Virus record (IMG/VR): IMGVR_UViG_3300032006_002703 | Coordinates: 1-64,000 of that record | Strand: one strand, 5' to 3' | Length of the DNA stretch: 64,000 nt | Source: a virus | Part shown: positions 1 through 64,000 of the stretch, piece by piece | How the letters are laid out: each line of letters begins with the position of its first letter | How positions within the stretch are numbered: position 1 is the stretch's first letter | The notes under the pieces: model-generated | What the model was told of the DNA's origin: nothing | The model's input: the letters and a program-made list of their open reading frames with translations, nothing else | The model's database searches: none | Position numbers and translations under genes: made by a program

Positions 1-243
1 ATTTTTAAGGTTTTTTGCACGAAAAAAATCTCCCGAAGTCCTTGAGCTTCAGTGGTTTCCGCAGAAAAAAAAGTCGAGAATGACTTTTGGGGCGTTTTTG
101 CTCCGCTCTACATGAAAAAAACTTTATTTTTTTTCTCCTTGAGCATCAACGACTTAGGTCGCTAGAAGATAGTCGCAAAAGATTTTGCTTGCGATTTCCT
201 CATTTTCTGTCATACTATACTTATAACAATCGAGAAAGACCTT
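1..243 (+). repeat. Diverged ~240-bp direct repeat, copy 1 (may extend left of the window)
   Basis: Aligns by eye with 2614-2857: ATTTTTAAGGTTTTTTGCACGAAAAAAATC...GAAAAAAAGTCGAGAAT...TTTTTGCTCCGC...GATTTTGCTTGCGATTT...GAGAAAGACCTTT. Confidence 0.9.
189..216 (+). promoter_or_regulatory. Putative sigma70-type early promoter (TTGCGA-16-CATACT, TG extension)
   Basis: Same architecture as the promoter at 2802-2829 in the second repeat copy. Confidence 0.55.
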
Positions 244-251
244 TAGAAATT

Positions 252-536
252 ATGTCAAACTTAGTAAACATTCCAGAGTCCATCAAGGACATTAAAAACG
301 CCATCGCTCGCAGAATGACCATTCTTGCAGAGTGGAACGCTATGCTTGCAAAAACTCGTTGCAAGGTTCGTCGCCATACTCGCCAGTTGCAAGCCGATGC
401 AACTAAAGCACAGATTACCTTGTTGCGTGAGGCTCTCGCTAGTGCTGAAAAGCAAGCTGAAATCAACAAAGCAAAACAATTTGTTGCCAGTCTCGCAAGT
501 GTCCGAAAAGACTGGGAAAATGGTCTTTTTGACTGA
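252..536 (+). CDS. Hypothetical early protein, helical/coiled-coil (94 aa)
   Basis: Start moved from TTG 87, which lies inside the repeat/promoter, to ATG 252 (MSNLVNIPES). Confidence 0.7.
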   Translation: MSNLVNIPESIKDIKNAIARRMTILAEWNAMLAKTRCKVRRHTRQLQADATKAQITLLREALASAEKQAEINKAKQFVASLASVRKDWENGLFD

Positions 537-545
537 AAAAAAACC

Positions 546-574
546 TTGACAAAAACCACTTTATTTGCTAGAAT
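546..574 (+). promoter_or_regulatory. sigma70 promoter TTGACA-17-TAGAAT, leaderless
   Basis: ATG 582 follows the -10 box after 7 nt. Confidence 0.85.
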
Positions 575-581
575 TATTATT

Positions 582-1049
582 ATGATTAAGATTGAAAAAC
601 TATTCACCACTTTAGAAAACCTCTTGAAGTCTCACGATTGGACTTTCGACTTCAGCGATGACCACAGCGTTTGGACTCGTGGAAATGAAGAACGAGAACG
701 CTTGCGTTCGCTTGCTCTCGCATTAGGCGAACATGATGCAGAACGAGTTTCTAATCTTTGGAACGCTTTTTGTCCCGATGGGTTTGAGCGTTCAACTGAA
801 AGTTTCGAGCCTAAAAAGCCAGAAGTTAAATGGCGTTTGCGTGAAGGCGTAAAGCCAAACCGCAGATTTCGATTTGCAGACATTAACAAAATTCGCCGTG
901 AGTTGGGCGATGAAAACCTTGAGACTGCAGAAAGTCGCAAGGAAGCAGTCTTTCGCCTAACATGGGGAGTTGAGCCTAACGAGCTTGAAAAGGAAATTGG
1001 TTTCATTTTCCATATGCCTTCGCATCCCGATTTGTGCGAGATTGCTTAA
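582..1049 (+). CDS. Hypothetical phage early protein with HDWxFxxSDD motif
   Basis: Starts MIKIEK at the predicted TSS; LKSHDWTFDFSDDHSVWTRG resembles a motif common in small phage proteins. Confidence 0.8.
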   Translation: MIKIEKLFTTLENLLKSHDWTFDFSDDHSVWTRGNEERERLRSLALALGEHDAERVSNLWNAFCPDGFERSTESFEPKKPEVKWRLREGVKPNRRFRFADINKIRRELGDENLETAESRKEAVFRLTWGVEPNELEKEIGFIFHMPSHPDLCEIA

Positions 1050-1050
1050 A

Positions 1051-1116
1051 ATGATTTTTTTGATTGCAACGGGTTTTTTTATTGGCGTAATGTTAGAACT
1101 AACAAAGGAAAACTGA
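1051..1116 (+). CDS. Small hydrophobic peptide MIFLIATGFFIGVMLELTKEN
   Basis: Starts 1 nt after the upstream stop; TGATG coupling to the next ORF. Confidence 0.5.
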   Translation: MIFLIATGFFIGVMLELTKEN

Positions 1117-1232
1117 TGAACATATATGATTGTCTTATTCTCTTACCAATGGCAGTAGCTACTGGAGTCTATTATTGGGATTTATTCACTTGGAAAAGTG
1201 ACCTTTTCGAGCCTGTAGAAACAGACTCGTAA
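1116..1232 (+). CDS. Small membrane peptide (38 aa, MNIYDCLILLPMAVATGVYYWDLF...)
   Basis: Translationally coupled; its TAA stop is the first 3 nt of the palindromic site at 1230. Confidence 0.55.
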   Translation: MNIYDCLILLPMAVATGVYYWDLFTWKSDLFEPVETDS

Positions 1233-1304
1233 CCCTTTGGGCAACAAGGCTTTAGGGCGGCGCCCTGGCTTGCGACGCGTAAACCCTTGCGTTTCAAGGA
1301 CTTG
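1230..1304. repeat. 75-bp bipartite element 1 (25-bp palindrome + 25-bp GC-rich spacer + 25-bp palindrome)
   Basis: TAACCCTTTG-GGCAA-CAAGGCTTTA / GGGCGGCGCCCTGGCTTGCGACGCG / TAAACCCTTG-CGTTT-CAAGGACTTG. Confidence 0.85.
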
Positions 1305-1408
1305 CGACTAAAGTTAATTTTATTTGATTTTTTTGAAGTTTTTTTCGCGTGTTTCCATTAAGCTTTGGGCGCCAGCAAGATGCGACGCAAACTTTTTTCA
1401 ACTTTTAC

Positions 1409-1437
1409 TTGACAAAGGGGTAAAGGTGTGTTATATT
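1409..1437 (+). promoter_or_regulatory. sigma70 promoter TTGACA-17-TATATT
   Basis: Near-consensus; this transcript has a leader with TAAGGT upstream of ATG 1474. Confidence 0.8.
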
Positions 1438-1473
1438 GTATCTAGAAAGTCAAGTTAAGGTAAGGTAAAAATT

Positions 1474-1614
1474 ATGAACGAAATCAGAAAAGAAATCTCT
1501 ATCCTTCGGGAAACCCTTGAGGACTGTGTCCTCACCATCGCCGAAAAGGTTGCGATTCGCAACCAAATCGGTCAACTGCAAGACGAGCTTGCCCGCTTGT
1601 CCCATGAGGACTAA
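1474..1614 (+). CDS. Small coiled-coil protein (46 aa, MNEIRKEISILRETLEDC...)
   Basis: Not in the ORF track; follows a promoter and SD-like TAAGGT. Confidence 0.65.
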   Translation: MNEIRKEISILRETLEDCVLTIAEKVAIRNQIGQLQDELARLSHED

Positions 1615-1618
1615 ACCA

Positions 1619-1735
1619 ATGCAACCAAAAATCCGCAGTAAGGTTTTATTCACTAAATCCCGCCCACACAAGCGGAAAAACAAAGTCCTTGACCGCAAGC
1701 GAAAGCACAAGAGAAAAGTGCAAGAAATTAATTGA
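1619..1735 (+). CDS. Small basic peptide (38 aa) with FTKSRPHK...RKxKHK, ArfA-like tail
   Basis: MQPKIRSKVLFTKSRPHKRKNKVLDRKRKHKRKVQEIN; paralogue at 3332-3439. Confidence 0.7.
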   Translation: MQPKIRSKVLFTKSRPHKRKNKVLDRKRKHKRKVQEIN

Positions 1736-1744
1736 AAGTTTTTC

Positions 1745-1773
1745 TTGACAAAACCAACTTTTTCCGTTATATT
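1745..1773 (+). promoter_or_regulatory. sigma70 promoter TTGACA-17-TATATT, leaderless
   Basis: ATG 1780 follows the -10 box after 6 nt. Confidence 0.85.
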
Positions 1774-1779
1774 GTTACT

Positions 1780-2052
1780 ATGATTAAGATTAAAAAAGAC
1801 TTCTGGACTCAGCAAGATGTCCCCATGATTCACTTTCGACAAGCTCGCATTGAGGTCACGCTTGCCAATGGCGAGCAGTTCGGCACGATTAAGACCTTGC
1901 CATTTCAAGACGATGCACCGACTAAAGCTCAATGGCTTGAAAGCGTGCAAAACCAGTTTGGCGAAGTTGCCGACATTACCTTCACCGATTGGGGCGTCCA
2001 ATCTGCCAAAGCTCCAAAGGGACACCCTGCATGGAGGTCGCTCGATGTTTAA
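1780..2052 (+). CDS. Hypothetical early protein (90 aa)
   Basis: MIKIKK start at the predicted TSS. Confidence 0.75.
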   Translation: MIKIKKDFWTQQDVPMIHFRQARIEVTLANGEQFGTIKTLPFQDDAPTKAQWLESVQNQFGEVADITFTDWGVQSAKAPKGHPAWRSLDV

Positions 2053-2299
2053 GCAATTTCTTTTTCAAACTCTTTTGCGTTGCAAGTATCATGTGGGATT
2101 TTCCCACAAGAGGCATTGGCTCAGAAAGTATTTTTGGCGTTTAGAATCCGCTCGCAAGTTTGCGGAACAAACGGCATTGACTTCTGTCGGTGGTGCGTCA
2201 ATCGTTTGGCGTAAGGACTTCAAGCCAATGTTTACGGCTCGCCCTCTCGTTAACTACTCAATCCACGAAGACGCAAAAAACTTTTCGACAAACATATAA
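2045..2299 (+). CDS. Hypothetical basic protein (84 aa)
   Basis: ATG 2045 preceded by GGAGG; overlaps the upstream stop. Confidence 0.6.
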   Translation: MFKQFLFQTLLRCKYHVGFSHKRHWLRKYFWRLESARKFAEQTALTSVGGASIVWRKDFKPMFTARPLVNYSIHEDAKNFSTNI

Positions 2300-2301
2300 C
2301 C

Positions 2302-2538
2302 ATGAAAACATTATCCGATTCTCTCAACTGCATGGCATTCACAGCTTGCTTTTATTTAACGCTCGCCTCTTTTGGGCTTTTCCTTATGGGCTTATGGTCA
2401 TGGATTCAGCTTGCAACAGGCTTCCCAACTTCCGCAACTGGCTTGCAAGTTTTTGCTGTGCTTTTGGTCGGTGGGCTTTTTACTTTGCTCGGCACAATCG
2501 GATTGGGCAAGATTTGGGACGCATTACTTAATCGCTAA
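2302..2538 (+). CDS. Small two-TM membrane protein
   Basis: Two hydrophobic stretches; its TAA stop is the first 3 nt of the site at 2536. Confidence 0.7.
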   Translation: MKTLSDSLNCMAFTACFYLTLASFGLFLMGLWSWIQLATGFPTSATGLQVFAVLLVGGLFTLLGTIGLGKIWDALLNR

Positions 2539-2610
2539 ACCTTTGGTGTTCAAGGGTTTAAGGCTTGGCCTTGGCCCGCGGCGCGCAAACCTTTGGTAGT
2601 CAAGAGGTTA
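2536..2610. repeat. 75-bp bipartite element 2
   Basis: TAAACCTTTG-GTGTT-CAAGGGTTTA / AGGCTTGGCCTTGGCCCGCGGCGCG / CAAACCTTTG-GTAGT-CAAGAGGTTA. Confidence 0.9.
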
Positions 2611-2613
2611 CGT

Positions 2614-2857
2614 ATTTTTAAGGTTTTTTGCACGAAAAAAATCTTTGGAAGTCTTTGATTACCAATGATTTCGGCCAGAAAAAAAGTCGAGAATTGGTTT
2701 TTGGGCATTTTTGCTCCGCACGAAGTGATTTTTTTTTACTTTTTTTTCTCTTTGATTATCAGTAGTTTACGCATCTGAGAGCTAATCGAATACGATTTTG
2801 CTTGCGATTTTCTGAGATTCTGTCATTATAGGGTTATGAAAATTGAGAAAGACCTTT
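2614..2857 (+). repeat. Diverged ~240-bp direct repeat, copy 2
   Basis: Matches 1-243; contains two degenerate 25-bp sites (2648-2672, 2745-2769), a promoter (2802-2829) and the first codons of the 2836 ORF. Confidence 0.9.
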
Positions 2858-3141
2858 CACACATCGCCAACGCAGTCGCATTGGCTAACGCTAGCAACAA
2901 CGCAGTTGCTCCACAATTCGCTGACTTGCTCGCTTCCTTGCAAGAGGAAAAGCTCGCTGAGGAGTTTACTCTTGAGCATGGCACTCAACACGCCTCGAAA
3001 GAGGACATCGAACAAGAGTTCGTTTCTCTTGACGCAGTCGAGTCCGACAAGGACGACATTGACGAAAACGATGAGGAGCAAGTCGATATGGATTGCGTAA
3101 GCGGTTCATTCGCTGACCTTTTCGACACTATCGAAAGCTAA
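2836..3141 (+). CDS. Highly acidic hypothetical protein (101 aa)
   Basis: Leaderless MKIEKD start 6 nt after CATTAT; D/E-rich C-terminal half. Confidence 0.8.
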   Translation: MKIEKDLSHIANAVALANASNNAVAPQFADLLASLQEEKLAEEFTLEHGTQHASKEDIEQEFVSLDAVESDKDDIDENDEEQVDMDCVSGSFADLFDTIES

Positions 3142-3173
3142 CATTTTAACCTAAAACTATAACCAAAACAATT

Positions 3174-3323
3174 ATGTTCATACTACAATCAATTCCTTTT
3201 GCCTCAAAATCCGACTGGGTCACAGAATCCATTCCCTTGCTCCGCAAGCAAGCCGAAGCCTTGCTGAAGGCTCGCATTGCTAACGCCACAGGGAAACGCA
3301 GGTTTCGCCTGACAAAGGTGTAA
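3174..3323 (+). CDS. Small hypothetical protein (49 aa, MFILQSIPFASKSDW...)
   Basis: Not in the ORF track; fills the gap between co-oriented genes. Confidence 0.55.
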   Translation: MFILQSIPFASKSDWVTESIPLLRKQAEALLKARIANATGKRRFRLTKV

Positions 3324-3331
3324 GAGTCACC

Positions 3332-3439
3332 ATGCCAAAGGTAAAGGTCAGAGTTCCTTTCGTATTCACGAAGTCACGCCCTCACAAGTCGAAGGTTAAG
3401 TATAACCGCAAACCCAAACATAAGAAAGACTTATCATAA
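3332..3439 (+). CDS. Small basic peptide (35 aa), ArfA-like YxRKxKH tail
   Basis: MPKVKVRVPFVFTKSRPHKSKVKYNRKPKHKKDLS; shares FTKSRPHK with 1619-1735. Confidence 0.7.
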   Translation: MPKVKVRVPFVFTKSRPHKSKVKYNRKPKHKKDLS

Positions 3440-3513
3440 TGATTGAATTGATTTGTGCAATTGGATTTCCTTTCGTACTGCTCGCTGTGGTAGTATGGTG
3501 CTGGCCATCCTAA
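3439..3513 (+). CDS. Single-TM peptide (24 aa, MIELICAIGFPFVLLAVVVWCWPS)
   Basis: TAATG coupling; its stop is the first 3 nt of the site at 3511. Confidence 0.5.
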   Translation: MIELICAIGFPFVLLAVVVWCWPS

Positions 3514-3585
3514 CCTACTGAGTATCAAGGGTTTAGGGCCTGGCAGCCAGGGCTGGTATGTAAACCCTTGGTATACAGTACCTTA
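3511..3585. repeat. 75-bp bipartite element 3
   Basis: TAACCTACTG-AGTAT-CAAGGGTTTA / GGGCCTGGCAGCCAGGGCTGGTATG / TAAACCCTTG-GTATA-CAGTACCTTA. Confidence 0.85.
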
Positions 3586-3635
3586 GGGTAGTAGTATAGG
3601 ACAAGAAGATAGTTGTATATTCTTGCCCATATGGC

Positions 3636-3664
3636 TTGACAAGAGGCTAGTTCTATGCTATATT
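3636..3664 (+). promoter_or_regulatory. sigma70 promoter TTGACA-17-TATATT
   Basis: Near-consensus with TG extension; very short leader before ATG 3678. Confidence 0.8.
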
Positions 3665-3677
3665 ATAGTATATTAAG

Positions 3678-4019
3678 ATGATGAATGTGACAGGAGATTT
3701 CGTATTTAAGCCAACGCCACTGACCCGTGCTCAAGCCTGTGCAGCTAAGCGTATGTGGGCACGCTGGCAAGCTCATACTACTGGCAACACTTATGTGCTT
3801 TATGTGCAGAACAGAACAAGCAAGCACGCCTTTAGGGTAATGGGTCACGGCAAGAATCCATCGCAAGCGGTTAGGCGTTACTATAAGGGGATTGACAACC
3901 GAGGCAATTGGATATGGCAATGCACAAAGGTGGTTGCAGTATACTCTTGCGTATGCGACAAGTCCACACAGGCAGGTGACTTGCTAGTTGGACAAGCTCA
4001 AGACAGAGCACCATGGTGA
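3678..4019 (+). CDS. Hypothetical early protein (113 aa)
   Basis: ORF directly after the promoter. Confidence 0.7.
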   Translation: MMNVTGDFVFKPTPLTRAQACAAKRMWARWQAHTTGNTYVLYVQNRTSKHAFRVMGHGKNPSQAVRRYYKGIDNRGNWIWQCTKVVAVYSCVCDKSTQAGDLLVGQAQDRAPW

Positions 4020-4027
4020 GAAAAGAC

Positions 4028-4056
4028 TTGACAAGTTTAACTTTATTCTATATTAT
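4028..4056 (+). promoter_or_regulatory. sigma70 promoter TTGACA-17-TATTAT, leaderless
   Basis: ATG 4064 follows the -10 box after 7 nt. Confidence 0.8.
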
Positions 4057-4063
4057 TATGCTT

Positions 4064-4255
4064 ATGATTAAACAAGAGATAGAAAGACTCGTTTCGCTTT
4101 TGCAAGCGATGACATTGCAACGCACGACTGCCATCCGTGAGGGTAGGCTTTCCGAAGCCGAACAGATTCGCTCTGTGCAAGAGGACATTGACCACAAGAT
4201 TCAAGAGTTGACTTGCCTCGCACAGGTTGAGGTTGGCATTCGTCAAAGGGGATAA
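4064..4255 (+). CDS. Small helical-hairpin protein (63 aa)
   Basis: MIKQEIERL start at the predicted TSS. Confidence 0.7.
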   Translation: MIKQEIERLVSLLQAMTLQRTTAIREGRLSEAEQIRSVQEDIDHKIQELTCLAQVEVGIRQRG

Positions 4256-4256
4256 G

Positions 4257-4367
4257 ATGAGAGAGTATAGAAATCTAATTCTTTGCGGCATCTTATATAC
4301 TGCATTCGCTGGGCTAATGGTTGGTTGCTTTTATTTGGGTTGCCTGTTGAGCGTCGTAACCAATTAA
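4257..4367 (+). CDS. Single-TM peptide (36 aa, MREYRNLILCGILYTAFAGLMVGCFYLGCLL...)
   Basis: Starts 1 nt after the upstream stop; ends inside the site at 4357. Confidence 0.55.
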   Translation: MREYRNLILCGILYTAFAGLMVGCFYLGCLLSVVTN

Positions 4368-4431
4368 GCCTCAAGGGTTTACGAGCGGGGCCTGGCGGGG
4401 CACCCTTAAACCATTGATCACCAAGGGTTTA
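4357..4431. repeat. 75-bp bipartite element 4
   Basis: TAACCAATTA-AGCCT-CAAGGGTTTA / CGAGCGGGGCCTGGCGGGGCACCCT / TAAACCATTG-ATCAC-CAAGGGTTTA. Confidence 0.85.
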
Positions 4432-4436
4432 GGTGC

Positions 4437-4613
4437 TCACTGGATGAGCTTGCGGAGACCACGAGAGTCTCCCCAATCACCGAGAACGAGATGGAGAATT
4501 TGGGAGCTACCCCAACGACGGACTTCCGCCAACTCTCCGCACTGGAGCACAGAGAGAACAACAAACAGACCATCCCAACGGTCAAGAACGATATCACCTT
4601 TTTCGATTTTCAT
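4437..4613 (-). CDS. Small beta-rich (SH3/KOW-like) protein, 58 aa
   Basis: Not in the ORF track; MKIEKGDIVLDRWDGLFVV; leaderless behind TTGACA(4648-4643)-17-TATTCT. Confidence 0.7.
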   Translation of the reverse strand: MKIEKGDIVLDRWDGLFVVLSVLQCGELAEVRRWGSSQILHLVLGDWGDSRGLRKLIQ

Positions 4614-4656
4614 AATTGAAGAATATATTATTTAGAGTTAAATGTCAAGAACTTTT

Positions 4657-4836
4657 TTAAGAAAAAAATGGGTGGAGCTTAACTTGCCACGGCATGAAAG
4701 CAAAACGCTTTTGTGAGCGATACAAACGGCAAAGGATTTGCTTACCGAGTCGGTCAGTCCTATAATCTGCATCGACAACTTGAAAAATGCGACCACTGCG
4801 GTCTACTACTACATCGTTATTTTTTATCTTAATCAT
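4657..4836 (-). CDS. Small beta-rich (SH3/KOW-like) protein, 59 aa
   Basis: Not in the ORF track; MIKIKNNDVVVDRSGRIFQVV; leaderless behind TTTACA-17-TATTGT. Confidence 0.7.
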   Translation of the reverse strand: MIKIKNNDVVVDRSGRIFQVVDADYRTDRLGKQILCRLYRSQKRFAFMPWQVKLHPFFS

Positions 4837-4911
4837 ACCTATACAATAGCAAAAAAAGACCCTTTTGTAAAGCCTAAAATTCTACTATTTTTTTGGATTA
4901 TTCTACTGCAC

Positions 4912-4936
4912 TAACTCATTGATTGGCAGGGGGTTA
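4912..4936. repeat. Single 25-bp palindromic site closing the early region
   Basis: TAACTCATTG-ATTGG-CAGGGGGTTA fits the TAAACCYTTG-N5-CAAGGGTTTA consensus. Confidence 0.7.
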
Positions 4937-5085
4937 CACTCCCCTCCCCCTTGCTACCCTACCCCTTTTCTGAAATCATTTCGATCTCATACGGCTAGAT
5001 TTTTGCGGGGGGTACTATTTTTCAATATCGAATTTAAAAACAATGCTATAACATACAATCCTCAAATCGGCGGCACTCAAAAAAA

Positions 5086-5346
5086 TCAGCGCCTATAAAT
5101 ATATTTAAGCATTAATAATAAATACGCAAAATTAAGTGCGGAAACAAGCGCTAAAGCAGCAATAGTATACCAGAATTCTGAAATTTGAATAAAAAAGAAC
5201 AATGTCCAAAAATTCCAAATCGCAAAAAACAAAATACTCAATTTGCTGTACCCCTTAACACTCTTATCTTTATAGAGTGTTAAAAGGTTTAGCAAATAAA
5301 AAATCGCGGCAACAAAAATAAATATGCTGTTGATTTTGTCATACAT
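5086..5346 (-). CDS. SemiSWEET/PQ-loop-like 3-TM membrane protein
   Basis: Three hydrophobic helices with LYKDKSVKGYS loop. Confidence 0.55.
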   Translation of the reverse strand: MYDKINSIFIFVAAIFYLLNLLTLYKDKSVKGYSKLSILFFAIWNFWTLFFFIQISEFWYTIAALALVSALNFAYLLLMLKYIYRR

Positions 5347-5355
5347 GAATCATTT

Positions 5356-5736
5356 TTATTTGCGCCACGGGGAGCCATCGCATTTATCAACTAATTTTCT
5401 TACGTAATCTTTTAGAACTTCTTGCTGCTCTTCCCAGGGGAGGTCTTTAGACACATACCAATGTTCTATTTTTTTAGAATACAAACCTCTGTCCCTCCAG
5501 TCGGGTGGATTTGTGTCCATTAATATAATATAATCCGCTTCTTCACATTCTTTTGATGTTACCGTTTCTTTCATTTCGCACATGGCCATCGCTACCCTGG
5601 AAGAAGGCCAGCGACCAATGCCGTGAACACTCATCATAAACAATGCTGCGTTCTTGTTTAACTCATCGAAGAATTTCTTGCAAAATTCTGTTCTTTTTCC
5701 AATGCCTCTCATCGAGACGAATAATACTTTTTTCAT
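5356..5736 (-). CDS. LMW protein-tyrosine-phosphatase/ArsC-like fold, catalytic motif degenerate
   Basis: KKVLFVS..., EEADYIILMD, IEHW; lacks the CX5R loop. Confidence 0.5.
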   Translation of the reverse strand: MKKVLFVSMRGIGKRTEFCKKFFDELNKNAALFMMSVHGIGRWPSSRVAMAMCEMKETVTSKECEEADYIILMDTNPPDWRDRGLYSKKIEHWYVSKDLPWEEQQEVLKDYVRKLVDKCDGSPWRK

Positions 5737-6041
5737 TTTTTGTCCTTATATAGAATAATTTTATTGTCTTGTACGAGCATGCGGGCGTTAATTGTCACAT
5801 GTTCTATCGCTTTATCCATTCGGTCCATCCATTTTTCGGTGAACCTGCACCATTCTTCTATTTTGTGGATTGTAATTTTACTTGCGTGAATTTTTCCACG
5901 TTGAAGAGTGTGGTTAATATCTTCTAGAGCTTCGCTCGAATGATATACATTATAGTATTGTTTACTTTTTCCGACCGAAAGACCAGAGTGATAAACTATT
6001 CTATAGCTCATAGGTCTTGGGTGTCGATTTTTCTTTTTCAC
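5733..6041 (-). CDS. Hypothetical protein
   Basis: ATGA-coupled ORF in operon. Confidence 0.7.
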   Translation of the reverse strand: MKKKNRHPRPMSYRIVYHSGLSVGKSKQYYNVYHSSEALEDINHTLQRGKIHASKITIHKIEEWCRFTEKWMDRMDKAIEHVTINARMLVQDNKIILYKDKK

Positions 6042-6556
6042 TGTTTTAAGATGTAGATTTTTTTAATAATTGTCTTATCTTCGAAAAAATTGTTTATTTC
6101 TTGTTTTGAGTGAGTGGGGTAGGTCATATAATGCCAATCCTTAAGGTCATTCCTACCCCTTAGGAGGACTATTGCAACATCATCAGGCCCGAGGTCTTTG
6201 AATTTATTGACAGCCTTTATTTTGAAGCCTTTGTATTCTAAATAACTTAACAATTCTGGCGGGCAGGTTATTTTTGTAAAGTCATGATGTGCCGCAGAAA
6301 GTATTCCCCTATAATCAACCTTGGCGCGATCTTGCATCTCTTTTCCAATATCAAAAGCGCTCTTTTCTTTTCCAAAACATTTGTAGACATCACTGATAGC
6401 TTCTGGGCCACAACTTTGCAAATGACAAAGCTCATAGCCTTTTTCTCTCATTTTTTTATGATCTTCTGGCTCGGATAGATAATATATGGCCCCACACCCA
6501 CAAAATAACGGGGCGATCGTTATTAGCAAAAGAGTCGATACAAACAGGTTATACAT
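6038..6556 (-). CDS. Putative lipoprotein with C39/papain-like peptidase motifs
   Basis: Signal peptide with lipobox-like FCGC; QSCGP cysteine motif and WHY histidine. Confidence 0.5.
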   Translation of the reverse strand: MYNLFVSTLLLITIAPLFCGCGAIYYLSEPEDHKKMREKGYELCHLQSCGPEAISDVYKCFGKEKSAFDIGKEMQDRAKVDYRGILSAAHHDFTKITCPPELLSYLEYKGFKIKAVNKFKDLGPDDVAIVLLRGRNDLKDWHYMTYPTHSKQEINNFFEDKTIIKKIYILKQ

Positions 6557-6674
6557 TTTTACTTATATATACACTTGATTTTTTTTTAAAAACCGTGTAT
6601 AATAACATGAAGTACTCAATTCCGAGGCTTCTGAGCGCTCTTTATAGGGGCTCGCAAAAATAAAGGACAGTTAA

Positions 6675-7160
6675 ATGACAAATAAAAATAAAGCTCCTGG
6701 CGGCTTGGCCAGTTCAATGCTCCCTGCGTTTTCCAGGGATGAATTCCTCACTCCCTTCGACTCATTTTTTGATAATGTAGTCGGACAACTATACCCCTCT
6801 TTTGGTAGAGAAGTTGGAGTTGAGTTTTTTGGTAACAACTCTTACCCTAAAGTAGATGTTATTGATCACGATGATAAAATCACCATCGAGGCAGAAATTC
6901 CTGGACTCAGTAAAGATGAGGTTTCTGTTGATTTGGAAGAAAACGTTATCACTGTGTCTGGCTTGAAACATAGTCACACCGAAGATACTAGTACTCGATA
7001 TATCCGTAGAGAACTAAAGCGTTCAGCTTTCAAGCGCTCATTTAAATTGGGAGAAAACCTAAACCTGAAAAAGGTAAAGGCGGATTTTCAGAACGGGGTT
7101 TTACTGATTAGTGTTCCAAAAACGGCGCCTGCAAAACCTAAAAAGGTTAAAATTCTTTAA
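6675..7160 (+). CDS. Small heat-shock protein, Hsp20/alpha-crystallin
   Basis: YPKVDV, AEIPGL, F.RSF.L, ADFQNGVLLISVPK motifs. Confidence 0.95.
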   Translation: MTNKNKAPGGLASSMLPAFSRDEFLTPFDSFFDNVVGQLYPSFGREVGVEFFGNNSYPKVDVIDHDDKITIEAEIPGLSKDEVSVDLEENVITVSGLKHSHTEDTSTRYIRRELKRSAFKRSFKLGENLNLKKVKADFQNGVLLISVPKTAPAKPKKVKIL

Positions 7161-7191
7161 GTTTAACCAGCTGGTGTAAATAAAGCTAACA

Positions 7192-7283
<92 letters not shown>

Positions 7284-7284
7284 T

Positions 7285-7372
<88 letters not shown>

Positions 7373-8077
7373 TTAGCGGTCCCCAATTTTCTTAATGATA
7401 AATTTAAGGAGTTCGGATCGCAAGATATCCTGCTCTTTGAATTGAAAGCTTTCTATGCCATTATGGCGACTATCTTCGTCGTCAAAAAGTTTACACATGT
7501 CAAAAAATCCACTTTTCCCATTAATATCGCTTTGCATAGAGTCTCCGCAAACAAAAAGCTTTGAGTTTTCTCCTAGGCGGGTTATTAGTGTGGTTAATTC
7601 TTTGAATGTAAAATTCTGAGCTTCATCTGCAACGACTATTTTATTTTTCCAATCCGCGCCTCTTATAAAATTAATGGGCATCGCTTTGATTCTTCCCTCT
7701 TCCATTAATTCTTTTTTAATTGTTGTGTTTTGAGGCAACATTTCCCAAAGCTTATCTTCCAGTGGGGCCATATAAGGGTTAAATTTTTCATCTAAATCTC
7801 CAGGCAATGCCCCTAGTCCTTTTTCCGCGCTTTCGATAACCGTTCTAACATAAAGCAGGTCTAGTTCGTTATACGCACTTAGCAACCTTAAGGCAGAATA
7901 TACTGCCATATATGTTTTTGTGGATCCCGCTGGCCCATTGATAAATATAAGTTTTACTTTATGGTCTAAAGCCTTGGATAGGAAGAGCTTCTGATTCTCC
8001 GTTAGTTTTTTAGAGTGAATCGGAATGCTCTGCTTGAGCTGTGGAATCTCAATTTTTTTCGGCTTTTTCGCGGGCAC
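7373..8077 (-). CDS. phoH: PhoH-family ATPase
   Basis: GPAGSTKT, LGALPGD, FIRG, DEAQN, LITRLGE, GDxxQSD. Confidence 0.93.
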   Translation of the reverse strand: MPAKKPKKIEIPQLKQSIPIHSKKLTENQKLFLSKALDHKVKLIFINGPAGSTKTYMAVYSALRLLSAYNELDLLYVRTVIESAEKGLGALPGDLDEKFNPYMAPLEDKLWEMLPQNTTIKKELMEEGRIKAMPINFIRGADWKNKIVVADEAQNFTFKELTTLITRLGENSKLFVCGDSMQSDINGKSGFFDMCKLFDDEDSRHNGIESFQFKEQDILRSELLKFIIKKIGDR

Positions 8078-8136
8078 GTTAATATATACACCTTTTTCTG
8101 GATATTCTCTCCAGGATTGTGTATAATAAATTAGTC

Positions 8137-8598
8137 ATGAAAAAGAACGAAGTAAAAGTAAAATTAATCGTGCGTCGCAAGAAGAGCGAGCTTGATAAGT
8201 TGCGCGACGAAGACTTTCTGTTCCCTGACGAGAGAAGTTTTCCCATCGTTACGGCAGAAGACGTGGAGGTTGCAATTCATGAATTTAGGCGAATTGAATA
8301 TCGAATGAGACGCGAGGTGTTCCTCGACAAACTCACACGCAAGGCGCGGAGCCTAGGACCAAAATTCATAAATTCACTCTCTCAATCAACGAGAGATCTA
8401 TTAAACATTAAACCTGAGAAATATTCTAATAACCCTCAGAGTTATGCTTACGAAAACAAAGAAGAAGCCTTAAATCGAGCAGAAGAGCTTGGATTAAATG
8501 GTATTCATGAATGCCACTCCCCTAAGGGTACGGCATATGTTCCTGGAAGCACCAAGGAGGAGTTCCTATCTTGGTTCAAGGAGGCTGTTGGCAGCTAA
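8137..8598 (+). CDS. Hypothetical phage protein
   Basis: ORF; start reset to ATG 8137 because the GTG at 8119 is part of the GTGTA motif. Confidence 0.7.
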   Translation: MKKNEVKVKLIVRRKKSELDKLRDEDFLFPDERSFPIVTAEDVEVAIHEFRRIEYRMRREVFLDKLTRKARSLGPKFINSLSQSTRDLLNIKPEKYSNNPQSYAYENKEEALNRAEELGLNGIHECHSPKGTAYVPGSTKEEFLSWFKEAVGS

Positions 8599-9126
8599 CC
8601 TTCCAGGGCCAAAGAATTTCATAAAACCAGCTTTCTGCAGAATGCAATTATATAAAACCTCTGTATAATTATAGGGGAAGCAAAACGATTTAGGAATATA
8701 TCCTAATTCGTCAATAAACGCTTCGCTCATAAGTTTCGTATCCCTATTAAGGAAGGCTCTTTTGTTTTTGGGCTCCATAATTTCAATGTCTTTATGAAAA
8801 TGACTGTGCGCACCTATCTCACAGTTGGGTATTTTTGATATTTCTCGTATTTGACTCCATGTCATGTAGTGTTTTGCAAATCCTGTCCTAAAAAAGTACT
8901 CATGAGCTTTGTCACATGAAGTATATTCTTTTTCTTGAACGCAAAGAGGGTGGCATACAATTCCCGTACTAATAAAAAAGATTTTGCGGGTATCTATTTT
9001 TGCTAGTTTATTTATATATTTGTATTGCGTATAAAGTCCGTCGTCAAACGTTAAAACATAATCTTCTAAATTGATTTCAAATAAGTCTTCATTGACTTCA
9101 TGGATTTCTAAGATTTCTTTGTCCAT
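8566..9126 (-). CDS. Polysaccharide deacetylase (NodB/CE4-like)
   Basis: LTFDDG, GAHSHFH, FCFPY motifs. Confidence 0.85.
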   Translation of the reverse strand: MDKEILEIHEVNEDLFEINLEDYVLTFDDGLYTQYKYINKLAKIDTRKIFFISTGIVCHPLCVQEKEYTSCDKAHEYFFRTGFAKHYMTWSQIREISKIPNCEIGAHSHFHKDIEIMEPKNKRAFLNRDTKLMSEAFIDELGYIPKSFCFPYNYTEVLYNCILQKAGFMKFFGPGRLAANSLLEPR

Positions 9127-9803
9127 GATCCTAAATGTCCGTGGATTGCTCTATAAGCACTATGGTCGCCCAAGGAATGAGATGTTTGTTTATTTTCTTC
9201 TTCGGGGTGACCTAGGATATAAAGCGGTTTAATTTTATGTTTTTTATTATATATATTATACATTTTTGTAATGTATCCTGGCCCAGTTTTCATAAGAACC
9301 TCGAAGTTAGGATTGTCTGGTTCTCTTCCTTCGAATCTTGAAAGAGCATCTAGGTGCTTTTTCCCTATTGATGTCGCAAGTAGCCTCATGAATTCGTTTT
9401 GTTTGTCGCAGGCCATAAGGCAATTGGAAAGTAATGTGTCCCACCCCTTGTCTTTAAAGAAGTTACAGAAGTCAAACTCTACTAAATAGCAACAGTCATC
9501 AATAAATAAATCTTCTATGTTTTCATTAACCTTAATATCAAGATCTAAATACAGTCCACCATGCTTATAAAGAAAGCTAAAACGAGAGATGTCTGATTTC
9601 ATAATATCAGAAGAAGAATCATATAAATCCATGAGGTGCGGAGCAACCTCATTAACAACTTCTCTACTACTTTCATTATCCCAAAGAATATATTTCCATC
9701 CTGGGAAATTTTCGGGTATCGAATTCATATACTCTCGAAACACTTCGGGTATATCTGGATGTATTTCGCTAATCCATGATTGATGTATAATTTTAGGAAT
9801 CAT
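9108..9803 (-). CDS. Glycosyltransferase, GT32 (OCH1-like)
   Basis: IPKIIHQ, SDISR..LYKHGGLYLDLD, TGPG. Confidence 0.88.
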   Translation of the reverse strand: MIPKIIHQSWISEIHPDIPEVFREYMNSIPENFPGWKYILWDNESSREVVNEVAPHLMDLYDSSSDIMKSDISRFSFLYKHGGLYLDLDIKVNENIEDLFIDDCCYLVEFDFCNFFKDKGWDTLLSNCLMACDKQNEFMRLLATSIGKKHLDALSRFEGREPDNPNFEVLMKTGPGYITKMYNIYNKKHKIKPLYILGHPEEENKQTSHSLGDHSAYRAIHGHLGSWTKKS

Positions 9804-10647
9804 AAAGCGCTAATTCGTCTACATATGCCTTGTTGGTATACTTTGTGTTTGCGGTCCCAGACCATACTACGGAATCCTCTTGGAAAATTGGAAAGCCTTT
9901 GTCTCGATTATAAAGCCCCTCATCCTTAAACTTTCGCGGTAGATTATGGATATCTATTTTCTTCTCATATTCCGTAAAAATCTCGGAAATAACAAGCTCG
10001 TCGGAATCCCAGTCAAGTAGGTCGATTTTGTTTTCTATTTTTTTGAACATTTCCCGAATGACAGGAGAGTTGCGTACCCCTATGAAGCCGCCATGATAAA
10101 ACTCTTCTAAATCTGGAAAGCGCAGCTCTTTGGTTTTTTCTTCGCAGAGCTGCCTTATTTGAAAGTCATCATCATTGGAGCATACAACACACAAATCATT
10201 TGATTTAATAAGGTCATATAGCTCATTAAGGTCCTTGCGTACAATCATATCAATATCGCTCATTAATATGTGCTTAAAGCCTGCCTCAAGGGTTCTGTTC
10301 AATGTTTCATATCTTATATTAGAGCAGTATGCCATTTTATCCGAGTACAGCCATCGTGCGCCGCGAAAATCCGTCAGCTTCTCCTTGAAGCCTCGGTCGA
10401 ATTCTTCTTGGAGCAATATGCCTCTTTTGTTTAGATGTTTTCTTTTTGAGTCTAATTCTTTTTGCTCTATGGTGAACCACAAGTCAGGATATAAATCTAT
10501 AGATTCTTCTATTGATTCTGGATTTGTATTTACAAACCTAATGTAGGGCTGAACGCATGTAGCGTTCTTCCTTAAAGACCTTAAAAAGGGCTTTAAGATT
10601 GGAATGTACTCTTGATCACAAGTTGAGATAATAATTAATTTATTCAT
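9793..10647 (-). CDS. GT-A fold glycosyl/nucleotide-sugar transferase (paralogue of 15439-16311)
   Basis: DxD (SDID), GGFI, DWDSDE. Confidence 0.65.
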   Translation of the reverse strand: MNKLIIISTCDQEYIPILKPFLRSLRKNATCVQPYIRFVNTNPESIEESIDLYPDLWFTIEQKELDSKRKHLNKRGILLQEEFDRGFKEKLTDFRGARWLYSDKMAYCSNIRYETLNRTLEAGFKHILMSDIDMIVRKDLNELYDLIKSNDLCVVCSNDDDFQIRQLCEEKTKELRFPDLEEFYHGGFIGVRNSPVIREMFKKIENKIDLLDWDSDELVISEIFTEYEKKIDIHNLPRKFKDEGLYNRDKGFPIFQEDSVVWSGTANTKYTNKAYVDELALYDS

Positions 10648-11746
10648 TGAAATAACTTTCCAACCCTCCTCTCCTTCTCACATCTAGCGTAAGGCAGTGA
10701 TGGGCGCCCGAAAACAACTCGCAGTGTCTTATTGGGCAAGAAATAACCTCCACCTTATATTTTTTGAGCTCTTTTGATAGTATATGCTTGTACTGGTCAT
10801 GACATATAATTAATTCTGGAGAAATTGACAAAAAATTCAACTCTATTCGCGGAGAAGCGAGTTTAATATTCTGGAGCTCGTATTCTGAGGGGTCTCTATT
10901 CCTCATAGGAATATAAATAATATCCCAATTATCAAAAATGCTTGGCAGCTGAATTTCTGGCCTCATCAGTATTCCTAGACCTGGTCTAATCGGCAAAAAA
11001 GTTGAATCTATATGGGAGTCAGTCCATTCTACGGTTATAACTTCAAATTTCTCTCCTACTTGAGCCTGCAACCATTTCGCTCCAAGTCTATGATTCTCAC
11101 AAGAAACATTCATTAGGATTTTATCCCCTAGGCGAAGGCAATTTGCCGCATCAAACATAATTTCATGTCCACAATTCATGGGATGTAAATCACAGCCCCT
11201 CAGTTCCTCGTAACTGTCCCAGGTTAAAGAGTTTTCTCCAAAATAACTTAAGTCAAAACTGTGATCCATTAAGAGGGGTTTGGGCGCTTGAATCCATTTC
11301 GCTCCTTGTTTGAAATATTCTAAAAACAGATGCTTTAAATAATCTGTCTCAAAATATCTCCACCTGCACATAGGGGGAGACTCAATAATTGTATCTCCTA
11401 CTATCATTGTTAAGTCCCTGACATTTAAAGAGGGGTGTATTGTACTCTCCCAGTGAGGGGTTTTTACCCTATGGACTATTCGGGGAACTTTGGGTCTACG
11501 AACTTTTATATTCAAAGACTTAAGTGTCTCTGCAAAGTTTTCAACGTCTTCCTTGTGTTCTTCTACATGGCGTTTTGTTATGTATTGGTGAGCGTCTTCC
11601 TCGAATCTTTTCGTATTATAAATATTATCGTGAAAAAATACCTTAAAAGAAAAATCAAGCGCGGGAAGCTTTGGTGGAAACCCGTCTCCAACAATCACCT
11701 CTTCAAGTGGAGACCATTCGTCGAAACTATTAACTGGGCAAATCAT
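10640..11746 (-). CDS. Amidinotransferase (glycine / inosamine-phosphate StrB1 family)
   Basis: VNSFDEWSPLEEVIVG, RD, FDAAN, HIDST and C-terminal GAHHCLTLD with the catalytic Cys. Confidence 0.88.
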   Translation of the reverse strand: MICPVNSFDEWSPLEEVIVGDGFPPKLPALDFSFKVFFHDNIYNTKRFEEDAHQYITKRHVEEHKEDVENFAETLKSLNIKVRRPKVPRIVHRVKTPHWESTIHPSLNVRDLTMIVGDTIIESPPMCRWRYFETDYLKHLFLEYFKQGAKWIQAPKPLLMDHSFDLSYFGENSLTWDSYEELRGCDLHPMNCGHEIMFDAANCLRLGDKILMNVSCENHRLGAKWLQAQVGEKFEVITVEWTDSHIDSTFLPIRPGLGILMRPEIQLPSIFDNWDIIYIPMRNRDPSEYELQNIKLASPRIELNFLSISPELIICHDQYKHILSKELKKYKVEVISCPIRHCELFSGAHHCLTLDVRRRGGLESYFNE

Positions 11747-12375
11747 CCTTCTGCAAAGCAAATATCTGGAAAAAAGTCCCTTTGGACTGATAGATATTTA
11801 TATTGTTCTATAATTATAGTAAGCCTTGGAGATTCCACGGAGGCTCCAGACAATATTGGGTTAACTGAATGTTTGTAATTCCCAAATTCAACGAATAAGT
11901 TAGTCTTGGGTTTAACCTCAAGAACAGAAGGAGGCACATCATGAATAAGAAGCTCTCCCCCTTTCATCTCCTCTGGTACATTTAAATATAATAGACTCGT
12001 GCAATAAGGCTGAGGAAGTTTAACTGGAGAGTTTAAACCATACATGTATTTATATTTTTCTGGCAGCTGCCCATCTAGATGCGCTGGGATCCCGCCTTCC
12101 TTATGGAGGCAAATCACAGGCAAGTAAAAAATATTGCACCAATCTTTTAGAGATTTTTCAAGAAAAGGGGCGAGCGAGGGAAGCGTTTTGTAAACCTCCT
12201 TGATTGAATTTCTTTTAAAAATGACGCTAAAAGCTTTTTCATATTCATTACTCCCATTGGGCTCTGTGGAGGTCATGTACTCAAAATTCCTGACCTCTTT
12301 ATTAATTTTATCGAGATCGTCTTCGTTAAGAAAGTCTTCTATTATTCCGAATCCAGTTTTTGTATCTCTGTACAT
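11743..12375 (-). CDS. 2OG-Fe(II) oxygenase
   Basis: HLD...LYLN...GGEL...HSV...R facial triad pattern. Confidence 0.8.
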   Translation of the reverse strand: MYRDTKTGFGIIEDFLNEDDLDKINKEVRNFEYMTSTEPNGSNEYEKAFSVIFKRNSIKEVYKTLPSLAPFLEKSLKDWCNIFYLPVICLHKEGGIPAHLDGQLPEKYKYMYGLNSPVKLPQPYCTSLLYLNVPEEMKGGELLIHDVPPSVLEVKPKTNLFVEFGNYKHSVNPILSGASVESPRLTIIIEQYKYLSVQRDFFPDICFAEG

Positions 12376-13184
12376 TTTTGTTTTTGTATTTGTTCGAGAA
12401 TGGTATATTCTGGCATTAGGGCTTCTGTATATATAGAGCTTAGTGACCGATCTAGAGTTTTGTTGATTTTTGTTCCCGAAATTTCTTCTGCATGAGTGGG
12501 CATTATCTCTAGGTTCAACTTATATGTTTTTGATATTAGGGAGCAAAGCTCAAATTTAGAAACAGTGTTTGGAGAAAAAACGTGGCGCAATCCGACTTTG
12601 TACTTATAGTTTAAAATGATATCTGTTACTATTTCTGCTAGAGAAAGGCAGGTTACCCCATTCCAAAAGCAGTTCATGTAACCTTTAATTATTTTTCCTT
12701 TCTGAGAGATAAGCCAAGAAACGAGGCTTCTTGAATGATAAAGCTCTTCACCAATAAAAGAGGTTCTTAAGACCATTGCTTTTCTGCAGGGCTCCATACT
12801 TTTTGTTACTCCATATATATCTTCTGCATCGGGAGTATCAACTTCCGTATAGCTTCCTCTGTTTCCGCTAAAAACACAATCTGATGAAAAGTGGATTAAT
12901 TTTGCGCCTGCTGCATTGCAATAATTTGCAAGAGCATGAGGAAATAGCCCATTAACCTTTATCGCTTCTGTATCAGATTTGATTTGAGGCTTCAAAACTC
13001 CTATGCAATTAATTACGTAATCCCCCTCGTTAAGGGGGAGTGGATATAAAAAATGCGACCTACTGTAAGACTTGGACGCGTCAAGCCTATCTCTTGGAAC
13101 TAGCTCTACTTTATGTAGCTGGTTGAGGTGCCATGCCACATGGCTCCCCAGCAAGCCTGTTGAACCTAAAATAAAAATCTTCAT
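12342..13184 (-). CDS. dTDP-4-dehydrorhamnose reductase-like (RmlD-family SDR)
   Basis: GSTGLLG, HFSSDCVFSG, YGVTK. Confidence 0.88.
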   Translation of the reverse strand: MKIFILGSTGLLGSHVAWHLNQLHKVELVPRDRLDASKSYSRSHFLYPLPLNEGDYVINCIGVLKPQIKSDTEAIKVNGLFPHALANYCNAAGAKLIHFSSDCVFSGNRGSYTEVDTPDAEDIYGVTKSMEPCRKAMVLRTSFIGEELYHSRSLVSWLISQKGKIIKGYMNCFWNGVTCLSLAEIVTDIILNYKYKVGLRHVFSPNTVSKFELCSLISKTYKLNLEIMPTHAEEISGTKINKTLDRSLSSIYTEALMPEYTILEQIQKQKCTEIQKLDSE

Positions 13185-13837
13185 TTCAAATAAGGGCTGA
13201 ATACGGGCAGAGTTGAAAGGTCTACTTTGTAATCTGAAGATTTTCCACTATCTCGATTAATATTTGGTAGTTTGTAAAATTGCTCAATGCCCCTTACTGC
13301 CTCTTCTGGGGTCATATACATATGCCATCCAATCATAGGGGGAGGAGAGTTAATTAAATCGTTATAATATATTGACTCCCTGCCATCGTACCTCGCTGCC
13401 CTCAACCATTTATAAGCCTTACGGTCATCGGTTAAAATCATTCCCCCTCTTCCTATTGATAGTATTTTTTTGCTATGAAAAGACAGGCAATGCAGGTTCC
13501 CTTTCTCGTACATGCCTTTTCTAAACCTCTGAGCCCCATCTATTATATTAAGAGGTTTTAATTGATAAATTCCCTTCCAGTATTTTTTTGAAAAATCAAT
13601 CTTAAACCCACAGTGAGCGACCATCATTGGAACAGATATGTAGGTTTTTCTCGGGACTGTTATTGCTGGATAAGGGCTTCGAGAAAAGTCCTCTAAACCT
13701 TTAAGGTTACCCTTTAGGTACATCATACTAAGAAACAATGCGTTGCTGCAGCTATCTACTGCTACAGCATATTTGCTTCCCGCATAATCTGCAACGAGCT
13801 TCTCGAATAAATTTACGTTGTCCCAAACCGTCTTCAT
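13181..13837 (-). CDS. Short DegT/DnrJ/EryC1/StrS-family PLP aminotransferase
   Basis: YAVAVDSCSNAL, IDGAQ, SFHSKKILSIGRGGMILT. Confidence 0.85.
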   Translation of the reverse strand: MKTVWDNVNLFEKLVADYAGSKYAVAVDSCSNALFLSMMYLKGNLKGLEDFSRSPYPAITVPRKTYISVPMMVAHCGFKIDFSKKYWKGIYQLKPLNIIDGAQRFRKGMYEKGNLHCLSFHSKKILSIGRGGMILTDDRKAYKWLRAARYDGRESIYYNDLINSPPPMIGWHMYMTPEEAVRGIEQFYKLPNINRDSGKSSDYKVDLSTLPVFSPYLK

Positions 13838-14475
13838 GATATCTCCCTTAATATTGTAAATGCCTCAGCAAAACAACGCCCACATTCCATTCCCCTATTA
13901 ATTGCAATATTTGCAATTCCATCTCTGTTTCTTGGATTAGGGAGGTCCCTGTGTTCTGCCTCATACTTTTCAAACGCATCAATTTTTAAAGCGAGATGTT
14001 CATGAGAAAGGTTGCTGTAAAAATTTGGTAAAAATGGCTCCATAAGACCTTGGTTTGTTGAGGAAAGCGCTTCGTATGACAATATTTTTTTCGGTGGAAA
14101 TTTTTGAAAAATTCTACATACTACCGTTGAGGCCTTGAATACCGCTCTGTGATCTAGATTATAATCTCCTACATGGGGAACGTAAACCGTCTCTGGTTTT
14201 ATCGTTTCATAGATTTCCTCTAAGGGTTTAATTATGTCAACGGCGTATCCATCCAGCCTTTCATCTCTTAATCCAAGAAAATAAAGATTTTTATAATTTA
14301 ATACTTCCTGCGATTCTTTTGCCTGAATTCTCTGCTCTAAAGAAAGATCCTTTCTGTCTGCGACGATTATAACGCTTACTTCTTGTTTATTTTCTACATA
14401 CTTAGCTATAGTACCCCCTACGCCAAGCACCTCATCGTCAGCATGAGGAGCTATAATTAGAACTTTGCCATTCAT
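13834..14475 (-). CDS. PIG-L/LmbE-family N-acetyl-sugar deacetylase
   Basis: APHADDE, DxNLDH, FAEAF. Confidence 0.88.
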   Translation of the reverse strand: MNGKVLIIAPHADDEVLGVGGTIAKYVENKQEVSVIIVADRKDLSLEQRIQAKESQEVLNYKNLYFLGLRDERLDGYAVDIIKPLEEIYETIKPETVYVPHVGDYNLDHRAVFKASTVVCRIFQKFPPKKILSYEALSSTNQGLMEPFLPNFYSNLSHEHLALKIDAFEKYEAEHRDLPNPRNRDGIANIAINRGMECGRCFAEAFTILREIS

Positions 14476-15403
14476 AATGTTTTTTTAATCCATCTTTGAA
14501 TGAGGTCTGCGGCTCCCATCCTAAAATTTTCTTAGCTTTTTTAATGCTAACTTCCTTTCCTTGGTATTCAGATTTTACGGAATTATCATATACAATATCG
14601 ACGCTTGCATCTGCAAGGCTTGAGACTTCTTCAGCAACCTCTTTGATTGTTATTTTTCTTCTTCCGTCTAAATTGATTGTCTCGTTTTTTGCAGATTTAT
14701 TGAGTGCAAGCACGTTTCCTCGCGCGTGATCTTTTACATAAAGGAAAGATCTTGCGCTTAGTCCATCTCCTTTGATGATTATTGGCGTCCCTTGCAGTGC
14801 ATTTTTTGTAAAAGAGCTAATAGCGGTAGACTCATTAGCTCCTGGGCCATATGCTACTCCATATCTTAAGATTGTATAATCTAAATCATACATTTCTTTA
14901 AATGATCTGATTAAATTTTCTCCTACAATTTTTGAAGAAGTATATATGTGGGAGTCTCGATTGCTGGGAATTAGAGTTCTTTCATCAACCTTAATATGTG
15001 AATCTTTGGCTGAAGAATATACCCATACGCTGCTAGAAAATATGATTCTCTTGATTTTATTTTTTACGCAAGCTAATAAAACATTCGTTAGACCTGTTAT
15101 GTTTACTGCTATGCCCTCTTCTGGGTTTTCTTTAATCGATCCTGCGTCTGAAATTGCGGCAAGCATATATACAATATCCACCCCCTCAAGAGCTAGACTT
15201 GCTTGCTCTAGGTCTGTAATGTCTGCATAGCGAAACTCAACAATCGGTCTCGGCATTTTAGCTTCTTTGCTCCAATACAAATCTCTTTGGGTTGGCCGTT
15301 CTCTATCAATTACGATTGGCTTGTGGCCATTTTTGATTAACTCGTCAACTGTATGTGACCCTATAAAGCCCGAGCCTCCAATTACTGCTATTTTTTTGTC
15401 CAT
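14438..15403 (-). CDS. NAD-dependent epimerase/dehydratase
   Basis: GGSGFIG, SSS, YTSSK; start reset to ATG 15403, with TTGACA at 15442-15437 acting as a promoter. Confidence 0.9.
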   Translation of the reverse strand: MDKKIAVIGGSGFIGSHTVDELIKNGHKPIVIDRERPTQRDLYWSKEAKMPRPIVEFRYADITDLEQASLALEGVDIVYMLAAISDAGSIKENPEEGIAVNITGLTNVLLACVKNKIKRIIFSSSVWVYSSAKDSHIKVDERTLIPSNRDSHIYTSSKIVGENLIRSFKEMYDLDYTILRYGVAYGPGANESTAISSFTKNALQGTPIIIKGDGLSARSFLYVKDHARGNVLALNKSAKNETINLDGRRKITIKEVAEEVSSLADASVDIVYDNSVKSEYQGKEVSIKKAKKILGWEPQTSFKDGLKKHYEWQSSNYSSSC

Positions 15404-15438
15404 ACTGCAGAGTATAGTACCAAAAACGCAAGCATTTG

Positions 15439-16311
15439 TCAAGCATATAGTTGCTGTTCTTTTAAAAATTTATCTGTTTGAAATTTATGCTCTCCCGCTC
15501 CACACCAGACAGTAGATTCGTCTAAAAATTCCTCGTCTTTTAAGTGCTTAGGTAAGCAGTATACTGACAGGTCGCGCTTAAACTCTTGGTAAGTTTCGTT
15601 AAATAAGGTTTGGTCTGCCTCCCAGTCATATAATTCGCTTGGTTTTCTTATTTTTTCTTCTATTGTTTTGAAAAATTTTCTTGTAACTGGGCTATTTCTT
15701 ATTGTGAATAACCCTGCATGCCATTCAACATATGGTAGCTCCTCTAGCATCCCATTTGAGAGTCTATCGTAATAATCTGTCTTAGGTATATAGTCAGGGT
15801 CAATATATCCCCCTTTAGGCATAAAGGACTCATCATTCGTTTCTATTAGCATTGATATATCGCAATTGACTCCTATACCCTCCAAGTCGATCAGTGGTTT
15901 TCTCACAATTGCATCCACGTCCATATAGGTTACCAACTCTTCTCCCCTGTTTAAGAGTAAATTAATGGTATGAAATTTAATATTGGAACAGTAGGCCATT
16001 TTTTCGCTATAAAGCCATTTGGCTCCCTTAAATCCTAATCCATCCGCCCTTCTCCCGCTATACACACCAAACATTTCGTCTTGTAATGGGGCGCCAGAGC
16101 GTTGGAGTTTTTTGCGCTTTTCGCAGAGGTTTAAATAATCAAAAAGAAAATTAGAGTTATCATGTATTTCTTTGATTTCTTTTGCGCATTCGATTTCACA
16201 ATTAACGAATCTCACATAGAGGTTTGTGTCTGGTGAATTTTGAGCAAGGCTCTTTGCTAAAATTTTTAATAAAGGGTAATATTCCGAATCGGTTGTACAG
16301 ACTATAGTCAT
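15439..16311 (-). CDS. GT-A fold glycosyl/nucleotide-sugar transferase (paralogue of 9793-10647)
   Basis: YMDVDAIV, HAGLF, WEADQ..FN (GT8/GT77-like). Confidence 0.7.
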   Translation of the reverse strand: MTIVCTTDSEYYPLLKILAKSLAQNSPDTNLYVRFVNCEIECAKEIKEIHDNSNFLFDYLNLCEKRKKLQRSGAPLQDEMFGVYSGRRADGLGFKGAKWLYSEKMAYCSNIKFHTINLLLNRGEELVTYMDVDAIVRKPLIDLEGIGVNCDISMLIETNDESFMPKGGYIDPDYIPKTDYYDRLSNGMLEELPYVEWHAGLFTIRNSPVTRKFFKTIEEKIRKPSELYDWEADQTLFNETYQEFKRDLSVYCLPKHLKDEEFLDESTVWCGAGEHKFQTDKFLKEQQLYA

Positions 16312-17018
16312 AGGTTTTCTAGTGTTTGAATTAATTGATCTGAAAGAATGTGAGCTACCTCCGTTAAGCTGTTGCTTTTATATGTCTCTTCGTGTTCATT
16401 AAAGACCTCCCCGTCATTAATTATACAGCCCTGAGAATCAAATAAGCAAAACTTATTATTTTTAAATAAAATTAAGGCGATTTTTCTGTAGGGACTTGGC
16501 TCTTTATTGTTGATAATAATTATTATTTTTGCTTTCGAGGAGTAATTGTCGTAATATTTTCTGGTTGAGTTACTGCTCGTGCACCATTTTGTTCCGTATC
16601 CATAAATTATCGAACTCTCATAGGAAAGTGGACAAATGGCAAGTGTGGAATCGTCATCAAATATTTTTTGAGACTCCTGCCTTTTGATTCTTTTTCGTTC
16701 TGATTCTGAAAATTTCATCTCCAATTCTTTAGTTTTTTCTATTGAAGATTCTCTTTTTATATAATCTAAGTATTCCTTCCTGTTAATTTTGGAAAAAATG
16801 GACCGCTTCCCGCTCTGAGCCATTCCTATAAAATCAGAAATCAGAGACTCTTCAATTAATGGGGTAGTCAGCGCATTCATTTTGGCCCAAGCAGTGATTG
16901 TAAAAAAATCTTTTCCCTGAGAAAGGGAATCAAATGAAGGGTAGCAATCTGAATCTTTGAAAATGTAATTTACCCCTGGATTTCTTAGCTTGTTTGAGAT
17001 TCTAGATAGGTTGCACAT
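16308..17018 (-). CDS. Phage protein with PcfJ-like YGYGTKWC domain
   Basis: PLSYESSIIYGYGTKWC; paralogous to the C-terminus of the upstream gene. Confidence 0.6.
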   Translation of the reverse strand: MCNLSRISNKLRNPGVNYIFKDSDCYPSFDSLSQGKDFFTITAWAKMNALTTPLIEESLISDFIGMAQSGKRSIFSKINRKEYLDYIKRESSIEKTKELEMKFSESERKRIKRQESQKIFDDDSTLAICPLSYESSIIYGYGTKWCTSSNSTRKYYDNYSSKAKIIIIINNKEPSPYRKIALILFKNNKFCLFDSQGCIINDGEVFNEHEETYKSNSLTEVAHILSDQLIQTLENL

Positions 17019-18526
17019 TGCAGTTTCTCCATCGCTGAGAAATTTTTAAACAGAAAATCTAAATGTCTAGAGCTTTGTTTTTCTATAACATTCATGCTTG
17101 AGTCGTATATTGTTTTATCTGTGAGCAATCTATTTGCTTGATCTTCAAACAGCCATTTTCCCGTTTTTTGATTGACCGATAATAAAAATTTATGATTCTC
17201 TTTTTCTTTTTCTGGCCGATTGAAGATAATAAAGAAAAGAGTGAAGTCCTTGACGTCTTCGTAGTGTTCTTTTGTAACAGCGCTACTATAACACCACTTT
17301 GTATCATACCCATACAAAACCATACTTTCATAACTTAGAGGGTGAACAATTAAAAGCTCATCGTTTTCAAATATTTTTTCAGTTTCTTCCTCCTTGATTC
17401 TTCGGCGATCTTGCCAGGGGATTGTGGTTTTGGTTGTGGAATCCGAGCCGCAAGAGTGGAGTTCTGTTTTGCTCGCAATATTGTAAGGGTTTTCTTTTGA
17501 AATAAAACTCAGCCAATTTTCCTTGGTAATCCTTGAGGCCATTTTTGAAGATAATTCTGGCAGTTTGTCTTTAATGTTTTTATAAGATTCTACCCGAAAG
17601 AAATACTCTTCTATGCCCTCCTCTCCAAATGCTGGGCAATGTGCCGATTTAAAATCCTGAAAAGTGAAGAAGCCTTTTTTCTTTTGATCTATTTCCTCAA
17701 AGGTAAGGTAGCTGTTGTTGTTTGCGAAAATTATATTCTTATTAAAAATTTTATCGTACATACTAAAATGCAAGCATCCCTTGTTTGCGTTCCAGTATTC
17801 ATTTTGGTTTTTTTGTTGAAATTTAGAAGCGTGCGCCGCTAGCGGTGGGGCGGGGAGCAGTAATGCTGGCCAATAGTTTAGGATTTCACTAATTGAATTC
17901 GCGGAAGATAGGGTGCTGTCGGCCTCCTCTTCGGAAGCCTCAATCAACTCAAATAAAGAATCAATCTCCTCGCTGGCCAGAAGGTCTCCGTCTGATTCCG
18001 CCATCTGTTTTTCTTCCTCGAGCATTTTCAGTGCCTTATTTTTTTTAGAAGAAATGCACTCTTTCCATTTTCTTTTACAAGTTTCAATTATTTTCGATTC
18101 AGATTCTCTTTTTCCTGGGTCAGCCTCAAGAAAGCAATAATAATCTTGGTCTTCTTGCTTTATGTCCTCGTTGATGATTATCTTTAGGCAAGTTTTATAA
18201 TCCGAGCAATACTCGCTTGCATATTTTTGCGCAGTTTCTTTGATTTTTTCAATTTCGCTTAAAACTTTTAGATTCGTTGCTCTAATTTGATCGGAGTCCA
18301 TGTGGTTTGATGCAAGAGGCGTTGAGCCTTCGGGGAGATGAGAAACCTCAAGGCTTATAATATCCTGAAGCTTTGCGTTGATCTTTGATTCGGAAATGAC
18401 ATCAAAAAATTCATCTTCGCTTAATTCGCTTCCAGAAACTTCAGGGCTCTTTGTACAGTAATAGAATCCGTCATTGAATTTAATTTTAACGATTAATTTT
18501 TGTATAATTGATAGGTAAGGATGCAT
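16985..18526 (-). CDS. Phage protein with helical N-terminus and C-terminal PcfJ-like domain
   Basis: PLSYESMVLYGYDTKWC; start reset to ATG 18526. Confidence 0.6.
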   Translation of the reverse strand: MHPYLSIIQKLIVKIKFNDGFYYCTKSPEVSGSELSEDEFFDVISESKINAKLQDIISLEVSHLPEGSTPLASNHMDSDQIRATNLKVLSEIEKIKETAQKYASEYCSDYKTCLKIIINEDIKQEDQDYYCFLEADPGKRESESKIIETCKRKWKECISSKKNKALKMLEEEKQMAESDGDLLASEEIDSLFELIEASEEEADSTLSSANSISEILNYWPALLLPAPPLAAHASKFQQKNQNEYWNANKGCLHFSMYDKIFNKNIIFANNNSYLTFEEIDQKKKGFFTFQDFKSAHCPAFGEEGIEEYFFRVESYKNIKDKLPELSSKMASRITKENWLSFISKENPYNIASKTELHSCGSDSTTKTTIPWQDRRRIKEEETEKIFENDELLIVHPLSYESMVLYGYDTKWCYSSAVTKEHYEDVKDFTLFFIIFNRPEKEKENHKFLLSVNQKTGKWLFEDQANRLLTDKTIYDSSMNVIEKQSSRHLDFLFKNFSAMEKLQCATYLESQTS

Positions 18527-18531
18527 AATAA

Positions 18532-20355
18532 TTAATCTCCCCAGTTTGTAATTGGAAGCCAATTTGCTTGAGGGAACCATTCTATATTATTTGGTTGCGT
18601 GGAGAAATCTATATCATAATTAATAAAATACTCAACTCCCGTAATAGAAGTATAGGACGTAAGTATACCAAACCAGCTCCAGCCTCCACAATTAAAAATA
18701 TTGTAACCGAAGGTTGCATGGGGGAGGACCGAAACAAATCCTACCTGAGGATCATCACTCCAATCAAGGGTTCCAGTTGCTTGGCCAACCAAGCTATCTT
18801 GGGTAACCCAATAGCCCACAGCTGTGCACGGATCAATCGTTTTGCCGTCTGATTTTCTTATCCTTCCTACATTTGATAATGTTGCGGTAAGTCCATCTGT
18901 TATTCCTCCATCAATTTTCATATTTACATGGGCATGGGGATATGCTTGAACGGCGCCATTAGCATTGCCGTCTAGGGAAAAGTCAGACTCAGTCCCCGAG
19001 TCCCATTCATTTTTTGGAAGCTCGAAATAGGCTGTTCCATGGGGAACAAAATAAACATCCCACGTTTGCTCTCCAAAATTTCCAATTGCATCCACAGCGT
19101 TCACGTGCCATGCTGTTCCGTTATTTAAATTAGGCATTGAAAAACCTATCGCTGAGACTTGGGGATAACCTGCTGGCGGATTGGTTGGGAGTACGTTATA
19201 AGCTGCCCCACCTGGATTTGGAAGCGTTGCCCCTTGTCCATAAAAACAACAAGGGCTTTTTCTGTAAATATAAATTCCGTCTCCATAATGAACTAGGTTT
19301 GGATTTTGAATATCCACAGGGGAACCTGGAGGAAGTCCTGCGGAAGTTCTATACCCCATTTGACCGTCCCAAATATTGACATTGCTTCCTTCGCTATTTG
19401 TTACAATTCTTCTTGTATATGTTGTTATTGTGTTTGTTTGATTAAGTTCTTGAGTATTGCATTCGAATGAACTTGTCGAAGAATTTGTCGCAGACCATGC
19501 TTCTGAAAATTTAGGTAAAACCTCTGTTCCTGGCGGAATTTCAGGAGACAGGCTATATGTTATGGAACTATTCTCTCCGCCCCAGAGCCCCTTATCTCTA
19601 AGCCCAGCCAGTTCGGCATAAAAGGTATCATTAAAAGACGAGCCTCCTTTTAATGTCAAAGTGAAGTCTTCGTATGGTAATTGCAGCGCCCATCTTTTGA
19701 TTGGTCTGTGCTCTACTACCGCTTCTGTTGTTCCTCCTCCACTGATGTGGCGCCAAGCCATAACAGACTCAAAGGTTCCCTCCTCCGCTTGAATTAAACC
19801 TGGATTTTCCACGGCATCAACAGTGGTTGGTGGAATATTTAGTTTCCAGTCTCCCCCTGCCGAATAAGCCGCATCATCCGTCAGTGGGGTCATCAGGGAG
19901 TCGTTGTAATAAAGATTTGCATAAAGTTGATTTGACAACCAATTACCCAAGCGACCAAAGGTTGTCTCTTTTCTTACTCCCTCTGGTCCATCGTTTGGGA
20001 TATTGCCCGCCCAACGATCATCAAGCGGATCATTGTCTCCTGGAAAAAATGCAAGCTGCAAAATAAGTATCTGGCCTCCAACCAAAGTGTCCCCGTCTGC
20101 TAGGCCTGCGGCTGAAGCATAATTTCCTATATGATCCCATGAAAAAGGGAATCCAGCGGGTTCGGATGCATGCTCTTTGGATACATTGACTAGCCACATC
20201 CATGCTGGGGGATCTGCGGTAATAACATCTCCATCATCAGTTATTATTTGGTCGGTCCCATTTGTAGACAAAGTGTCCGACTCTCCAACTCGAAGGTCCG
20301 CGCTTTGGGAATACTGTGTATTCCAGGGAAAAATTGCTCCTGGCGTTGTACTCAT
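18532..20355 (-). CDS. Putative virion/tail-associated protein (607 aa)
   Basis: G/T/P/N/W-rich, Lys-poor composition typical of fibre or receptor-binding proteins. Confidence 0.5.
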   Translation of the reverse strand: MSTTPGAIFPWNTQYSQSADLRVGESDTLSTNGTDQIITDDGDVITADPPAWMWLVNVSKEHASEPAGFPFSWDHIGNYASAAGLADGDTLVGGQILILQLAFFPGDNDPLDDRWAGNIPNDGPEGVRKETTFGRLGNWLSNQLYANLYYNDSLMTPLTDDAAYSAGGDWKLNIPPTTVDAVENPGLIQAEEGTFESVMAWRHISGGGTTEAVVEHRPIKRWALQLPYEDFTLTLKGGSSFNDTFYAELAGLRDKGLWGGENSSITYSLSPEIPPGTEVLPKFSEAWSATNSSTSSFECNTQELNQTNTITTYTRRIVTNSEGSNVNIWDGQMGYRTSAGLPPGSPVDIQNPNLVHYGDGIYIYRKSPCCFYGQGATLPNPGGAAYNVLPTNPPAGYPQVSAIGFSMPNLNNGTAWHVNAVDAIGNFGEQTWDVYFVPHGTAYFELPKNEWDSGTESDFSLDGNANGAVQAYPHAHVNMKIDGGITDGLTATLSNVGRIRKSDGKTIDPCTAVGYWVTQDSLVGQATGTLDWSDDPQVGFVSVLPHATFGYNIFNCGGWSWFGILTSYTSITGVEYFINYDIDFSTQPNNIEWFPQANWLPITNWGD

Positions 20356-20386
20356 ATTCTTTGCCCCATGGCTACCCGTAGGTTGA

Positions 20387-20587
20387 TTATTTTACCTGTT
20401 TTCTTTTGCTTTTAATTCGGGCAACCTCTTCATCCAAGATAGCTTCTACGCGTTTATTTTTTTTGTCCAGCATTAGATCTGCTGGACTTTTTCCACCAAG
20501 CTTTTCGTTTTCTGCCTTAAGCCAGCAAGTGGACTCGTATCCATTTAGATTTTTGCTTAAATATTCCAATATGTTTCTGCTACTCAT
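20387..20587 (-). CDS. Xre/MbcA/ParS (DUF2384-type) antitoxin C-terminal domain, stand-alone
   Basis: WLKAENEKLGGKSPADLM matches the WLxxPNxxLGGxxPxxLL signature. Confidence 0.7.
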   Translation of the reverse strand: MSSRNILEYLSKNLNGYESTCWLKAENEKLGGKSPADLMLDKKNKRVEAILDEEVARIKSKRKQVK

Positions 20588-20617
20588 GCAATTACTAATA
20601 TAGTAGTACACAAATCA

Positions 20618-21280
20618 TTATGCTGTGCGAAGATAGTAAACCATCTTTAGGGTGATCATGTGAGAGTGCGCAGGAATCGTGTGGTCGTGAGCGTCTACGG
20701 TATGCGAGTGCGCTCCATCAGAACTTGAAGTATCTGAAAAGGTGTGAGTGTGAGCTCCACCTGAAGCCGTACTTCCACCAACATTGTGGGTATGGGCTGG
20801 CTCGCCCGCGCTTGTAGAAGTATCTGAAAAGGTGTGAGTGTGGGCTCCGCCTGAAGCCGTGGTTCCGCTAACATCGTGAGTATGAGCTCCCGCAGATGCT
20901 GTGCCTGGAGAGGCGGGGCCTGAAGTTTGCTGACCAGTGCTAGCCATATAAGCAATCGTTGTTGTATGCTTTGTAAATGTAAATCCACTTGCAGTAAACG
21001 TATTTGGAGCGTTCGCAGGAAAGTTACTAGCATTTGGGGTATCATTGGCTCCCCAATCTGGCGTAAGGCCCGAGGTTATGGAAAAGGTGCCTCCCTCAAA
21101 GGCAAACGCTCCAATACTCCCTAACGAAAACGAAGCGGGAATTGTGTCGACTACAGAAGTTATTAAATCGTCGCCTGCAAGTTTTTTTGTTGCACCGTCA
21201 CCAGAGGCAACAACTAAATAGTCTTCCGATGTTAATGCGGTCGCAGTTGTGGCTATATTTCTAATTTTTACATTTGCCAT
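20618..21280 (-). CDS. Short tail-fibre/needle protein with HxH repeats
   Basis: Seven HxH motifs in SAGAHTH-type repeats. Confidence 0.7.
   Translation of the reverse strand: MANVKIRNIATTATALTSEDYLVVASGDGATKKLAGDDLITSVVDTIPASFSLGSIGAFAFEGGTFSITSGLTPDWGANDTPNASNFPANAPNTFTASGFTFTKHTTTIAYMASTGQQTSGPASPGTASAGAHTHDVSGTTASGGAHTHTFSDTSTSAGEPAHTHNVGGSTASGGAHTHTFSDTSSSDGAHSHTVDAHDHTIPAHSHMITLKMVYYLRTA
20727..20888. repeat. 90-bp-period internal tandem duplication in the fibre gene
   Basis: GAAGTATCTGAAAAGGTGTGAGTGTG at 20727 and 20817. Confidence 0.85.
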
Positions 21281-21363
21281 AGAATATGTTAAAGGTCAAG
21301 GATCAAAAATCAATTAAATATATATAAAGCGTTTTTCTTGATTAAACTAGTGTATATATACTC

Positions 21364-21798
21364 GTGGGTCCAATATTAAATACCATTATTGGCGCGGGAT
21401 TGAAGCTCTTGTGCAATTTATTAAATCACTGGCTAGAACAAAGGCGGCAAGACCAGCTTATGCTCGCCGCAAGGGATGATGCCCTAGTTAAGGCTTTGCT
21501 GGAGAATCAGTTACAACAAGCGAAGGATCCTTTTGTTAAAATTACTCGCAGAATTTTATTCTTAAGTATTACTTTTACCATGTGCTTTCTCATGCTTTAT
21601 TATGCCTTGAATCCGCACGTTACTTATGATATTATTATTCCTGCTTCAAAAGACGGAAGTACGGGATTTTTTACATGGATTATAGGGGGTACAGATTGGC
21701 ATGTTGTTAGAATGACGGGGGGTCTTTTGTTAATGTCCTTTATGGATTTATGTTTTATGGTTGTAGGTTTTTATGCAATACCAAGTAGAAGACGATGA
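21364..21798 (+). CDS. Membrane protein, possible holin
   Basis: Two to three TM segments, basic C-terminus RRR; GTGTA-N9-GTG upstream. Confidence 0.5.
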   Translation: MGPILNTIIGAGLKLLCNLLNHWLEQRRQDQLMLAARDDALVKALLENQLQQAKDPFVKITRRILFLSITFTMCFLMLYYALNPHVTYDIIIPASKDGSTGFFTWIIGGTDWHVVRMTGGLLLMSFMDLCFMVVGFYAIPSRRR

Positions 21799-22121
21799 GA
21801 GCAATAATAATTAGTATACTTTTTCTTTTTCTAAGCGGATGCTTTTGGCGCGGAGGTGTAAAATATACAGCTCCTCCTGAATTGCCTAATCCTCCTCCAC
21901 CAAAAAGTGAAAAGGTTGATTTCTCCGTAATAGATATCAACAATGATGGAAATATTAGCAAAGAAGAAGCGGACGCTTATAATGAAATTATTAGCCAGCC
22001 TCATCCTACTTATGACTACCAAAAAACTTTACATTATTTTTTAATTATTATGGGAATAATGACCGTGGCCTGCTGCTCTCCGTGGGCGATTAGGAAAATA
22101 AGAGAGCAATGGAAGAAATAA
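21795..22121 (+). CDS. Lipoprotein with EF-hand loop and C-terminal TM
   Basis: LSGC lipobox, Pro-rich linker, DINNDGNISKEE. Confidence 0.65.
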   Translation: MRAIIISILFLFLSGCFWRGGVKYTAPPELPNPPPPKSEKVDFSVIDINNDGNISKEEADAYNEIISQPHPTYDYQKTLHYFLIIMGIMTVACCSPWAIRKIREQWKK

Positions 22122-22705
22122 TTATAGACAAAGGTGTCGGGTATATTCTTGCAGCTCTAATCTCTGCCTTGGCGACATTTGGCGCGATTTGGCTCAAGCA
22201 TTATCTTTATGAAAAAAAACAAGATATCTCTTCTCACAATAGATCTAACGAAAATATATATTCCTCTCTTCAAGAAATATTAAAAGAATTTGGCGCAGAC
22301 AGAGCGTATATTTATGAATTCCATAACGGAGAGCATTTCTTTTCTGGGCAGCCTCAAAAAAAATTCAGTTGCAGCTATGAATGGACTGGGGAAGGGGTTA
22401 GTTCTGAATCTAATAGGTCTCAAAATTATAGGGTAACGAATTTTCATAAATATATTAGCCGACTAATTTCAGATGGAGAGTTCTTTAGAGGGGACGTAGA
22501 GCTCATTAGGGATTTTAGCTTTCGCGCTCTCCTTCAGGAAAAAGGAGTTGAGAGTTTATACAATATTGTGCTAAAATCCGCAAATGGAAAGCATATAGGT
22601 TTCGTCGGTATAGATTACGTTAAGTCCAAAAAAAATCTTAACGACGCGGAGAAAAGAGAACTTAGGGTCTGGGCAAGGCAAATTGGCGCTTATTTATCTA
22701 ATTGA
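22109..22705 (+). CDS. N-terminal TM plus GAF-domain protein
   Basis: FGADRAYIYEFHNG, SCSYEW, GVESL, IGFVGIDY. Confidence 0.75.
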   Translation: MEEIIIDKGVGYILAALISALATFGAIWLKHYLYEKKQDISSHNRSNENIYSSLQEILKEFGADRAYIYEFHNGEHFFSGQPQKKFSCSYEWTGEGVSSESNRSQNYRVTNFHKYISRLISDGEFFRGDVELIRDFSFRALLQEKGVESLYNIVLKSANGKHIGFVGIDYVKSKKNLNDAEKRELRVWARQIGAYLSN

Positions 22706-22737
22706 ATTTTTAATTTTTATTAATAGAATAGTTCTAT

Positions 22738-23160
22738 ATGGCCTTTACCTATTGTACTTCATGTGGTTACAAGAATCATCACGGCGTTAAGCTCCCTAAA
22801 TTTTGTGGGGGTTGCGGCAAGCCTATGAATGGATCCGAGGTTAACAAAGTAGAGGCCCCTAAAATAAGAACAGCTTCCGATCTAAGAGCTAAAAATCGCC
22901 CAAGGGTTAGGGCGGATATGGAAGAGGAGGGTTCGGAGATCGATTTCGTGCCAGATGTTTCGAATTTTAAATACAATATCTCCGATGGCGGTTTAGGGGG
23001 AAGAAAAATGAACCTAAAGGATCTTACTGGAGAAATTTCAGAGGGAGACCTTGATGCAGTTCAAGCTCAAGAAAGGGGCTCTCCTGCTAAAAGAAAACGC
23101 GGGAGACCTAAGGGAAGCAAGAATTTAACTAATGGCGAACGAAGAAACAGAAAAAAATAA
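22738..23160 (+). CDS. Zinc-ribbon protein with AT-hook-like KRGRPKG
   Basis: CTSCG...FCGGCG. Confidence 0.7.
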   Translation: MAFTYCTSCGYKNHHGVKLPKFCGGCGKPMNGSEVNKVEAPKIRTASDLRAKNRPRVRADMEEEGSEIDFVPDVSNFKYNISDGGLGGRKMNLKDLTGEISEGDLDAVQAQERGSPAKRKRGRPKGSKNLTNGERRNRKK

Positions 23161-23911
23161 AACTCCCTTCACCTATGAGGACAAATCTCAAGACATAGAT
23201 ACCGAAATAAAAAAAAGAAGAGGGAAGTGGTTCCTTGATTCTTTAGCGTGGTTTGATTTCGAGGATGTCGAGCAAATAATTAGGGCCCATATTCATAAAA
23301 AGTGGCATATGTGGAATCAAGAGATGCCCCTTGGTCCGTGGTTAAACAAAGTCATAACCAATCAAATGAAAAATATCTTGCGAAACAATTACTCTAACTT
23401 TGTACGACCCTGCCTAAATTGCCCCTTCAATCAATGTGGAGGAAAAACTGGAGGCGGAGCTGAGGATTCATTGTGTGGATTCACAAGTAGCGGCAGGCAG
23501 GACTCAGAATGTCCTCTTTATGCAAAGTGGGAACGAACAAAAAAGGCGGCATACGACATTAAGATGGCCCTAGCTCTCGAGAATCATTCTGCAGAAGCAA
23601 ATGCGATTCACGATCAAGGGTTTGACATAGATCGCGCCGAAAAAAGATTGCACAGCGCAATGAAAGAAAAACTGCCCGAGCGACAATATAAAATCTACCA
23701 CTTGCTTTTTGTAGAAAATAAAGACGATGAAGAGGTTGCAAAAATTATGGGGTACAAGACCACCGAGAAGGGGAGGAAGGCGGGCTACAAGCAAATCAAA
23801 AATTTAAAAAAACTTTTTAAACAAAAGGCGTCAGAACTTTTAGAAAAAGAGGATATTATCATCCATGACTCAAGAAATAATACTTACCGAGGACCAAAAA
23901 AATTATATTAG
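23132..23911 (+). CDS. Phage-encoded sigma70-family (ECF-like) sigma factor with Cys-rich insert
   Basis: Region 2-like EDVEQ...WLNKVITNQMKNILR; region 4-like LPERQYKIY...EEVAKIMG. Confidence 0.65.
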   Translation: MANEETEKNKTPFTYEDKSQDIDTEIKKRRGKWFLDSLAWFDFEDVEQIIRAHIHKKWHMWNQEMPLGPWLNKVITNQMKNILRNNYSNFVRPCLNCPFNQCGGKTGGGAEDSLCGFTSSGRQDSECPLYAKWERTKKAAYDIKMALALENHSAEANAIHDQGFDIDRAEKRLHSAMKEKLPERQYKIYHLLFVENKDDEEVAKIMGYKTTEKGRKAGYKQIKNLKKLFKQKASELLEKEDIIIHDSRNNTYRGPKKLY

Positions 23912-24920
23912 AGAAAATTACCAAAAAACTGCAGGTTTATCAGAATTAACTCAAGCCGTATTTTACAATGATGATCTTGATGGTAGGAGTAGAGAGGGTC
24001 GTGCGGTCAGGAAGTTTATGCAAGATCGTAAGCTTTCTTATACCACGAAGCATATAGATAAGAAAGAAGATATTATCTTAAATTCTGAGCAGCGAGAATT
24101 TTTGATAAATAATATTAGTGCAGATATGACATGCGCTCAACTCTCTCAGCTCCTGTTTCCTGACGCACAAATAACTCACTTGACAAAAGAATATCGCGCG
24201 GTACATGATTTTATGCAGGAACATGAAGGGGTTCCAGATTGCGAAAGTGCGGTAAATGTAAAATACTTTCCCCCAAAAGCCGTCAGTAAAATAATTAAAA
24301 AAATCAACGATTACTCTGGAGAAGAGCTTTCTGAAGAAAAGCTTAATCTTCAGCAAAAGTTATCAGTTGAATCTCTTGGTAAATTTTTAGCAGCACCAAG
24401 ATTTCTTTCTGTAATTAATAATTATACAGACGCTAAAGATAGGACTTTATTTGAAGCGGAATTTGTTCGGGCGACATGGGATAAGCCAGATCTAACTTCT
24501 GATGAAATTAACTTATACATTAATGTATGCATGGATTATATTCATTTAAAGAATATCCATAATAATATCGGCAAGCTAAATAGAATGTTTGACGAGTGCG
24601 AAGACCAGCAGGATATGACCGTTAGATTAGCTGAACTGTTAAAGACGAAAAGCGAAGAATACAATCAATGCGAAAAGAGAATGGAGTCTTTGATTCAAAA
24701 GCTGCAAGGAGATCGGGCAAAAAGAGTAGCAAGTAAGGAAAAAGATAATGCTAGCCTTTTGAGTCTGGTACAATTATTTCAAGCAGAAGAGGAGCGCAAA
24801 ATTATGTTAAAAATTGCTGAACGACAAAGACAAGCAGTCAAGGATGAGACTGATGAACTAGAGAGCATGCCAGATTGGAAATCTAGGGTTCTCGGAATAT
24901 CAAAAGAAGATGTCCTCTGA
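23865..24920 (+). CDS. Conserved-looking phage protein with C-terminal coiled coil (terminase small subunit not excluded)
   Basis: In an operon upstream of the terminase. Confidence 0.55.
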   Translation: MTQEIILTEDQKNYIRENYQKTAGLSELTQAVFYNDDLDGRSREGRAVRKFMQDRKLSYTTKHIDKKEDIILNSEQREFLINNISADMTCAQLSQLLFPDAQITHLTKEYRAVHDFMQEHEGVPDCESAVNVKYFPPKAVSKIIKKINDYSGEELSEEKLNLQQKLSVESLGKFLAAPRFLSVINNYTDAKDRTLFEAEFVRATWDKPDLTSDEINLYINVCMDYIHLKNIHNNIGKLNRMFDECEDQQDMTVRLAELLKTKSEEYNQCEKRMESLIQKLQGDRAKRVASKEKDNASLLSLVQLFQAEEERKIMLKIAERQRQAVKDETDELESMPDWKSRVLGISKEDVL

Positions 24921-25839
24921 GATTATATGTAAAATTTGCGGAGAAGGATTTACTAGCGAAAAATCCCTCCACCACCACTTAAAGAAGCACGGCACCACAA
25001 TGGCGGAATATTATACTACCCATTACCCTAGGTTTAATCTTTTTAATGGAGATCCTCTTCCGTTTAAAAATAAAGAGCAATATTTTGGCTCAGATTTTAG
25101 CACGAGGCAGCAGCTATTAAAGTGGTGCAAGTCTCAGGACCCTGAGGAGGTTAGGCCTTACATTTTAAACTTATTAAAAAAGAGGATTGAGTCCCGCGAC
25201 TTAAAGATTGGACCTTCTCATTTGGAGTTGAAGCTGAGCTCCTTGCCTACTGTTGATATATTTCAGGAAATCTTTGGCTCCTATACTATTGCATGTAAGG
25301 CTGCGGGAGTTAAGCCTATGTTTGGTAGCAGGTTGCCTTTTAAGTTTTTCCAAGAAAGTCTTGGTCACGTTAATGTGTTTATAGATACGCGAGAACAAAA
25401 ACCTTTGAGCTTCCCAAGTTCAAGCGAAATGAAATTAGATGTTGGAGATTATACCTGCGGGGGAGATCACTACTCTTATACATATGTAGATAGAAAAGGA
25501 GAGCAGGATTTTAAGTCTACATTAAGTAAGCACAACCTAGAGAGATTCGATTCAGAGCTTAAGCGCGCCAAAGATATGGGCGCCTATTTATATATAGTAA
25601 CAGAAAGCGATTTAACTCAAATTTACAAAAACAATAGATGGGGGCCTCATAAATCTAATTTAAAATATATATTCCATAACATGAGGGTTCTCGCGCATAA
25701 GTACGCAGGCACCTGTCAATTTATATTCACAGGGGGGAGAGAAGCCTCTGAGAAAATTATCCCAGAGCTTTTAGTGAGAGGCAAAGAGCTTTGGGATGTG
25801 GACATTCAATATTATATAGACAATAATGAGCTGGAGTGA
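24910..25839 (+). CDS. C2H2 zinc finger plus ERCC4-type nuclease
   Basis: CKIC...HLKKH; IDTREQ, VGDY, DRK motifs. Confidence 0.78.
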   Translation: MSSEIICKICGEGFTSEKSLHHHLKKHGTTMAEYYTTHYPRFNLFNGDPLPFKNKEQYFGSDFSTRQQLLKWCKSQDPEEVRPYILNLLKKRIESRDLKIGPSHLELKLSSLPTVDIFQEIFGSYTIACKAAGVKPMFGSRLPFKFFQESLGHVNVFIDTREQKPLSFPSSSEMKLDVGDYTCGGDHYSYTYVDRKGEQDFKSTLSKHNLERFDSELKRAKDMGAYLYIVTESDLTQIYKNNRWGPHKSNLKYIFHNMRVLAHKYAGTCQFIFTGGREASEKIIPELLVRGKELWDVDIQYYIDNNELE

Positions 25840-27694
25840 AGGTAGTCAAATATCCAGGAAAGAGCATCCTGATATAAACGAAATCCTAGCAAATACGCCA
25901 GGGTTCATAGAGGAGCGTGAAGCGCGTATACTTTTATATAAGTTTTTAAGAGAGAACGTTACTTTTGCCACGGATCTAGTTTCTGGAGTAAAACTTTTTC
26001 CGTTTCAGCATATGGCTATCAAGGCTATGTTCGAAACGGATTATTTTATGGGAGTATGGGCTCGGGGAATGTCAAAATCGTTTACCACTGGAATCTATGC
26101 TTTTCTAGAAGCAATATTAAATCAGGGCGTTGAGATAGGTATTCTATCTAAATCATTTAGACAGGCAAAAATGATATTCAAGAAAATTGAAGATATTGCC
26201 GCAAAACCTGAGGCTGCATTTCTTGCTCAATGTATTACTCGTAAAAGCAAAAGCAACGATGAGTGGCTAATGGAGATCGGCCACTCAAGGATCCGAGCCT
26301 TACCTTTGGGAGATGGTGAGAAGCTTCGTGGTTTTAGGTTTCATAGAATTATTATTGATGAGTTCGCGCTAATGCCCGAAAGGATTTTTAATGAAGTTAT
26401 AATTCCCTTCTTGTCTGTTGTTGAGAATCCAACCCAAAGAGAGGATCTATATAATGTAGAAACTACTTTAATTGAACAGGGAGAAATGGCTGAAGAAGAG
26501 CGGCATTTTTGGCCAAACAATAAATTAATAGCGCTTTCTTCTGCTAGCTATAAATTTGAATATATGTACAAAGCTTACGAGCAATTTGATCAACTTATTC
26601 GGGACGGGGGCAAGGATCGCAGTGATGCTCACAGGGTTATCATGCAGTTTAGTTACGATTGTGCGCCTCGATTGCTTTATGACCAAAACCTAATTGATCA
26701 AGCTAAATCTACCATGAGTCAAAGCCAGTTTGATCGAGAATTTGGAGCAGTATTTACAGATGATAGCAGTGGCTACTTTAAGACTTCAACTATGGCGCAA
26801 TGCACGATTCAGGAGGGCGAGGGCGCAAGCATAGAAGTTAAAGGAGCGGAAGGAGACGAATATATTTTATCCTTTGACCCTAGTTGGGCGGAGTCGGAAA
26901 GTTCAGATGATTTCGCTATGCAAGTTTTTAAATTAAATAAAGAAAAGCGGTGGGGCACTCTTGTTCATTCTTACGCAATGCCTGGAACTAAACTAAAAGA
27001 TCATATTAAATATTTTCATTATTTATGGAACAATTTTAATATTATCGCCATTGTTGGGGACTATATGGGTGGAGTCCAGTTTCTTAATGCAGTAAATGAA
27101 AGCGCTCTATTTAAAAAAGATAAAGTTTCATTTGAGCAGATTGACGCAAACTTTGACGATCAAACGAAATATAATAAAGAGCTTGTAAATGCCAGAAGGC
27201 AATATAACCTTAAGGCAAATAAGATATGTTATTTAAGAAAGCCTAGTTCAGCCTGGATTCGTAGAGCCAATGAATTGCTGCAGGCTCACTTCGATCATAA
27301 GAGGATTTGGTTTGGGGCAAGGGCTGTGGATGATGCGTATCAAATTCAAAGAAAGAAAAAAATCCCAATTAATGGCTTAAAGTTTCTCCCGACAGTTGAA
27401 AATGAAAAACAGGACGCTGCGTCAAAGATGATTGATTTGGTGGAGCATCAGTCAGACTTAATAGATCTTACAAAAACTCAATGCGCATTAATTCAAATAA
27501 CAACTAGCCCTCAAGGCACTCAAACGTTCGATCTCCCAGCAAACCTTAAAAAACAAACAGGTCCCGATAAGGCTAGAAAGGATTCTTACTCCGCTCTGGT
27601 TTTGGGAAACTGGATGATAGAAACATACTTTGACATGATGGATGTTGATATGGAAAATTGGGGGACGACCTTTACCCCTCAATTCGTAAACTAG
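25826..27694 (+). CDS. terL: Terminase large subunit
   Basis: LFPFQ, ARGMSKS Walker A-like, LRG..IIIDE Walker B, SFDPS and KDSYSAL nuclease motifs. Confidence 0.88.
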   Translation: MSWSEGSQISRKEHPDINEILANTPGFIEEREARILLYKFLRENVTFATDLVSGVKLFPFQHMAIKAMFETDYFMGVWARGMSKSFTTGIYAFLEAILNQGVEIGILSKSFRQAKMIFKKIEDIAAKPEAAFLAQCITRKSKSNDEWLMEIGHSRIRALPLGDGEKLRGFRFHRIIIDEFALMPERIFNEVIIPFLSVVENPTQREDLYNVETTLIEQGEMAEEERHFWPNNKLIALSSASYKFEYMYKAYEQFDQLIRDGGKDRSDAHRVIMQFSYDCAPRLLYDQNLIDQAKSTMSQSQFDREFGAVFTDDSSGYFKTSTMAQCTIQEGEGASIEVKGAEGDEYILSFDPSWAESESSDDFAMQVFKLNKEKRWGTLVHSYAMPGTKLKDHIKYFHYLWNNFNIIAIVGDYMGGVQFLNAVNESALFKKDKVSFEQIDANFDDQTKYNKELVNARRQYNLKANKICYLRKPSSAWIRRANELLQAHFDHKRIWFGARAVDDAYQIQRKKKIPINGLKFLPTVENEKQDAASKMIDLVEHQSDLIDLTKTQCALIQITTSPQGTQTFDLPANLKKQTGPDKARKDSYSALVLGNWMIETYFDMMDVDMENWGTTFTPQFVN

Positions 27695-27735
27695 CTTCAC
27701 ATATTTTTTTAAACTGTGTATAAATCAATGATTTA

Positions 27736-29352
27736 ATGAGTGCACCGCAATATAAATATACTACTAAATTCGAAAATGTCGTTCTTGCTTCGGGTGATGT
27801 TGATAGCTTTAAGTTGAGTAAGGCTTCTCTGGATTCCCTTCAAGAGTTAATTCCTGCAGACGTAGATCTGGATCGGAATATTGACATTATGGCTGTGGCA
27901 TTTAATGCTGCCGTAATTAATAAGTTTAATAAAAACGGAGACGGAATAGATACTGCAACCGCAATTAATATTAAGGACTTGTTTGTTCATAAGCCTACCA
28001 ACATTGAACACGACAAGGATCAGGTGGTAGGTCATATCGTTTCTTCAGCTTTTTCTAAATACGATGATACTTCCAGCATTTTAAGCGAAGCAGACGTAAA
28101 GGAAACAAAGGGAGCTTTTAATATTTCACTTGGCGCAATTGTTTATAAAACAGTTAACTCTGAATTCGCAGACCTCCTCAACGAGGCAAGCAATAAGGAT
28201 AGTGATTACTACATGAATGTTTCTGCTAGTTGGGAAATTGGATTCAATGATTATGCAATTGCAGTTGGATCCGACGACTTGGAAAATGCAGCGGTTATTT
28301 CTGAGCCAGCTTTAATTGAAGAATTTAGCAAGCATTTGAAATCTTTTGGAGGCAACGGAAAACTAGAGGATGGGACCCCTGTTCATCGATTAATCGTTGG
28401 GGAAATTTATCCACTAGGAATTGGGTTCACTACAAATCCCGCTGCTGATGTGCAGGGCGTATATGTTGAACGGGACGAGCCCGAAGAGGATTCCGAGGCG
28501 AAAGTCACTGTAAATGAGGTAATTAAGAGAGAGCGGGCCAAGCAAGAAAAAAGTTCTCTTTTGAATACGCCGAATGTAATACAAGAAAACCAACAAATCT
28601 CTTCAGACATTATGGATACAGAAAAACTAATTACAGAATTCAAGGAACTTCTGGACGAAAAAATGAAGGCCAAAGATTTCTCTGAGGATGCTGTCGCCAG
28701 TATCACAAAGGTTTTCCACGACGCAATCAAAGAACGTAGCGAAGATTACGTTGAGGAAGTCGAGAAAGCTCAAGCAGAGAAAGCAGAAGCTGAGTCCGCG
28801 CAAGAAGCGCTAAACACTCAGGTTTCTGATTTGGAATCAAAACTTCAGTCGACAGAAGAAAAACTACAAGCCCTGGAAGAGGAAGCACGTCAGCGCGAAG
28901 CAACTGCACGCTTTAACGCCCGAATGGAAGAAGTCGATTCTGGTTATGAGCTCAGTGATGAAGATCGCACCATCGTAGCAACCGAAATCCAAGAGCTGGA
29001 AGACTCTGACGAAGCCTTTGCTGCGTACCAAGAAAAATTGGCCGTAGTATTTAAGCACAAGAGTAAAGAATTTATCGAGCAACTCGCTAAAGAAATGGAA
29101 GATAAGATCCAGAGCGAAGTTGAAAAACGCTTGGGTACAGCTAGCGCTGCGACCGAAACTACAGAAACTACAGAAGTAGCTAAGGAAGAAACTGAAGAAG
29201 TTGACACCGACGCTATTGAAGAAGTTCTTGAAAAGGTTGAAGCTACTAGCGACCAAGTGGTTAACAATAACGGAGAATCCGTCGAATCGGAAAGTTCCCT
29301 TAGGGATCGTTTCGCAAAGACATTTAAGGATTCTGTAAAATTTTCATTTTAA
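27736..29352 (+). CDS. Prohead protease fused to an acidic coiled-coil scaffold
   Basis: NKNGD, HKPTNIEH, SASWE, GIGFTTNPAA followed by a long E/K/A coiled coil; upstream of the capsid genes. Confidence 0.75.
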   Translation: MSAPQYKYTTKFENVVLASGDVDSFKLSKASLDSLQELIPADVDLDRNIDIMAVAFNAAVINKFNKNGDGIDTATAINIKDLFVHKPTNIEHDKDQVVGHIVSSAFSKYDDTSSILSEADVKETKGAFNISLGAIVYKTVNSEFADLLNEASNKDSDYYMNVSASWEIGFNDYAIAVGSDDLENAAVISEPALIEEFSKHLKSFGGNGKLEDGTPVHRLIVGEIYPLGIGFTTNPAADVQGVYVERDEPEEDSEAKVTVNEVIKRERAKQEKSSLLNTPNVIQENQQISSDIMDTEKLITEFKELLDEKMKAKDFSEDAVASITKVFHDAIKERSEDYVEEVEKAQAEKAEAESAQEALNTQVSDLESKLQSTEEKLQALEEEARQREATARFNARMEEVDSGYELSDEDRTIVATEIQELEDSDEAFAAYQEKLAVVFKHKSKEFIEQLAKEMEDKIQSEVEKRLGTASAATETTETTEVAKEETEEVDTDAIEEVLEKVEATSDQVVNNNGESVESESSLRDRFAKTFKDSVKFSF

Positions 29353-29368
29353 TCAAGGAGATTAAATT

Positions 29369-30064
29369 ATGGCACATAGAATAGAACCATTCAGAGATTA
29401 TAGCGAACATGAGGTAGTTAACCTCTTCGCCCTGGATCTCTCAGCACTAAAGAAACAAAAGGCCGATAACTCCGCCGCCGTATCATCTACGCTAGCAGAC
29501 ATGAAAAATTTGTCTTCTGGTCAATGGGACGCAGGCGTTGCGGTTCAGGTTAGCGCAGGTGCACTGCCCCAGGACGTACCTGGAGGCTGGACTGCCGACG
29601 CTGACCTTAGGGCTTATCTTGGGCATGCTCATGATAATGCGCACATCGGTTTCAATGGTATGCCTTATAACAAGTTGACGGTTGCTCCGTCAATAACAGA
29701 TAAGGCTATCGGGATCACCCTTCGTCAAACGGTTGCGTATGACGAAAACGGTGAAAACCTGCTGAGATACCCAGTCAAGAAAGACGAACTTCAGGCCGTT
29801 GGCCCAGGAGAAACAGTTCCCGTACTAACTCGGGGATTGGTACTTTTATCTTCCGATGCTTTCCAAGCCGCTGCAGCTGGTAACGGTGGCCCTCCAGCTG
29901 TAGGCGATTCGATCGCAGTAGTTGACGTGGCCGACGCCGCTGCGACAACTGGCTCGGACGCAGGCAAATTCAAAAAGGTTCAGGCAGGCAAAAATGCCGC
30001 AGTCGGAATTTGTTTGGCTGTTGATTCCTCGGCTGGCAAGTACTTGTGCAAACTTTCTTTCTAA
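29369..30064 (+). CDS. Capsid decoration/stabilising protein
   Basis: Lies between scaffold and MCP; strong SD AAGGAG; beta-tulip-like AIGIT...VPVLTRG. Confidence 0.65.
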   Translation: MAHRIEPFRDYSEHEVVNLFALDLSALKKQKADNSAAVSSTLADMKNLSSGQWDAGVAVQVSAGALPQDVPGGWTADADLRAYLGHAHDNAHIGFNGMPYNKLTVAPSITDKAIGITLRQTVAYDENGENLLRYPVKKDELQAVGPGETVPVLTRGLVLLSSDAFQAAAAGNGGPPAVGDSIAVVDVADAAATTGSDAGKFKKVQAGKNAAVGICLAVDSSAGKYLCKLSF

Positions 30065-30084
30065 CATAGGAGATTATTAAAAAC

Positions 30085-31293
30085 ATGAATATTACACTAG
30101 AACGTACTCCAGAACAAGTAGAGCTTGTTAAGGCTTGCGCGTCCAAGAATCGTGACGTCGCATTTGAAGCTCAGGCAGTCTTGGCCGAATTTATCGGTCC
30201 AGTCTTGGCTGAAGTAATTAATACTGCTCCCACTGTTAGTAATCTATTCTCTTCCCTTCAGTTTAACTCTGAGGACAATCCTAGCATTCCGCTCGATCTC
30301 TATTACGATATCGACGATGAGGATTACGTCCAAATTTGGAGTCAACAAGTGCCAGGTGGCTTGCCTACCAACACTGTTGCTCCTTCACATAGTGAAGTGA
30401 AATTTACGACATACAACCTCGATAGCGCAGTATCCTTCAATAAGAGGTATGCCGCTCGATCAAGGCTTGACGTGGTTAGCAAAACGTTTACGCGAATTGC
30501 TCAAGAAATTCTCTTGAAGCAAGAGCAAACAGCTGCGAATATGATTTTCACAGCCCTTGCTAAGGCGACAACAAATAATACGAAACACGTTATTCGTTCC
30601 GCTCAACAAGGTCGATTCCTTTTGGCAGACTTGAACAAATTGTTCACGCTTGCCAAGCGAATCAACACCTCCTGGACGGGCGGTACACCTGAAAGTCGAC
30701 GTGGACGCGGTGTTACGGACCTTCTCGTCTCTCCTGAGATCGTTGAGGAAATCCGTGGTATGGCTTACAACCCGATTAATACCATCGGTTCTGACGGAAA
30801 GAAGCCAGCAGCTGGCGATTCCGCCAATATCCCTGGTACGGATTCAATGCGCGAAGCTGTATTCAACAGCGCGGGCATTCCTGAATTCTACGGTGTTTCC
30901 ATCATGGAATTCAACGAAATGGGTAGTCAAGACGCATTCGATACGTCCAAAGCGTACAGCGACGGATCCAATAACGAAAAATGGAACACGGTATTTGGGC
31001 AGATGGCAATGGATGCCAACAACCAAGGTATTAAATATCCTGATTTCTTCGTTAGCAAGGACCATAGCGGCGAGAAGAAGTTCTCCAAGGGCGAGCAAAT
31101 CGTTCTCGGTGTCGACCTCTCTCGCGATTCTATGATTCGTGCAGTTGCGGTTGATGCAGAGTCTGGCTCCGAGTTCAATCTCGTGGTCGACGATCAATTC
31201 GTTACCCGCCAAGCTAAGGTTGGCTATTATGGTTCACTCGACGAAGGTCGCGTGATCCTCGATGACCGTGTCCTCACGGGCATAATCGTTTAA
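30085..31293 (+). CDS. Major capsid protein
   Basis: 402 aa, strong SD AGGAG, synteny, followed by a terminator. Confidence 0.8.
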   Translation: MNITLERTPEQVELVKACASKNRDVAFEAQAVLAEFIGPVLAEVINTAPTVSNLFSSLQFNSEDNPSIPLDLYYDIDDEDYVQIWSQQVPGGLPTNTVAPSHSEVKFTTYNLDSAVSFNKRYAARSRLDVVSKTFTRIAQEILLKQEQTAANMIFTALAKATTNNTKHVIRSAQQGRFLLADLNKLFTLAKRINTSWTGGTPESRRGRGVTDLLVSPEIVEEIRGMAYNPINTIGSDGKKPAAGDSANIPGTDSMREAVFNSAGIPEFYGVSIMEFNEMGSQDAFDTSKAYSDGSNNEKWNTVFGQMAMDANNQGIKYPDFFVSKDHSGEKKFSKGEQIVLGVDLSRDSMIRAVAVDAESGSEFNLVVDDQFVTRQAKVGYYGSLDEGRVILDDRVLTGIIV

Positions 31294-31319
31294 TCTCTAC
31301 GGGTCTCACAAGGACCATC

Positions 31320-31351
31320 AAAAATCCACCCCTTGCGGGTGGATTTTTTTT
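31320..31351 (+). terminator. Rho-independent terminator
   Basis: AAAAATCCACCC-CTTGC-GGGTGGATTTTTTTT. Confidence 0.9.
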
Positions 31352-31410
31352 GGTTCACGCATAGTATATCGTAGTGTATAATCCTGTATATAAGGGAAAA
31401 GGAATTTATT

Positions 31411-31818
31411 ATGGCAACTAAAAAAACACAAAAAAAGAAGCGGGCCCCGCGAAAAAAGAAGGAGGCCAAGCTTGATTCTATCTCCAGAACAACTGGAAAG
31501 AGTTATGACCAATCGATAGAGCGAGCCAAGGAGCTCGAACAGGTTCTAGGGATTCATAAAATGAACCCTTTTAAAACAACAGACATCCGCATTCTTGAAG
31601 AAAAGATGTCAGGTATGAATTTAACAGATTTACAGGCACTCGCCGTAAAAGCTGGAGTCTTCCCTTCGGGGAATGCAAGAGTACTTAAAAACAAGCTTAG
31701 AAAAGCTTTTAAGGCCCTTGGGGGATCAGCAACAATACAACTTCAAAATCAACCCATCCTAGATCCAAAGGACCCCAAAAATAAAGAAATTGTAGACTTG
31801 TTTAACAAAGGTCTTTGA
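31411..31818 (+). CDS. Hypothetical basic protein
   Basis: SD AAGGA; GTGTA motif at 31374. Confidence 0.75.
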   Translation: MATKKTQKKKRAPRKKKEAKLDSISRTTGKSYDQSIERAKELEQVLGIHKMNPFKTTDIRILEEKMSGMNLTDLQALAVKAGVFPSGNARVLKNKLRKAFKALGGSATIQLQNQPILDPKDPKNKEIVDLFNKGL

Positions 31819-32270
31819 TGAGTGTGGTAAGCGGGCTTGCGGCGGAGATCTATGATACTGAGCTTGGTTACGAAACTGGGGCCAAGAGAGACGCTGAAGT
31901 CAGTCTGATTTCTGGATGGCTTGATGCAAATATTGGCGCGGTTAATACATACATTAACTCATCCTTCTCCGCATCAGACTTATCCGTTACTGGACACCTT
32001 GAGGAAAGGGCGATAACTAAAGAGTTATATCTGTCAACTTATTATGGAAAACAAGCCCGTAATGTACTTAGGGGAATTGACGGCTCCTCAAACCAATTAG
32101 ACTTCCAAACCTTGCGAGAGGGCGACTCTGTGATTACTCGAACAAATAAAAATCAAGTTGCTGCAAATTACAGACTGCTTCAGGAGCAATCCGAAGAGAA
32201 GCTTAAGGAGCTTGTTCACTTATACAATATGTATAAATCTTCACCCAATCAGGTTTATGGGAACGATTAA
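31818..32270 (+). CDS. Putative head completion/adaptor protein
   Basis: Position after the MCP; TLREGDSVIT beta-hairpin pattern. Confidence 0.5.
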   Translation: MSVVSGLAAEIYDTELGYETGAKRDAEVSLISGWLDANIGAVNTYINSSFSASDLSVTGHLEERAITKELYLSTYYGKQARNVLRGIDGSSNQLDFQTLREGDSVITRTNKNQVAANYRLLQEQSEEKLKELVHLYNMYKSSPNQVYGND

Positions 32271-32293
32271 TTAAAAAAAGTGTAAAACTTTAT

Positions 32294-32818
32294 ATGAAGG
32301 AATCCAATAAAGCAGAGTACCAGCAAGGCAAACTTCATAGGTCTGCGTTGTATAAGGCCTGTCAAGACGCCCAGACTTTATACGATCTAATTGGAGATGA
32401 CGATGTCCTCGAGGAATGGGTCGCGGAACAAATTAGGGTTTCTACTGAAACCTTGGAGACTGTTTTAAAGTATGTTGAATACGAAAAGGCTTTTCCTGCG
32501 ATTCCAGATTCCAGCCCAATTGCCGACGAAGAAGAGCAAAAAAATGAAAATAATTATCTCTCTAACGAAGATAAAAGGTATCCAACTCCCATGGAAGCGG
32601 AGAATGGGGACGGATTTATATCAAGGTGCATTGTCGACCCCAATATGAAAAACCGTTACCCTGAGCAGTCTGATAGATTTATGGCCTGCATGCTCATATG
32701 GAAAGAGGTCGGAAAGCCTGGTAGTGGAGAAGTTGATAACCCTGGGGAAAAATTTGAAGACCCTATGGAGGCTCCTCAGGAGGAAATTAAAGATCCTACA
32801 AAACCTGTTCTTCCTTAA
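32294..32818 (+). CDS. Hypothetical acidic protein
   Basis: GTGTA-N9-ATG upstream; FISRC...YP..RF.AC motif. Confidence 0.7.
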   Translation: MKESNKAEYQQGKLHRSALYKACQDAQTLYDLIGDDDVLEEWVAEQIRVSTETLETVLKYVEYEKAFPAIPDSSPIADEEEQKNENNYLSNEDKRYPTPMEAENGDGFISRCIVDPNMKNRYPEQSDRFMACMLIWKEVGKPGSGEVDNPGEKFEDPMEAPQEEIKDPTKPVLP

Positions 32819-35318
32819 TGGAATAACAAATCTCACCTTTTTTGTAGCTAAAGGTGATTGAGTGATCTATATCAAGCTCCTTAGATAAAAGCAGTTCTGA
32901 GAGCTTATTTTCTATTAAAGTTTGAATTGCTCTTTTAATCGGTCTCGCTCCAAGATCTTCCTGTTGGGCAACTTCAGCCAGATGACGAACAATCGAGGCA
33001 GTAAGTTTCATCTTTACCCCTTTCTTCCTTAGCTTATTTTTTAGATTTTTCATTTCAAGGTGAATGATTTTTCGAAAATCTTCATCACTAAACTTATGAA
33101 AGACGACTACCTCTGTCATTCTATTTACAAGCTCTGGCCTTAATAGTTTTTTTGCTTGATCTAGAATTTTATCTTTCATTTCTCCTTTGTTGTCATTATT
33201 TGTTGCTCCAAAGCCCATTGATAGTGATTTTTCAAAAAGATCTGAGCCAATATTTCCAGTAAGTATGATTACTGCGTTTTTGAACGAAGCTTCTCTGCCA
33301 AAATTATCAGTGAGCCTACCTTCTTCCAGAACTTGAAGCAAACTTTGCAGGACCTCTGGGTGCGCCTTGTCGATCTCATCAAATAAAACAACGCTATATG
33401 GCTGCCTGCTTATTCTTTCCGTTAGCTGTCCACCTTCTTCGTATCCCACGTATCCAGGTGCGGCGCCTATTAATTTCGAAGCAGAAACTTTATCGGAATA
33501 TTCGCTCATGTCTAGTTGGATAATTTTATGCTTCTCTCCAAAAAGAGATTTTGAGATTGATTTCGCCATATGGGTTTTGCCTGTTCCTGTCGGCCCCAAA
33601 CAAAGAAAACTTCCCATTGGTTTATTCTCTTCTCCTAGACCCGACCCAGACCTTAACATTGCTTGAACTACTGCATTTATTGCGTCGTCTTGCCCGATGA
33701 CCGTTTTTTTCAAAGATTTAGATAAGGTAAGGAGTCTTTGATTCTGCGTTTGAGATAATTGAGATACTGGTATCTTAACTTTTTGAGAAACAATTCTGTA
33801 TATATCTTCTTCCTTTACTGGACTAAATTTCTTGGAGCATCTGTGGCCCCACTTCGTCAATAGATTGGTATATTCTATTAAAACCTCTCTTTGCTGATTT
33901 TGAATATCTACTAAACTTTTTCCTATTTTACTCAGTTCTCGCTCTTCCTTTACTAGTTCCTCCAATTCCACTTCTAGCGCCTTTGCGCGTTTAGGCCTTT
34001 TGAAGCTGCGAATTTTTACTCGCGATCCTGCTTGATCAATAATATCTATAGCCTTATCTGGGAATCTTCTGTCATGAATATACTTTTTTGCTAAAGTTGT
34101 AACAAGTTCGAGTACTTCGTCTGAGTATTCTACCATATGAAATTCTTCATATTTTGCTTTAGTCCCCTTTAGTATTTCTAGGGTTTCTTCTTCGCTGGGC
34201 TCTTCAACGAAAACTGGCTGAAAGCGGCGATCAAGCGCCCCGTCCTTTGTGATGCTCTTTTTGTATTCGTCTTGTGTTGTTGCTCCAATGCAAATCAATT
34301 CGCCCCTAGATAGGGCTGGCTTAATCATATTTGCCGCATCCATGCTTCCCTCTGCACTTCCTGCGCCTATAATTGTATGAATTTCATCAACAAATAAAAT
34401 TATATGCTCTGAAGATTTTACTTCTTCAAGCGCCTGTTTTAAGCGTTCCTCAAACTGTCCACGATATTTTGTCCCTGCTATCATTGCCCCAAGGTCAAGG
34501 CTATAGATAACCTTGCCAAGAAGATGCTCTGGACAATTTCCGTCGGCTATATTTTGCGCAAGGCTTTCTATGATTGCGGTTTTGCCTACTCCTGCCTCGC
34601 CGAGAAGTATTGGATTGCTTTTATAGCGACGACATAAAATTTCACACAAATCCGCAACTTCACTGCTTCTTCCTACTATTTTATCAAATTTCCCAGCAAT
34701 CGCAAGATCATTGAAATTAGTTCCGTATTTTTCTAGGGCTCCGCTTTCTTTTTTTCTAGAGGGTCTAATTTGTGGTGGCGGCGGAGACCCAAAGATGCCA
34801 GGATCTTCATTGCCTTGCTCCTCCTCTGAGGACCAAGGGGAGTGAGGCATATTTTGGCTGAAGTCTTGAGATAATTGAAAATATTGCTGAATTTGTTCAA
34901 TGATAACATCTTGAGGGATGCCTAGCATTGCGAAATATTTATTGATTGGCGAGTCGTCATACTTTAGCATCGCGAGAAGTATGTGTTCTAATCCTACATA
35001 TTCATGATTAAACCTGTTGCTTAGGGTCATTGCTATTTGTAAAACATTTTTTATTCCTGCGCTATATTTAAACTTAGTTTTGCCGTCTATTGAATCTTTT
35101 CCTTTTTTTAGTCTTTTTTTGATTGCCCTCACAAAGGAATCAATATCAATCCCTAGGGATATAAGAAGCTCATGAGTTATCCCTGCATTTAAACTAAGTA
35201 TCCCAAGGAACAAATGCTCAAGAGTAACTGTTCTGTGGGATAGTTCTTTTGCCTGCTCCTTGGCTCGCTTAATAGCCCTTTGCGCTCGTGGTGTGAAGTT
35301 TGGCTTGCTGTCCATCAT
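32796..35318 (-). CDS. clpC: ClpC/ClpA-family AAA+ chaperone
   Basis: NFTPRAQ Clp-N repeats, GEAGVGKT and GPTGTGKT Walker A motifs, GAAPGYVGY. Confidence 0.93.
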
Positions 35319-35329
35319 ATCTAATTACA

Positions 35330-37891
35330 CTATTTAAGGTCTGAAAGTTTCATGTATATTGTTTCATCCATTATTCTAATATCATCGATAAATAAGGCAT
35401 CGTCTGATTTTGCTCCATAAAGAACCGCGATACTATTCTTTTTGGGCATGATTTTTCCACTATCAAAGTATTGATCATATTTATTTGATCTCCTACTGTT
35501 GCAAAGCATTCCTTTGACCTTTCCGACTTCATCTTGAAGATCCACGCTTAAGTAACGGTTTCCGTTTCTACTTAATCTTTTATAGCAATCACTAATTACC
35601 CCTATGAATCTAGCCTTATTTCCGTCATTCATAGATTCGAAGTCAGCCGTGCTGTAAAACGCCTCTCCGCTTCCTGCAAAAACATTTTTTAGGTTTGTTG
35701 TATATGAATAACCTAGGAGCTCATTCTCGAAATACCAATTTGCAAATTTTTCAAATTTACTATTCCTGTCGTATATTTTTTTATACAAGTCGTATTTTTT
35801 CTTAAAGGTTTGAAATCTACTTTCTTTCATTAGAGGCCTTCCGTCATCTCCCACTAATTTACCAGCTTTTGCGTCAGCAATGGCATTAAGGAGCCGATAT
35901 TCATATTTTTCCCCTAAAGCTATGAAGTTTCTTTTTTCTCTATCGGTTAATAAATTGAAGGCTTGGGCCTCTAGAACCAAAAGTGGGCGACTCCCTCTAT
36001 AGTTAGACAGGGCTCCCGCTTGTATGAGGGCGCAAAGGGTTCCGATGTTAAGCTTGGCCTGTTTTGCGGCGACAAAAATGTCGTATTTTGTGGGGGTTCC
36101 GCTTTCCCTAAAGTCCCTCAAGGCTTGTAGAGATTTTGCGCTAACTCCTTTGATGCTGTTTAAACCAAAGCGAATATCCTTGCCGTCTATTGCGAAATCC
36201 ATATCTGATTTTGCTAAATTTGGAGGAAGCAGTTTCATGTTAAAGTGAGGAAGTTCTCTTGTGATTTTTGCAATTTCTTCTTGTGGAGCGGGTTCATATT
36301 CCGTCATTCTTAAAAGTGATAAAGCAAAAATTTGCGGGTGGTTAAATTTCAAATAAGCTGTCCATGCCGCAAGCGTTGCATAACACAGTGAGTGGGATTT
36401 ATTGAAAGAATAATTTGCACTATCTTCTGCAAGAGACCACAAGACTTCTCCGATTTGTGGATCTAAATTATTTTCTTCTATCTTTTCTTCAATTTTAGCT
36501 TTCCAGGCTGGCATTTCTTCTACCTTTTTCTTCCCCACAATTCTACGAAGCTGTTCAGATTCATCAAGAGTAAATCCTACCTTTACGGCCATTTTCATAA
36601 GCTGCTCTTGATATAGAGGGATGCCTCCTGTCGATTCAAGAATTGAATCAAAAAACTCATGAACAGATTGGGTTTCATTGGTTTCTGCATATCTTTTATA
36701 ATTATCCAAAAAATCCAATGCTCCAGGTCGTGCGATGGCAATAACAGCACTTAATTGCTCTAAGCTACTAGGTTTAATTTTTTTACAAACATGAAAATTT
36801 GCATCTGCTTCTAGTTGAAATAATCCGTGTGGACAGCGAAGGTCCTGTAGAGGAAGGTATAATTCTTCGGAATCCAGGTCAATATTATATACATCCATAT
36901 TTAATTTTTTGCATGCATCGTATATTACGCTCAAGGTTCTGAGTCCAAGAATGTCGAATTTAACCATTAGCTCTGCAACCCAATTCATATCGTACCCTGT
37001 AACCAAATTCCCTTCGCTGGTTGTTTGAAGAGGGCAATAATCGGAAATCTCATCGTAAGAAATGGCAATACCAGATGGATGCACTCCAGTATTTTTATTA
37101 AGCCCTTCTAGCTTTCGTGCGATTTTGTAAACTTTTTTATTCTTTTGTGCCCAGAGCCTGAATTTTTCACTTTCCTCAAGAGCCTCTTCTAGGGGAGCAA
37201 CTTTACCGAAATGCTTTGGAATTGAGTCGCTTACTTCATTGACCTCTTGCTCATCATAGCCTCCTACGATTTTACCGCATTCTTTAATGCAAAGCTTTCC
37301 GCTTAAGGTATTGAGGGTTAAGATTTTTGCGGTACGAGCAGGATATTTTTCTTCAATATATTTAATTACTGTTTGTCTATGTTCGTAGGCTATGTCATTG
37401 TCCACGTCAGCTAAAAGACTTCCGTCTAGGTAAGTAATTCCTTTTTGTACGGTTTTTTTTGCCCTGCTTTTACTCACGAACCTTTCAAAGAAAAGTTCGT
37501 TTTTTACTGGGTCAACTTGGGTGACACCAATTAAATATAGAATTAAAGATCCCGCCGCTGAACCTCTACCTGGACCAACTGGGATGCTGCTTTCGTGACA
37601 AAAATTAATAACATCCCAATTAAGCAAAATATAATCAACAAAACCCAAATCAAAAAAGACATCCAGCTCCATCTTTGCTCTGTCGTAATATTCCTGCTTG
37701 TTTTCAAACTTGTCGATTCCCCGATCCTTTACACCTTGCCAGCTTAAGCTTTTAAGGAATTCGTAATTTGAAATTGAGTTTTTAACCCCCAGTTTCTCAT
37801 AATATTTATCTTCAATAATAATTTTAGGAAGCCTTACGCCTGGCGGCGCACAGTCTTCGTATTCTTTAAAATCTTCTAAAAATTTACTCAT
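35330..37891 (-). CDS. dnaE: DNA polymerase III alpha (DnaE-type) catalytic portion, lacking the PHP domain
   Basis: GPGRGSAAGS, ADVDND, GVHPSGI, KFDILGL, YSFNKSH, C-terminal OB fold. Confidence 0.92.
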   Translation of the reverse strand: MSKFLEDFKEYEDCAPPGVRLPKIIIEDKYYEKLGVKNSISNYEFLKSLSWQGVKDRGIDKFENKQEYYDRAKMELDVFFDLGFVDYILLNWDVINFCHESSIPVGPGRGSAAGSLILYLIGVTQVDPVKNELFFERFVSKSRAKKTVQKGITYLDGSLLADVDNDIAYEHRQTVIKYIEEKYPARTAKILTLNTLSGKLCIKECGKIVGGYDEQEVNEVSDSIPKHFGKVAPLEEALEESEKFRLWAQKNKKVYKIARKLEGLNKNTGVHPSGIAISYDEISDYCPLQTTSEGNLVTGYDMNWVAELMVKFDILGLRTLSVIYDACKKLNMDVYNIDLDSEELYLPLQDLRCPHGLFQLEADANFHVCKKIKPSSLEQLSAVIAIARPGALDFLDNYKRYAETNETQSVHEFFDSILESTGGIPLYQEQLMKMAVKVGFTLDESEQLRRIVGKKKVEEMPAWKAKIEEKIEENNLDPQIGEVLWSLAEDSANYSFNKSHSLCYATLAAWTAYLKFNHPQIFALSLLRMTEYEPAPQEEIAKITRELPHFNMKLLPPNLAKSDMDFAIDGKDIRFGLNSIKGVSAKSLQALRDFRESGTPTKYDIFVAAKQAKLNIGTLCALIQAGALSNYRGSRPLLVLEAQAFNLLTDREKRNFIALGEKYEYRLLNAIADAKAGKLVGDDGRPLMKESRFQTFKKKYDLYKKIYDRNSKFEKFANWYFENELLGYSYTTNLKNVFAGSGEAFYSTADFESMNDGNKARFIGVISDCYKRLSRNGNRYLSVDLQDEVGKVKGMLCNSRRSNKYDQYFDSGKIMPKKNSIAVLYGAKSDDALFIDDIRIMDETIYMKLSDLK

Positions 37892-38529
37892 ATTTCTATA
37901 TTCCAAATCATTTTATTAAAGACTTCTGCGTTCATTTTAATATCGTACAGGGCGTCGTGGAGTTTTTTAGGGTCAAATTTAAGATCGTAATCCTTGCAGC
38001 ATTGTGTTAGGTTTACTTTGAGTTTTCGTTCGATTAAGTTTGTTAACCTATATTGCCAAGCGAGACGATTTTCTTTTGCCGAAAGTTTTATTTCTTTTTT
38101 TATTGCCTTAGCGATACAGGCGGTATCTAGGCATCTATTTATATAGCTATAATCTGTTTTTTTATTTAAAAGTTTTCTGTGGATATTGTGAATATAGACG
38201 TCAAAGCCTAAAATATTGTGGCCTACGGGAATTACATTGTCGTCATATAGGTATGATTCAAAATGCTCCAGCGCCTCTTTTGGGTCGCTTGCCCTTTTAT
38301 CGTATTTTGTTTTTGTCCAGCCCGTGACCCTTGCAGCGCCCTCCGAGACCTTTAAGTCTTTCCACTTTAGCCAGTAGTCAGCCTTTTCTAAAACTTCGTT
38401 TCCCTGCATTAAGAGAAATGCGAGCTGCCAAGGCTTGTTTTCTTTCGAGGTCAAATTTAGGTGACAGGTCTCATAGTCAAAAAATAAGTATTTTTGATTA
38501 TTTTTAAATCTTAATAAGTCTTCTTTCAA
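37888..38529 (-). CDS. DEDDh 3'-5' exonuclease (DnaQ/epsilon-like)
   Basis: FDYET, GHNILGFD, HDALYD. Confidence 0.88.
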   Translation of the reverse strand: MKEDLLRFKNNQKYLFFDYETCHLNLTSKENKPWQLAFLLMQGNEVLEKADYWLKWKDLKVSEGAARVTGWTKTKYDKRASDPKEALEHFESYLYDDNVIPVGHNILGFDVYIHNIHRKLLNKKTDYSYINRCLDTACIAKAIKKEIKLSAKENRLAWQYRLTNLIERKLKVNLTQCCKDYDLKFDPKKLHDALYDIKMNAEVFNKMIWNIEI

Positions 38530-39029
38530 TTTATATCCTTCCTTAATTCTGTGTTTCCGTAATTTATGAAAAGCTCTTTTCCTTCTTCTATTTCTTCACT
38601 AGCTGTATACCTAAAAAGCATTGAGTCATAATCAAACTCATACATTATATTTGGATTGTCTGAATGATTGTATACCATTCCAAGCCCCAAGACAAAGGCA
38701 TGAGAAAATAAAGATTCTAAATTTTCATACCCAAGATCCTTCAGGCTTTCCAATAGCTCCTCTTTTAAGTCTTCGTCGTCAACCAATTGATGGAGAAAAA
38801 GTTTTGAAGAAAGTTTTTCGTACTCTTCTTTCGTGTTTACGCAAAGACGCCCAAACATATACCTTCTCATTTCATTATCTTCCCCTCCTTTATCTTTTTC
38901 AGGGATAATAAAATGGCATTCCTCTACAATCTCACCTTCTTCGATTTTGCTTTTTGCAAAAACTCCCCTTCCCTTTATTGAAGATTTTCCTATTATTAAT
39001 TTTTTCGGAGACACTAAGTCGTATTTCAT
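38526..39029 (-). CDS. SET-domain methyltransferase
   Basis: GRGVFA, YNHSDNPN, ELFINYG. Confidence 0.88.
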   Translation of the reverse strand: MKYDLVSPKKLIIGKSSIKGRGVFAKSKIEEGEIVEECHFIIPEKDKGGEDNEMRRYMFGRLCVNTKEEYEKLSSKLFLHQLVDDEDLKEELLESLKDLGYENLESLFSHAFVLGLGMVYNHSDNPNIMYEFDYDSMLFRYTASEEIEEGKELFINYGNTELRKDIN

Positions 39030-39763
39030 TTTACCGCCTCCATACAAAATTCGTCACTACCAAAGTGATCTAAGTTTGGTTTTGCGAGAGATTTAGATTG
39101 GAATTGTCTTCCGCAAATGCACTTATATGTTTGAAATGCCTCTATATCTTCGCGGCTCTTATAGTATATAGACTTCGTTAATTCAGTTTGAAGATCGTGA
39201 CTCTTTGCAAATTCCTTAACTCTATCCCCTATTAATTGATCGAATGGCAGGTTATTTTTTTCAATAAAAAACGTTGGATTTGTGAATCTGAAATCTGGAA
39301 CACAATTATTGAACGTCATTGTATTATTGAATATAAAGGAATCATAAAATGGAATAGCCATCTTAAGAAGGTCTTCGTTCCATAGTTTTTGCAAGGCTTC
39401 GAAGTTCGTGAAGCCATCGTTTTCAGTAAAAGCGTGGCTGTAGATTTTATTTAAAAGTTTACAGCCTTCTCCATTTTTCGCAAAGATTATAATCTTATGT
39501 GTGCCGTTCGCTTCGCTGCTAGGACCGTTTGGACGTACGTTTAACTTAAGTCCAAAGATAATTTTTTTATTTAAATCTCTTGCGGTGTTGTGTGCCTTTA
39601 GGAATCCAGTAAGAGAGGTCTCCACCAGCACAACTTCTTGAAGATCAAACTCTTCCGCAATCGAGAAAATGCTATCTGCCCCATCTGGCTTTACCTTTGA
39701 GGGATGGTCTAGGGTTAAAATACTTTTTCCTATACTAAAATGCGATGTGAAAAGTGGAATCAT
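39026..39763 (-). CDS. Stand-alone PHP domain of DNA polymerase III alpha
   Basis: SHFSIGKS, IIFGL, FAKNGEG.K.L.KI.S; leaderless behind TTGACT-17-TATTCT. Confidence 0.82.
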   Translation of the reverse strand: MIPLFTSHFSIGKSILTLDHPSKVKPDGADSIFSIAEEFDLQEVVLVETSLTGFLKAHNTARDLNKKIIFGLKLNVRPNGPSSEANGTHKIIIFAKNGEGCKLLNKIYSHAFTENDGFTNFEALQKLWNEDLLKMAIPFYDSFIFNNTMTFNNCVPDFRFTNPTFFIEKNNLPFDQLIGDRVKEFAKSHDLQTELTKSIYYKSREDIEAFQTYKCICGRQFQSKSLAKPNLDHFGSDEFCMEAVK

Positions 39764-39896
39764 GGTGTATAGAATACTGTATTTTTAAACAAAAGTCAAC
39801 CCTAAACTTATTGTGAATAACTTTAGGCCCAAATTTATGGTTTTGGATTGACAGAATACTCCTACTATGGTAGTATTCTTTACTGAAATTATATCT

Positions 39897-42317
39897 ATGG
39901 ACATTAAAGTAAAAAAAAGAAATGGGCGCCTCGAGGGGTTTGCTGTAGAAAAGATTAACGCAAGCGCTGCGCGAGCAGTGGGAGAAGTTTCAGATGTCGC
40001 AGCCAGTGAAGTGGTTTTAGATGCGCAATTGCAACTTTTCGATAAAATAACCACAAAAGAGATAGACAAAGCATTAATACTATCCGCGCGTGAGAAGATA
40101 GAAAAGGAGCCAAATTATAATTTTGTCGCCGCAAGACTACTTCTTAATAATCTTTATAAAGAGGTTTTTAATGAGGGGGTGGACTCTGACGTGTTTGAGC
40201 TTCAGTATCGAAAGAGCTTTATTCAGAATGTTAAACGATTAGTTTCTGACGACAGGTTAGACCGAAGGCTTCTTGATTTTGATCTTCGTAAACTTTCGGA
40301 CGCATTGGATATCAAAAGAGATCGACTCTTTAAATATTTAGGGGTGCAGACTTTGTATGATCGTTATTTTATCAGAAAGGAAGGGAAAGTTATGGAGTCT
40401 CCTCAGGCTTTTTGGATGAGGGTTGCAATGGGCCTTGCGATTAACGAAGAAGACAAAACCTCTCGGGCAATAGAATTTTACGATTTAATGAGTCAACTTA
40501 GGTATACCCCTTCTACTCCTACGTTGTTTAACAGTGGGACCACCCATTCTCAATTAAGCTCATGTTATTTGAATACATTTGATGACAGTATTGATGGCAT
40601 TTTTGACGGAGCGTGGCAAGAGGCTCGTAAATCAAAGTACGCTGGAGGCCTTGGTCTGGACGTCACCCCTTTTCGTTCATCTGGCGCCCACATAAAGGGC
40701 ACAAACGGAACCTCTAGCGGTTTGGTTCCATGGTTGAAAATTTATAACGACCTCCTTATTGCGGTAAATCAAGGGGGCAAAAGACCAGGTGCGGGATGCG
40801 CTTATCTTGAGCCTTGGCATTTAGATTATGAGGATTTTCTAAACCTAAGACGGAACACTGGAGATGATAGATTAAGGTGTCACGATATGAATACCGCATC
40901 TTGGATTCCTGACGTTTTCATGAGGACCGTAAAGGAAGAGGGAGATTGGTATATGTTTGACCCCTCTGAATGCTCAGATCTTCATGATTTGTTTGGGGAA
41001 AAGTTCGATAGCCGATATCAATTTTACATCAAAGAAGCTCAGGAAGGGCGAATTAAAAGCTTTAAAAGCATTCCCGCTAAAGAACTATGGAAAAAGATGC
41101 TAAAGGTATTATTTGAGACTTCTCACCCCTGGAATACTTTCAAGGACGCTTGCAATATCAGGTATACAAATCAACACGAAGGAACTGTTAAGAGTTCTAA
41201 TTTATGTACTGAGATTACCCTCCATACAAAAGCTTCGGAATATCACCACGGACAAAAAGTTCAACACGGAGAAACTGCGGTTTGTAATTTGGGCTCAGTA
41301 AATCTTGTAAATCATACCCATAGTCGAGGAATTGATTATAAAAAATTGCGTAAAACCATTTTTACCGCAATGAGAATGCTTGATAATGTTGTCGATCTTA
41401 ATTTTTATCCTACAGAAGAAGCCAGAAGGTCTAATTCAAAGCATAGACCTGTTGGCTTAGGGATGATGGGTTTACATGATGTGCTCCATAAATTTGATAT
41501 TAATTTTGATAGCGATGAGGCGGTATCATTTAATGATAAGCTCTTTGAGGAGTATAGCTGCGCAGCAATCCACGCAAGTAGCAAGTTAGCCAAAGAGAGA
41601 GGGTCTTATCAAACCTTTGAGGGCTCTCTTTGGAGTAAAGATATTTTTCCTGTTGATAGTTACAATAGGCTAATGGAGTATAGGGGCAAGTCAACGATGC
41701 TTGGAAAAGAATCAATCGACTGGAGTTCCTGTAGGGAGTCTGTAAAAAAACATGGAATGAGAAACTCTAATGTTATGGCTATCGCTCCAACTGCTACAAT
41801 TGGATACATTAACGGAGTCGAGCAAAGTATTGAGCCAAATTTTTCTACTATATTTGTTTATGAAAATAAGAGCGGGAATTCCTATATCGTTAATGAGCAC
41901 TTTGTAAACGATATGAAAGCTAGAGGTCTTTGGAATACAGAAAATATTAATTTAATTAAAAGTGTGGATGGAGACTTGTCTCTTGTTAACGGAAGTATCC
42001 CTGAGGATATTAAAGAGAAATATAAAACCGCATTTGATAGAGATGTGTTTAAGTTAATTGAATGTAATGCTGTTCGACAAAAATGGATTGATCAGGCAAT
42101 AAGCTTTAATCTTTACAATAAGACTACTTCCATGAAATATTTAAATGATGTTTATATGGCTTGTTGGGAGGCTGGATTAAAGACTACCTATTATCTGCGC
42201 AATCGTGCCGCATCAAAGATAGAGAAATCTACTTCTAGTGACGAAAAAACAGAAGAGCTCTCTTCTTGCAGTATTGATGCCATGATGAACGGCGGTTCCT
42301 GCGAAAGTTGTCAGTGA
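39897..42317 (+). CDS. nrdA: Ribonucleotide reductase class I alpha subunit with ATP cone
   Basis: VKKRNG ATP cone, STPTLFN, LSSCY, SNLCTEI, APTAT, C-terminal CESCQ; promoter TTGACA-17-TAGTAT at 39848-39876. Confidence 0.96.
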   Translation: MDIKVKKRNGRLEGFAVEKINASAARAVGEVSDVAASEVVLDAQLQLFDKITTKEIDKALILSAREKIEKEPNYNFVAARLLLNNLYKEVFNEGVDSDVFELQYRKSFIQNVKRLVSDDRLDRRLLDFDLRKLSDALDIKRDRLFKYLGVQTLYDRYFIRKEGKVMESPQAFWMRVAMGLAINEEDKTSRAIEFYDLMSQLRYTPSTPTLFNSGTTHSQLSSCYLNTFDDSIDGIFDGAWQEARKSKYAGGLGLDVTPFRSSGAHIKGTNGTSSGLVPWLKIYNDLLIAVNQGGKRPGAGCAYLEPWHLDYEDFLNLRRNTGDDRLRCHDMNTASWIPDVFMRTVKEEGDWYMFDPSECSDLHDLFGEKFDSRYQFYIKEAQEGRIKSFKSIPAKELWKKMLKVLFETSHPWNTFKDACNIRYTNQHEGTVKSSNLCTEITLHTKASEYHHGQKVQHGETAVCNLGSVNLVNHTHSRGIDYKKLRKTIFTAMRMLDNVVDLNFYPTEEARRSNSKHRPVGLGMMGLHDVLHKFDINFDSDEAVSFNDKLFEEYSCAAIHASSKLAKERGSYQTFEGSLWSKDIFPVDSYNRLMEYRGKSTMLGKESIDWSSCRESVKKHGMRNSNVMAIAPTATIGYINGVEQSIEPNFSTIFVYENKSGNSYIVNEHFVNDMKARGLWNTENINLIKSVDGDLSLVNGSIPEDIKEKYKTAFDRDVFKLIECNAVRQKWIDQAISFNLYNKTTSMKYLNDVYMACWEAGLKTTYYLRNRAASKIEKSTSSDEKTEELSSCSIDAMMNGGSCESCQ

Positions 42318-42360
42318 TTCTTGCTTGACTTTTTGCTTTTTTTTTGCTATTATAATAGGC

Positions 42361-43374
42361 ATGGATAATAAATCAGGAGAATTACTGTCGGAAGACATCG
42401 CGGGCGTAAATAGAATACTTCCACACAAACATAAATTTGCGTGGGATTTATTTTTGAAAAGTTGCGCCAATAACTGGATGCCAACCGAAATATCAATGCA
42501 AGACGATATTAATCAATGGAAAAATAATGAAATCACAGATGATGAAAAACTCCTCGTCAAGAGGTGCCTCGGCTTTTTTGCAGGAAGCGAGTCTTTGGTT
42601 GGCAATAACCTTTTGCTTTCTGCTTTCAGATTTATTACGGATGCTGAATGTCGTCAGTACATTTTGCGCCAAGCTTTTGAAGAAAGCCTTCATAACCTTA
42701 CCGTTGTATATATCTGCGACAGTTTGGACTTGGATGTCGAAGAGGTGTTTAACGCCTACGAAACTATACCTAGCATCAAAGCTAAGGACGATTTCCTCAT
42801 GGAAATTACCACGGATATTAGCAGGGAAGACTTTAAGCCAACCTCAAAGGAGGGCAAACAGGAAATTCTAAGAAATCTTCTTACATACTATATTGTATGT
42901 GAAGGTACTTTTTTCTTTAGCGGTTTTGCAATGCTTCTCGCTCTGGGTAGGCAGAATAAACTGCAAGGAGTTTCCGATCAAATCAAATATACCCTTAGAG
43001 ATGAAAGTAGTCATATTGCTTTTGGCACTTATTTGATTAATACTCTTATTGAACAGAACCCATCTATTTGGACTAAGTCCATTCAGTCTGAGTTTGTTGA
43101 GCATATTAAAAAAGCGGTTGATTTAGAAATTGCGTATGCTAAGGATGTTTTACCTACTGGTATTTTGGGTCTTAATGCTGATATGTTTATTGATTATATG
43201 CATTACATTGGTAATCGTAGGCTTGAGGCTATTGGCTTAGATTATCGTTTCCCTAGCGACAAAAACCCTTTTCCTTGGCTTGGTGAAGTCGTAGACGTAC
43301 AAGCTATGGGGAACTTCTTTGAGAGGCGAGTAAGGGAATATCAGCAAGGTGGGGCTCTTGAGGAAGATTTTTAA
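42361..43374 (+). CDS. nrdB: Ribonucleotide reductase beta subunit, R2c (class Ic)-like
   Basis: GSESLVGNN, EESLH, EGTFFFSGF, RDESSH; leaderless behind TTGACT-17-TATTAT. Confidence 0.93.
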   Translation: MDNKSGELLSEDIAGVNRILPHKHKFAWDLFLKSCANNWMPTEISMQDDINQWKNNEITDDEKLLVKRCLGFFAGSESLVGNNLLLSAFRFITDAECRQYILRQAFEESLHNLTVVYICDSLDLDVEEVFNAYETIPSIKAKDDFLMEITTDISREDFKPTSKEGKQEILRNLLTYYIVCEGTFFFSGFAMLLALGRQNKLQGVSDQIKYTLRDESSHIAFGTYLINTLIEQNPSIWTKSIQSEFVEHIKKAVDLEIAYAKDVLPTGILGLNADMFIDYMHYIGNRRLEAIGLDYRFPSDKNPFPWLGEVVDVQAMGNFFERRVREYQQGGALEEDF

Positions 43375-45329
43375 TCTATTTTATTATTGTATTTTCCATC
43401 AACAAGGCCTGCTCCATAAATGTTTAAGTTTAGGCCAACTCTTTTTGAGGCTTCAAAGATTAAATTTAAATAATACTGAGGGTCTCCCTCTGATTTTGCG
43501 TGATATTCGTCACTGAATACTATTCCATCTTTATTTTTTATATGATGTAAATTGTTGTCTCTGTAATACTTTTTAAGGTTCGCATTTTCTAGATAACCCT
43601 CTCCTCTCCAAGCGCATTCGACTAGTTCTTTGAAAGATTTTGCAAATGTTCGCCCTCTGTCCACTTGGAACATAATCCCACGGTAAAGCCCACCATAACC
43701 ATTAAGTGATCCTTTAAGCTTTCCTAGGTCAGTGCTATACGCATCTTGAGGATGCTTATTGAAGTTGGGTAAGTGATAGTCTGGTGCAGCTTCGTCTTGA
43801 AATGCTACAGCTAAAACATTATCCTTTTTCGCTGCCTCTGTAAAAAATTGAAGCGTTCTTTCTCCTGCATCATCTACTATAGTAACCCTTCTGTTGTATA
43901 AATTTTCATCATTATTGTAATATGGGAGGAGCGCCTGCTTTAAGAGAGTTTCCTTCATGATGTCCAATTGCCTTCTTGTTGCCAGGATGCTTCCGCTGCC
44001 ATCAACGTGAATCATTATATGTAAAGCTCCATCTTTAGGTAGGTGGTCATAATTATATTCTCTCCCGTGCCCATGGTGTCCATGGCAATTTGCCCCATGC
44101 TCTGCACAGCCGCCTTGCCCGATACCTAAGCCTAATTTTTCGGTAACCGTTCCTGTTACTAGCCCTGCAGCTCCACCAGCGCCAGCCCCGCTTGTTAATC
44201 CGCCCACCCCGCCAATTTGAGGAAGGTCAACATTCCCAGGATTTGAGGGGGTGCTTTCTTTATTTAGAGGATTAGAATAATTGGCGAGCTCTTCTCCATC
44301 GTTAATTCCATCCCCGTCCGTGTCTGCGCTATTTGGGTTTGTTCCTATCTGAGCCTCCGTCGAGGCTGGGAGCCCATCACCATCTCTATCGTTTTCTGGA
44401 GTAGCTTTAAGGTTTGCAGGCATAAGGGGAGAGGTTCCAACCCCTCCAAGAGTAGGAACAGCTTTTCCATTTAGTACTGCTTCTCCAACTCCCGCTCCAA
44501 TTCCCGCTCCGCCTCCAGCGCCAGCGCCAACCGCACCACTACCTATTCCTGCACCGACCCCTTGGCTTGGATAATTATAAGCGTATAAATCTCCCTTGCC
44601 AAGCCCATTTCCTTTTTTCTCTGCATCGTCATTATTTTTAAGACTTTCTAGGTCTAATTCAAAATCTGGCACATCGTCTTTTGCTAAAGTTAAATTCGTA
44701 AGAACTTCTTCATCTTCCGTATCGATCCCCACCTTGCTTTCTGCCAATCTGCGATCCAGGATCCCCTTATCAAAGTCTCTTTCTCTTATGGCTCTATCTA
44801 GAGCGCCGACATCAACAGTTCCAATGTCGTCATTATTTACTCCAATATGATTCCTAACGTCCCTATTGTAAATTCCGTCATTTCGACGACCAACAACATC
44901 GGAACCTCCTCCTATTCCACCAATACTATGACCTATCACATCTCTGTCATCAATTATTACATCATCTCTATCGCGAATGACAACATGATCCGTATTGTCG
45001 ACCACTGCAATATGCGGGTTTCTTTCTCCGTCTCTTAAAACAATTACATCTGGATCATCGTCTAAAACTATTCCGTCAAGCCTATCTGGACCCACGTCAT
45101 AGTCCCGAACGGTATTTACATTCCTATCGACATAAACAATTTCCTTTTCTGGCTTTTCCTCGTCTTTATAAACTTCGTGAAAAAGATTTTCTCCATCTTC
45201 TATTACGTCTGCCGTAACGACATGTTCTGTCGATCTGTTTAGAAAAACCAATAAAATAAACATAAGCATCATAAAATACCCAGTAAATAGATTGGCCAGT
45301 GATAGTTTTTTTAGTTTTTTATTATTCAT
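43371..45329 (-). CDS. Membrane-anchored protein with Asp-rich, Gly-rich and TSP3-like Ca-binding repeats and a vWA-like domain
   Basis: N-terminal TM; DRDGDGL / DTDGDGINDGEE; HVDGSGS MIDAS-like motif. Confidence 0.65.
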   Translation of the reverse strand: MNNKKLKKLSLANLFTGYFMMLMFILLVFLNRSTEHVVTADVIEDGENLFHEVYKDEEKPEKEIVYVDRNVNTVRDYDVGPDRLDGIVLDDDPDVIVLRDGERNPHIAVVDNTDHVVIRDRDDVIIDDRDVIGHSIGGIGGGSDVVGRRNDGIYNRDVRNHIGVNNDDIGTVDVGALDRAIRERDFDKGILDRRLAESKVGIDTEDEEVLTNLTLAKDDVPDFELDLESLKNNDDAEKKGNGLGKGDLYAYNYPSQGVGAGIGSGAVGAGAGGGAGIGAGVGEAVLNGKAVPTLGGVGTSPLMPANLKATPENDRDGDGLPASTEAQIGTNPNSADTDGDGINDGEELANYSNPLNKESTPSNPGNVDLPQIGGVGGLTSGAGAGGAAGLVTGTVTEKLGLGIGQGGCAEHGANCHGHHGHGREYNYDHLPKDGALHIMIHVDGSGSILATRRQLDIMKETLLKQALLPYYNNDENLYNRRVTIVDDAGERTLQFFTEAAKKDNVLAVAFQDEAAPDYHLPNFNKHPQDAYSTDLGKLKGSLNGYGGLYRGIMFQVDRGRTFAKSFKELVECAWRGEGYLENANLKKYYRDNNLHHIKNKDGIVFSDEYHAKSEGDPQYYLNLIFEASKRVGLNLNIYGAGLVDGKYNNKID

Positions 45330-45645
45330 GTCTTGTAATCTTTGAGACCTTAAAGCCTGCGTTCTCTACGGCCTTATGTATCTCTTTGTCTGTTAAGGTT
45401 TTTCCTTTAATTAAATAAATATGAGCCGTTTCTTTTTTTATATCGAACGCGACCTTGTATACTTTTTTTGTTTTATTTAAATGCTTCTTGATTCCTATTG
45501 CACAAGATGGGCATACAAGTCCCTTTATTTTTGCATCTATAATTTCAGCGGAGCTAGAATTTAAAATAAGCAGGGAGCAGGCTGCGAGCATTAGCGTTTT
45601 ATTTACGCCCCTGTATTTCCTTTGTCTAATTCCCATAGATACCAA
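45322..45645 (-). CDS. Secreted heavy-metal-associated (HMA) domain protein; true start probably further downstream
   Basis: Signal peptide; GLVCPSC...AVENAGF. Confidence 0.8.
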   Translation of the reverse strand: MVSMGIRQRKYRGVNKTLMLAACSLLILNSSSAEIIDAKIKGLVCPSCAIGIKKHLNKTKKVYKVAFDIKKETAHIYLIKGKTLTDKEIHKAVENAGFKVSKITRHE

Positions 45646-45667
45646 TAATAATCATCCAGCGGATCCA

Positions 45668-46204
45668 TTATTCCCTTCTGTCTTTAGTTTGGACGCGGTT
45701 TCTAACCTCTCTCGCAAGCTCCTTTTTTGCCGCTTTGATTTGCTCGTGTCTTTCTTTTTGAGATTCTTTAAACGATTTAATTAAATCTGCAACCTCTTCT
45801 TTGTTTTTATTTTTTAAATTTTCTTGCAAAACTTTTCTTGCAAGATGGAGCTCATTCTGCAAAAGTTTCATTGCGTTTACTTTTATTTTAATCTCTTCAA
45901 TAGGCTCGGGGCGAGGTCGAGGTTTTCTTCCTTCTTTGTCTGCTTTTATGTTTTCTGCAATCCATTTCGCTAAAGTGCTACTGCCCATTCCAAAACCTCC
46001 TGGTAAGGGTCTGTAGTCTCTTACTTGTAATGCTGGAGGTTTTCCCCAATGTGGAGGAAATGGCTTCCGCTTATTTTCGGATAATTTGGGTTTAACTTTT
46101 TCTATTTCTTTTGTTTGGGGCGGGTTTGGTTTTGACCTTTCTTTTTCGCCGAAAGAAAATCCTGCGACCAGCAGGGTAATTATAATTAAATTTATTGTTT
46201 TCAT
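45668..46204 (-). CDS. Secreted hypothetical protein (FPPHWGxPP motif)
   Basis: Signal peptide; GTGTA-N10-ATG upstream. Confidence 0.7.
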   Translation of the reverse strand: MKTINLIIITLLVAGFSFGEKERSKPNPPQTKEIEKVKPKLSENKRKPFPPHWGKPPALQVRDYRPLPGGFGMGSSTLAKWIAENIKADKEGRKPRPRPEPIEEIKIKVNAMKLLQNELHLARKVLQENLKNKNKEEVADLIKSFKESQKERHEQIKAAKKELAREVRNRVQTKDRRE

Positions 46205-46235
46205 TAAATAATGATACACAAATTAACAAATAAAG

Positions 46236-47519
46236 TCAAGTGGTTAGTTCTTTTAAAACTCTGCCTTGATTTAATATTGGATGTGGCCTTCCGCTGTGAT
46301 CGTAATATTGATGTTTTGGATTAACTCCCATATGGTCATATATCGTCGTTAAAACATCTGGAGGGGTTATGCCTGTTACAGGTTCCGACCCAGTCTTATC
46401 GCTTTCTCCTGCGACCCTGCCCCCTTTTACTTTTCCGCCTGCTATTGCTGCCGCCATTGACCTGGACCAATGGTCGCGACCTCCATTGGCGTTAATTTTT
46501 GGGGTGCGGCCAAATTCTCCCCACGCCACAACCATAACATCATCCATCATTCCTCTTGAATGAAGGTCAATAATTAGTGCGCTAAATGCCTTGTCAAATT
46601 GAGGTAAATTTCTCTCTCCCATGCTTTTGTCGCTAGCCTGATGGGTGTCCCATCCAAATGGAGTTTTTACGGTCACCATTTTTACGCCACCTTCTACTAG
46701 CCTTCTGGCTAAAAGAAGATCTCTGCCAAAACCTTCTCCGTATAACTCTTTTGTGAATGTTGATTCTTTTTCAATATCGAATGCATTTGCGGCTTTGCCG
46801 CTGGTTAGCAATCCTTGAGCCTTACTGTTAAATTCATCTATCGAATCTACCATTCCAGATTTGTCTAGTATACTTCTAAAGCTATCAAATTCTTTTAATA
46901 GATTCTTTCTATTGTCAACAATGTCCACAGTTAAAGATTGATCTAAAGTAAAATTTGTATCTCTATACGGAATAGTGCTAGAGGGCCTGGTCTTTGTTTC
47001 ATAGGGTCCAAACTCATGCGGTAAATATCCAGGTCTAGTGCCGTTGTTATGATTGGGCACTACGACATATGGCGGAACTTCTGCCCCTTTTGAAGCGTGC
47101 TCTGATATTGTAGAACCTATACTTGGATAGAAATTCTGTTGTTGATTGGGGACGGGGGCCTTATATCCAGAATGCATAATCTCGTGCGCAGAACTATGAT
47201 TATTATTGTCGTGATAAAGGCCTTTTATGATTGACCATTTATCCATGCAGTCTGCGCATTTGGCTAAATGTTCGGGCAATTGAATTCCGTCTACCGTGGT
47301 GGGTATAGCCTCAAAATGCCCTTTGAACGGTTGAGGGGCGTAAGGTTTTGGATCAAAGGTTTCATGATGTGAAGGACCTCCGTTCATCCAGACTACTATA
47401 ACTGATTTATTTTTATGTAGACCCGTGCGTTTTTGAGAAGCAAGTAATTGAGGTAATGTCAAATTGTTGGCCCCGAGCATTGCCCCGCTTACTATAAAAG
47501 ATCTGCGAGATAATTTCAT
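46236..47519 (-). CDS. DUF1501-family protein with Tat signal
   Basis: SRRSFI; WMNGGPSHHETFDPKP, LLARRLVE.GV, WDTH, GEFGRTP, GRDHW. Confidence 0.9.
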   Translation of the reverse strand: MKLSRRSFIVSGAMLGANNLTLPQLLASQKRTGLHKNKSVIVVWMNGGPSHHETFDPKPYAPQPFKGHFEAIPTTVDGIQLPEHLAKCADCMDKWSIIKGLYHDNNNHSSAHEIMHSGYKAPVPNQQQNFYPSIGSTISEHASKGAEVPPYVVVPNHNNGTRPGYLPHEFGPYETKTRPSSTIPYRDTNFTLDQSLTVDIVDNRKNLLKEFDSFRSILDKSGMVDSIDEFNSKAQGLLTSGKAANAFDIEKESTFTKELYGEGFGRDLLLARRLVEGGVKMVTVKTPFGWDTHQASDKSMGERNLPQFDKAFSALIIDLHSRGMMDDVMVVAWGEFGRTPKINANGGRDHWSRSMAAAIAGGKVKGGRVAGESDKTGSEPVTGITPPDVLTTIYDHMGVNPKHQYYDHSGRPHPILNQGRVLKELTT

Positions 47520-47534
47520 GCCTTATATATACAC

Positions 47535-47801
47535 TTATTCTTCTTCTTTTTCTGGGAGACTCTCTTTCCATCTCGGCGGATTCAATGGGCATCTGGTTGT
47601 TCCCATTAGCAATTTTGCGCTTGAGCATCCACACGCCCTACATCTCGCAAGAGTGCTATTTCCTAACTCTTGCCACCATTTGCAATCCCTACATAATTCC
47701 AGTCGCTCGTTTAAAACTTCCTTGGTAACCACAGGGTAACCTTGTGATTTCCATTTTTTGAGCGCATTACTTAAATTTTTTGCGAGATCAATAAACTTCA
47801 T
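47535..47801 (-). CDS. Small Cys-rich protein (DUF6171-like)
   Basis: RLELCRDC...CRACGC...CP...W. Confidence 0.6.
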   Translation of the reverse strand: MKFIDLAKNLSNALKKWKSQGYPVVTKEVLNERLELCRDCKWWQELGNSTLARCRACGCSSAKLLMGTTRCPLNPPRWKESLPEKEEE

Positions 47802-47841
47802 TACATAATAATAAAAAACTTGCGAAAGATTTAAATTTTTT

Positions 47842-48438
47842 TTAAAGATCTCCTGCAGCATTCATAATTGCTCCTGCATCTATTCCTTGAAACGGACCAA
47901 GCGGCTGCTTATTTGTTTCTATTTTATCCAGCACTGGAGAGCCTGAGTGCAAAACATATACTACGGTATCATCAACCAATATTATTAGCGCAGAAAAACT
48001 CCAGCCCGTGCTATGGGTAACTTGCTTAAAAGATAACATGTCTTTCCAAAAGCTTCCAATTCTTTTTTTACTGGTTTGTGATATTACTAATTCATAAGCT
48101 TTGCATTTTTCATGCTGATTTAGTGCGTCCTCTATCCCTGGGGGTAATTTAATACTATTGAAAAGGGTACTATCCAGCTTAAATCGCTCCATCACATCTA
48201 AGTAGGTAAGTGTTTTTAGGTTTGGGGTTGACTTGAAGTCAATGCCTAATTTCCTCAGATCTTCTCTTGTAGTTTTATTTGGAATGATTTTATTTATAAC
48301 TTGCTCCATTTGGTTATAGGAGCTCCAGGGAATTGTTGTTCCCTCTTGAGCACTCGGCAAAAGAGTTTTGCAGCTAGATAGAAGTAATACCCCTAGGGCC
48401 ACCAAGATAGAGGTTAGCTTATTGCTTTGCCTTAACAT
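47842..48438 (-). CDS. Lipoprotein
   Basis: LSSC lipobox. Confidence 0.7.
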   Translation of the reverse strand: MLRQSNKLTSILVALGVLLLSSCKTLLPSAQEGTTIPWSSYNQMEQVINKIIPNKTTREDLRKLGIDFKSTPNLKTLTYLDVMERFKLDSTLFNSIKLPPGIEDALNQHEKCKAYELVISQTSKKRIGSFWKDMLSFKQVTHSTGWSFSALIILVDDTVVYVLHSGSPVLDKIETNKQPLGPFQGIDAGAIMNAAGDL

Positions 48439-48697
48439 TTTTAACGCCTGTATTTTTTAGCAATTGTGCGCCCATTCTTATTTTAGTTGTACTATTCAAT
48501 TCCCAAAATCCTACTTTAGGTAAATATTTATCCATGTATTCACAAAGCTCCTTTCGACTCATGTCTTGAAGCTCTTGATCTATTGGGAGTCCCAAAATAT
48601 TATCTTTTTCTTTGTTTGGATATTCTCTAAATTTTTCAACAAAAATATAGAGAGTGCCAACCGAATAGAGTAACCATTTTATTATTAATTGAAACAT
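48419..48697 (-). CDS. Hypothetical protein with N-terminal hydrophobic segment
   Basis: ORF in operon. Confidence 0.6.
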   Translation of the reverse strand: MFQLIIKWLLYSVGTLYIFVEKFREYPNKEKDNILGLPIDQELQDMSRKELCEYMDKYLPKVGFWELNSTTKIRMGAQLLKNTGVKNVKAKQ

Positions 48698-48698
48698 A

Positions 48699-49046
48699 TC
48701 ATCCTTTCTTTATTTTTCTTTTGGCCTTAACGTAAGGCTTCATTAGGTAATGTTTGATGAATCCTCCAATCATTTGCTTTCCTAGTCTTTTTCTTATTTT
48801 ATTTTCATACCTCGTCATTGGGCAATCAATAACCCTGGAGAATGTAATGACTCCTATAAAAGTACAAAGCGGCAAGCATACATACCACGGTGGATTTTGT
48901 GAGGGAGAAAATCCATTATATACTAAAATAAAGAACGCTCCAAAATTACCAAAAACAACTAACCAATGGAGTACTACTACAAGCATCAATTTCAGGCTGT
49001 CTGTTTCTGGCAGAAACCCAAAACGGCGGTTTTTGTTCATCAACAT
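48699..49046 (-). CDS. Membrane protein, DUF2784-like
   Basis: LH in the first TM, CPMTxYENxxR; GTGTA-N9-ATG upstream. Confidence 0.6.
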   Translation of the reverse strand: MLMNKNRRFGFLPETDSLKLMLVVVLHWLVVFGNFGAFFILVYNGFSPSQNPPWYVCLPLCTFIGVITFSRVIDCPMTRYENKIRKRLGKQMIGGFIKHYLMKPYVKAKRKIKKG

Positions 49047-49054
49047 GTATTGTA

Positions 49055-50872
49055 TTACACAATACTCTCTAAAAATTCATGTTCCCCATTTAGGATTTCT
49101 TTTGCTAGCGCATAGTTTTTCTTGTCGTTATTTTTTGATATCGCTTTAAATTTTTCCTCTATTTTTATTTTTGAATTTTTAAATACGCAATCCGCTAGCT
49201 TTCTTGCTTCTTTTGTGTTAATCGATTGAGCTCTCGACGAAGAGGCGGCGATAACAAATAATTCTGCACCGATTTCTGCCAGTCTCCCAAGAAGTAGCTG
49301 CTGTTTATCTAGTGCGGGTCCGTATCTTACCATTGAATGAAAAAGCTTTCTCGCAAGCTTTTTGCTAGTTTTTGAAACATACTTTAATTGACCTTTTAAG
49401 GCGGGATCCATACCATTTGGTATTCTATGAGAAAAAGGGAGCCACTGCTTTGGGTACCATTTTGCATAAAACCATGCCGCTTTAATTGCTGCGACCATTC
49501 TTGTTTTCATTGGCAGTCTACTGTCTAAAACTGCACCTGCTGCCTTGAGGTGGGGATCTAATGCTTCTCTTGCAAGGATGAGTCGCATTATTTCGCTTGA
49601 CCCTTCAAAAATAAGGTTAATTCTTAAATCTCTAAACATTCTCTCTACTGCAGGGTTAAGTTGCCCTCTGTTTTTTAAAGACTGCGCGGTTTCGTAGCCT
49701 CTTCCGCCTCTAATTTGCATTGTTTCGTCGATCATTTTCCAGGCGGTTTCTGTTCCCCACATTTTTGCTATAGCAGATTCAACTCTAATATCGTGATTTT
49801 TATTGTCTGCCATTTGTGCGGTTAATAGTACCATGGATTCCATAGCAAACGTATTTGCAGCAAGGTGAGCTAACTTATCTGCAATTGCGGAATGTTTTCC
49901 TATTACACAGCCCCACTGTGATCTGGTAGACGTCCACTGTCTGCAAACCTTAAGCATCCATTTTGTTGCGCCAACACATATGGCGGGGAGGGTCAATCTT
50001 CCAATATTTAAAGTTCCCAAGGCAACTTTCATCCCCCTCCCTTCTCCTAGTATAATATTTTCTTTAGGGACGTAAACTTCATCAAATTTTACAACTCCAT
50101 TGTATAACGCCTTAAGCCCCATGAACCTGCATCGATTAACTATACTTACTCCTGGCATATCCATGTCTACAATAAAAGCTGTAATTTGCTTTTTTCCATT
50201 TTTGTCTGGGGTTCTAGCCATTACTATGATGTGTTCCGCTTTTAATCCATTGGTGCACCAAAGCTTTTCTCCATTTAATACAAAATGACTTTTGTCTTCT
50301 GAGAGCTTTGCTTCTGTGATCATTTTGGAGGGGTCAGAACCTACTCCATCTTCCGTTAAAGCAAAAGCGCTTACCGCACCATTGCTGAATTTTGGTAAAT
50401 ATTTTTCTTTTTGCTCTTCTGTTCCGTACATCAAAAGGGGTTGGGGCACGCCTATTGATTGATGCGCGGACAGTAGGGCAGATATATTTCCGCACTCCGA
50501 GCCGCAGACCATTGCAGCCTTTGAGTAATTTGTTTGAGATAAACCTCTTCCTCCGTATTCTTTTGGGATCTTGATTGCAAAGGCTCCAATTTTTGCCAGC
50601 TCTTTAAATACCTCATCGGGAATTTCCCCATTTTCATCTATGGCGTCAGGGTCTACGTATTCGGTAAAAACATTTTTTAAATCCGAAGTGAAGTCTTCTC
50701 CCATTTTTGATTGGTGTTCGTTTTGCTGGGGAAATGGAAATATATCGTTAAAGTTTATATTTCCACTATATAATCCACCTGCAAACGTTTTATTTAAATC
50801 CTCTCTCCCTGCTTCCGCAGCCTCAAGTGCGGCAGCTTTATCTTTCGACATTTTTGATGTATCTATTGACAT
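49055..50872 (-). CDS. fadE: Acyl-CoA dehydrogenase (VLCAD/ACAD9-like)
   Basis: FALTEDGVGSD, NGEKLWCTNG, GGRGY, RINLIFEGSSEI. Confidence 0.93.
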   Translation of the reverse strand: MSIDTSKMSKDKAAALEAAEAGREDLNKTFAGGLYSGNINFNDIFPFPQQNEHQSKMGEDFTSDLKNVFTEYVDPDAIDENGEIPDEVFKELAKIGAFAIKIPKEYGGRGLSQTNYSKAAMVCGSECGNISALLSAHQSIGVPQPLLMYGTEEQKEKYLPKFSNGAVSAFALTEDGVGSDPSKMITEAKLSEDKSHFVLNGEKLWCTNGLKAEHIIVMARTPDKNGKKQITAFIVDMDMPGVSIVNRCRFMGLKALYNGVVKFDEVYVPKENIILGEGRGMKVALGTLNIGRLTLPAICVGATKWMLKVCRQWTSTRSQWGCVIGKHSAIADKLAHLAANTFAMESMVLLTAQMADNKNHDIRVESAIAKMWGTETAWKMIDETMQIRGGRGYETAQSLKNRGQLNPAVERMFRDLRINLIFEGSSEIMRLILAREALDPHLKAAGAVLDSRLPMKTRMVAAIKAAWFYAKWYPKQWLPFSHRIPNGMDPALKGQLKYVSKTSKKLARKLFHSMVRYGPALDKQQLLLGRLAEIGAELFVIAASSSRAQSINTKEARKLADCVFKNSKIKIEEKFKAISKNNDKKNYALAKEILNGEHEFLESIV

Positions 50873-50873
50873 A

Positions 50874-52850
50874 TTAGTGTGGTCCTGAAAATTTACTATA
50901 CTCTATGGGGCCACCCTTAAAGGGTGCCCAACCTGTTCCCATGATCATTGCAAAATCGATATCGTCTGTAGTTTTTGCAACCTTTTCTTGTATGCATTTC
51001 TGCGCTTCTTGAGTCATTGACTCTACCATCTTGCTTTCTATGTCGCACAATATGGGGTTGTCTTTTTGCATTTTTAAAAATACTGGGTTTGGACAGACAG
51101 CTTCCCTCCCTTTATACAGGAAGAATCCTTTTCCGCTTTTTCTTCCAAATTGTTTTGTTTCTAGGATTTTATGAATTATTTGAGGGACCTTAAAATCATC
51201 TAGCCTTTTTTCTAAATCAAGCGCTACATGAGCTGCAACATCGAGACCTATTTCATCAAGCAGTCTTAGCGGACCCATAGGCATGCCAAAATCTAACATA
51301 CAGTTCTCTATGGAGGTTAGCGGGTGCCCGTCCGAAAATAATCTTAAAGCTTCAACAAGATAGGGTAATAGGATTCTGTTAACCAAAAAGCCTGGACTAT
51401 CCTTAACCACTACTGGAAGCTTTCCTATTGAGATTACAAATCTTTTTGCTCTATCTTCTGTCTCTGCGCTAGTTTTCTCTCCAACAACAATCTCAACCAA
51501 TTTCATCTTATGTACGGGATTAAAAAAATGAATTCCCACAAAGTTTTCTGGTCTTTTAAGTCCTTTTGCAAGTTCGGTTATTGACAGCGCAGAAGTGTTT
51601 GTCGCGAGAATTGCATCTTCTGCTAGCCCGCTCTCTATTTCCTGCAGGACCTTTGTTTTTAATTCGAAATTTTCTACAACAGCCTCTATCGCTAGACTTT
51701 GCTTACTAAGGGGTACAGAGTTTTTTGTGAAGTTCAGTTTTCCCAAACAATCTCTAACTGTGGGCCTATCTATTTTATGCTTAAGTACCGCAGAAACAAA
51801 AAGTTTGCCTATTTTTTTGAGACCAGATGCTATTGCGCTCTCAGAAACATCCTTTAATAAAACTCTTTTTCCTCTAGAGGATATCCATTGGGCAATCCCT
51901 GCGCCCATTGTTCCTGCGCCAATAACGACAATATCATCATCTATTTGTTTATCAAGTTTCGGGTCATACCATGGCATTCCATGGGGAAGCTTTTTCGCTC
52001 TTTCTTGCAGAAAGAATACTCTTATTAAATTTCTACAAGCCTTAGTTTTTGCGAGAGAAAGGAACCCTTTCTTTTCTAGCTTGAGTGCTGCGTACTTATT
52101 TTTAAAAAAACTTTTTGCCACAACTTCAATTATTTTATTGGGTGCAGGGTAGTTTCCTCTAGTCTTTTTATAAACACTTTTCTTTGATAGAAAAATTGAA
52201 ATCGGCAATAGTATGGCTTGTGTTAATTTATTGACTTTTCTTTTTGGTTTTTTGGAACCACACAAGCTAACGGCCTCTTTAAAAAGATTTTCCTTGTGGC
52301 ACATCTTATCCACCATTCCTAATTTAAGCGCTTGAATTGGGGCATAGATTTTACCAGAAAGCAATGCCTGTAGGGATTTTGGTAAACCAATTATTCTTGG
52401 CAACCTAGTTGTTCCTCCCCATGCGGGTAATATCCCAAGCATAACCTCTGGGAGCCCTAGTTTTGTGCATTTTTCATTGGATGCAATTCTGTATTTACAT
52501 GCAAGAGACAATTCTAATCCCCCACCGAGGCAGGCGCCATTGATTGCGGCCACGGTAGGTATACTTAACCTTTCTATTCTATTAAAACTCTCTTGTCCGT
52601 AGCGCAAAACTCCACGAAGCCACTTTTCGTTTGTTAAATTATCTTTCATGGATAGAAGATCCGCTCCTGCAAGATAAATCGAGGGTTTCTTGCTGACGAA
52701 AATAAGACCTTTAATATCTTTATTTCCTTCGACCTCCTCCAGGATTTCATTCAATCTAATAAAAAAATCCATATTTAAGATATTTGCTTTAGAGTTTGGT
52801 TGATCAAACTCTGCTACTGCAATTCCGTCTGTTATATTAAAATTAATCAT
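50874..52850 (-). CDS. fadJ: Fatty-acid oxidation complex alpha (enoyl-CoA hydratase / 3-hydroxyacyl-CoA dehydrogenase)
   Basis: AGADL, GGGLEL, GLPEV, GAGTMG, EAVVE, HFFNPV, PGFLVNR. Confidence 0.93.
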   Translation of the reverse strand: MINFNITDGIAVAEFDQPNSKANILNMDFFIRLNEILEEVEGNKDIKGLIFVSKKPSIYLAGADLLSMKDNLTNEKWLRGVLRYGQESFNRIERLSIPTVAAINGACLGGGLELSLACKYRIASNEKCTKLGLPEVMLGILPAWGGTTRLPRIIGLPKSLQALLSGKIYAPIQALKLGMVDKMCHKENLFKEAVSLCGSKKPKRKVNKLTQAILLPISIFLSKKSVYKKTRGNYPAPNKIIEVVAKSFFKNKYAALKLEKKGFLSLAKTKACRNLIRVFFLQERAKKLPHGMPWYDPKLDKQIDDDIVVIGAGTMGAGIAQWISSRGKRVLLKDVSESAIASGLKKIGKLFVSAVLKHKIDRPTVRDCLGKLNFTKNSVPLSKQSLAIEAVVENFELKTKVLQEIESGLAEDAILATNTSALSITELAKGLKRPENFVGIHFFNPVHKMKLVEIVVGEKTSAETEDRAKRFVISIGKLPVVVKDSPGFLVNRILLPYLVEALRLFSDGHPLTSIENCMLDFGMPMGPLRLLDEIGLDVAAHVALDLEKRLDDFKVPQIIHKILETKQFGRKSGKGFFLYKGREAVCPNPVFLKMQKDNPILCDIESKMVESMTQEAQKCIQEKVAKTTDDIDFAMIMGTGWAPFKGGPIEYSKFSGPH

Positions 52851-54103
52851 TCGCACGTCTCAATTTCTATAGCGGACCCCTGGCCTCCGCCAACACAGAG
52901 CGAGGCGAGTCCTTTTTTTAGACCCCTTCTTTTTAACTCTTTAGCTAAAGTAAGAATGATTCTTGCTCCAGAAGCTCCAACAGGATGTCCTAGCGCTATC
53001 GCTCCTCCATTAACGTTAAATTTCTCATCTGGAATTTCGCCAATATCGTTTTCGATTACTTTCTTGCATGCAAGTGTCTGTGCGGCAAACGCTTCATTTA
53101 TTTCTATCAAATCCATGTCTTTAAGGTTGACTCCAAGTTTCTTGATTGCAAACACTGGGCCAAGGCCCATTCTTTTTGGGTCGCAGCCAACATGAGTGTA
53201 ATTGTTTATTTTTGCAATAGGTTTTTTTCCTGTTTTATTTAATCCTTCTTCAGTCATTAACAGCAAGGCAACTGCTCCGTCTGTTACTTGAGAAGAATTA
53301 CCTGCGGTTACCGTTCCTTCTCTTTTGTCAAAAATAGCGCGAAGCCTGTTGAGTTTTTCTGTCGTCGTATCTTCCCTGATTCCATTGTCTTTAGTGATAA
53401 CTTCGCCGCTGGGAGAGTTAATGCAATCATCGTTTGAAATGTATATTGGTGATATTTCATCCGCTTGAATAAGACTGGTTGCCATGGAGGCTTTCCCGTG
53501 AGAAAGAAAGGAAAAAATGTCCTGCTCTTTTCTGCTGATTTCATATTCTCTCGCTAAAATTTCTGCAGTCTGCCCCATATTAATTCCAGACAGGGGATCG
53601 TGCAGGCCCATGCGTAAACTAATTTTTGGAGCTAAATCACTTAATCTAAATTTTAAGATTGCTTTTAATTTCTCTTTTTTTGTTTTTGCCCCGAAGAGAG
53701 AAAATATCTTTTTAGACGTTGATCTTGAAAAAAGCAGGGGCATTTGAGACATGCTTTCCGTTCCTCCTGCAAGGAATATATGGCCTTCATTAGCCTTTGC
53801 TTTTGCCGAGGCACACGTTACTGCTTCGAATCCAGAGGCGCAATTTCTATGAACGGTTACTGCTGGTATATTTTTGGGCAAACCAAGTCTTGTTCCAATA
53901 ATCCTAGAAACATTCATTTCGTCAGCGGGCTGCCCAACGCAACCGAATATAACTTCATCTATCAAACCTAGGTCTATGTCTACTTCAGATAGGACTCCTT
54001 TACTCGCTGCAATCCCTAATGCAGACGCAGATTCCTCTGCAAGAGAGGTTCCCATCTTGCAAAACGGGGTTCTTTTTCCCTCTACAATATATAAGTCAGA
54101 CAT
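52847..54103 (-). CDS. fadI: 3-ketoacyl-CoA thiolase
   Basis: RTPF, RNCASG, EINEAFA, GHPVGASG, LCVGGGQG. Confidence 0.93.
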   Translation of the reverse strand: MSDLYIVEGKRTPFCKMGTSLAEESASALGIAASKGVLSEVDIDLGLIDEVIFGCVGQPADEMNVSRIIGTRLGLPKNIPAVTVHRNCASGFEAVTCASAKAKANEGHIFLAGGTESMSQMPLLFSRSTSKKIFSLFGAKTKKEKLKAILKFRLSDLAPKISLRMGLHDPLSGINMGQTAEILAREYEISRKEQDIFSFLSHGKASMATSLIQADEISPIYISNDDCINSPSGEVITKDNGIREDTTTEKLNRLRAIFDKREGTVTAGNSSQVTDGAVALLLMTEEGLNKTGKKPIAKINNYTHVGCDPKRMGLGPVFAIKKLGVNLKDMDLIEINEAFAAQTLACKKVIENDIGEIPDEKFNVNGGAIALGHPVGASGARIILTLAKELKRRGLKKGLASLCVGGGQGSAIEIETCE

Positions 54104-54137
54104 CGGCACAGTATATAGTAAATAATCTGTGAGAAAA

Positions 54138-54542
54138 TTACATTTTCCTTAGCATTAATATTGTTTTTCTTAGGTCTGGGTCTATAGGTTCTGGCAATTT
54201 ATCTATCGAAAAATAATCCCAGTCGTTATGCTCGTAGCCATCTGGAGCACAGACTAGGTTGGGCCTGATTCTTTTAGCGATAGGATAAAGATAGCAAAAG
54301 AAATGTCTATTGTTTGTTATGCGAAATTTATTAACGAAGGTTAGTGCGTATCTAGTTTTAATGAGAGTTTCTTCATACAGTTCTCTTTCTGCAGCCTTCC
54401 AGATCGGCTCTCCAGTTTCTACCATTCCGCATGGGACGCTCCAGTAGCCTTCTAGTTCTGTCCCCTTTATGCATCTTTTAAGCAATAAAACATCATTCTT
54501 GCATTTTAACAAAACTCCTGCGACCTTAAGAGAGGAAGTCAT
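54138..54542 (-). CDS. NUDIX hydrolase
   Basis: GMVETGE...AAERELYEET Nudix box. Confidence 0.88.
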   Translation of the reverse strand: MTSSLKVAGVLLKCKNDVLLLKRCIKGTELEGYWSVPCGMVETGEPIWKAAERELYEETLIKTRYALTFVNKFRITNNRHFFCYLYPIAKRIRPNLVCAPDGYEHNDWDYFSIDKLPEPIDPDLRKTILMLRKM

Positions 54543-55605
54543 CTATGATCTCCTTGTTCTCCCAATGCGGACATCCGTCATATTGCATTATTTTAACTCT
54601 TTCTCCTTTTTTCTCCTTGGGACAAAGTGAGCCCCTGTCTTCGTAGAACGCAGTTTTAATTATGTTTTCATCTTTATCTAATAGGGCCACGTATTTCATA
54701 GGTTTTCTAAAAGGACATATATAATTTTTTATTTTTTTTCCTTTTGCATCAAGAAGGAACTCTCCTTTTCTTTTCTTGTATCCCTCCCTTCCGCAGGCCA
54801 GTGGTCCTCCGAAGCTTCCATCGCTTGGGTAATCTTTTTTAGCTGCATACGAGGCCGTTGCGTTTTTGTAAGAGTAATTTTCTAAATATTTTTGTACTGC
54901 TGTCAATTCATGCTCAAAGCCTTCCAGCTCTTCTTCGCTTATTGATGGCATTTGAATTATTCCTTTGCCTGTTTTTCCTAACAAATCAACTGATAGATCA
55001 AACTTAAGAAACACAAACTCACTGCTACTTTTGTATTCTGGGTATAAATGCTTAACCGCCAAAGAGTACATTAAATCCTGTAGGTTATCTGTTAGGTCTT
55101 TTCCTTTAAAGGTTTGCTTGCTTGATTTGAAATCTCTAATGTTTGCAGTGCCATCTTTGTACAAAAAAAGCTGGTCAATGAAACCTCTTATAGAATATTT
55201 TAACGAACCTTTATTTATGTCTATATTGAATTCTTTTTCTATAAATCTCTTTTTAAGATCTTTATTTTCGTCTCCATAAAAATCATAGCCCAGGCCGTTG
55301 ACAATCATTCTGTTCATGTCCTCCATGTTTTCGTCGTCAATAACGGAAAGTCTTTTTGCGTGGGATTCGATTAACTCTTTAATTTCTGGAACGCACCATA
55401 CATTTCTTTCTTTTAATATTTTATTAAATTGCCTTTTTTTTCCTTTTTGAGCCAGTGTTTCAAAAACTAAATGGCAGATCCAGCCTTTGCTTGCCCCCTC
55501 GTTTGTTGTGTCTGGAAGTTTTAAGATGTACTTGCACCAATATGTCCACGAGCATTGCTGCGCGGTTTTTATTCTGCTCGCGGACAATTTGACAGGCTTA
55601 TTCAT
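54526..55605 (-). CDS. PD-(D/E)XK exonuclease (RecB/AddB/Cas4-like), possible Fe-S cluster
   Basis: LSASRI...C, GFIDQ, DFKSS, Q...Y, C-terminal cysteines. Confidence 0.8.
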   Translation of the reverse strand: MNKPVKLSASRIKTAQQCSWTYWCKYILKLPDTTNEGASKGWICHLVFETLAQKGKKRQFNKILKERNVWCVPEIKELIESHAKRLSVIDDENMEDMNRMIVNGLGYDFYGDENKDLKKRFIEKEFNIDINKGSLKYSIRGFIDQLFLYKDGTANIRDFKSSKQTFKGKDLTDNLQDLMYSLAVKHLYPEYKSSSEFVFLKFDLSVDLLGKTGKGIIQMPSISEEELEGFEHELTAVQKYLENYSYKNATASYAAKKDYPSDGSFGGPLACGREGYKKRKGEFLLDAKGKKIKNYICPFRKPMKYVALLDKDENIIKTAFYEDRGSLCPKEKKGERVKIMQYDGCPHWENKEIIDDFLS

Positions 55606-56647
55606 TTATTAAGTCAAGAAGTATCTTTTTGTTTTTTAGCAACTGTTTTGATAACTCTTTATTCTCTTGCATTTCTTTAATTATTTCTAGAATAAATCTC
55701 CTCTGCTCTATTTCTTTAATTTCTGTTTTTTTATTTTCCCATTTAAGGAAGTCCTTCTCGTCCATATCTCCGAAGTCATTTTTTACTGGTAGACAGAGCA
55801 TTATTTTTTCTGGCGGAAAATGAGATAAGAGCTTTAAATAATTTTTAACGGAAGCTTTAAGGCCTCTATTTTCTTCCTTGCCTAAATCGTTATTGAATGC
55901 AATTATTATTTTTTTTGGACATAAGGATATTAGCGCACAAATTAATTTTGGTGAGATACTAAGACCGAAAGATACTAATGTGTTTTTATGGCCAAATTCT
56001 TGACACTTTAGTAAATCCCCTATGCTTTCCACTAGGATCACTTCATCCTTCTTTAAAATGCACTCCCTGGTCTCGCTATCTGTATACAGTGGATATATCC
56101 AGCTACTTTTTCTTCCAACATGTTTCCACTTTGGTCTCATAGAATTTTGGAGCATATCTCTTCCTGAAAACCCGTGGATTTGTTTATGTTCGTTATATAT
56201 AGGGAATACGAATCTCTGATTTAGTTGTCCCGAGGTCGCTCTCCCTCCTTTAAGATTCTTAAGTATCTTGCTTGAGATTCCTTTATCATTATAGAATTTA
56301 TAATGTGGAAGTAGTCTTTCTAGGCAGGATTCGTCATGAATTTCTTCTAGTTCGATTTTTTGTGGAGCGCATCTTTTACTATAAAGTTCGTCGATTTTAT
56401 TATTTTTAAAATATTTATTAATTTCTTTCGGGTCATTAGTTCCCAAGGTTGCTTGAATTAACCTTTTAAGCGGTGAGAATCGAGTGCCCTTAACGTAATC
56501 TTTCCACACTCCTGTATCTTTGTAGATTTGTATGGCTGTTGTATTGTCTCCATTTCTGAATATCGCATTCGTTTGCCAATAGGCGCCCCTGTCCGAGAGT
56601 TTGTATCCCAGGTCCTCTAGCACCTCCTTAATTTGTTCGCTATCCAT
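55598..56647 (-). CDS. DnaG-type primase (Toprim)
   Basis: RFVFPI, GFSGR, KW, LVESIGD, FNND, DFGDM. Confidence 0.82.
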   Translation of the reverse strand: MDSEQIKEVLEDLGYKLSDRGAYWQTNAIFRNGDNTTAIQIYKDTGVWKDYVKGTRFSPLKRLIQATLGTNDPKEINKYFKNNKIDELYSKRCAPQKIELEEIHDESCLERLLPHYKFYNDKGISSKILKNLKGGRATSGQLNQRFVFPIYNEHKQIHGFSGRDMLQNSMRPKWKHVGRKSSWIYPLYTDSETRECILKKDEVILVESIGDLLKCQEFGHKNTLVSFGLSISPKLICALISLCPKKIIIAFNNDLGKEENRGLKASVKNYLKLLSHFPPEKIMLCLPVKNDFGDMDEKDFLKWENKKTEIKEIEQRRFILEIIKEMQENKELSKQLLKNKKILLDLINE

Positions 56648-56650
56648 AAT

Positions 56651-58174
56651 TTAAAGAGTCGGGACTGTGTTCTCTCGGTCGCCCCCGTCATCAATTAAAG
56701 CTACATCTTCTAGGATCATATGGTCAACCATATCTCTTAGGTCGCCCTTTTCCGTTATTCCAAAGTTTTCTATCTCAAGGTTGATATAATTTTGTTTAGT
56801 GCTTCCGTCTGCTAATTCTACAGGCTGCAATGCTCTATAAACATCTGGACCTAAGTGCCTATGTTTAAAACAAATTAATTTATGGGTGCCAAAGCCTGCA
56901 GGCTCTGAATCTAGTTCGTCAAGCGTTTTCTTTCTTAGGCTAAATAGATGAGAACTAAATTGAGTAATTCTGTCAGAAAGAGAAACGATACTTTCATCGT
57001 CCACAATTGAATCTGAATTTCTATTCGTGGTTATTCCGTACCTATTACTTTGAACACTGGTAATCATTGATATCATAGGATCTCCTTCGAAACATATTTC
57101 CTTTTGAACCAGGGCCTTAAACTTGTCTACCATTTCTCCGACCACCTGCCACTCGTTCTTATTTGAGAATTTCTCTGAGGTTGTCTTGATATAATCAAAA
57201 CTAAAAATCATCTTGTTTCCTCTTCCTACTTTTGCATAATAAAACCTTTTTATAATATTTAACATTGCGTCCACCGAAAGCCCTGCTACGTTATAGTAAT
57301 AGAATTTTAGACTTTTTACCTTAGGCCAAACTGCCCTAACCTTATTGATTACCTCATCCCCAGCTTGTCTCCATTTTCCTGTTTCAAGTAAATGAAGGGG
57401 AACCCCAGAAAGCGCCGCGCACTGACGCATAGTCAGCTCTTCTTTACTCATTTCTCCGTTATCAAAGTGGAGAACTGGAAGGTTTTCTTGAGAGCCTGAA
57501 ACTTTAATCGAAAAATCCATACAAAAATTTGTTTTCCCGACTCCAGATCTTGCAACAATTACTGTTATATTTCCTGGCCTAAGGAGGGATCCGTAAAGAT
57601 CGTTAATTCTAGAGTGAGGTCCTTCTGGGCCAAAGTCTTCTATGGGATTATTTCCCCTCTCTTCGATCATTTGCTCCATCTCTTCGAATATGTTTTCTGG
57701 AGAATCGGAGCCTTCTTGGTAGGTGTTTATTTGCTCGTTGTAAATTGTATCCGCGCTATTAATTATCTCATCATAAGAGGTTGAGTCTGGTAGTGACCTC
57801 ATTTTTTTTGCGACATTAACTGATGCGTCATAAATGCCCCTTCTTACCGAAACTTTTTTTAACTCTTTAGCTGTTTTTATGACAGAGTTTTCTGATATTT
57901 TGCGCATAGACAGAGCTTTAATGTAGTCTCCTATATTTAGGTTATCCTCAAATGATATCCCCAATGAGCTAACCCTTTGGGCTAATATAACCTCATCAAG
58001 AATCTCTCCCGACTCCAAGGCCTGCTTCAGGACGCAGAATATAGTTTTATTTACTAACGAATTTTCATCGTAGAAGTCCTGCTCAGAGATGAATGGGGCA
58101 ACCTCAACATATAAATTAGGATACTTCATCAAACCTGCGAGCAAATGCTGTTCGTAATCTAGTGAATGGATCAT
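56651..58174 (-). CDS. dnaB: Replicative DnaB-like helicase
   Basis: ARSGVGKT, EM, FDYI, SVQSNR; near-leaderless behind TTGACA-17-TATACT. Confidence 0.88.
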   Translation of the reverse strand: MIHSLDYEQHLLAGLMKYPNLYVEVAPFISEQDFYDENSLVNKTIFCVLKQALESGEILDEVILAQRVSSLGISFEDNLNIGDYIKALSMRKISENSVIKTAKELKKVSVRRGIYDASVNVAKKMRSLPDSTSYDEIINSADTIYNEQINTYQEGSDSPENIFEEMEQMIEERGNNPIEDFGPEGPHSRINDLYGSLLRPGNITVIVARSGVGKTNFCMDFSIKVSGSQENLPVLHFDNGEMSKEELTMRQCAALSGVPLHLLETGKWRQAGDEVINKVRAVWPKVKSLKFYYYNVAGLSVDAMLNIIKRFYYAKVGRGNKMIFSFDYIKTTSEKFSNKNEWQVVGEMVDKFKALVQKEICFEGDPMISMITSVQSNRYGITTNRNSDSIVDDESIVSLSDRITQFSSHLFSLRKKTLDELDSEPAGFGTHKLICFKHRHLGPDVYRALQPVELADGSTKQNYINLEIENFGITEKGDLRDMVDHMILEDVALIDDGGDRENTVPTL

Positions 58175-58207
58175 ATTGCTATAGTATAGCAAACAATCCA
58201 ACGAATG

Positions 58208-58486
58208 TCAATCGTTATCTTCGGAATTTAATCCTAAATCTACGGACGTGCCCATTTCTTCCATTTGTGCTAGATATTGCTCCATTGCCTTCCTGAGGCC
58301 CATCTCTATAATTTGAGAGCTTGACTTCGAGATGATGGCAGGGGATCCATTTTGAGCAACAAAGGCTAAAATTAGCCCTTTATTTTCTTCAGCGTCTCCA
58401 GTAAAGGAATATAATTGCTCTAATAGCCCTTCGGGGATAGTGAATTGAGGTAAAGATTCTGGATCAATTTCCATATTGTCATCCAT
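58208..58486 (-). CDS. Hypothetical acidic protein
   Basis: GTGTA-N9-ATG upstream. Confidence 0.7.
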   Translation of the reverse strand: MDDNMEIDPESLPQFTIPEGLLEQLYSFTGDAEENKGLILAFVAQNGSPAIISKSSSQIIEMGLRKAMEQYLAQMEEMGTSVDLGLNSEDND

Positions 58487-58507
58487 GTTATTATATACAC
58501 TACATCT

Positions 58508-58912
58508 TTATATAGCGAATTTTTTAAATAAACCAGAGTCTAAATCATCCGAATCATGAATCTCTATGAGTTTGATATTATTTAATTCACAAAATTCTTT
58601 TTTTTGCTTGTCTCTGCGTAGCTGATGAAGGAAGTTTATTTTTTGATTGTTGTGAAAATGAGGGACATATTTTGTGTGCTGTGCTCCTTGTACCTCTATT
58701 GCTATTTTTTTTGTAGCATTGTAAAAATCTATACTCATTTTTGTTCCTGCTACTGGGAGCTCCTCGAAAACTACTTGGTTTTCCCATCGCGCTTTTAAAA
58801 GCGTTTTTACCTTAAATTGCCTCTTGCTCCTACTGGGCGACTCCCAATCTATTATATACTTTCTGATCTTGCGGACCCTTTTCGTTCCGCCGCTAATGGT
58901 TTTAAAGAGCAT
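58508..58912 (-). CDS. DUF559/Vsr-like endonuclease
   Basis: IDFY...IAIEVQGAQH...RDKQK..FC. Confidence 0.8.
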   Translation of the reverse strand: MLFKTISGGTKRVRKIRKYIIDWESPSRSKRQFKVKTLLKARWENQVVFEELPVAGTKMSIDFYNATKKIAIEVQGAQHTKYVPHFHNNQKINFLHQLRRDKQKKEFCELNNIKLIEIHDSDDLDSGLFKKFAI

Positions 58913-59987
58913 TGCTTATTTTCTGAAAATCCTTATACATAAATTCTGTAATTTCAGGATTTGACTCTAGGTATTCGAGCAGCTTTGGTTCGCCTTGTAT
59001 TTTTTCTGGAACCTTTAATCCTGCGTCTTTCAATTCTTTGATAAGAGAGTCCGCAAAACTTATCCAAGCCCCCTTTTTTTGAATCATGTCAAAAAGGTAC
59101 ATCATATCTATAATTTCTCTTTCCTTCCATATTCCGCCATTTTTCCCGTATTTAATCGGGTATCTAACCTGAGATCCAGTTTTTTCATTTACGGATTTCC
59201 TGAATCGTATTTTACAATAGTGGCCTATGGGGTCTCCTTTATCTGCGAGCTTTGAGGCGGTGGGGTTTTTAAACATAATGTCATTATTATATCTTTCTTC
59301 GAACTCTAGTATGAAATTTGCGTAATGTTTTATTGCGTTTCCTCCAGCTTGCTTTACCTTGGGGCCTCCTCGTGCCGCATATGGATTGGTTGCAACCTCT
59401 ACTCTTATCTGGGATGTAAGTATCATCATGTGTCCCATTTTGGTAATTGGAAGAACCATCTTCTTTAAAAATACAGAAGTTATAAGCGCTCCTCCCGCCA
59501 CTTGTTCTGATTCATCAAATGGCTTATCTATGTCTCCTATTCGACATAATGCGTCAACGCTATCTATAAGAAATAAAAATCTTTTTTCTTCAGGATTGTC
59601 GAGGACTAGCTGTCTAATTAATTCAAAAACTTTTTCAAAGATATTGCAATCAAAAATAAATAATTTTTCTGGATCCCTATCTATTCCAAGCTTGTCTAGC
59701 ATTTCATTTTGCAGTCTTCCTTCACTCTTGACTATCACGACCATGCCATCGTCTTTAAAATGTTCTTGAAAGTTTTTCGCAACAGTTAATGCGCAACTTG
59801 TTTTACCTCCCTCGTTTATTCCTGTAAGTCTATGTGCTCCCGCGCAAAATCCCCCGTCTAGAGCAATATCCAAATTGAGGCTCCCAGAGGAAATTTTATA
59901 GTCTGCATCAGCATAGCCATTGTAGTGATATTTTTTGTTTTCCTTATTTGAGAGGAATTCGTTAATTTGATCTATTGCTCGGGTCAT
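58902..59987 (-). CDS. recA: RecA/UvsX-like recombinase
   Basis: SSGSLNLDIALDGG, GINEGGKT, IDSV, SQIR, GGNAIKHYA. Confidence 0.9.
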   Translation of the reverse strand: MTRAIDQINEFLSNKENKKYHYNGYADADYKISSGSLNLDIALDGGFCAGAHRLTGINEGGKTSCALTVAKNFQEHFKDDGMVVIVKSEGRLQNEMLDKLGIDRDPEKLFIFDCNIFEKVFELIRQLVLDNPEEKRFLFLIDSVDALCRIGDIDKPFDESEQVAGGALITSVFLKKMVLPITKMGHMMILTSQIRVEVATNPYAARGGPKVKQAGGNAIKHYANFILEFEERYNNDIMFKNPTASKLADKGDPIGHYCKIRFRKSVNEKTGSQVRYPIKYGKNGGIWKEREIIDMMYLFDMIQKKGAWISFADSLIKELKDAGLKVPEKIQGEPKLLEYLESNPEITEFMYKDFQKISNAL

Positions 59988-60310
59988 TATTTAAGAAAGT
60001 CTCTGACTGTTTTAAACCTCTTTTCAAAGGTTTTATCTTCACCAGTCTTTTCAGTTAGATTATAAGTTTTTGGCGGTGGAATTCTACGATTAAAGGCTTT
60101 GTATTTTTTGTCTAATAGTTTTTTGCCATATTTTGTTTTAAGAAAAAATAGAGTTTTTAATTTTTCTGGGAAATTGACGGTACTCCAAAAGTCTTCGTTT
60201 GGCATTTTTTTCATAAGCGCTCCCAGCATTTTATATTGTTTAATGTAGTCCGTTTTAGTTTTTAGGGACTCTTTTAAAAGGATTCTTTGCAGGACGGCTT
60301 TTTTGTTCAC
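59987..60310 (-). CDS. Hypothetical basic protein
   Basis: GTG start 6 nt after a perfect TTGACA-17-TATAAT promoter. Confidence 0.7.
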   Translation of the reverse strand: MNKKAVLQRILLKESLKTKTDYIKQYKMLGALMKKMPNEDFWSTVNFPEKLKTLFFLKTKYGKKLLDKKYKAFNRRIPPPKTYNLTEKTGEDKTFEKRFKTVRDFLK

Positions 60311-60327
60311 CGTAGTATTATAGCAAA

Positions 60328-62109
60328 TTAATCTTTCAGTGTCAAGATTTGATGTGTGGGAAAATTGCTAGACACTCGTTTTTTGATAAAGTTATCAAAT
60401 TTAAGATCAATAGCTTCCTTGGTTGGCAAAGAATCCATCTCTCCGACTAAACTTTGAAATTCGGACTCTTTGAGTGTTGCATGGGTTTTTGAAATGTTAA
60501 ATTGATGTACCCTTCCAACTGGAGACTTTATGATAAGAATCTTATCCATAGACTCATCATGCTCAACGATCTTCTGTATTTCTGGCTTATCTATGAGCGC
60601 TTTTCTGTTAATCGTATTTTTAACTTGTTCGTATTTTTTGGTTATTTTTTCAGTAAGGTTAAAAAGTTCTTCGTTTCGTTTTTTGCTAAGGGCTATTTGC
60701 TTTTGAATACTGGCTAATTCTTCCGCGAGATCGCCTCTTCTTTGTTCTATATCTTGCTTGTCTCGTGTTAATTTTTTAATTTCTTTCTCAAGTTTATCTT
60801 TGCTTTTTAGCTTTTCTCTCGATACTTCGTCTAGTTCTTGCTTGTCTTTGTTTAATGCGCTAAGCTTTTCCCCTATTTCTTGACGAGCTTCGCTAAGTGC
60901 AACATCTCTTTTTTCAAGCTTACTCATCTCTTCTTCAATTTTTAATTTTCTTTCCTTAATGCAAGCGTCTTGATCGTCGAGGCTTTTACTTAAATCTTCG
61001 AGTTTTTTTTCTTTTTCGGTTAGCTTTCTCTCGTTAAAAGAAAGCTTTGGGAAATGTTTAATTAAGCTAATATTTGCCGCGATGACGAGTAATATTGCCA
61101 ATGGATCAAATACAAAAATTAATATAATTATTACTATCCTTACTGCTTGTGAGTTGTCAAAGGTTTTGCCTGTAGTATCTGTAATGAGCGCGGCAACATA
61201 TTTTATAGGCCCCACTTCCGCTTCCACTTCAAGCAGGGCGTCCTTAAGACTAAATTTCTCCTTATCTAAATCGTCTATCCTGTCCATTGCTTCGGCGATT
61301 AATTGGTTATATTTTTCAACATCTTCAACTACATTGTCTTCTGCGCTGTATTCTGATTCTTGGTAATTTTCTATTTTTTCCCTAAGTATTGCAACTTGTT
61401 TCTCTGTTGAACCCCGAGCTTCTTGGATTCTGGTGTTAATTGCTAGCATTTGTTTTGCTATAGATTCTCTTTCGGGCTTTTGCTTTTCTTTTAGCTCCTC
61501 TAGTTTTTTCTTTTTGTTCGAAAATAGCCCGCCCTTTGACTCCTCTAGGTCTGCGACCTCTTTGTTTAGTTCGTCTAGCCTTTTCTGGAGTCTCCCTAAT
61601 TCTTCTCTGTCGTATTCGATACTTCTTTCTAGGGCTTCATATAAATCTTTTATTTTTTGCCGCTCTCTTTCGATGTTGACTTCGCTTTTGTCTTCTGAGG
61701 ACTCAACTCTCTGTTCTGTTTTTTCTATTAGCTCTTTTTGGCGAGCAATATATTCTTTCTCTCTATTAATTTTATCGTCTATTTGCTTAATGGATGCTGC
61801 TGATTTATCCATAGTATGTTGGTGTTCTATATGAGCTTTAGAGAGAAATCCGAATATGCCCATGCTTGTTATCCCCATCAGGACGATTACTGCGCCAGTT
61901 AGGTAAGCTTTGATTAATCTCGGCGCCTCTTTCCAATTCCTATGGAGCCAGACCGCTGCGGCAATTTTACCTACTTCTAAAACTGCCCCCATGATTATTA
62001 CTGCAGAAGTAGAGCCAGGGAATATTGTGGCCAAGCCTATAATACTAAAATACGCTGCGATAGCAGATATACTAAGCGCGCAAAATAAAGTAAGTAATGC
62101 AAAGTACAT
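60328..62109 (-). CDS. Multi-TM plus long coiled-coil phage protein
   Basis: ALSISAIAAYFSIIGL, TSMGIFGFLSKAH, EVGPIKYVA, IFVFDPLA motifs, as seen in large T4-like phages. Confidence 0.75.
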   Translation of the reverse strand: MYFALLTLFCALSISAIAAYFSIIGLATIFPGSTSAVIIMGAVLEVGKIAAAVWLHRNWKEAPRLIKAYLTGAVIVLMGITSMGIFGFLSKAHIEHQHTMDKSAASIKQIDDKINREKEYIARQKELIEKTEQRVESSEDKSEVNIERERQKIKDLYEALERSIEYDREELGRLQKRLDELNKEVADLEESKGGLFSNKKKKLEELKEKQKPERESIAKQMLAINTRIQEARGSTEKQVAILREKIENYQESEYSAEDNVVEDVEKYNQLIAEAMDRIDDLDKEKFSLKDALLEVEAEVGPIKYVAALITDTTGKTFDNSQAVRIVIIILIFVFDPLAILLVIAANISLIKHFPKLSFNERKLTEKEKKLEDLSKSLDDQDACIKERKLKIEEEMSKLEKRDVALSEARQEIGEKLSALNKDKQELDEVSREKLKSKDKLEKEIKKLTRDKQDIEQRRGDLAEELASIQKQIALSKKRNEELFNLTEKITKKYEQVKNTINRKALIDKPEIQKIVEHDESMDKILIIKSPVGRVHQFNISKTHATLKESEFQSLVGEMDSLPTKEAIDLKFDNFIKKRVSSNFPTHQILTLKD

Positions 62110-62113
62110 TGAT

Positions 62114-63268
62114 TTATGTATTATTTAAGTTTCTACTGGAGTTTGGATATTGAAATGCTGCGTCGAATTCTGAAGATCCAGCTATTGTCGCTCTATTGCT
62201 ATTTGCGTAATGCCCTTTTTTGTCATTTCCGTAATAGCCAGTCTCGCCTTTAACTTTTGTAAGATCTGGCGTTTGGTTAGAGGTGGGAATGTGAATTGTT
62301 TCTCCAGCGGCATTAATTGCATATTTATAAGTCGCCCAAGATGCCCCGTCAATCACTAAATTTTGGTCAGTCCATATTGAGTTATCGCCGCTGGTTGTTT
62401 CTTCGAGTAAATTTAAAAACTCATACCTTTGTAATCTCGAAGTTAGCGTCCCAAGGTCGCCTGTATCATTTTCATTGCCTGTAAATCCGTCCTCTGGCAC
62501 CTGTTTCCCAAGTGGAATCCAGGAAGGAAGGATAGTGTTGTCCGCGCTACGCCTTGGAAAGGAGGGTGAGGGGTGTGTGGTTGGAGGTACTGTCCCGCTT
62601 GCTTTATAATACATTCCGTCCGAGTCCTTAATGATGGAGTTGTTTGAGTATGTGGCTAGAGGGTCTCTATTCGATGCGCCATCTATTTGCGCCTGAGTTA
62701 AGGTTGACATCGCTGCAATAACTAGCGGCTGACTTGCAGTTTCTGAATCGGATATTCTGGCGATTATGAGCGGGGCCGAGTTTGTCCCATCCGCCTTAGT
62801 ACCATGAGTTCCCCTTGACCAATGCGAAAAAGAGGTATTCCAATAAGGCTCGTTTGCTAAGGGCGCAAAGCATGCATACCTTACTTTAATTTTTTTCCAT
62901 TTATTACTTAAGCTAGGGCTTGTTGCTAAATCTCCTCCGCTAATATCACTAATCAGCTGAAAGTAGTCTTCAGAGTCAGACCCGACAATGTCCCCTATGA
63001 CATAAGGCTGTCCGTTTACCCATGGCGCTATATTGGGGTCGTCATAGTTGAGTTTAGTTGTAAATTCTGCGGTCCCCGCATTTACTGTGGATTCTGTTTT
63101 ATTATCTAGCCAATGTTGCACCCAGAATGTTTGATTATATCTGTATTCACCAGCTCCAATGCTAATGCCAGTGATTTTAAACGTTTCCTTTGGTACGGGA
63201 GATCGAAAGTCAACAATTGTGTAGGGGTGGGGGCGGGAATCGTTTGAATATCTAAAGGAGGAGTTCAT
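62114..63268 (-). CDS. Putative virion protein with CBM5/12-like repeats
   Basis: WVNGQPYVIGDIV...W; T/S/G-rich; GTGTA-N9-ATG upstream. Confidence 0.5.
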   Translation of the reverse strand: MNSSFRYSNDSRPHPYTIVDFRSPVPKETFKITGISIGAGEYRYNQTFWVQHWLDNKTESTVNAGTAEFTTKLNYDDPNIAPWVNGQPYVIGDIVGSDSEDYFQLISDISGGDLATSPSLSNKWKKIKVRYACFAPLANEPYWNTSFSHWSRGTHGTKADGTNSAPLIIARISDSETASQPLVIAAMSTLTQAQIDGASNRDPLATYSNNSIIKDSDGMYYKASGTVPPTTHPSPSFPRRSADNTILPSWIPLGKQVPEDGFTGNENDTGDLGTLTSRLQRYEFLNLLEETTSGDNSIWTDQNLVIDGASWATYKYAINAAGETIHIPTSNQTPDLTKVKGETGYYGNDKKGHYANSNRATIAGSSEFDAAFQYPNSSRNLNNT

Positions 63269-63276
63269 GTCTTTTA

Positions 63277-63852
63277 TTACACCTCTTTGTTTGGCTTCGG
63301 GCAGATTTTTGAAATCATTTGATTTCTATTTTTCCCCGCATAGTACCAATGCCAGGCAATATCTTCCCTCATTTTTTTAATTTCAGCCTCCTTTTTATTG
63401 AGTTGATTCTCTAGTAGATCTAAGCACCTCATGTCAAGATGTGATAGGTCAATTTCTAACTCGACTGCTATCTTTAGTAGAGAATCTACGTCCTTTTTGT
63501 TTTTTGCCTTCGTTGCTTTATTATAGAGGGCTTGTTTTTTCTCTGCTTCGCTTTTTGGTTTATTTATAAGTTTGTCTGGGTGGGTTAGGATTACAATTTT
63601 TCTATAAAGGTCTTTTATCTGTGTTGAGGAAAATATTAGATCCTCTTGTTCTGTTGCTGCTTTTTTTCCTGGAGGGTCTTGGGTTAGGGGGTTTGGTATG
63701 TCGTTTTCTTTGCAATGAGTTATTATTGCCTCTACCCATTCCTTTTTAGCTTCTAGGAAAATTTCTCTGGTTTCATTATAATCTAATTCTATATATTTAG
63801 ATTTATATTTAAGTTTTCGAAACCTGGAGGATTTTTGTTCGTCAGGATTCAT
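63277..63852 (-). CDS. J-domain (DnaJ-like) protein
   Basis: IKDLYRKIVILTHPDK HPD motif. Confidence 0.8.
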   Translation of the reverse strand: MNPDEQKSSRFRKLKYKSKYIELDYNETREIFLEAKKEWVEAIITHCKENDIPNPLTQDPPGKKAATEQEDLIFSSTQIKDLYRKIVILTHPDKLINKPKSEAEKKQALYNKATKAKNKKDVDSLLKIAVELEIDLSHLDMRCLDLLENQLNKKEAEIKKMREDIAWHWYYAGKNRNQMISKICPKPNKEV

Positions 63853-63866
63853 GCAGCTAAATACAC

Positions 63867-63897
63867 AAAAAAAAGGGCGGGGAAAGCCCCCGCCCTT
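63867..63897 (-). terminator. Rho-independent terminator
   Basis: Minus strand AAGGGCGGGG-loop-CCCCGCCCTT followed by a T run. Confidence 0.85.
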
Positions 63898-63920
63898 AGG
63901 TTAACAGTTTATCTCAACTA

Positions 63921-64000
63921 TTACAATGAAGCAATATAGTCGAGGCTATAATCTGCGCTAGGCGTTTCATCCGAGAAGATGAAGGTAGCCCCCGAGGTGG
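63921..64000 (-). CDS. 3' end of a gene entering from the right edge
   Basis: Open frame ...TSGATFIFSDETPSADYSLDYIASL* upstream of the terminator. Confidence 0.6.
   Translation of the reverse strand, partial: TSGATFIFSDETPSADYSLDYIASL

Follow-up and report, generated by a model that had tools for sequence, protein, structure and literature searches.

A 75-bp double-palindromic element at the seams of shuffled gene modules in large uncultured phages

Most of the unknown genes of large phages sit in their early regions, with presumed roles in host takeover or counter-defence. To our knowledge, the plasticity of these regions has been detailed mechanistically only for the PeSLs of T4-type phages. 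In these promoter-early stem-loop cassettes (PMC2839356, PMC4122927), a GGGG...CCCC terminator hairpin is joined to a promoter. In the hyperplastic regions of T4-type myoviruses, these short conserved intergenic repeats surround small ORFan early genes, every unit being driven by a sigma-70-type promoter of its own. The repeats are recombination seams at which relatives acquire, drop or exchange modules with no dedicated recombinase involved, and some of the crossovers fall between the -10 box and the start codon. The stem-loop terminates transcription effectively, and recombination gives rise to mini-circles. Integron cassettes, another modular system of small genes, are promoterless, have one orientation and are read from a common promoter. 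The RNase III sites of T7 are long imperfect hairpin-formers between small early genes at the early end of the genome; they are part of a single long transcript and are not strongly conserved between distant phages. The REP/BIME elements of enterobacteria, including the IHF-binding RIP/RIB type (PMC3333891, PMC2817692), are intergenic repeats of composite palindromic build that lie where transcription units end.

The window analysed here is a stretch of 64,000 nucleotides (positions 1 to 64,000 of IMG/VR virus record IMGVR_UViG_3300032006_002703) of a 107-kb contig. It opens with an array that shares with PeSL regions the short conserved repeats around small ORFan genes, the promoter for each unit and the exchange at seams, including some crossovers between -10 box and start codon. 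Its repeat, however, has no sequence resemblance to PeSLs and belongs to a different clade of large uncultured phages. Instead of a hairpin fused to a promoter, it is a 75-bp double palindrome of rigid build, with half-sites of the IHF type and a polar GC core. The promoter stands apart, 0-150 nt off and in helical phase, no T-run follows, and the near-symmetry of the element permits inversions. A quite different and far more strictly built element occupies the PeSL role, with hundreds of copies on more than 100 contigs, and the half-sites, the phasing, the polar core, the built-in stop codons and the inversion-permitting symmetry go beyond what PeSLs offer.

All four copies in the window (E1 to E4, Table 1) are exactly 75 bp long and consist of a 25-bp palindrome, a GC-rich core of 25 bp and a second 25-bp palindrome, each palindrome being made of two 10-nt arms around a 5-nt spacer. 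A generic element detector run over the whole contig found no copy beyond E1-E4. The 10-mer CAAGGGTTTA, with up to one mismatch, occurs at 15 sites in the window against 5.7 expected, a count reached in 0 of 100 shuffles; 10 of the 15 sites lie within the four elements. At the site of an isolated arm remnant in the window (Table 1), a full or partial element is present in two loci of relatives, L040 and L042. Since positions 1-244 are repeated behind E2, the contig begins directly past a further element; the weak promoter site at its start has a homologous copy at 2802-2829, within the repeat 127-244/2740-2857.

Table 1. Features of the module array in the window.
Feature	Position	Strand	Remarks
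Weak promoter-like site TTGCGA-N18-TACTAT	189-218	+	Before gene 252-536; read from sequence
Module 1 gene, 94 aa, coiled-coil-like	252-536	+	
Module 1 gene, 155 aa	582-1049	+	Promoter 546-574; 88% identical to L040 protein
Hydrophobic 38-aa ORF	1116-1232	+	AAGGA 8 nt upstream; stop is TAA of E1 arm 1
Element E1	1230-1304		75 bp, 25/25/25; right half and downstream flank homologous to L040
Module 2	1409-2299	+	Promoters 1409-1437 and 1745-1773
Module 2 genes	1474-1614, 1619-1735, 1780-2052, 2045-2299	+	1619-1735 encodes basic 38-aa peptide
Hydrophobic 78-aa ORF	2302-2538	+	Two membrane-like segments; stop is TAA of E2 arm 1
Element E2	2536-2610		75 bp
Leader after E2 with weak promoter	2614-2857	+	73-80% copy of window 1-244
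Module 3 genes	2836-3141, 3174-3323, 3332-3439	+	
Hydrophobic 24-aa ORF	3439-3513	+	Start overlaps preceding stop (TAATG); stop is TAA of E3 arm 1
Element E3	3511-3585		75 bp; ortholog is L042 5770-5848; fold z -4.2
Promoter and gene (113 aa)	3636-3664 and 3678-4019	+	-10 begins 73 nt past E3
Element-arm remnant AAAGACTT	4020-4033		Joined to -35 of promoter 4028-4056 (alignment)
Promoter and near-leaderless gene (63 aa)	4028-4056 and 4064-4255	+	
Hydrophobic 36-aa ORF	4257-4367	+	Stop is TAA within E4 arm 1
Element E4	4357-4431		75 bp; convergent modules on either side
Fifth module	4437-4871	-	Reads leftwards into E4; promoter-like site 4871-4843
Fifth-module genes	4836-4657, 4613-4437	-	

Each promoter-led module ends in an element, and the promoters are near-consensus sigma-70 sites. 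TTGACA-N17-TATAAT is matched at 11 of 12 positions at 546, 1409, 1745, 3636 and 4028, always on the + strand, and the whole 107 kb holds only 12 such sites on both strands, which bears out the view in the initial annotation that the array has its own strong promoters. A strong promoter follows E1 and E3, a weak one E2, and none E4. The 155-aa gene is near-leaderless, because its start lies 7 nt past the -10 box. The basic 35-aa peptide encoded at 3332-3439 is a paralogue of the 38-aa one of module 2. The initial annotation had proposed host-takeover or anti-defence roles for the array proteins; these had no significant match in Pfam, and their PHROG matches were only to families of unknown function. 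The array had been taken to end at 4431; the modules up to that point are real, but a fifth, convergent one follows.

In all four cases, the last gene before the element is a small hydrophobic ORF, at the coordinates first given for it. Its stop codon lies in the first arm, three times as the opening TAA and once as a TAA 8 nt further in. Four hydrophobic genes would all be last in their modules by chance in 1 of 1365 arrangements (our own arithmetic, for about 15 array genes). The 36-aa ORF is 81% identical to its counterpart at 10912-11022 of L042, with 12 synonymous and 7 non-synonymous codon changes, and hydrophobic ORFs of 24-25 aa occupy the place of the 24-aa ORF in L042 and, inverted, in L040. 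For the 38-aa ORF, no homologue was found in the loci compared. The hydrophobic micropeptide as last gene is a rule for this lineage only. The provision of a stop codon by the arm, in contrast, is general across the element family: of 181 ORFs that abut an element, 119 have their stop at arm offset 15 (TAA) or 7 (TGA).

This family comprises 352 distinct copies in 109 IMG/VR loci. The core is 25 nt long in 229 of them, and the palindrome consensus is TAAsTCGTTGAT-w-ATCAACGAsTTA. No match or description was found among GenBank phages, in Rfam or in the literature searched, and the family, which is large, is apparently undescribed. The carriers are a clade of large uncultured phages whose genomes include a sigma-like gene, a ZnF-ERCC4 gene, PhoH and DUF932. 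The window region had no match among GenBank phages, and the TerL protein is only 24-27% identical to terminases of Bacillus and Clostridium phages. As a clue to the host, ClpC reaches only 43% identity to Verrucomicrobiota and Lentisphaerota sequences. As a simple sequence marker, the element can point to early-gene cassettes in metagenomic phages.

Comparison with relatives showed that the modules are shuffled. The window and the loci L040, L041/L042 and L043 have module genes in common at 52-96% amino acid identity, in differing order and orientation. Homologues of module 2 are found at other positions in relatives, and in L040 and L042 those of the fifth module (78-91% identity) are encoded on the array strand. 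Several junctions fall inside elements, at points that vary: the E1 core, an arm-2 remnant joined to a -35 box, and arm 3/4. The first of these follows from the homology of the right half of E1 and its flank to L040, which the left half lacks. Exchange of genes occurs within modules too, at promoter/start sequences. The proposal that promoter-led ORFan modules are shuffled at the elements therefore stands, as module order varies among relatives and several junctions lie in the elements.

The explanation that we favour, and to which we give even credence, is that the elements are PeSL-like boundary modules acting on duplex DNA, which dock a protein and serve as recombination seams. The element would close an early-gene module, supply a TAA or TGA stop to any gene that abuts it, and mostly precede the next sigma-70-type promoter by whole helical turns. 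A bound protein, probably from the host, may set promoter geometry or insulate neighbouring units. As the copies are alike and nearly symmetric, general recombination could delete, swap or invert modules, and a dedicated recombinase would not be required. The element is a natural scaffold on which to study the exchange of accessory genes by phages.

The initial annotation had instead suggested an integron-like mechanism. The build of the element invites this comparison: two inverted box pairs surround a variable centre, a short gene lies upstream with its stop often in the first box, and the arrays consist of small genes. An attC-like or hix-like site, at which a dedicated enzyme excises, inserts and inverts cassettes as in a true integron-like system, would also suit the junctions within elements and the existence of inverted modules. 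In addition, two adjacent duplicates in L030/L031 differ by a single exact inversion of the core only, and the clade has a conserved zinc-finger plus ERCC4-like nuclease, joined in some relatives by a RuvB-like ATPase. However, no tyrosine recombinase, serine recombinase or Y1-HUH protein was found in nine element-bearing genomes (five partial, four CheckV-100%), and hence the system is not an integron. PF00589 in particular was absent from G000-G003, the L012 contig and the four CheckV-100% genomes, whereas a control search recovered it from all 14 reference genomes. Unlike integron cassettes, the modules come with promoters of their own, and both orientations occur, in the window (fifth module) and in relatives. 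Junctions are not at one fixed point, and genes are swapped inside modules as well. The attC box is GTTRRRY, whereas the outer box here ends in ACTTAcg, and nothing indicates selection for a single-strand fold. The core is seldom flipped (1 pair against 46 same-orientation pairs), and the helical phasing with promoters, described below, suggests a regulatory role. We therefore consider a site of this kind quite improbable. Dedicated cassette exchange without a classical recombinase, for example by a zinc-finger/ERCC4-type nuclease acting on extruded palindromes, seems to us similarly far-fetched. If it took place, it would let large phages cut out, invert and trade their early-gene cassettes deliberately, with the membrane micropeptide carried along as the constant final gene of a cassette.

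If the element were a REP/MITE-type palindromic repeat, selfish or neutral, that spreads in early regions without function for the phage, this would account for many copies, all intergenic and palindromic, that sit at rearrangement junctions. The element resembles REP/BIME as a composite palindromic intergenic repeat at the ends of transcription units that combines GC-rich palindromes with IHF-type sites. The RIP layout has one IHF site between two GC-rich REPs. Here it is inverted, with the GC core between IHF-type palindromes; moreover, REP/BIME are chromosomal, whereas the present element belongs to phages and comes without a RAYT/Y1 transposase (PF01797 was absent in the nine genomes) or a GTAG/CGTC tag. 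The rigid 25/25/25 build and strong base conservation across phages with proteins less than 60% identical, the restriction of copies to one region of the genome, the fixed polarity and promoter phasing and the lack of a Y1 transposase argue against such a repeat, to which we assign a low probability. In a CheckV-100% relative of 211 kb, for instance, the 10 copies are confined to 3.0-16.7 kb, where they form two convergent sub-arrays.

It is unlikely, though less so than these, that the transcribed element is an RNA signal, folding as one long imperfect hairpin or as three hairpins and acting as a terminator, a stabiliser of upstream mRNA or an RNase III site as in the early region of T7, where a long imperfect hairpin-forming sequence also stands between small genes at the early end. 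A ribosome halted in arm 1 could then modulate the fold. Elements do lie at the 3' ends of modules and between convergent modules, the C-run of the core tracks the sense strand, the unpaired spacer middles would fit an internal loop, and family copies fold far better than dinucleotide shuffles (mean z -4.3), as does E3. Any palindrome is expected to outfold shuffles, however, and the other three window copies fold no better than these (z -0.5 to -1.5). Across the family, arm-arm complementarity is barely above that of shuffles, and spacer middles pair less than by chance. No compensatory covariation was seen in any arm pairing, nor an excess of G·U over A·C on the sense strand, where A·C is equal or more frequent; core foldability is no greater than that of shuffled cores. 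The terminator scan reports no site at any element and no T-run follows (24% T in the 10 nt past the element), although this phage does have canonical hairpin-plus-T-run terminators at other places, e.g. at 31320-31348. Rfam gave no match. Finally, TAA..C.TTG is conserved in very distant phages, unlike RNase III sites, and each module has its own promoter. The earlier suggestion that the element couples the translation stop of the peptides to RNA processing found no support, given the lack of covariation and of a sense-strand G·U excess.

The absence of pairing signals set out above favours duplex DNA over a folded strand, and the geometry of the promoters fits the reading that we prefer. Strong promoters read outward after 122 element sides and inward at 39. 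Outward promoters accompany 104 of the 352 elements, on one side only; the other 248 lack a strong consensus promoter within 200 nt. Spacings between element and -10 box show a period of 10.5 bp (R 0.35, p about 1e-5, n 94) but none of 9, 12 or 13 bp, and 82 oriented copies against 39 have the C-run of the core on the sense strand (10 of 10 in G261), statistics that overstate independence because the copies are related to each other. Such polarity, together with the position at gene ends, is also compatible with a function at the transcript level. In the window, the E3 distance falls in the main cluster; E2 stands about 214 nt from its weak promoter, off phase.

As for the protein that would dock, the half-sites resemble binding sites of a DNA-bending protein of the IHF/HU type, which is the most likely partner as predicted from the match to the IHF consensus WATCAANNNNTTR (PMC10380432). 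The outer arms, which were not part of element detection, match this consensus perfectly in 15-21% of copies and with at most one mismatch in 48-59%, against a per-position background of 0.004% and 0.095%, respectively. Of 1408 half-sites in the family, 62% have at most one mismatch (background 0.1%). Those in the window are degenerate, with 1 of 16 perfect and 5 of 16 at one mismatch. The T and C inside the NNNN of the consensus are conserved as well, so that IHF recognition alone is no explanation. As a candidate docking site, the element could reveal a host architectural protein and perhaps the host. No HU/IHF gene was found in four complete genomes. HU-family proteins of candidate PVC genomes score 60-77 bits against the IHF-alpha model (cut-off 111), and in one relative, a single-gene module with an element on either side codes for an IHF-like HU-family protein.

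The four elements of the window, E1 to E4, proved more regular than the initial annotation had described, each being exactly 75 bp long and built in the order arm (10), spacer (5), arm (10), GC-rich core of 25 nt, arm (10), spacer (5), arm (10). No further copy was found in the 107-kb contig. The strength of the module promoters was borne out as well: five sigma-70-type sites matching at 11/12 positions occur within the first 4.1 kb, every one on the plus strand, and only 12 such sites are present in the whole contig on both strands. Two more of these, near the right end and outside the window, may mark a further early region, which would adjoin the array in a circularly permuted genome. All four hydrophobic ORFs were recovered as annotated; three end at the TAA that opens arm 1, and the remaining one at a TAA 8 nt deeper. 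The extent of the array needed correction, because a fifth module on the minus strand reads into E4, which places E4 between convergent units. The first 244 nt of the window copy the stretch following E2, indicating that another element lies immediately before the contig start. It was probably at that element that the assembly broke, and the array, perhaps with the genome map, probably continues leftward. Most relatives likewise carry their arrays at contig ends.

Locations of the features discussed, in the window unless a locus or genome is named
Feature	Location	Strand	Remark
E1	1230-1304		element
E2	2536-2610		element
E3	3511-3585		element
E4	4357-4431		element
Hydrophobic ORFs	1116-1232, 2302-2538, 3439-3513, 4257-4367		last before E1, E2, E3, E4
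Basic peptides	1619-1735, 3332-3439
Basic peptides, relatives	L031:6794-6916, L042:5590-5691, L043:7269-7361
Basic peptide, relative	L040:5183-5284	-
Promoter-start units	546-600, 1745-1800, 4028-4085		genes 582, 1780, 4064
Promoter-start unit	4871-4820	-	gene 4836
Fifth module	4437-4871	-	reads into E4
Repeated stretch	1-244		copy of 2614-2857
113-aa protein	3678-4019		used to find closer relatives
Flanking protein	6038-6556		used as query
Zinc-finger protein	24910-25839		overlaps TerL start
Intrinsic terminator	31320-31348		3' of gene 30085-31293
ClpB/C-type ATPase gene	32796-35318
Promoter sites, right end	G000 contig 102248, 105825	+	11/12 match
IHF-like gene	L036:5750-6043 (G001:C1:60011-60274)		between two elements
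Pair with inverted core	L031:2924-2998 and 3894-3968		same pair as L030:3334-3408 and 4304-4378

A pattern made from the inner arms of the window detected arrays in seven other viral contigs. Closer relatives were found through the 113-aa protein, and a pattern on their arm variant (CAAcGAcTTA / TAAgTCgTTG) matched at least 120 stretches. The AlphaFold model of this protein, from five homologues, was too poor for a fold search (mean pLDDT 50.6), and a search for related loci with the flanking protein gave no relatives. Altogether the family comprises at least 352 distinct copies in at least 109 loci, with a 25-nt core in 229 of the 352 copies among the matches listed. The consensus runs cgTAAsTCGTTG-ATwAT-CAACGAsTTAcg, followed by a GC core that has a C-run at its centre and by the same palindrome repeated. 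In a 211-kb genome rated 100% complete (G261), all ten copies lie at 3.0-16.7 kb in two convergent sub-arrays. An Rfam scan of window positions 1-8000 with E up to 1 returned nothing but the two tRNA-Ser genes and weak matches overlapping them, blastn of a consensus-like element and of the region against 50,697 GenBank phages gave no match in the array, and the arm 10-mers had 0 occurrences in the literature searched. The palindrome was also considered as a marker of Planctomycetota chromosomes, but 5 of 251 genomes with one 3-mismatch match each versus 1 control match was too weak a signal.

Comparison with relatives supported the proposal that modules are shuffled. Marking hydrophobic and basic peptides by h and b, the window reads [252, 582, 1116h] E1 [1474, 1619b, 1780, 2045, 2302h] E2 [2836, 3174, 3332b, 3439h] E3 [3678, 4064, 4257h] E4 [4613 and 4836, both minus strand]. 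The related loci L041 and L042 read [2836, 3174, basic, 24-aa hydrophobic] E [3678 ...] E [4613, 1780, 2045 ...] E [4836, 2836 paralogue ... 4064 ... 4257h] E, and locus L040 reads [1780, 582, 3678] E [inverted: 25-aa hydrophobic, basic, 3174, 2836] [4613, 4064 ...] E [1474 ...]. Since the shared genes are 52-96% identical and the maps differ, neither order nor orientation is fixed. Junctions were located at three places. For E1, homology to L040 covers the right half and the downstream flank but neither the left half nor the flank upstream, which puts the junction inside the E1 core. Downstream of gene 3678, L040 has a full element, L042 a partial one, and the window only an arm-2 piece fused to the -35 of the promoter at 4028. 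The unit left of E3 is inverted in L040, with homology stopping at arm 3/4. With junctions at such varying points, these alignments fit general recombination between repeats better than a fixed crossover.

Genes have also been exchanged within modules. Homology of gene 4064 among relatives begins exactly at the ATG, an exchange point resembling the crossovers between the -10 and the start codon known from promoter-early stem-loops (PeSLs) of T4-type phages (PMC2839356, PMC4122927). This gene belongs to a repeated unit that consists of a near-consensus promoter and the start ATGATTAA(G/A) only 6-7 nt past the -10, implying proteins that would begin with MIK. From this spacing, the mRNAs of genes 582, 1780, 4064 and 4836 should be leaderless or nearly so. 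With homology bounded at the ATG, the promoter-start units look like recombination seams of another kind.

The initial annotation had regarded the array as integron-like. Models for tyrosine recombinases, serine recombinases and Y1-HUH nucleases, with working positive controls, matched nothing in four complete and five partial element-bearing genomes, so that no recombinase of integron type was present in any genome tested. The integron-like reading would survive only with an unrecognised enzyme, which we consider improbable; attC resembles the element in layout only. Flip-flop of the core was rejected as a general trait, with one flip among 47 comparable pairs. That flip concerns neighbouring duplicated elements in locus L031, in which a 23-nt core is exactly inverted between near-identical arms and the 60-nt flanks have 0 and 2 mismatches.

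Coupling of peptide termination to RNA processing, offered as the alternative, was not supported, and arm complementarity, mismatch types and core folding gave no support for a selected RNA hairpin. Complementarity of any two arms barely exceeds that of shuffled partners, pairing in the spacer middles is rarer than chance, and A·C mismatches are at least as frequent as G·U (149 copies oriented by the abutting gene). Cores fold no better than shuffled cores, and only one of the four window copies surpasses its dinucleotide shuffles. Across the family, folding does exceed that of shuffles (mean z -4.3), but the same would be true of any palindrome. A canonical terminator was also rejected: no T-run follows the elements, while a textbook bidirectional terminator elsewhere (A-run, 12-bp stem, T-run) shows that ordinary intrinsic terminators are in use in this phage.

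The spacer and arm together read wATCAAnnnnTTA, with invariant and variable positions in register with the IHF consensus WATCAANNNNTTR (PMC10380432). The outer arms, not used in detection, served for a test of this likeness: 15-21% of the listed copies fit the consensus perfectly versus 0.004% of background, and 48-59% have at most one mismatch versus 0.095%. Each element thus contains four IHF-type half-sites, as two inverted pairs; the window's own arms are weak, with at most one mismatch in 6 of 16 half-sites. Among the listed copies, strong promoters next to element sides read outward in 122 cases versus 39 inward, never outward on both sides of one element, and most copies have no consensus promoter nearby. 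The distance from element end to -10 has a period of 10.5 bp (R 0.35, p ~1e-5, n=94); periodicity was absent at 9, 12 and 13 bp. E3 lies 73 nt from its promoter, in the main cluster, and the corresponding distance for E1, 127 nt, is longer by about five turns. Of 121 clear cases, 82 have the core C-run on the sense strand, as do 10/10 copies of G261. The phasing and polarity counts come from copies that are related to each other and hence not fully independent. Half-sites, promoter placement, phasing and core polarity fit docking on duplex DNA, and the element is most likely a docking site for a protein on one face of the duplex upstream of early promoters.

A distant relative has, between two elements, a module made up solely of a gene for an IHF-like HU-family protein (IHF-alpha 74 and IHF-beta 70 bits versus 43 and 42 bits for HU models). 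A phage HU/IHF was found only in that genome (G001) and is rejected as the general partner; with no such gene in four complete genomes, a host protein would be the usual one. The IHF-alpha model gave only sub-threshold HU-family matches in five genomes of the PVC group, itself a weak host lead.

PeSL cassettes are the closest known system in function, but the element has a different sequence, build and symmetry, stands in another relation to the promoter and belongs to another phage clade. Enterobacterial IHF-binding BIMEs contain the same ingredients in the inverse arrangement.

The rule that a hydrophobic micropeptide comes last before each element held in this lineage (4/4 in the window, 3/4 in L042) and failed as a family-wide grammar (3.4% of element sides versus 0.9% of random windows). 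At least two micropeptides are real genes, judging by conservation. The ORF before E4 shares 81% identity with its counterpart in L042 (12 synonymous versus 7 non-synonymous codon changes). At the position of the 24-aa ORF before E3, L042 and, inverted, L040 also have hydrophobic ORFs of 24-25 aa, kept despite strong sequence divergence. Abutting ORFs end at the arm TAA (offset 15) or TGA (offset 7) in 119 of 181 listed cases, including non-hydrophobic homologues of 3678 in L040 and L031. The arm thus tends to supply the stop codon for whatever gene abuts the element. Given this and the family-wide failure, the micropeptides are read as cargo that keeps its linkage to the left arm in rearrangements, outside the element's mechanism. 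The basic peptides (35-40 aa, FTKSRPHK followed by K/R runs) are conserved in arrays of distant relatives, and in three lineages a basic peptide, a 24-25 aa hydrophobic peptide and an element are directly consecutive.

The window covers the opening 64 kb of a linear IMG/VR virus record of 107,410 bp, whose completeness is rated at 76%. Genes recognised in this phage include those for a T4-type TerL N-domain, PhoH, a ClpB/C-type ATPase, ribonucleotide reductase and an Hsp20, along with two tRNA-Ser genes and a sigma-like gene. Blastn of the region found no DNA-level resemblance among the 50,697 GenBank phages, and TerL shares only 24-27% identity with known terminases. The best cellular matches of the ClpB/C-type ATPase, in Verrucomicrobiota and Lentisphaerota, are 43% identical, too distant to decide the host, and make the PVC group the sole, weak lead. 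The zinc-finger protein combines an N-terminal C2H2 finger with a sub-threshold ERCC4 (XPF/Mus81-type) nuclease domain and may be the junction-resolving enzyme of the phage; its homologues adjoin the arrays of 24 further loci, and 11 loci have a RuvB-like ATPase there.

Follow-up and report, generated by a model that had tools for sequence, protein, structure and literature searches.

The early region of an uncultured phage, known from a 107-kb record that is 76% complete, carries a composite repeat of strict geometry between its small genes, and the question raised by this locus is whether such a unit acts as a folded strand, as a recombination site or as a platform for protein on double-stranded DNA. 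The repeat was pointed out in an earlier note on the window, by which we mean the whole stretch analysed here (64,000 nucleotides, positions 1 to 64,000 of the record). Its description of the anatomy is correct. Each of the four elements is composed of two 25-bp sites (A and B) around a 25-bp core, 75 bp in total (Table 1), the start-to-start spacing of the sites is exactly 50 bp in four out of four, and the cores are GC-rich (72–84% compared with about 42–45% locally) with CCTGGC or CTTGGC in each. The consensus given in that note, with up to three mismatches, has nine matches where 0.01 would be expected, a number not equaled in any of 100 shuffles. A looser motif consisting of the family's constant positions only, with up to two mismatches, has 14 matches (2.2 expected), 11 of which, among them single sites at 132-156, 2648-2672 and 4912-4936, fall within the first 5 kb. 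It was also noticed that copies are missing beyond the early region, and this holds for the 107-kb record, the rest of which has matches at chance level only; apart from a single match with three mismatches at 87169, it contains no further copy. The sites had been called imperfect palindromes, and here the constant positions are indeed dyad-symmetric but the variable positions do not pair.

Table 1. Elements, single sites and promoters of the early region, in positions of the window.
Feature	Position	Strand	Description
Single site	132..156	+	canonical right half of family; 32 nt upstream of -35 hexamer 189-194
E1	1230..1304	+	site A 1230-1254, GC core 1255-1279, site B 1280-1304
Sigma-70-type early promoter	1409..1437	+	11/12 consensus positions; 104 nt downstream of E1
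E2	2536..2610	+	sites 2536-2560, 2586-2610
Single degenerate site	2648..2672	+	in second copy of 240-bp block; weaker paralogue at 35-59
E3	3511..3585	+	sites 3511-3535, 3561-3585
Sigma-70-type early promoter	3636..3664	+	11/12 consensus positions; 50 nt downstream of E3
E4	4357..4431	+	sites 4357-4381, 4407-4431
Minus-strand early promoter	4843..4871	-	-35 4871-4866, -10 4848-4843; leaderless gene 4836-4657
Single site	4912..4936	-	40 nt upstream of -35 hexamer 4871-4866; serves minus strand

The elements are found at the ends of genes. The first TAA of E1 is the stop codon of ORF 1116-1232, and those of E2 and E3 are the stop codons of a 78-aa membrane ORF (2302-2538) and a 24-aa hydrophobic ORF (3439-3513), respectively. 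E4 lies between converging cassettes, with plus-strand ORF 4227-4367 terminating within site A (its stop codon is 8 nt into the element) and minus-strand ORF 4613-4437 ending 5 nt from site B. A 240-bp repeated block begins 3 nt after E2, and because positions 1-244 repeat 2614-2857 the record probably begins just after another copy of the element, like the repeat copy at 2614. Single degenerate sites had been listed in addition to the four elements; those at 132-156, 2648-2672 and 4912-4936 hold, while the pair at 35-59 and 2745-2769, which exceed two mismatches, are weaker. The site at 2745-2769 is a weaker paralogue of 132-156 that has kept the 32-nt linker, and a C-rich stretch lies on the far side of 4912-4936. 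Near-consensus sigma-70 promoters accompany E1, E3 and the half-sites at 132 and 4912, the one with its -35 hexamer at 189-194 having been read by eye. There is no plus-strand promoter after E4 and the early promoters at 546, 1745 and 4028 have no element, hence the element is not simply a promoter part.

The element is widespread and not private to this phage. Other contigs of uncultured phages yielded 186 distinct bipartite copies, among which the two sites are spaced at 53 bp (116 copies), 52 bp (30), 50 bp (11) or 48 bp (11). Spacing is fixed inside each lineage, at 48, 50 or 52–53 bp, but the range of 48–53 bp between lineages is half a helical turn and a same-face arrangement of the two sites is therefore not universal. 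The positions that are constant throughout the family (1-3, 6, 8-9, 17-18, 20 and 23-25) read TAA-N4-TTG-N5-CAA-N4-TTA, and the GC-rich cores are lineage-specific. The order of gene end, element, phased linker and promoter is kept across very diverged phages, although the surrounding sequence is not conserved. No match was returned when the element and its promoter were compared with 50,697 phage records by blastn, and a literature search for a description of such elements found nothing, in agreement with the earlier statement that it could not be matched to a named element. The terminase of the analyzed phage is only ~25% identical to that of any cultured phage, with best matches to Bacillus and Clostridium phages and not to T4-type phages.

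One possible explanation is that the element works as RNA or single-stranded DNA, its palindromes and GC core providing a terminator, a 3'-end stabilizer or a processing hairpin. Of 82 copies, 16 share the TAA of the upstream ORF and a further 17 lie 2–3 nt beyond the end of that ORF, a separate canonical terminator lies upstream in only 11 of 85 copies, sites are often situated between converging genes, and many cores could form a short GC hairpin. The whole-length fold of E3 is also strong (-41.5 kcal/mol, z -4.4), however, E3 is the sole window element to fold better than shuffles, with z of -0.5 to -0.8 for E1, E2 and E4. Single-copy folds, RNAalifold and two explicit structures were used to examine folding, and no conserved fold exists: not one consensus pair is returned by RNAalifold for 67 diverse copies, a local-hairpin model gives 71.2% paired cells compared with 74.0% in shuffles (variable positions pair less often, that is, there is anti-covariation within sites), and at site B 62% of copies have C.C as pair 7-19. 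Mutual information is just 0.06–0.2 bits. The sole remnant of a hairpin or cruciform, which we rejected, is a weak whole-dyad signal about the core (63 vs. 51 cells changed on both sides, with 3 of 500 shuffles reaching 63). No Rfam family reaches its gathering score in the window, no tRNA is found at the elements, and the copies in planctomycete chromosomes described below are not covered by any RNA family. An intrinsic terminator was likewise rejected, as no terminator-like site lies at any of E1–E4 and no T-run follows them, and in a relative (L212) separate canonical terminators precede five of eight elements. A register with the DNA helix, such as that described below, is not expected from an RNA element. 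Function as RNA or single-stranded DNA is in our judgment very improbable; the foldable attC-like or REP-like structure offered in the earlier note is not supported, and the RNA-processing role that it listed is unlikely.

Known classes of repeat with which the element may be compared differ from it in other respects as well. Integron attC sites are folded single strands with an R' sequence GTTRRRY, recognized by the IntI integrase and associated with promoterless cassettes; we rejected this class given the lack of a conserved fold, the absence of a PF00589 match from the 107-kb record and the presence of promoters in the cassettes themselves. REP/BIME sequences are imperfect folding palindromes of 20–40 nt with a conserved 5' GTAG and a cognate RAYT (Y1 transposase), and were rejected on the basis of anti-covariation within the sites, no conserved GTAG in the aligned copies and no PF01797 match in the 76%-complete record. 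A mini-CRISPR array or solitary repeat was also rejected, as the paired sites differ and the "spacers" share GC-rich composition and lineage-specific motifs.

The distances from element to -35 hexamer cluster at 19–20, 30–31, 41–42, 51–53 and 61–62 nt. The periodicity of these linkers (R 0.63–0.65 at 10.5–11 bp, n = 61 after de-duplication) is not matched by any of 5000 permutations, although, with related sequences and phased A-tracts as its source, it should not be counted as fully independent evidence. The linkers of the window (32, 32, 40, 50 and 104 nt) match the phase of the family to within 1.5 nt. A promoter is present on one side only, within 200 bp, in 87 of the 186 copies. The location at gene ends, together with the helical steps to a promoter across phased A-tracts, leads us to read the element as boundary and promoter-upstream architecture. 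Dyad symmetry without covariation, rigid geometry in each lineage and the helical register with promoters also support the earlier proposal of paired sites, about five turns apart, for a putative dimeric protein. A T7-like or phage-sigma promoter, prompted by a shared ACGACT hexamer and neighboring sigma-like genes, was rejected, as the direction of the downstream gene cannot be foretold from how a site is oriented, the conserved blocks are just 13 nt apart, and host-type promoters follow the elements anyway.

Cassette recombination had also been proposed, and comparison of relatives supports occasional events (one inverted cassette, core flips) but only a weak excess of breakpoints. In L212 the cassette with the homologue of window ORF 3678-4019 is inverted and is bounded there by elements, and two ~300-bp repeats are near-identical except for a 23-bp core that is exactly reverse-complemented. 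Two minus-strand early cassettes lie between E4 and the half-element at 4912 in the window, and the left and right 5-mers of the cores are re-assorted among copies. Such observations would be consistent with recombination as the primary role, the elements being sites for excision, insertion and inversion of early cassettes in the manner of promoter-early stem-loops (PeSLs) or attC. However, homology breakpoints between related arrays show just a 1.6-fold enrichment within 15–100 bp of an element and a depletion inside it, the 76%-complete record yielded no tyrosine recombinase, serine recombinase or Y1 transposase, the cassettes have their own promoters, and the helical register would go unexplained. 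We consider a primary role in recombination very improbable. Recombination looks like a side effect: because short direct and inverted homology links every copy to the others, the elements may now and then also supply the breakpoints at which cassettes are inverted or duplicated and cores flipped.

As for the protein that may bind, the constant positions of the site equal a mirrored IHF core, CAA-N4-TTR, in which a TT step and an AA step are separated by 9 bp. IHF kinks DNA at TT and AT steps 8 bp apart, with a TTR element 6 bp from a kink (PMC5829579). The phage site, with TT at 8-9, AA at 17-18 and TTA at 23-25, has the spacing of two kinkable steps and a TTR expected of an IHF site. Compared with the IHF core WATCAANNNNTTR, both halves contain CAA-N4-TTR, and positions 17-18 and 23-25 are near-invariant. 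The H' site of lambda attP, which has this core and was read from NC_001416, is in the same register, fits the phage motif at 11 of 14 constrained positions, and has in common with it CAA-N4-TTR, a TTG-N5-CAA centre and flexible steps at a distance of 9 bp. Unlike lambda H', the phage element has the core in both halves, as would suit a homodimer, and its sites are paired at a fixed spacing around a GC core. The "WAT" of the 13-bp IHF consensus is also not conserved (at site B there is a W in 71%, an A in 58% and a T in only 13%), which counts against an IHF-like binder. The N4 of the half-site is conserved and far from free (mostly R-Y-C-C), giving the sites more information than classical IHF sites and pointing to a more specific reader than IHF. 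A phage-encoded HU/IHF protein was rejected as the binder, as no PF00216 gene was found in the analyzed record or those of five relatives. Planctomycete genomes carry 2–4 PF00216 genes each, which score 70–92 bits on IHF models compared with 35–51 bits on HU models.

A more specific reader could be a dedicated regulator, phage-encoded or delivered with the virion, for which the element would be the operator: a dimer would occupy each site, a tetramer would bridge the pair, and early promoters would be switched off (or on) together. The 9–10 informative positions per half-site, N4 included, are typical of a specific reader, the rigid spacing and distinct cores of each lineage fit such a system, and the arrays of the 53-bp clade are adjoined by two genes, weakly sigma-like, that diverge from them in 33 loci. 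These genes are, however, not found in the analyzed 107-kb record, no DNA-binding Pfam domain occurs among the scanned early proteins of the window, and no protein of at least 60 aa other than PhoH is common to the arrays. Additionally, the distance to the promoter is variable and large, unlike that of a classical repressor operator, and the same site stands beside ordinary genes in bacterial chromosomes. A dedicated regulator is possible in our view, if rather doubtful.

These bacterial copies lend support to the earlier guess of a PVC host, as planctomycete chromosomes contain the site in excess. In one Planctomycetia genome it is matched 56 times and the reversed control 0 times, and for sixty other genomes of the same order taken together the counts are 18 and 2; the excess comes mostly from the one genome, where copies are in dispersed repeats and could be selfish DNA or phage-derived. 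In one such repeat the site is followed by a 33-nt linker and a sigma-70-type promoter in 11 of 11 copies. No common gene lies downstream of the host sites, with flanking genes differing from locus to locus. A selfish or neutral dispersed repeat (REP-, BIME- or MITE-like), common to planctomycete hosts and phages and without dedicated function, would account for the two repeat families of that genome that carry the site beside unrelated genes, for copy numbers that are very different among genomes of one order, and for the extragenic location at gene ends. Placement is, however, strictly conserved across very diverged phages and the geometry is rigid, no transposase was found in the 107-kb record, and the terminal sequences are without the covariation seen in MITE or REP stems; we see little chance that the element is such a repeat.

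Overall, we favor a double-stranded DNA module that serves as an architectural boundary and as promoter-upstream DNA, with a host IHF-like protein as the predicted binder, a reading that we regard as evenly poised between right and wrong; the identity of the binder and the insulating or activating role are what we infer. Each element would be a platform for protein on double-stranded DNA, not a folded strand, in which a dimer of the IHF/HU family, most likely the IHF-like protein of the host, bends each site sharply and a stiff GC core is held between the two bends. The element lies where one early transcription unit ends, in steps of the helical repeat ahead of the following sigma-70-type promoter. 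There it may separate neighboring, strongly transcribed early units by means of a roadblock or topological barrier, and may offer upstream DNA to the RNA polymerase of the promoter that follows. It is conceivable, but unlikely, that the element is the cis part of an undescribed host-phage architectural system in which a planctomycete IHF-like homodimer makes the two bends and a phage protein reads the lineage-specific GC core. Transcription-driven genome entry, or the switch from early to middle expression, would then be governed by a topological barrier or relay station at every early unit, and core flips would be programmed inversions and not replication accidents.

Parts of this architecture have precedents. 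Upstream IHF sites and curved DNA stimulate phage promoters such as lambda pL, Mu Pe and the early promoters of SPO1. As with the element, strong early promoters are preceded there by phased A-tracts and an architectural site, and the face of the helix matters, as it is predicted to do here; but those are single sites at individual promoters, whereas the element is a conserved double-dyad boundary unit repeated through the early region. PeSL cassettes belong to T4-type phages and have a simple terminator hairpin, G(n)-loop-C(n), as their upstream part (PMC2839356, PMC4122927). Like the element, PeSLs are repeated composite motifs between small early genes, where they close one unit and immediately precede a near-consensus sigma-70-type early promoter. 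They are also associated with cassette rearrangement, indels and replacements between close relatives ending at the motif and mini-circles being formed, an association that the element may share. The element differs in being a 73–78-bp double dyad with a GC core and no conserved fold, in its conservation of primary sequence across a large non-T4 clade, and in its fixed geometry and helical register to the promoter; PeSLs occur in the hyperplastic regions of T4-type myoviruses, and the analyzed phage is not T4-type by its terminase. The RIP/RIB (BIME-1) repeats of enterobacterial chromosomes are two inverted REPs around an IHF site, for which proposed roles include termination, topological insulation and binding of architectural proteins (PMC3333891). 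Like the element, these repeats lie outside genes where transcription units end, and are composites of IHF-type sites and GC-rich palindromic DNA. The arrangement is reversed in the phage element, where two IHF-type sites flank a GC core, and, unlike RIP/RIB, it has no GTAG, REP-type stem covariation or RAYT gene and is located in a phage early region and not in a chromosome.

To our knowledge, early gene expression in large uncultured phages is almost unknown, and the Planctomycetota have no phage model system. The element is a strongly conserved and geometrically rigid non-coding unit on well over a hundred phage contigs, and its site recurs in the chromosomes of probable hosts. It supplies a short DNA site that could serve as bait for the protein that binds it, early promoters are predicted to depend on the face of the helix, and the element may be of use for locating the early region of metagenomic phage contigs and for assigning them to a host phylum. 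If it is true that a host IHF-like protein binds it, the element would provide the first candidate recognition sequence for such a protein outside Proteobacteria.

The four 75-bp elements of the early region (E1-E4), in which a 25-bp site A and a 25-bp site B flank a GC-rich core, are present at exactly the coordinates claimed for them in the earlier note, with the two sites 50 bp apart in each (Table). The consensus proposed there is matched nine times in the window against 0.01 expected. A motif built only from the constant positions of the wider family gives 14 matches against 2.2 expected, of which 11 lie within the first 5 kb and include the previously reported single sites at 132, 2648 and 4912, and a scan of the record beyond the window (43 kb), as the earlier note had proposed, returned one weak match. 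The source record is linear, 107,410 bp long and 76% complete, with the window forming its first 64 kb, and it encodes a large terminase, ribonucleotide reductase, a Clp-type ATPase and PhoH. No cultured close relative of this phage was found, its terminase being ~25% identical to those of Bacillus and Clostridium phages.

Positions 1-4900 form an early-type region of tiny ORFs, none of which matched Pfam, behind near-consensus sigma-70-type promoters. The elements begin where genes end: the first TAA of E1, E2 and E3 is the stop codon of upstream ORFs ending at 1232, 2538 and 3513, respectively, and a fourth upstream ORF terminates 8 nt into E4. Positions 2614-2857 are repeated at 1-244, and a fifth element copy therefore probably lay immediately before the first base of the record. 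Minus-strand block 4437-4870 consists of two early-type cassettes, each with a promoter of its own and a leaderless start (M-K-I-E-K and M-I-K-I-K). They are oriented against the rest of the array and look like an inverted block.

Features of the window and of related loci (positions refer to the window unless a locus is named)
Feature	Position or locus	Strand	Remark
Elements E1, E2, E3, E4	1230-1304, 2536-2610, 3511-3585, 4357-4431		75 bp each
Small hydrophobic ORFs	1116-1232, 2302-2538, 3439-3513, 4227-4367		precede the elements
Near-consensus sigma-70-type promoters	546, 1409, 1745, 3636, 4028	+	early region
Near-consensus sigma-70-type promoters	4648, 4871	-	early region
Leaderless cassettes	4836-4657, 4613-4437	-	two genes converging on E4
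Hsp20-family gene	6675-7160		3' of early region
Two tRNA-Ser genes	7192-7372		3' of early region
PhoH gene	7373-8077	-	after early region
Weakly sigma-like gene pair	L315:4249-5668	-	also 32 other loci, e.g., L237, L311, L313, L319
Dispersed repeat 1, Planctomycetia genome G006	L472-L481, L507, L511, L514, L515, L517, L519, L521
Dispersed repeat 2, Planctomycetia genome G006	L485-L489, L494-L497, L499, L501, L503, L505

Pattern scans of viral contigs, with the loci fetched, yielded at least 186 distinct bipartite copies, the arrays being located near contig ends. Site spacing is constant inside a lineage and differs from lineage to lineage (53 bp in 116 copies, 52 in 30, 50 in 11 and 48 in 11), and the GC core is likewise lineage-specific: CCTGGC or CTTGGC in the window, a perfect 13-bp palindrome in the group of the related contig L212, and mostly a G-rich block in the clade with 53-bp spacing. 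The layout in 87 orientable copies runs from a gene end through site A, core and site B to an AT-rich linker with phased A-tracts and then a sigma-70-type promoter. In 16 of 82 cases the upstream ORF takes its stop codon from the first TAA of the element, in 17 more this ORF ends 2-3 nt before the element, and hydrophobic micropeptides account for about one third of the abutting ORFs in relatives. Our literature search found no published description of such elements; the closest known systems are the PeSL cassettes (promoter-early stem-loop) of T4-type phages and the enterobacterial RIP/BIME-1 composite repeats. In the 53-bp clade, the commonest neighbor of the array is a pair of adjacent genes whose products (~170-210 and ~270 aa) weakly resemble sigma-70 region 2, below threshold; the pair is transcribed away from the array and was not found in the window's phage record. 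Early promoters of this clade (e.g., L316, L306, L334) also conserve a CCGATA or ACGATA block between -35 and -10, which the window's own early promoters lack.

The element and its promoter lie in helical register. Distances from the element end to the -35 hexamer cluster at 19-20, 30-31, 41-42, 51-53 and 61-62 nt, with a vector strength of 0.63-0.65 at a period of 10.5-11 bp (n = 61, similar linkers removed) that none of 5000 random sets equaled, although this is not a clean probability since the sequences are related and the linkers contain phased A-tracts. All linkers of the window (E1, 104 nt; E3, 50; sites 132 and 2745, 32; site 4912, 40 on the minus strand) fall within 1.5 nt of the family's phase. 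With its linker in phase, site 4912 is thus the predicted half-element of the two minus-strand leaderless cassettes.

The anatomy of the 25-bp site resembles that of an IHF-type protein site on duplex DNA. Its constant positions (1-3, 6, 8-9, 17-18, 20 and 23-25, with the constancy of 2, 3, 23 and 24 imposed by the search filter) spell TAA-N4-TTG-N5-CAA-N4-TTA, in which the IHF core CAA-N4-TTR occurs twice, once in each orientation. The lambda H' site (L471:153-177 of the lambda record) shares the register of the phage motif and agrees at 11 of 14 constrained positions. IHF kinks the H' DNA of its complex at TT and AT steps 8 bp apart, the nearer of the two kinks lying 6 bp from the TTR element (PMC5829579); kinks and TTR map to positions 8-9, 17-19 and 23-25 of the phage site.

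The earlier note had also considered a foldable ssDNA or RNA structure, and E3 alone does fold better than shuffled sequences; E1, E2 and E4 fold no better on either strand. RNAalifold predicted no pair across 67 diverse copies. When two local hairpins were imposed, 71.2% of cells were paired against 74.0% in shuffles, every shuffle at least equaling the real alignment, so within a site one half tends to diverge from the other. At variable positions 4, 5, 7 and 10, no more than 10-45% of copies have a base that can pair with its partner, and at pair 7-19 of site B 62% have C.C. The dyad spanning the whole element gives only a weak pairing signal, which could be explained by occasional copying between the arms. 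In L212, five elements are preceded at 30-100 nt by a canonical hairpin-plus-T-run terminator, and such terminators also precede 11 of the 85 copies that were oriented elsewhere; the element is therefore distinct from the terminator. Rfam and tRNA searches gave no match to the elements. The element is most probably not a folded strand.

A role in cassette recombination was another of the earlier proposals. The homolog of ORF 3678-4019 in L212 lies on the opposite strand between two elements, with the orientation of the adjacent homolog unchanged. Within L212, the ~300-bp repeats at 2740-3140 and 3710-4110 are near-identical but for the 23-bp GC core, which in one is the exact reverse complement of that in the other; these repeats span terminator, element and downstream DNA, with the core flipped between the inner half-sites. 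The flip recurs in a second contig, L213 (782 and 1752), and the 53-bp clade contains both core orientations (47 copies G-rich on top, 15 C-rich). Against such a role, comparison of related arrays shows no more than a ~1.6-fold enrichment of homology breakpoints near elements, and no recombinase or transposase gene was found in the 76%-complete record. In our reading, the inversions and flips arose from short inverted homology, by template switching or by ordinary recombination, and are not the element's purpose. PhoH is common to the window and L212, with the L212 array on the other side of the gene.

The site also occurs in planctomycete chromosomes. A one-genome-per-species prokaryote scan gave many single matches, near a rough chance estimate of ~70, with Planctomycetota making up about a quarter of the matches listed. 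At up to two mismatches, one Planctomycetia MAG has 56 matches and Botrimarina eight, against none for the reversed pattern in either; 60 further genomes of that MAG's order total 18 against two in the control. Sites of the site-rich Planctomycetia genome (G006) fall within two dispersed repeat families beside unrelated genes. The first (at least 12 copies, its two inverted sites 90 bp apart) has the same order in 11 of 11 copies, namely an inverted site and, after 65 bp containing A-tracts, a second site, followed at exactly 33 nt by a TTGACA-N17-TATAAT promoter. This promoter drives a conserved stretch that lacks a conserved reading frame and matches no Rfam family. The second (at least 14 copies) has one site and then a ~60-nt conserved stretch with a TGCACC...GGTGCA stem-loop. 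Some sites of G006 come immediately after tRNA genes. More generally, several bacterial genomes (L370, L449, L385, L409, L498, L504) have the 25-bp site directly behind a tRNA gene's 3' end, in some cases as the loop of a terminator hairpin.

No gene for an HU/IHF-family protein was found in the window's phage record or in those of five relatives. Planctomycetes of this set encode two to four such proteins each, with IHF-like examples at L529, L525 and L527. Of five tested, four scored 70-92 bits with models of IHF alpha and beta and 35-51 bits with those of HU; none of these scores reached the equivalog cut-off. The phage site differs from the classical IHF site in that it does not keep the WAT portion of the consensus and that N4 is conserved, mostly as R-Y-C-C, which suggests that the putative binder may be an IHF-family protein with added specificity, or some other protein.

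Follow-up and report, generated by a model that had tools for sequence, protein, structure and literature searches.

A ten-gene cassette in an uncultured marine phage probably builds a positively charged (amino- or guanidino-) sugar chain. The cassette lies within the window, the 64,000-nucleotide stretch of viral DNA analyzed here, and by sequence comparison its recurrence in about 22 other viral contigs far exceeds chance. Its amidinotransferase looks catalytically intact, judging from an alignment with solved relatives, and would, rather likely, amidinate a sugar amine inside a glycan pathway. The favored reading is tentative: a self-contained, cytoplasmic pathway of sugar tailoring and glycosyl transfer that would make a short amino and guanidino glycan, most likely on a protein. 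The literature searched yielded no characterized phage pathway of this amino- or guanidino-sugar kind, in agreement with an earlier note on this DNA, which knew of none.

Enzymes of the cassette

The cassette occupies 8566-16311 on the minus strand, with each junction between genes overlapping by 4-38 nt. The ten genes that the earlier note had read in this interval are all present there (10/10); the operon ends that it proposed hold for the cassette, but the overlapping gene run in fact reaches upstream to 20355, behind a tail-fiber-like gene (Table 1). No membrane segment or signal peptide was found in any cassette protein; all ten are soluble. None of the three upstream ORFs matches Pfam. 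Two of them, of 236 and 531 aa, have in common a C-terminal domain whose family is confined to phages, with PcfJ as a weak lead. Ser and Thr make up 29% of the tail-fiber-like protein, whose repeats are visible in the translation.

Table 1. Features of the cassette and of the genes upstream, in order along the minus strand
Feature	Position	Strand	Basis
Ser/Thr-rich tail-fiber-like protein, GGAHTH repeats	20618..21280	-	phrog_2097 tail fiber 1e-8
Three ORFs without assigned family (236, 531, 607 aa)	16308..20355	-	overlapping junctions
GT8-like GT-A glycosyltransferase, paralogue 1, 290 aa	15439..16311	-	PF03407 3.6e-4; family A4 profile
Extended SDR, GalE-like NDP-sugar epimerase/oxidoreductase	14438..15442	-	PF01370 Epimerase 8e-47
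PIG-L/LmbE-family de-N-acetylase	13834..14475	-	PF02585 9e-19
Mini DegT-family PLP sugar aminotransferase, 218 aa	13181..13837	-	PF01041 2e-17
RmlD-like NDP-4-keto-6-deoxyhexose reductase	12342..13184	-	PF04321 RmlD_sub_bind 7e-19; TIGR01214 2e-16
2OG-Fe(II) oxygenase, prolyl-4-hydroxylase-like	11743..12375	-	PF13640 2e-4 (below Pfam threshold)
L-arginine-type amidinotransferase (AGAT/StrB1/SxtG/HsvA family)	10640..11761	-	full-length SxtG/StrB1 matches, aligned triad, virus-only clade
GT8-like GT-A glycosyltransferase, paralogue 2, 284 aa	9793..10647	-	family A4 member; DxD at D131/D133
GT32-type glycosyltransferase (DXD sugar-binding region)	9108..9803	-	PF04488 Gly_transf_sug 2e-13; PF05704 3e-7
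CE4 (NodB/PgaB-type) polysaccharide de-N-acetylase, no signal peptide	8566..9126	-	PF01522 6e-10

The enzyme families named in the earlier note are real, with Pfam, profile, or structure matches and catalytic motifs kept across viral homologues, and several of the names can be narrowed. The supposed NAD epimerase/dehydratase is an SDR whose best solved match is a UDP-glucose 4-epimerase (4zrm, 5e-33); GxGFIG and the S...YxxxK site of GalE-type epimerases are kept across 20 viral homologues, and the acidic (Asp/Glu) pair of 4,6-dehydratases and decarboxylases is missing from all of these proteins. Its true start is probably an internal ATG before MDKKIAVIGG. The aminotransferase belongs to the DegT/StrS family as proposed, but is a mini form, shortened by about 40 residues internally and by most of its C-terminal domain; the Asp and Lys are retained (D100 and K123/K124, invariant). 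Its profile matches perosamine synthetase (1e-16), and its AF2 model (pLDDT 86) fits sugar aminotransferases with Z scores of 17-18.6, the top matches being the NDP-4-keto-6-deoxyhexose C4 aminotransferases DesI (Z 18.6) and WecE (Z 18.1); the Mimivirus sugar aminotransferase L136 is also among its structural matches. SDCVF and YxxxK are kept in 16 viral homologues of the RmlD-like reductase, as are the HxDD and DH motifs in 24 of the PIG-L enzyme, which is BshB-like (NCBIfam) and occurs in every cassette contig of adequate length. The CE4 enzyme matches phrog_26430 (6e-24), carries TFDDG and HSHFH motifs (read from the translation), and has no hydrophobic segment.

The amidinotransferase has no Pfam or NCBIfam match, and it aligns over its full length with solved SxtG (3e-49), StrB1 (2e-48), HsvA, and AGAT, with profile scores of 243, 241, 219, and 212 bits, respectively. 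Intact Asp/His/Cys motifs had been claimed for it, and D204, H250, and C356 indeed align with the StrB1 triad. In a tree, the cassette-linked amidinotransferases form a single virus-only clade (SH-aLRT 100). Cellular homologues (identity <=44%) have no cassette gene nearby at 66 of 70 loci. In viral clades of the family outside this one (identity <=41%), the neighbors are ATP-grasp, asparagine synthase, and methyltransferase genes, not sugar genes.

Taken singly, the two GT8-like paralogues (34% identical) fall short of a GT-A assignment: paralogue 1 scores 21 bits against a PF03407 cut-off of 22, and paralogue 2 has no Pfam match. As a family (alignment A4) they have an invariant DxD and a profile that matches LgtC (4e-6, best), then WbbM and GlyE, and weakly the Skp1 enzyme Gat1. 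That LgtC is a lipo-oligosaccharide enzyme runs counter to a protein acceptor. The GT32 enzyme keeps its HQxW and GGxYxDxD motifs in 11 viral homologues. The oxygenase, although sub-threshold in Pfam, has an invariant HxD...H plus Arg arrangement (H99-x-D101, H169, R184) and a prolyl-hydroxylase-like fold: its AF2 model (pLDDT 89) matches P4H/EF-Tu (Z 15.7), Dictyostelium PhyA (Z 15.3), and the PBCV-1 collagen P4H (Z 14.0), whereas AlkB-type enzymes score lower (Z 12-13 versus 14-15.7 for the protein prolyl 4-hydroxylases). About half of the cassettes lack it, and hydroxyproline therefore cannot be a universal attachment site.

Distribution and likeness to known systems

The core of the cassette (SDR, PIG-L, mini-DegT, RmlD, amidinotransferase, GT8, and GT32) keeps its order in the ~22 viral contigs, and PIG-L, amidinotransferase, and GT-A genes are linked in 31/31 contigs of the amidinotransferase clade that are long enough; the co-occurrence in other phages that the earlier note had named as a test is thus observed. 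Carriers include T4-like jumbo phages, unrelated to the window's non-T4 phage with a DnaE polymerase, so the cassette works as a unit. The closest relatives add two SPASM radical SAM genes to their cassettes, and the window has none. No co-conserved acceptor protein or peptide was found among the cassette contigs.

The description of the operon as streptomycin-pathway-like holds as analogy, not as kinship. StrB1 (PDB 1bwd), the L-arginine:inosamine-phosphate amidinotransferase of streptomycin synthesis, is a full-length homologue of the same family (catalytic residues Asp179, His227, and Cys332) and acts after the DegT-family transaminase StsC, the same logic of an amine installed by a DegT enzyme and then amidinated on a sugar-like acceptor. 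However, the window enzyme falls in the virus-only clade and is, by profile score, about equidistant from SxtG, StrB1, HsvA, and AGAT. The phage operon also lacks cyclitol-pathway, phosphorylation, and nucleotidyltransferase genes, its DegT partner is the 218-aa mini form, and the setting comprises three GT-A transferases together with two deacetylases.

Among cultured phages, Campylobacter phages CP220 and CPt10 encode an amidinotransferase 33% identical to that of the window, followed by two GT-A-type transferases; Timms et al. 2010 (PMC2853527) presented their radical SAM and "glycine amidinotransferase" genes as a module that can be exchanged and whose function is unknown. In contrast to the window, which has no radical SAM gene, CP220 has five around the enzyme, and PIG-L, mini-DegT, SDR, and RmlD are not adjacent. 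The cyanomyovirus S-SCSM2R, a cultured Synechococcus phage, combines in one run a mini-DegT (33% identical), an amidinotransferase (30%), 2OG oxygenases, and several GTs. Its proteins have diverged far and fall outside the window's clade on long branches, and PIG-L, SDR, and RmlD homologues were not detected within 9 kb of the cluster, which was annotated as "AHBA synthase," radical SAM maturase, and "inosamine amidinotransferase" and read, without experiments, as antibiotic synthesis (PMC12801897).

A resemblance of function only is to the glycosylation of Skp1 on hydroxyproline in the cytoplasm, where PhyA acts before the GT-A enzymes (Gnt1, PgtA, AgtA, or Gat1) and a soluble oxygenase of the prolyl-hydroxylase type likewise accompanies soluble retaining GT-A enzymes. 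Neither this system nor the virion glycan pathways of Mimivirus, chloroviruses, and mycobacteriophages includes an amidinotransferase or de-N-acetylases, however, and the oxygenase is optional among the phage cassettes. Bacillosamine-type pathways (PglF, PglE, and PglD: dehydratase, DegT aminotransferase, and N-acetyltransferase) also use an SDR and a DegT-type C4 aminotransferase to feed GTs. They differ in that the amine cap would come here from an amidinotransferase rather than an acetyltransferase, the phage SDR has no dehydratase residues, and nothing there corresponds to the RmlD-like reductase or the two deacetylases. In Flavobacterium phage immuto, which is cultured, the same mini-DegT neighbors an SDR gene, GT genes, and one with the annotation "pilin glycosylation protein," in our view a PglB/PglD-type acetyltransferase. 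Were that so, an N-acyl-capping step would be replaced here by the amidinotransferase.

Proposed pathway and its acceptor

The pathway would draw on host nucleotide sugars. The GalE-like SDR would interconvert UDP-hexoses or UDP-HexNAc, the mini-DegT would convert an NDP-4-keto-6-deoxyhexose to an NDP-4-amino sugar, and the RmlD-like enzyme would turn the same kind of intermediate into a 6-deoxyhexose. Since the SDR lacks dehydratase residues, the keto sugar is assumed to come from the host, probably from a host dehydratase. Three sugars would be transferred by the two GT8-like enzymes and the GT32 enzyme, and N-acetyl groups would be taken off after transfer by PIG-L and CE4. The amidinotransferase would move the amidino group of L-arginine to a sugar amine that PIG-L has unmasked or the mini-DegT has installed, to give a guanidino sugar; we infer both this product and its target from gene content.

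The acceptor would be a protein, most plausibly a virion fiber such as those encoded directly upstream, with the oxygenase making or tailoring the attachment site. A protein is the likeliest target, plausible rather than probable, because the oxygenase is similar to protein prolyl hydroxylases, among them PhyA, and GT-A enzymes go on to glycosylate the PhyA product; because the GT8 profile touches the protein-glycosylating GT8s GlyE and Gat1; and because the operon runs on directly from a tail-fiber-like gene. The cassette moves between unrelated phages, which fits a lineage-independent target, be it the host envelope, DNA, or a soluble product, at least as well as a given virion protein. Envelope remodeling, in which a lipid-linked glycan (LPS/LOS core, capsule, or cell-wall precursor) would be extended or edited at the cytoplasmic membrane face, is also expected to move among unrelated phages, as its target is host owned; a cationic surface sugar on the infected cell might then block superinfection or aid release. 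This explanation, although rather unlikely, has several points in its favor: LgtC and, next, the O-antigen enzyme WbbM are the top solved matches of the GT8-like family, the cassette CE4 is PgaB-like, the CP220 amidinotransferase/radical SAM/two-GT-A module stands three genes away from a membrane PAP2 phosphatase, and a distant amidinotransferase paralogue of S-SCSM2R adjoins KdsA and KdsB. Yet neither the operon, with its wholly soluble products, nor its relatives encode a membrane protein, flippase, polymerase, ligase, or polyprenyl-phosphate transferase, and it is hard to see what a prolyl-hydroxylase-like oxygenase would do to a lipid-linked glycan. Targets other than protein, envelope, soluble product, or DNA are unlikely.

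A soluble aminoglycoside-like product, that is, a free cationic pseudo-oligosaccharide acting on the host (e.g., on ribosomes) or on competitors, is distinctly unlikely. Such a product would follow aminoglycoside logic (PIG-L like BtrD, DegT like BtrR/StsC, amidinotransferase like StrB1, and, in relatives, SPASM radical SAM enzymes like BtrN) and suit soluble enzymes in a self-contained, mobile module, and the S-SCSM2R versions were named "antibiotic synthesis genes" by their authors (PMC12801897). Pfam and NCBIfam revealed no cyclitol synthase, nucleotidyltransferase, exporter, or self-resistance gene among the ten genes, however; three glycosyltransferases without an aglycone-forming enzyme are atypical, and the cellular amidinotransferase homologues do not carry the cassette. 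Hydroxylated DNA bases, which the earlier note had also considered as a target, are disfavored: the oxygenase is prolyl-hydroxylase-like and optional, and a thymidylate-synthase-type hydroxymethylase, ThyX, C5-methylase, TGT/DpdA, PTPS, FolE2, and queuosine genes were not found in 107 kb of a genome that is 76% complete. A TET/JBP search of the same 107 kb gave no match, nor did its positive control. Hypermodification, in which a sugar on a modified phage base would be deacetylated and amidinated to give a cationic, restriction-resistant genome, is improbable, despite FolE2, QueD-type, and QueE-like genes directly downstream of the cassette in ~10 related T4-like contigs and the presence of an amidinotransferase and GT-A module in CP220-type Campylobacter phages, whose DNA is heavily modified. 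To our knowledge, no GT8 or GT32 enzyme is a DNA glycosyltransferase. Of the earlier interpretation, the enzyme families, apparently intact amidinotransferase, and co-occurrence stand, the streptomycin likeness is reduced to an analogy, and the DNA-base option is weakened. It is very improbable that the amidinotransferase is an independent metabolic gene (for guanidinoacetate, homoarginine, or an amidino-polyamine) merely inside a sugar operon, as might be supposed from the database name of its homologues ("glycine amidinotransferase"), from the polyamine amidinotransferase HsvA being as similar as StrB1, and from the non-sugar contexts of other viral clades; all members of its own clade lie, translationally coupled, between genes for sugar enzymes and for GTs (31 contigs from unrelated phage lineages).

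Enzymes of the overlapping gene run

The phage is a tailed one, and its 107-kb IMG/VR record, estimated to be 76% complete, includes genes for a large terminase, a DnaE-type polymerase, a ClpB-like ATPase, ribonucleotide reductase, DnaB helicase, PhoH, and Hsp20. It lies far from all sequenced isolates: its TerL is at most 26% identical to theirs, its polymerase is about 28–34% identical to DnaE-like genes, and a search of sequenced phages for DNA nearly identical to the window found none. On the minus strand, between positions 20355 and 8566, each gene overlaps the next, and the sugar cassette comprises the last ten genes of this run (see table). Pfam, PHROGs, NCBIfam, solved-structure, and profile matches confirm the enzyme families that the earlier note had read in the operon; the PHROGs and NCBIfam searches are concordant. 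Membrane segments were sought in the ten cassette proteins and found in none (0/10).

Coordinates of the cassette genes and of other features in the window and in related phages
Feature	Sequence	Coordinates	Strand	Basis or remark
GT8-like GT-A	window	15439-16311	minus	family profile and DxD
Extended SDR	window	14438-15442	minus	PF01370, 8e-47
PIG-L	window	13834-14475	minus	9e-19
DegT	window	13181-13837	minus	2e-17
RmlD-like	window	12342-13184	minus	7e-19
2OG-Fe(II) oxygenase	window	11743-12375	minus	invariant residues and AF2 fold
Amidinotransferase	window	10640-11761	minus	full-length match to solved enzymes
Second GT8-like protein	window	9793-10647	minus	family profile and DxD
GT32	window	9108-9803	minus	2e-13
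CE4	window	8566-9126	minus	6e-10
236-aa and 531-aa ORFs	window	16308-18580	minus	motif YGYGTKWC
66-aa ORF	window	20386-20587	minus	
GTGTA box	window	about 20607		
220-aa GGAHTH-repeat protein	window	20618-21280	minus	29% Ser+Thr
320-aa protein	window	63921-64000 (genome 63921-64883)		33% Ser+Thr
61-aa Lys/Ala-rich ORF	L005, T4-like relative	4349-4534		AAGTRARKALLEI
7-deazaguanine precursor or PhoH gene	L005	5509-6558		downstream of cassette
7-deazaguanine precursor or PhoH gene	L005	7969-8604		downstream of cassette
7-deazaguanine precursor or PhoH gene	L013, T4-like relative	15983-16723		downstream of cassette
Sugar-amine module	L116, phage DLP_3	64670-70095		

The extended SDR keeps a GxGFIG motif and a Ser-Tyr-Lys site, and its closest solved match is UDP-glucose 4-epimerase. 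Positions that are acidic in 4,6-dehydratases and decarboxylases are occupied by Val-Trp, and both of those roles are rejected on these active-site residues. The PIG-L protein scores 68.7 bits (Pfam cut-off 28.2) and shares its HxDD and DH metal/catalytic motifs with 24 homologues; the GT32 (Gly_transf_sug) protein scores 51.3 bits (cut-off 23) and keeps GGxYxDxD; the CE4 protein scores 39.6 bits (cut-off 23.1), with TFDDG and HSxxH motifs read in translation. The two GT-A proteins are paralogues with 34% identity, each of which alone falls under every Pfam cut-off. Their family profile matches LgtC at 4e-6, as well as WbbM and GlyE; the DxD is invariant, and their relatives match PF01501 (GT8) at 1e-6 to 9e-19.

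The aminotransferase (mini-DegT) is 218 residues long, whereas two-domain DegT/DnrJ/EryC1/StrS enzymes have about 360–400, and their full architecture is absent: compared with solved enzymes, the phage protein has an internal deletion of roughly 40 residues and is missing most of the C-terminal domain. All 16 sequences compared share the cofactor aspartate (D100) and K123/K124, and the lysine aligns with the PLP-binding lysine of solved enzymes. Superposed on NDP-sugar aminotransferases, the AF2 model (pLDDT 86) reaches Z 17–18.6, with the C4 aminotransferases DesI and WecE in the lead; the top score, 18.6, covers 190 residues, and the core of the fold is kept. This short form is conserved, at 50–59% identity in the closest phage cassettes and 36–43% in two outliers. 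If active, it would be among the smallest known sugar aminotransferases.

The HxD...H facial triad and the 2OG-binding arginine of the oxygenase are invariant. Protein prolyl 4-hydroxylases (P4Hs) are the closest solved structures to its AF2 model (pLDDT 89), including Pseudomonas P4H / EF-Tu (Z 15.7), Dictyostelium PhyA (15.3), PHD2 (14.7), and the PBCV-1 collagen P4H, vCPH (14.0); AlkB-type enzymes score 12–13 and sugar-tailoring 2OG enzymes 11–12. The triad, the arginine, and the P4H-like double-stranded beta-helix of the model predict an oxygenase of the prolyl-4-hydroxylase type, an assignment of class and not of substrate.

The amidinotransferase has no match in Pfam or NCBIfam, yet residues 5–371 of its 373 align with solved SxtG (3e-49), StrB1 (2e-48), HsvA (2e-46), and AGAT (1e-42). 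Counted along the alignment, D204, H250, and C356 correspond to the catalytic triad of StrB1 (D179, H227, and C332); neither the triad nor the HxD-motif residue D252 varies among 18 homologues, which bears out the intact Asp/His/Cys motifs noted previously. Kinship with StrB1, AGAT, and SxtG was judged by profile bit scores rather than by a tree. Because the scores of the family profile are alike (SxtG 243, StrB1 241, HsvA 219, AGAT 212), sequence comparison identifies the protein as a genuine member of the AGAT/StrB1/SxtG/HsvA family (pentein superfamily) that is not specifically StrB1-like. Orthology to StrB1 is rejected on these scores and on the placement of the enzyme in a separate, virus-only clade. 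The linked cyclitol (inositol/inosamine) synthesis genes of a streptidine pathway are likewise missing, since each of the ten genes in the operon falls in some other family. The streptomycin-pathway-like enzyme set of the earlier note holds as an analogy.

A promoter consensus scan yielded 31 sites, fewer than the 38 in shuffled sequence. There is no GTGTA box inside the operon; the only one upstream of the whole 12-kb run precedes the 66-aa ORF, which is located between a 607-aa ORF and the tail-fibre-like gene. Part of the same overlapping run, the 236-aa and 531-aa ORFs have a common C-terminal domain that falls in phage-only protein clusters, with PcfJ as a weak lead. Family searches with the upstream 607-aa and 236-aa proteins gave no usable assignment.

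Distribution of the cassette among phages

The amidinotransferase profile search recovered 40 viral loci, and their cassette content was compared with tblastn and by clustering of ORFs. Some 22 loci (amidinotransferases 53–62% identical) have the SDR, PIG-L, mini-DegT, RmlD, amidinotransferase, GT8, and GT32 genes in conserved order, often with additional genes (two SPASM radical SAM proteins, a short class I/II aminotransferase, a canonical GT8, and unknowns). Nine more loci (49–51% identical) have just PIG-L and amidinotransferase genes with GT8, GT31, or GT32 genes. PIG-L is found in every cassette contig of sufficient length. In a tree of 99 sequences, the cassette-linked amidinotransferases group as a single clade (SH-aLRT 100) that excludes the cellular homologues, which are at most 44% identical and occur in Streptomyces, filamentous cyanobacteria, Myxococcota, and Bacteriovoracaceae. 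At 66 of 70 cellular loci, no other cassette gene lies within 10 kb of the homologue. Two Bacteriovoracaceae MAGs (L101 and L103) hold the only cellular loci with a DegT-like neighbor, a weak similarity (25–26% identity over ~240 aa).

Three cassette-bearing contigs that were checked encode a T4-type portal, which is absent from the phage itself, and the DnaE of the phage was found in none of five cassette contigs. These contrasting T4-portal and DnaE contexts indicate that the cassette was passed on as one block among phage lineages that are not related; the co-occurrence in other phages on which the first reading depended is thus borne out, unrelated lineages included. More distant viral amidinotransferases (38–41% identical) are found at the locus L035 (= L004) and at L036–L043. 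The context at L035 consists of a sulfotransferase, radical SAM, asparagine-synthase-like protein, RidA, ATP-grasp, and methyltransferase, with a T4 portal adjoining; amidinotransferases in such different surroundings probably serve a different product.

Partial versions of the cassette occur in cultured phages. In Flavobacterium phage immuto, a mini-DegT (38% identical) adjoins a gene annotated as a “pilin glycosylation protein”, an SDR, and GTs; we take the “pilin glycosylation protein” to be a PglB/PglD-type acetyltransferase. Stenotrophomonas phage DLP_3, a cultured siphophage, carries a PIG-L, an SDR of the WcaG type, a full-length WecE/DegT, and an “Erm”-annotated methyltransferase; a 482-aa GT lies near the PIG-L, SDR, and DegT genes of this further uncharacterised phage sugar-amine module. 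Campylobacter phage CP220 has four radical SAM genes, a hypothetical gene, an amidinotransferase (33% identical), a fifth radical SAM, and two GT-A genes, with a PAP2 phosphatase nearby; in 2010 this module was described as interchangeable and of unknown function (PMC2853527). Synechococcus phage S-SCSM2R encodes a mini-DegT, a radical SAM, 2OG oxygenases, GTs, and an amidinotransferase 30% identical to that of the phage. Its authors, who called them “antibiotic synthesis genes” and considered them new to cyanophage genomes, also detected a second, more distant amidinotransferase and a neighboring 2OG oxygenase in virion preparations (PMC12801897). A literature search for an identified product of such modules found no paper. 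With partial versions in cultured S-SCSM2R, CP220-type phages, and immuto, the puzzle of the 2010 CP220 module becomes experimentally approachable.

Proposed chemistry and target of the glycan

The cassette would encode a soluble pathway for modifying sugars and transferring three of them. PIG-L and CE4 enzymes usually act on GlcNAc residues that have already been transferred; each of the two deacetylases, and the aminotransferase as well, would create a primary amine. With the amidinotransferase set among amine-making enzymes, the simplest reading is that one amine would become a guanidine. PIG-L is the most constant partner of the amidinotransferase at viral loci, and the amidinotransferase would take the capping position held in immuto by the presumed acetyltransferase, so the PIG-L amine and the mini-DegT amine are both possible acceptors. 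Because the SDR is not dehydratase-like, the keto-sugar used by mini-DegT and by the RmlD-like reductase would probably be a host NDP-4-keto-6-deoxyhexose. Substrates, steps, and keto-sugar source alike are ones we infer from the enzyme set. The first interpretation is supported in part: the enzyme families and their co-occurrence hold, the likeness to the streptomycin pathway is an analogy, and the DNA-base option is disfavoured.

Protein ranks first as the target, tentatively. The P4H-like oxygenase and the soluble retaining GT-A enzymes, of protein-glycosylating kinds, fit such a target, as does the fact that the operon comes straight after a Ser/Thr-rich tail-fibre-like gene with HxH repeats; giant viruses and mycobacteriophages, which encode glycans of their own virions, offer precedents. 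The 220-aa protein, whose GGAHTH/HxH repeats number at least five and resemble metal-binding repeats at the tips of T4-type fibres, is a possible acceptor; a genome search for a co-conserved collagen-like or proline-repeat protein as acceptor found none. A target in the host envelope would suit the resemblance to LgtC and the fact that the cassette is mobile, but no step at a membrane or on a lipid carrier is encoded. The enzyme families are also consistent with a soluble, aminoglycoside-like product, yet the enzyme that would form its scaffold is missing.

DNA is the least supported target. In its favor, T4-like relatives (L005–L020) have FolE2, a QueD-type PTPS, a QueE-like 4Fe-4S protein, and PhoH right after the cassette, and the record of the phage is incomplete; within that record, 76% complete, these queuosine-type genes are absent. 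In the same 107 kb, PF00303, PF02511, PF00145, PF01702, PF01242, and PF02649 had no match while controls matched; these searches found no base-activating enzyme, whether thymidylate-synthase-type hydroxymethylase, ThyX, C5-methylase, or TGT, and no PTPS or FolE2. PF12851 (TET/JBP) also had no match in the 107 kb, a search that carries no weight, as its control matched nothing anywhere. The oxygenase scores higher against P4Hs than against AlkB homologues, and about half of the cassettes lack it. The hydroxylated DNA base, one of the options of the first reading, is disfavoured.

The cluster is a phage sugar and glycosyltransferase set with an amidinotransferase step, for which no characterised counterpart was found. 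Sugar clusters in phages are usually filed as “LPS genes” and then left, but here the amidinotransferase predicts a specific and unusual chemistry: a guanidino sugar, permanently positive, with a +42 Da mark. To our knowledge, strongly cationic guanidino-sugar glycan modification is undescribed in any virus and almost unknown outside streptomycin-type antibiotics. It may be, on a reading held still more tentatively than the protein target, that many marine phages, together with the Campylobacter, Synechococcus, and Flavobacterium phages with partial versions, use an arginine-dependent amidinotransferase to give a macromolecule (a virion fibre or possibly DNA) a guanidino-sugar glycan. The module is common to unrelated phage lineages and, as a unit, absent from the sampled cellular genomes. 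Decoration of the virion, if true, would be a new route to adsorption or protection; placed on DNA or on the surface of the host, the glycan would be a new chemistry of anti-restriction or of exclusion; and a soluble product would make phages producers of aminoglycoside-like compounds.

Among minor features, no annotation was obtained for genes upstream of the cassette in relatives, and the cassette of the window contains no conserved small ORF. The 61-aa Lys/Ala-rich ORF of L005, absent from the window, recurs at 12 other loci with about 66% identity, and in these 13 related contigs it sits between the GT32 and Zn_protease-like genes. A Ser/Thr-rich protein of 320 residues extends across the edge of the window.
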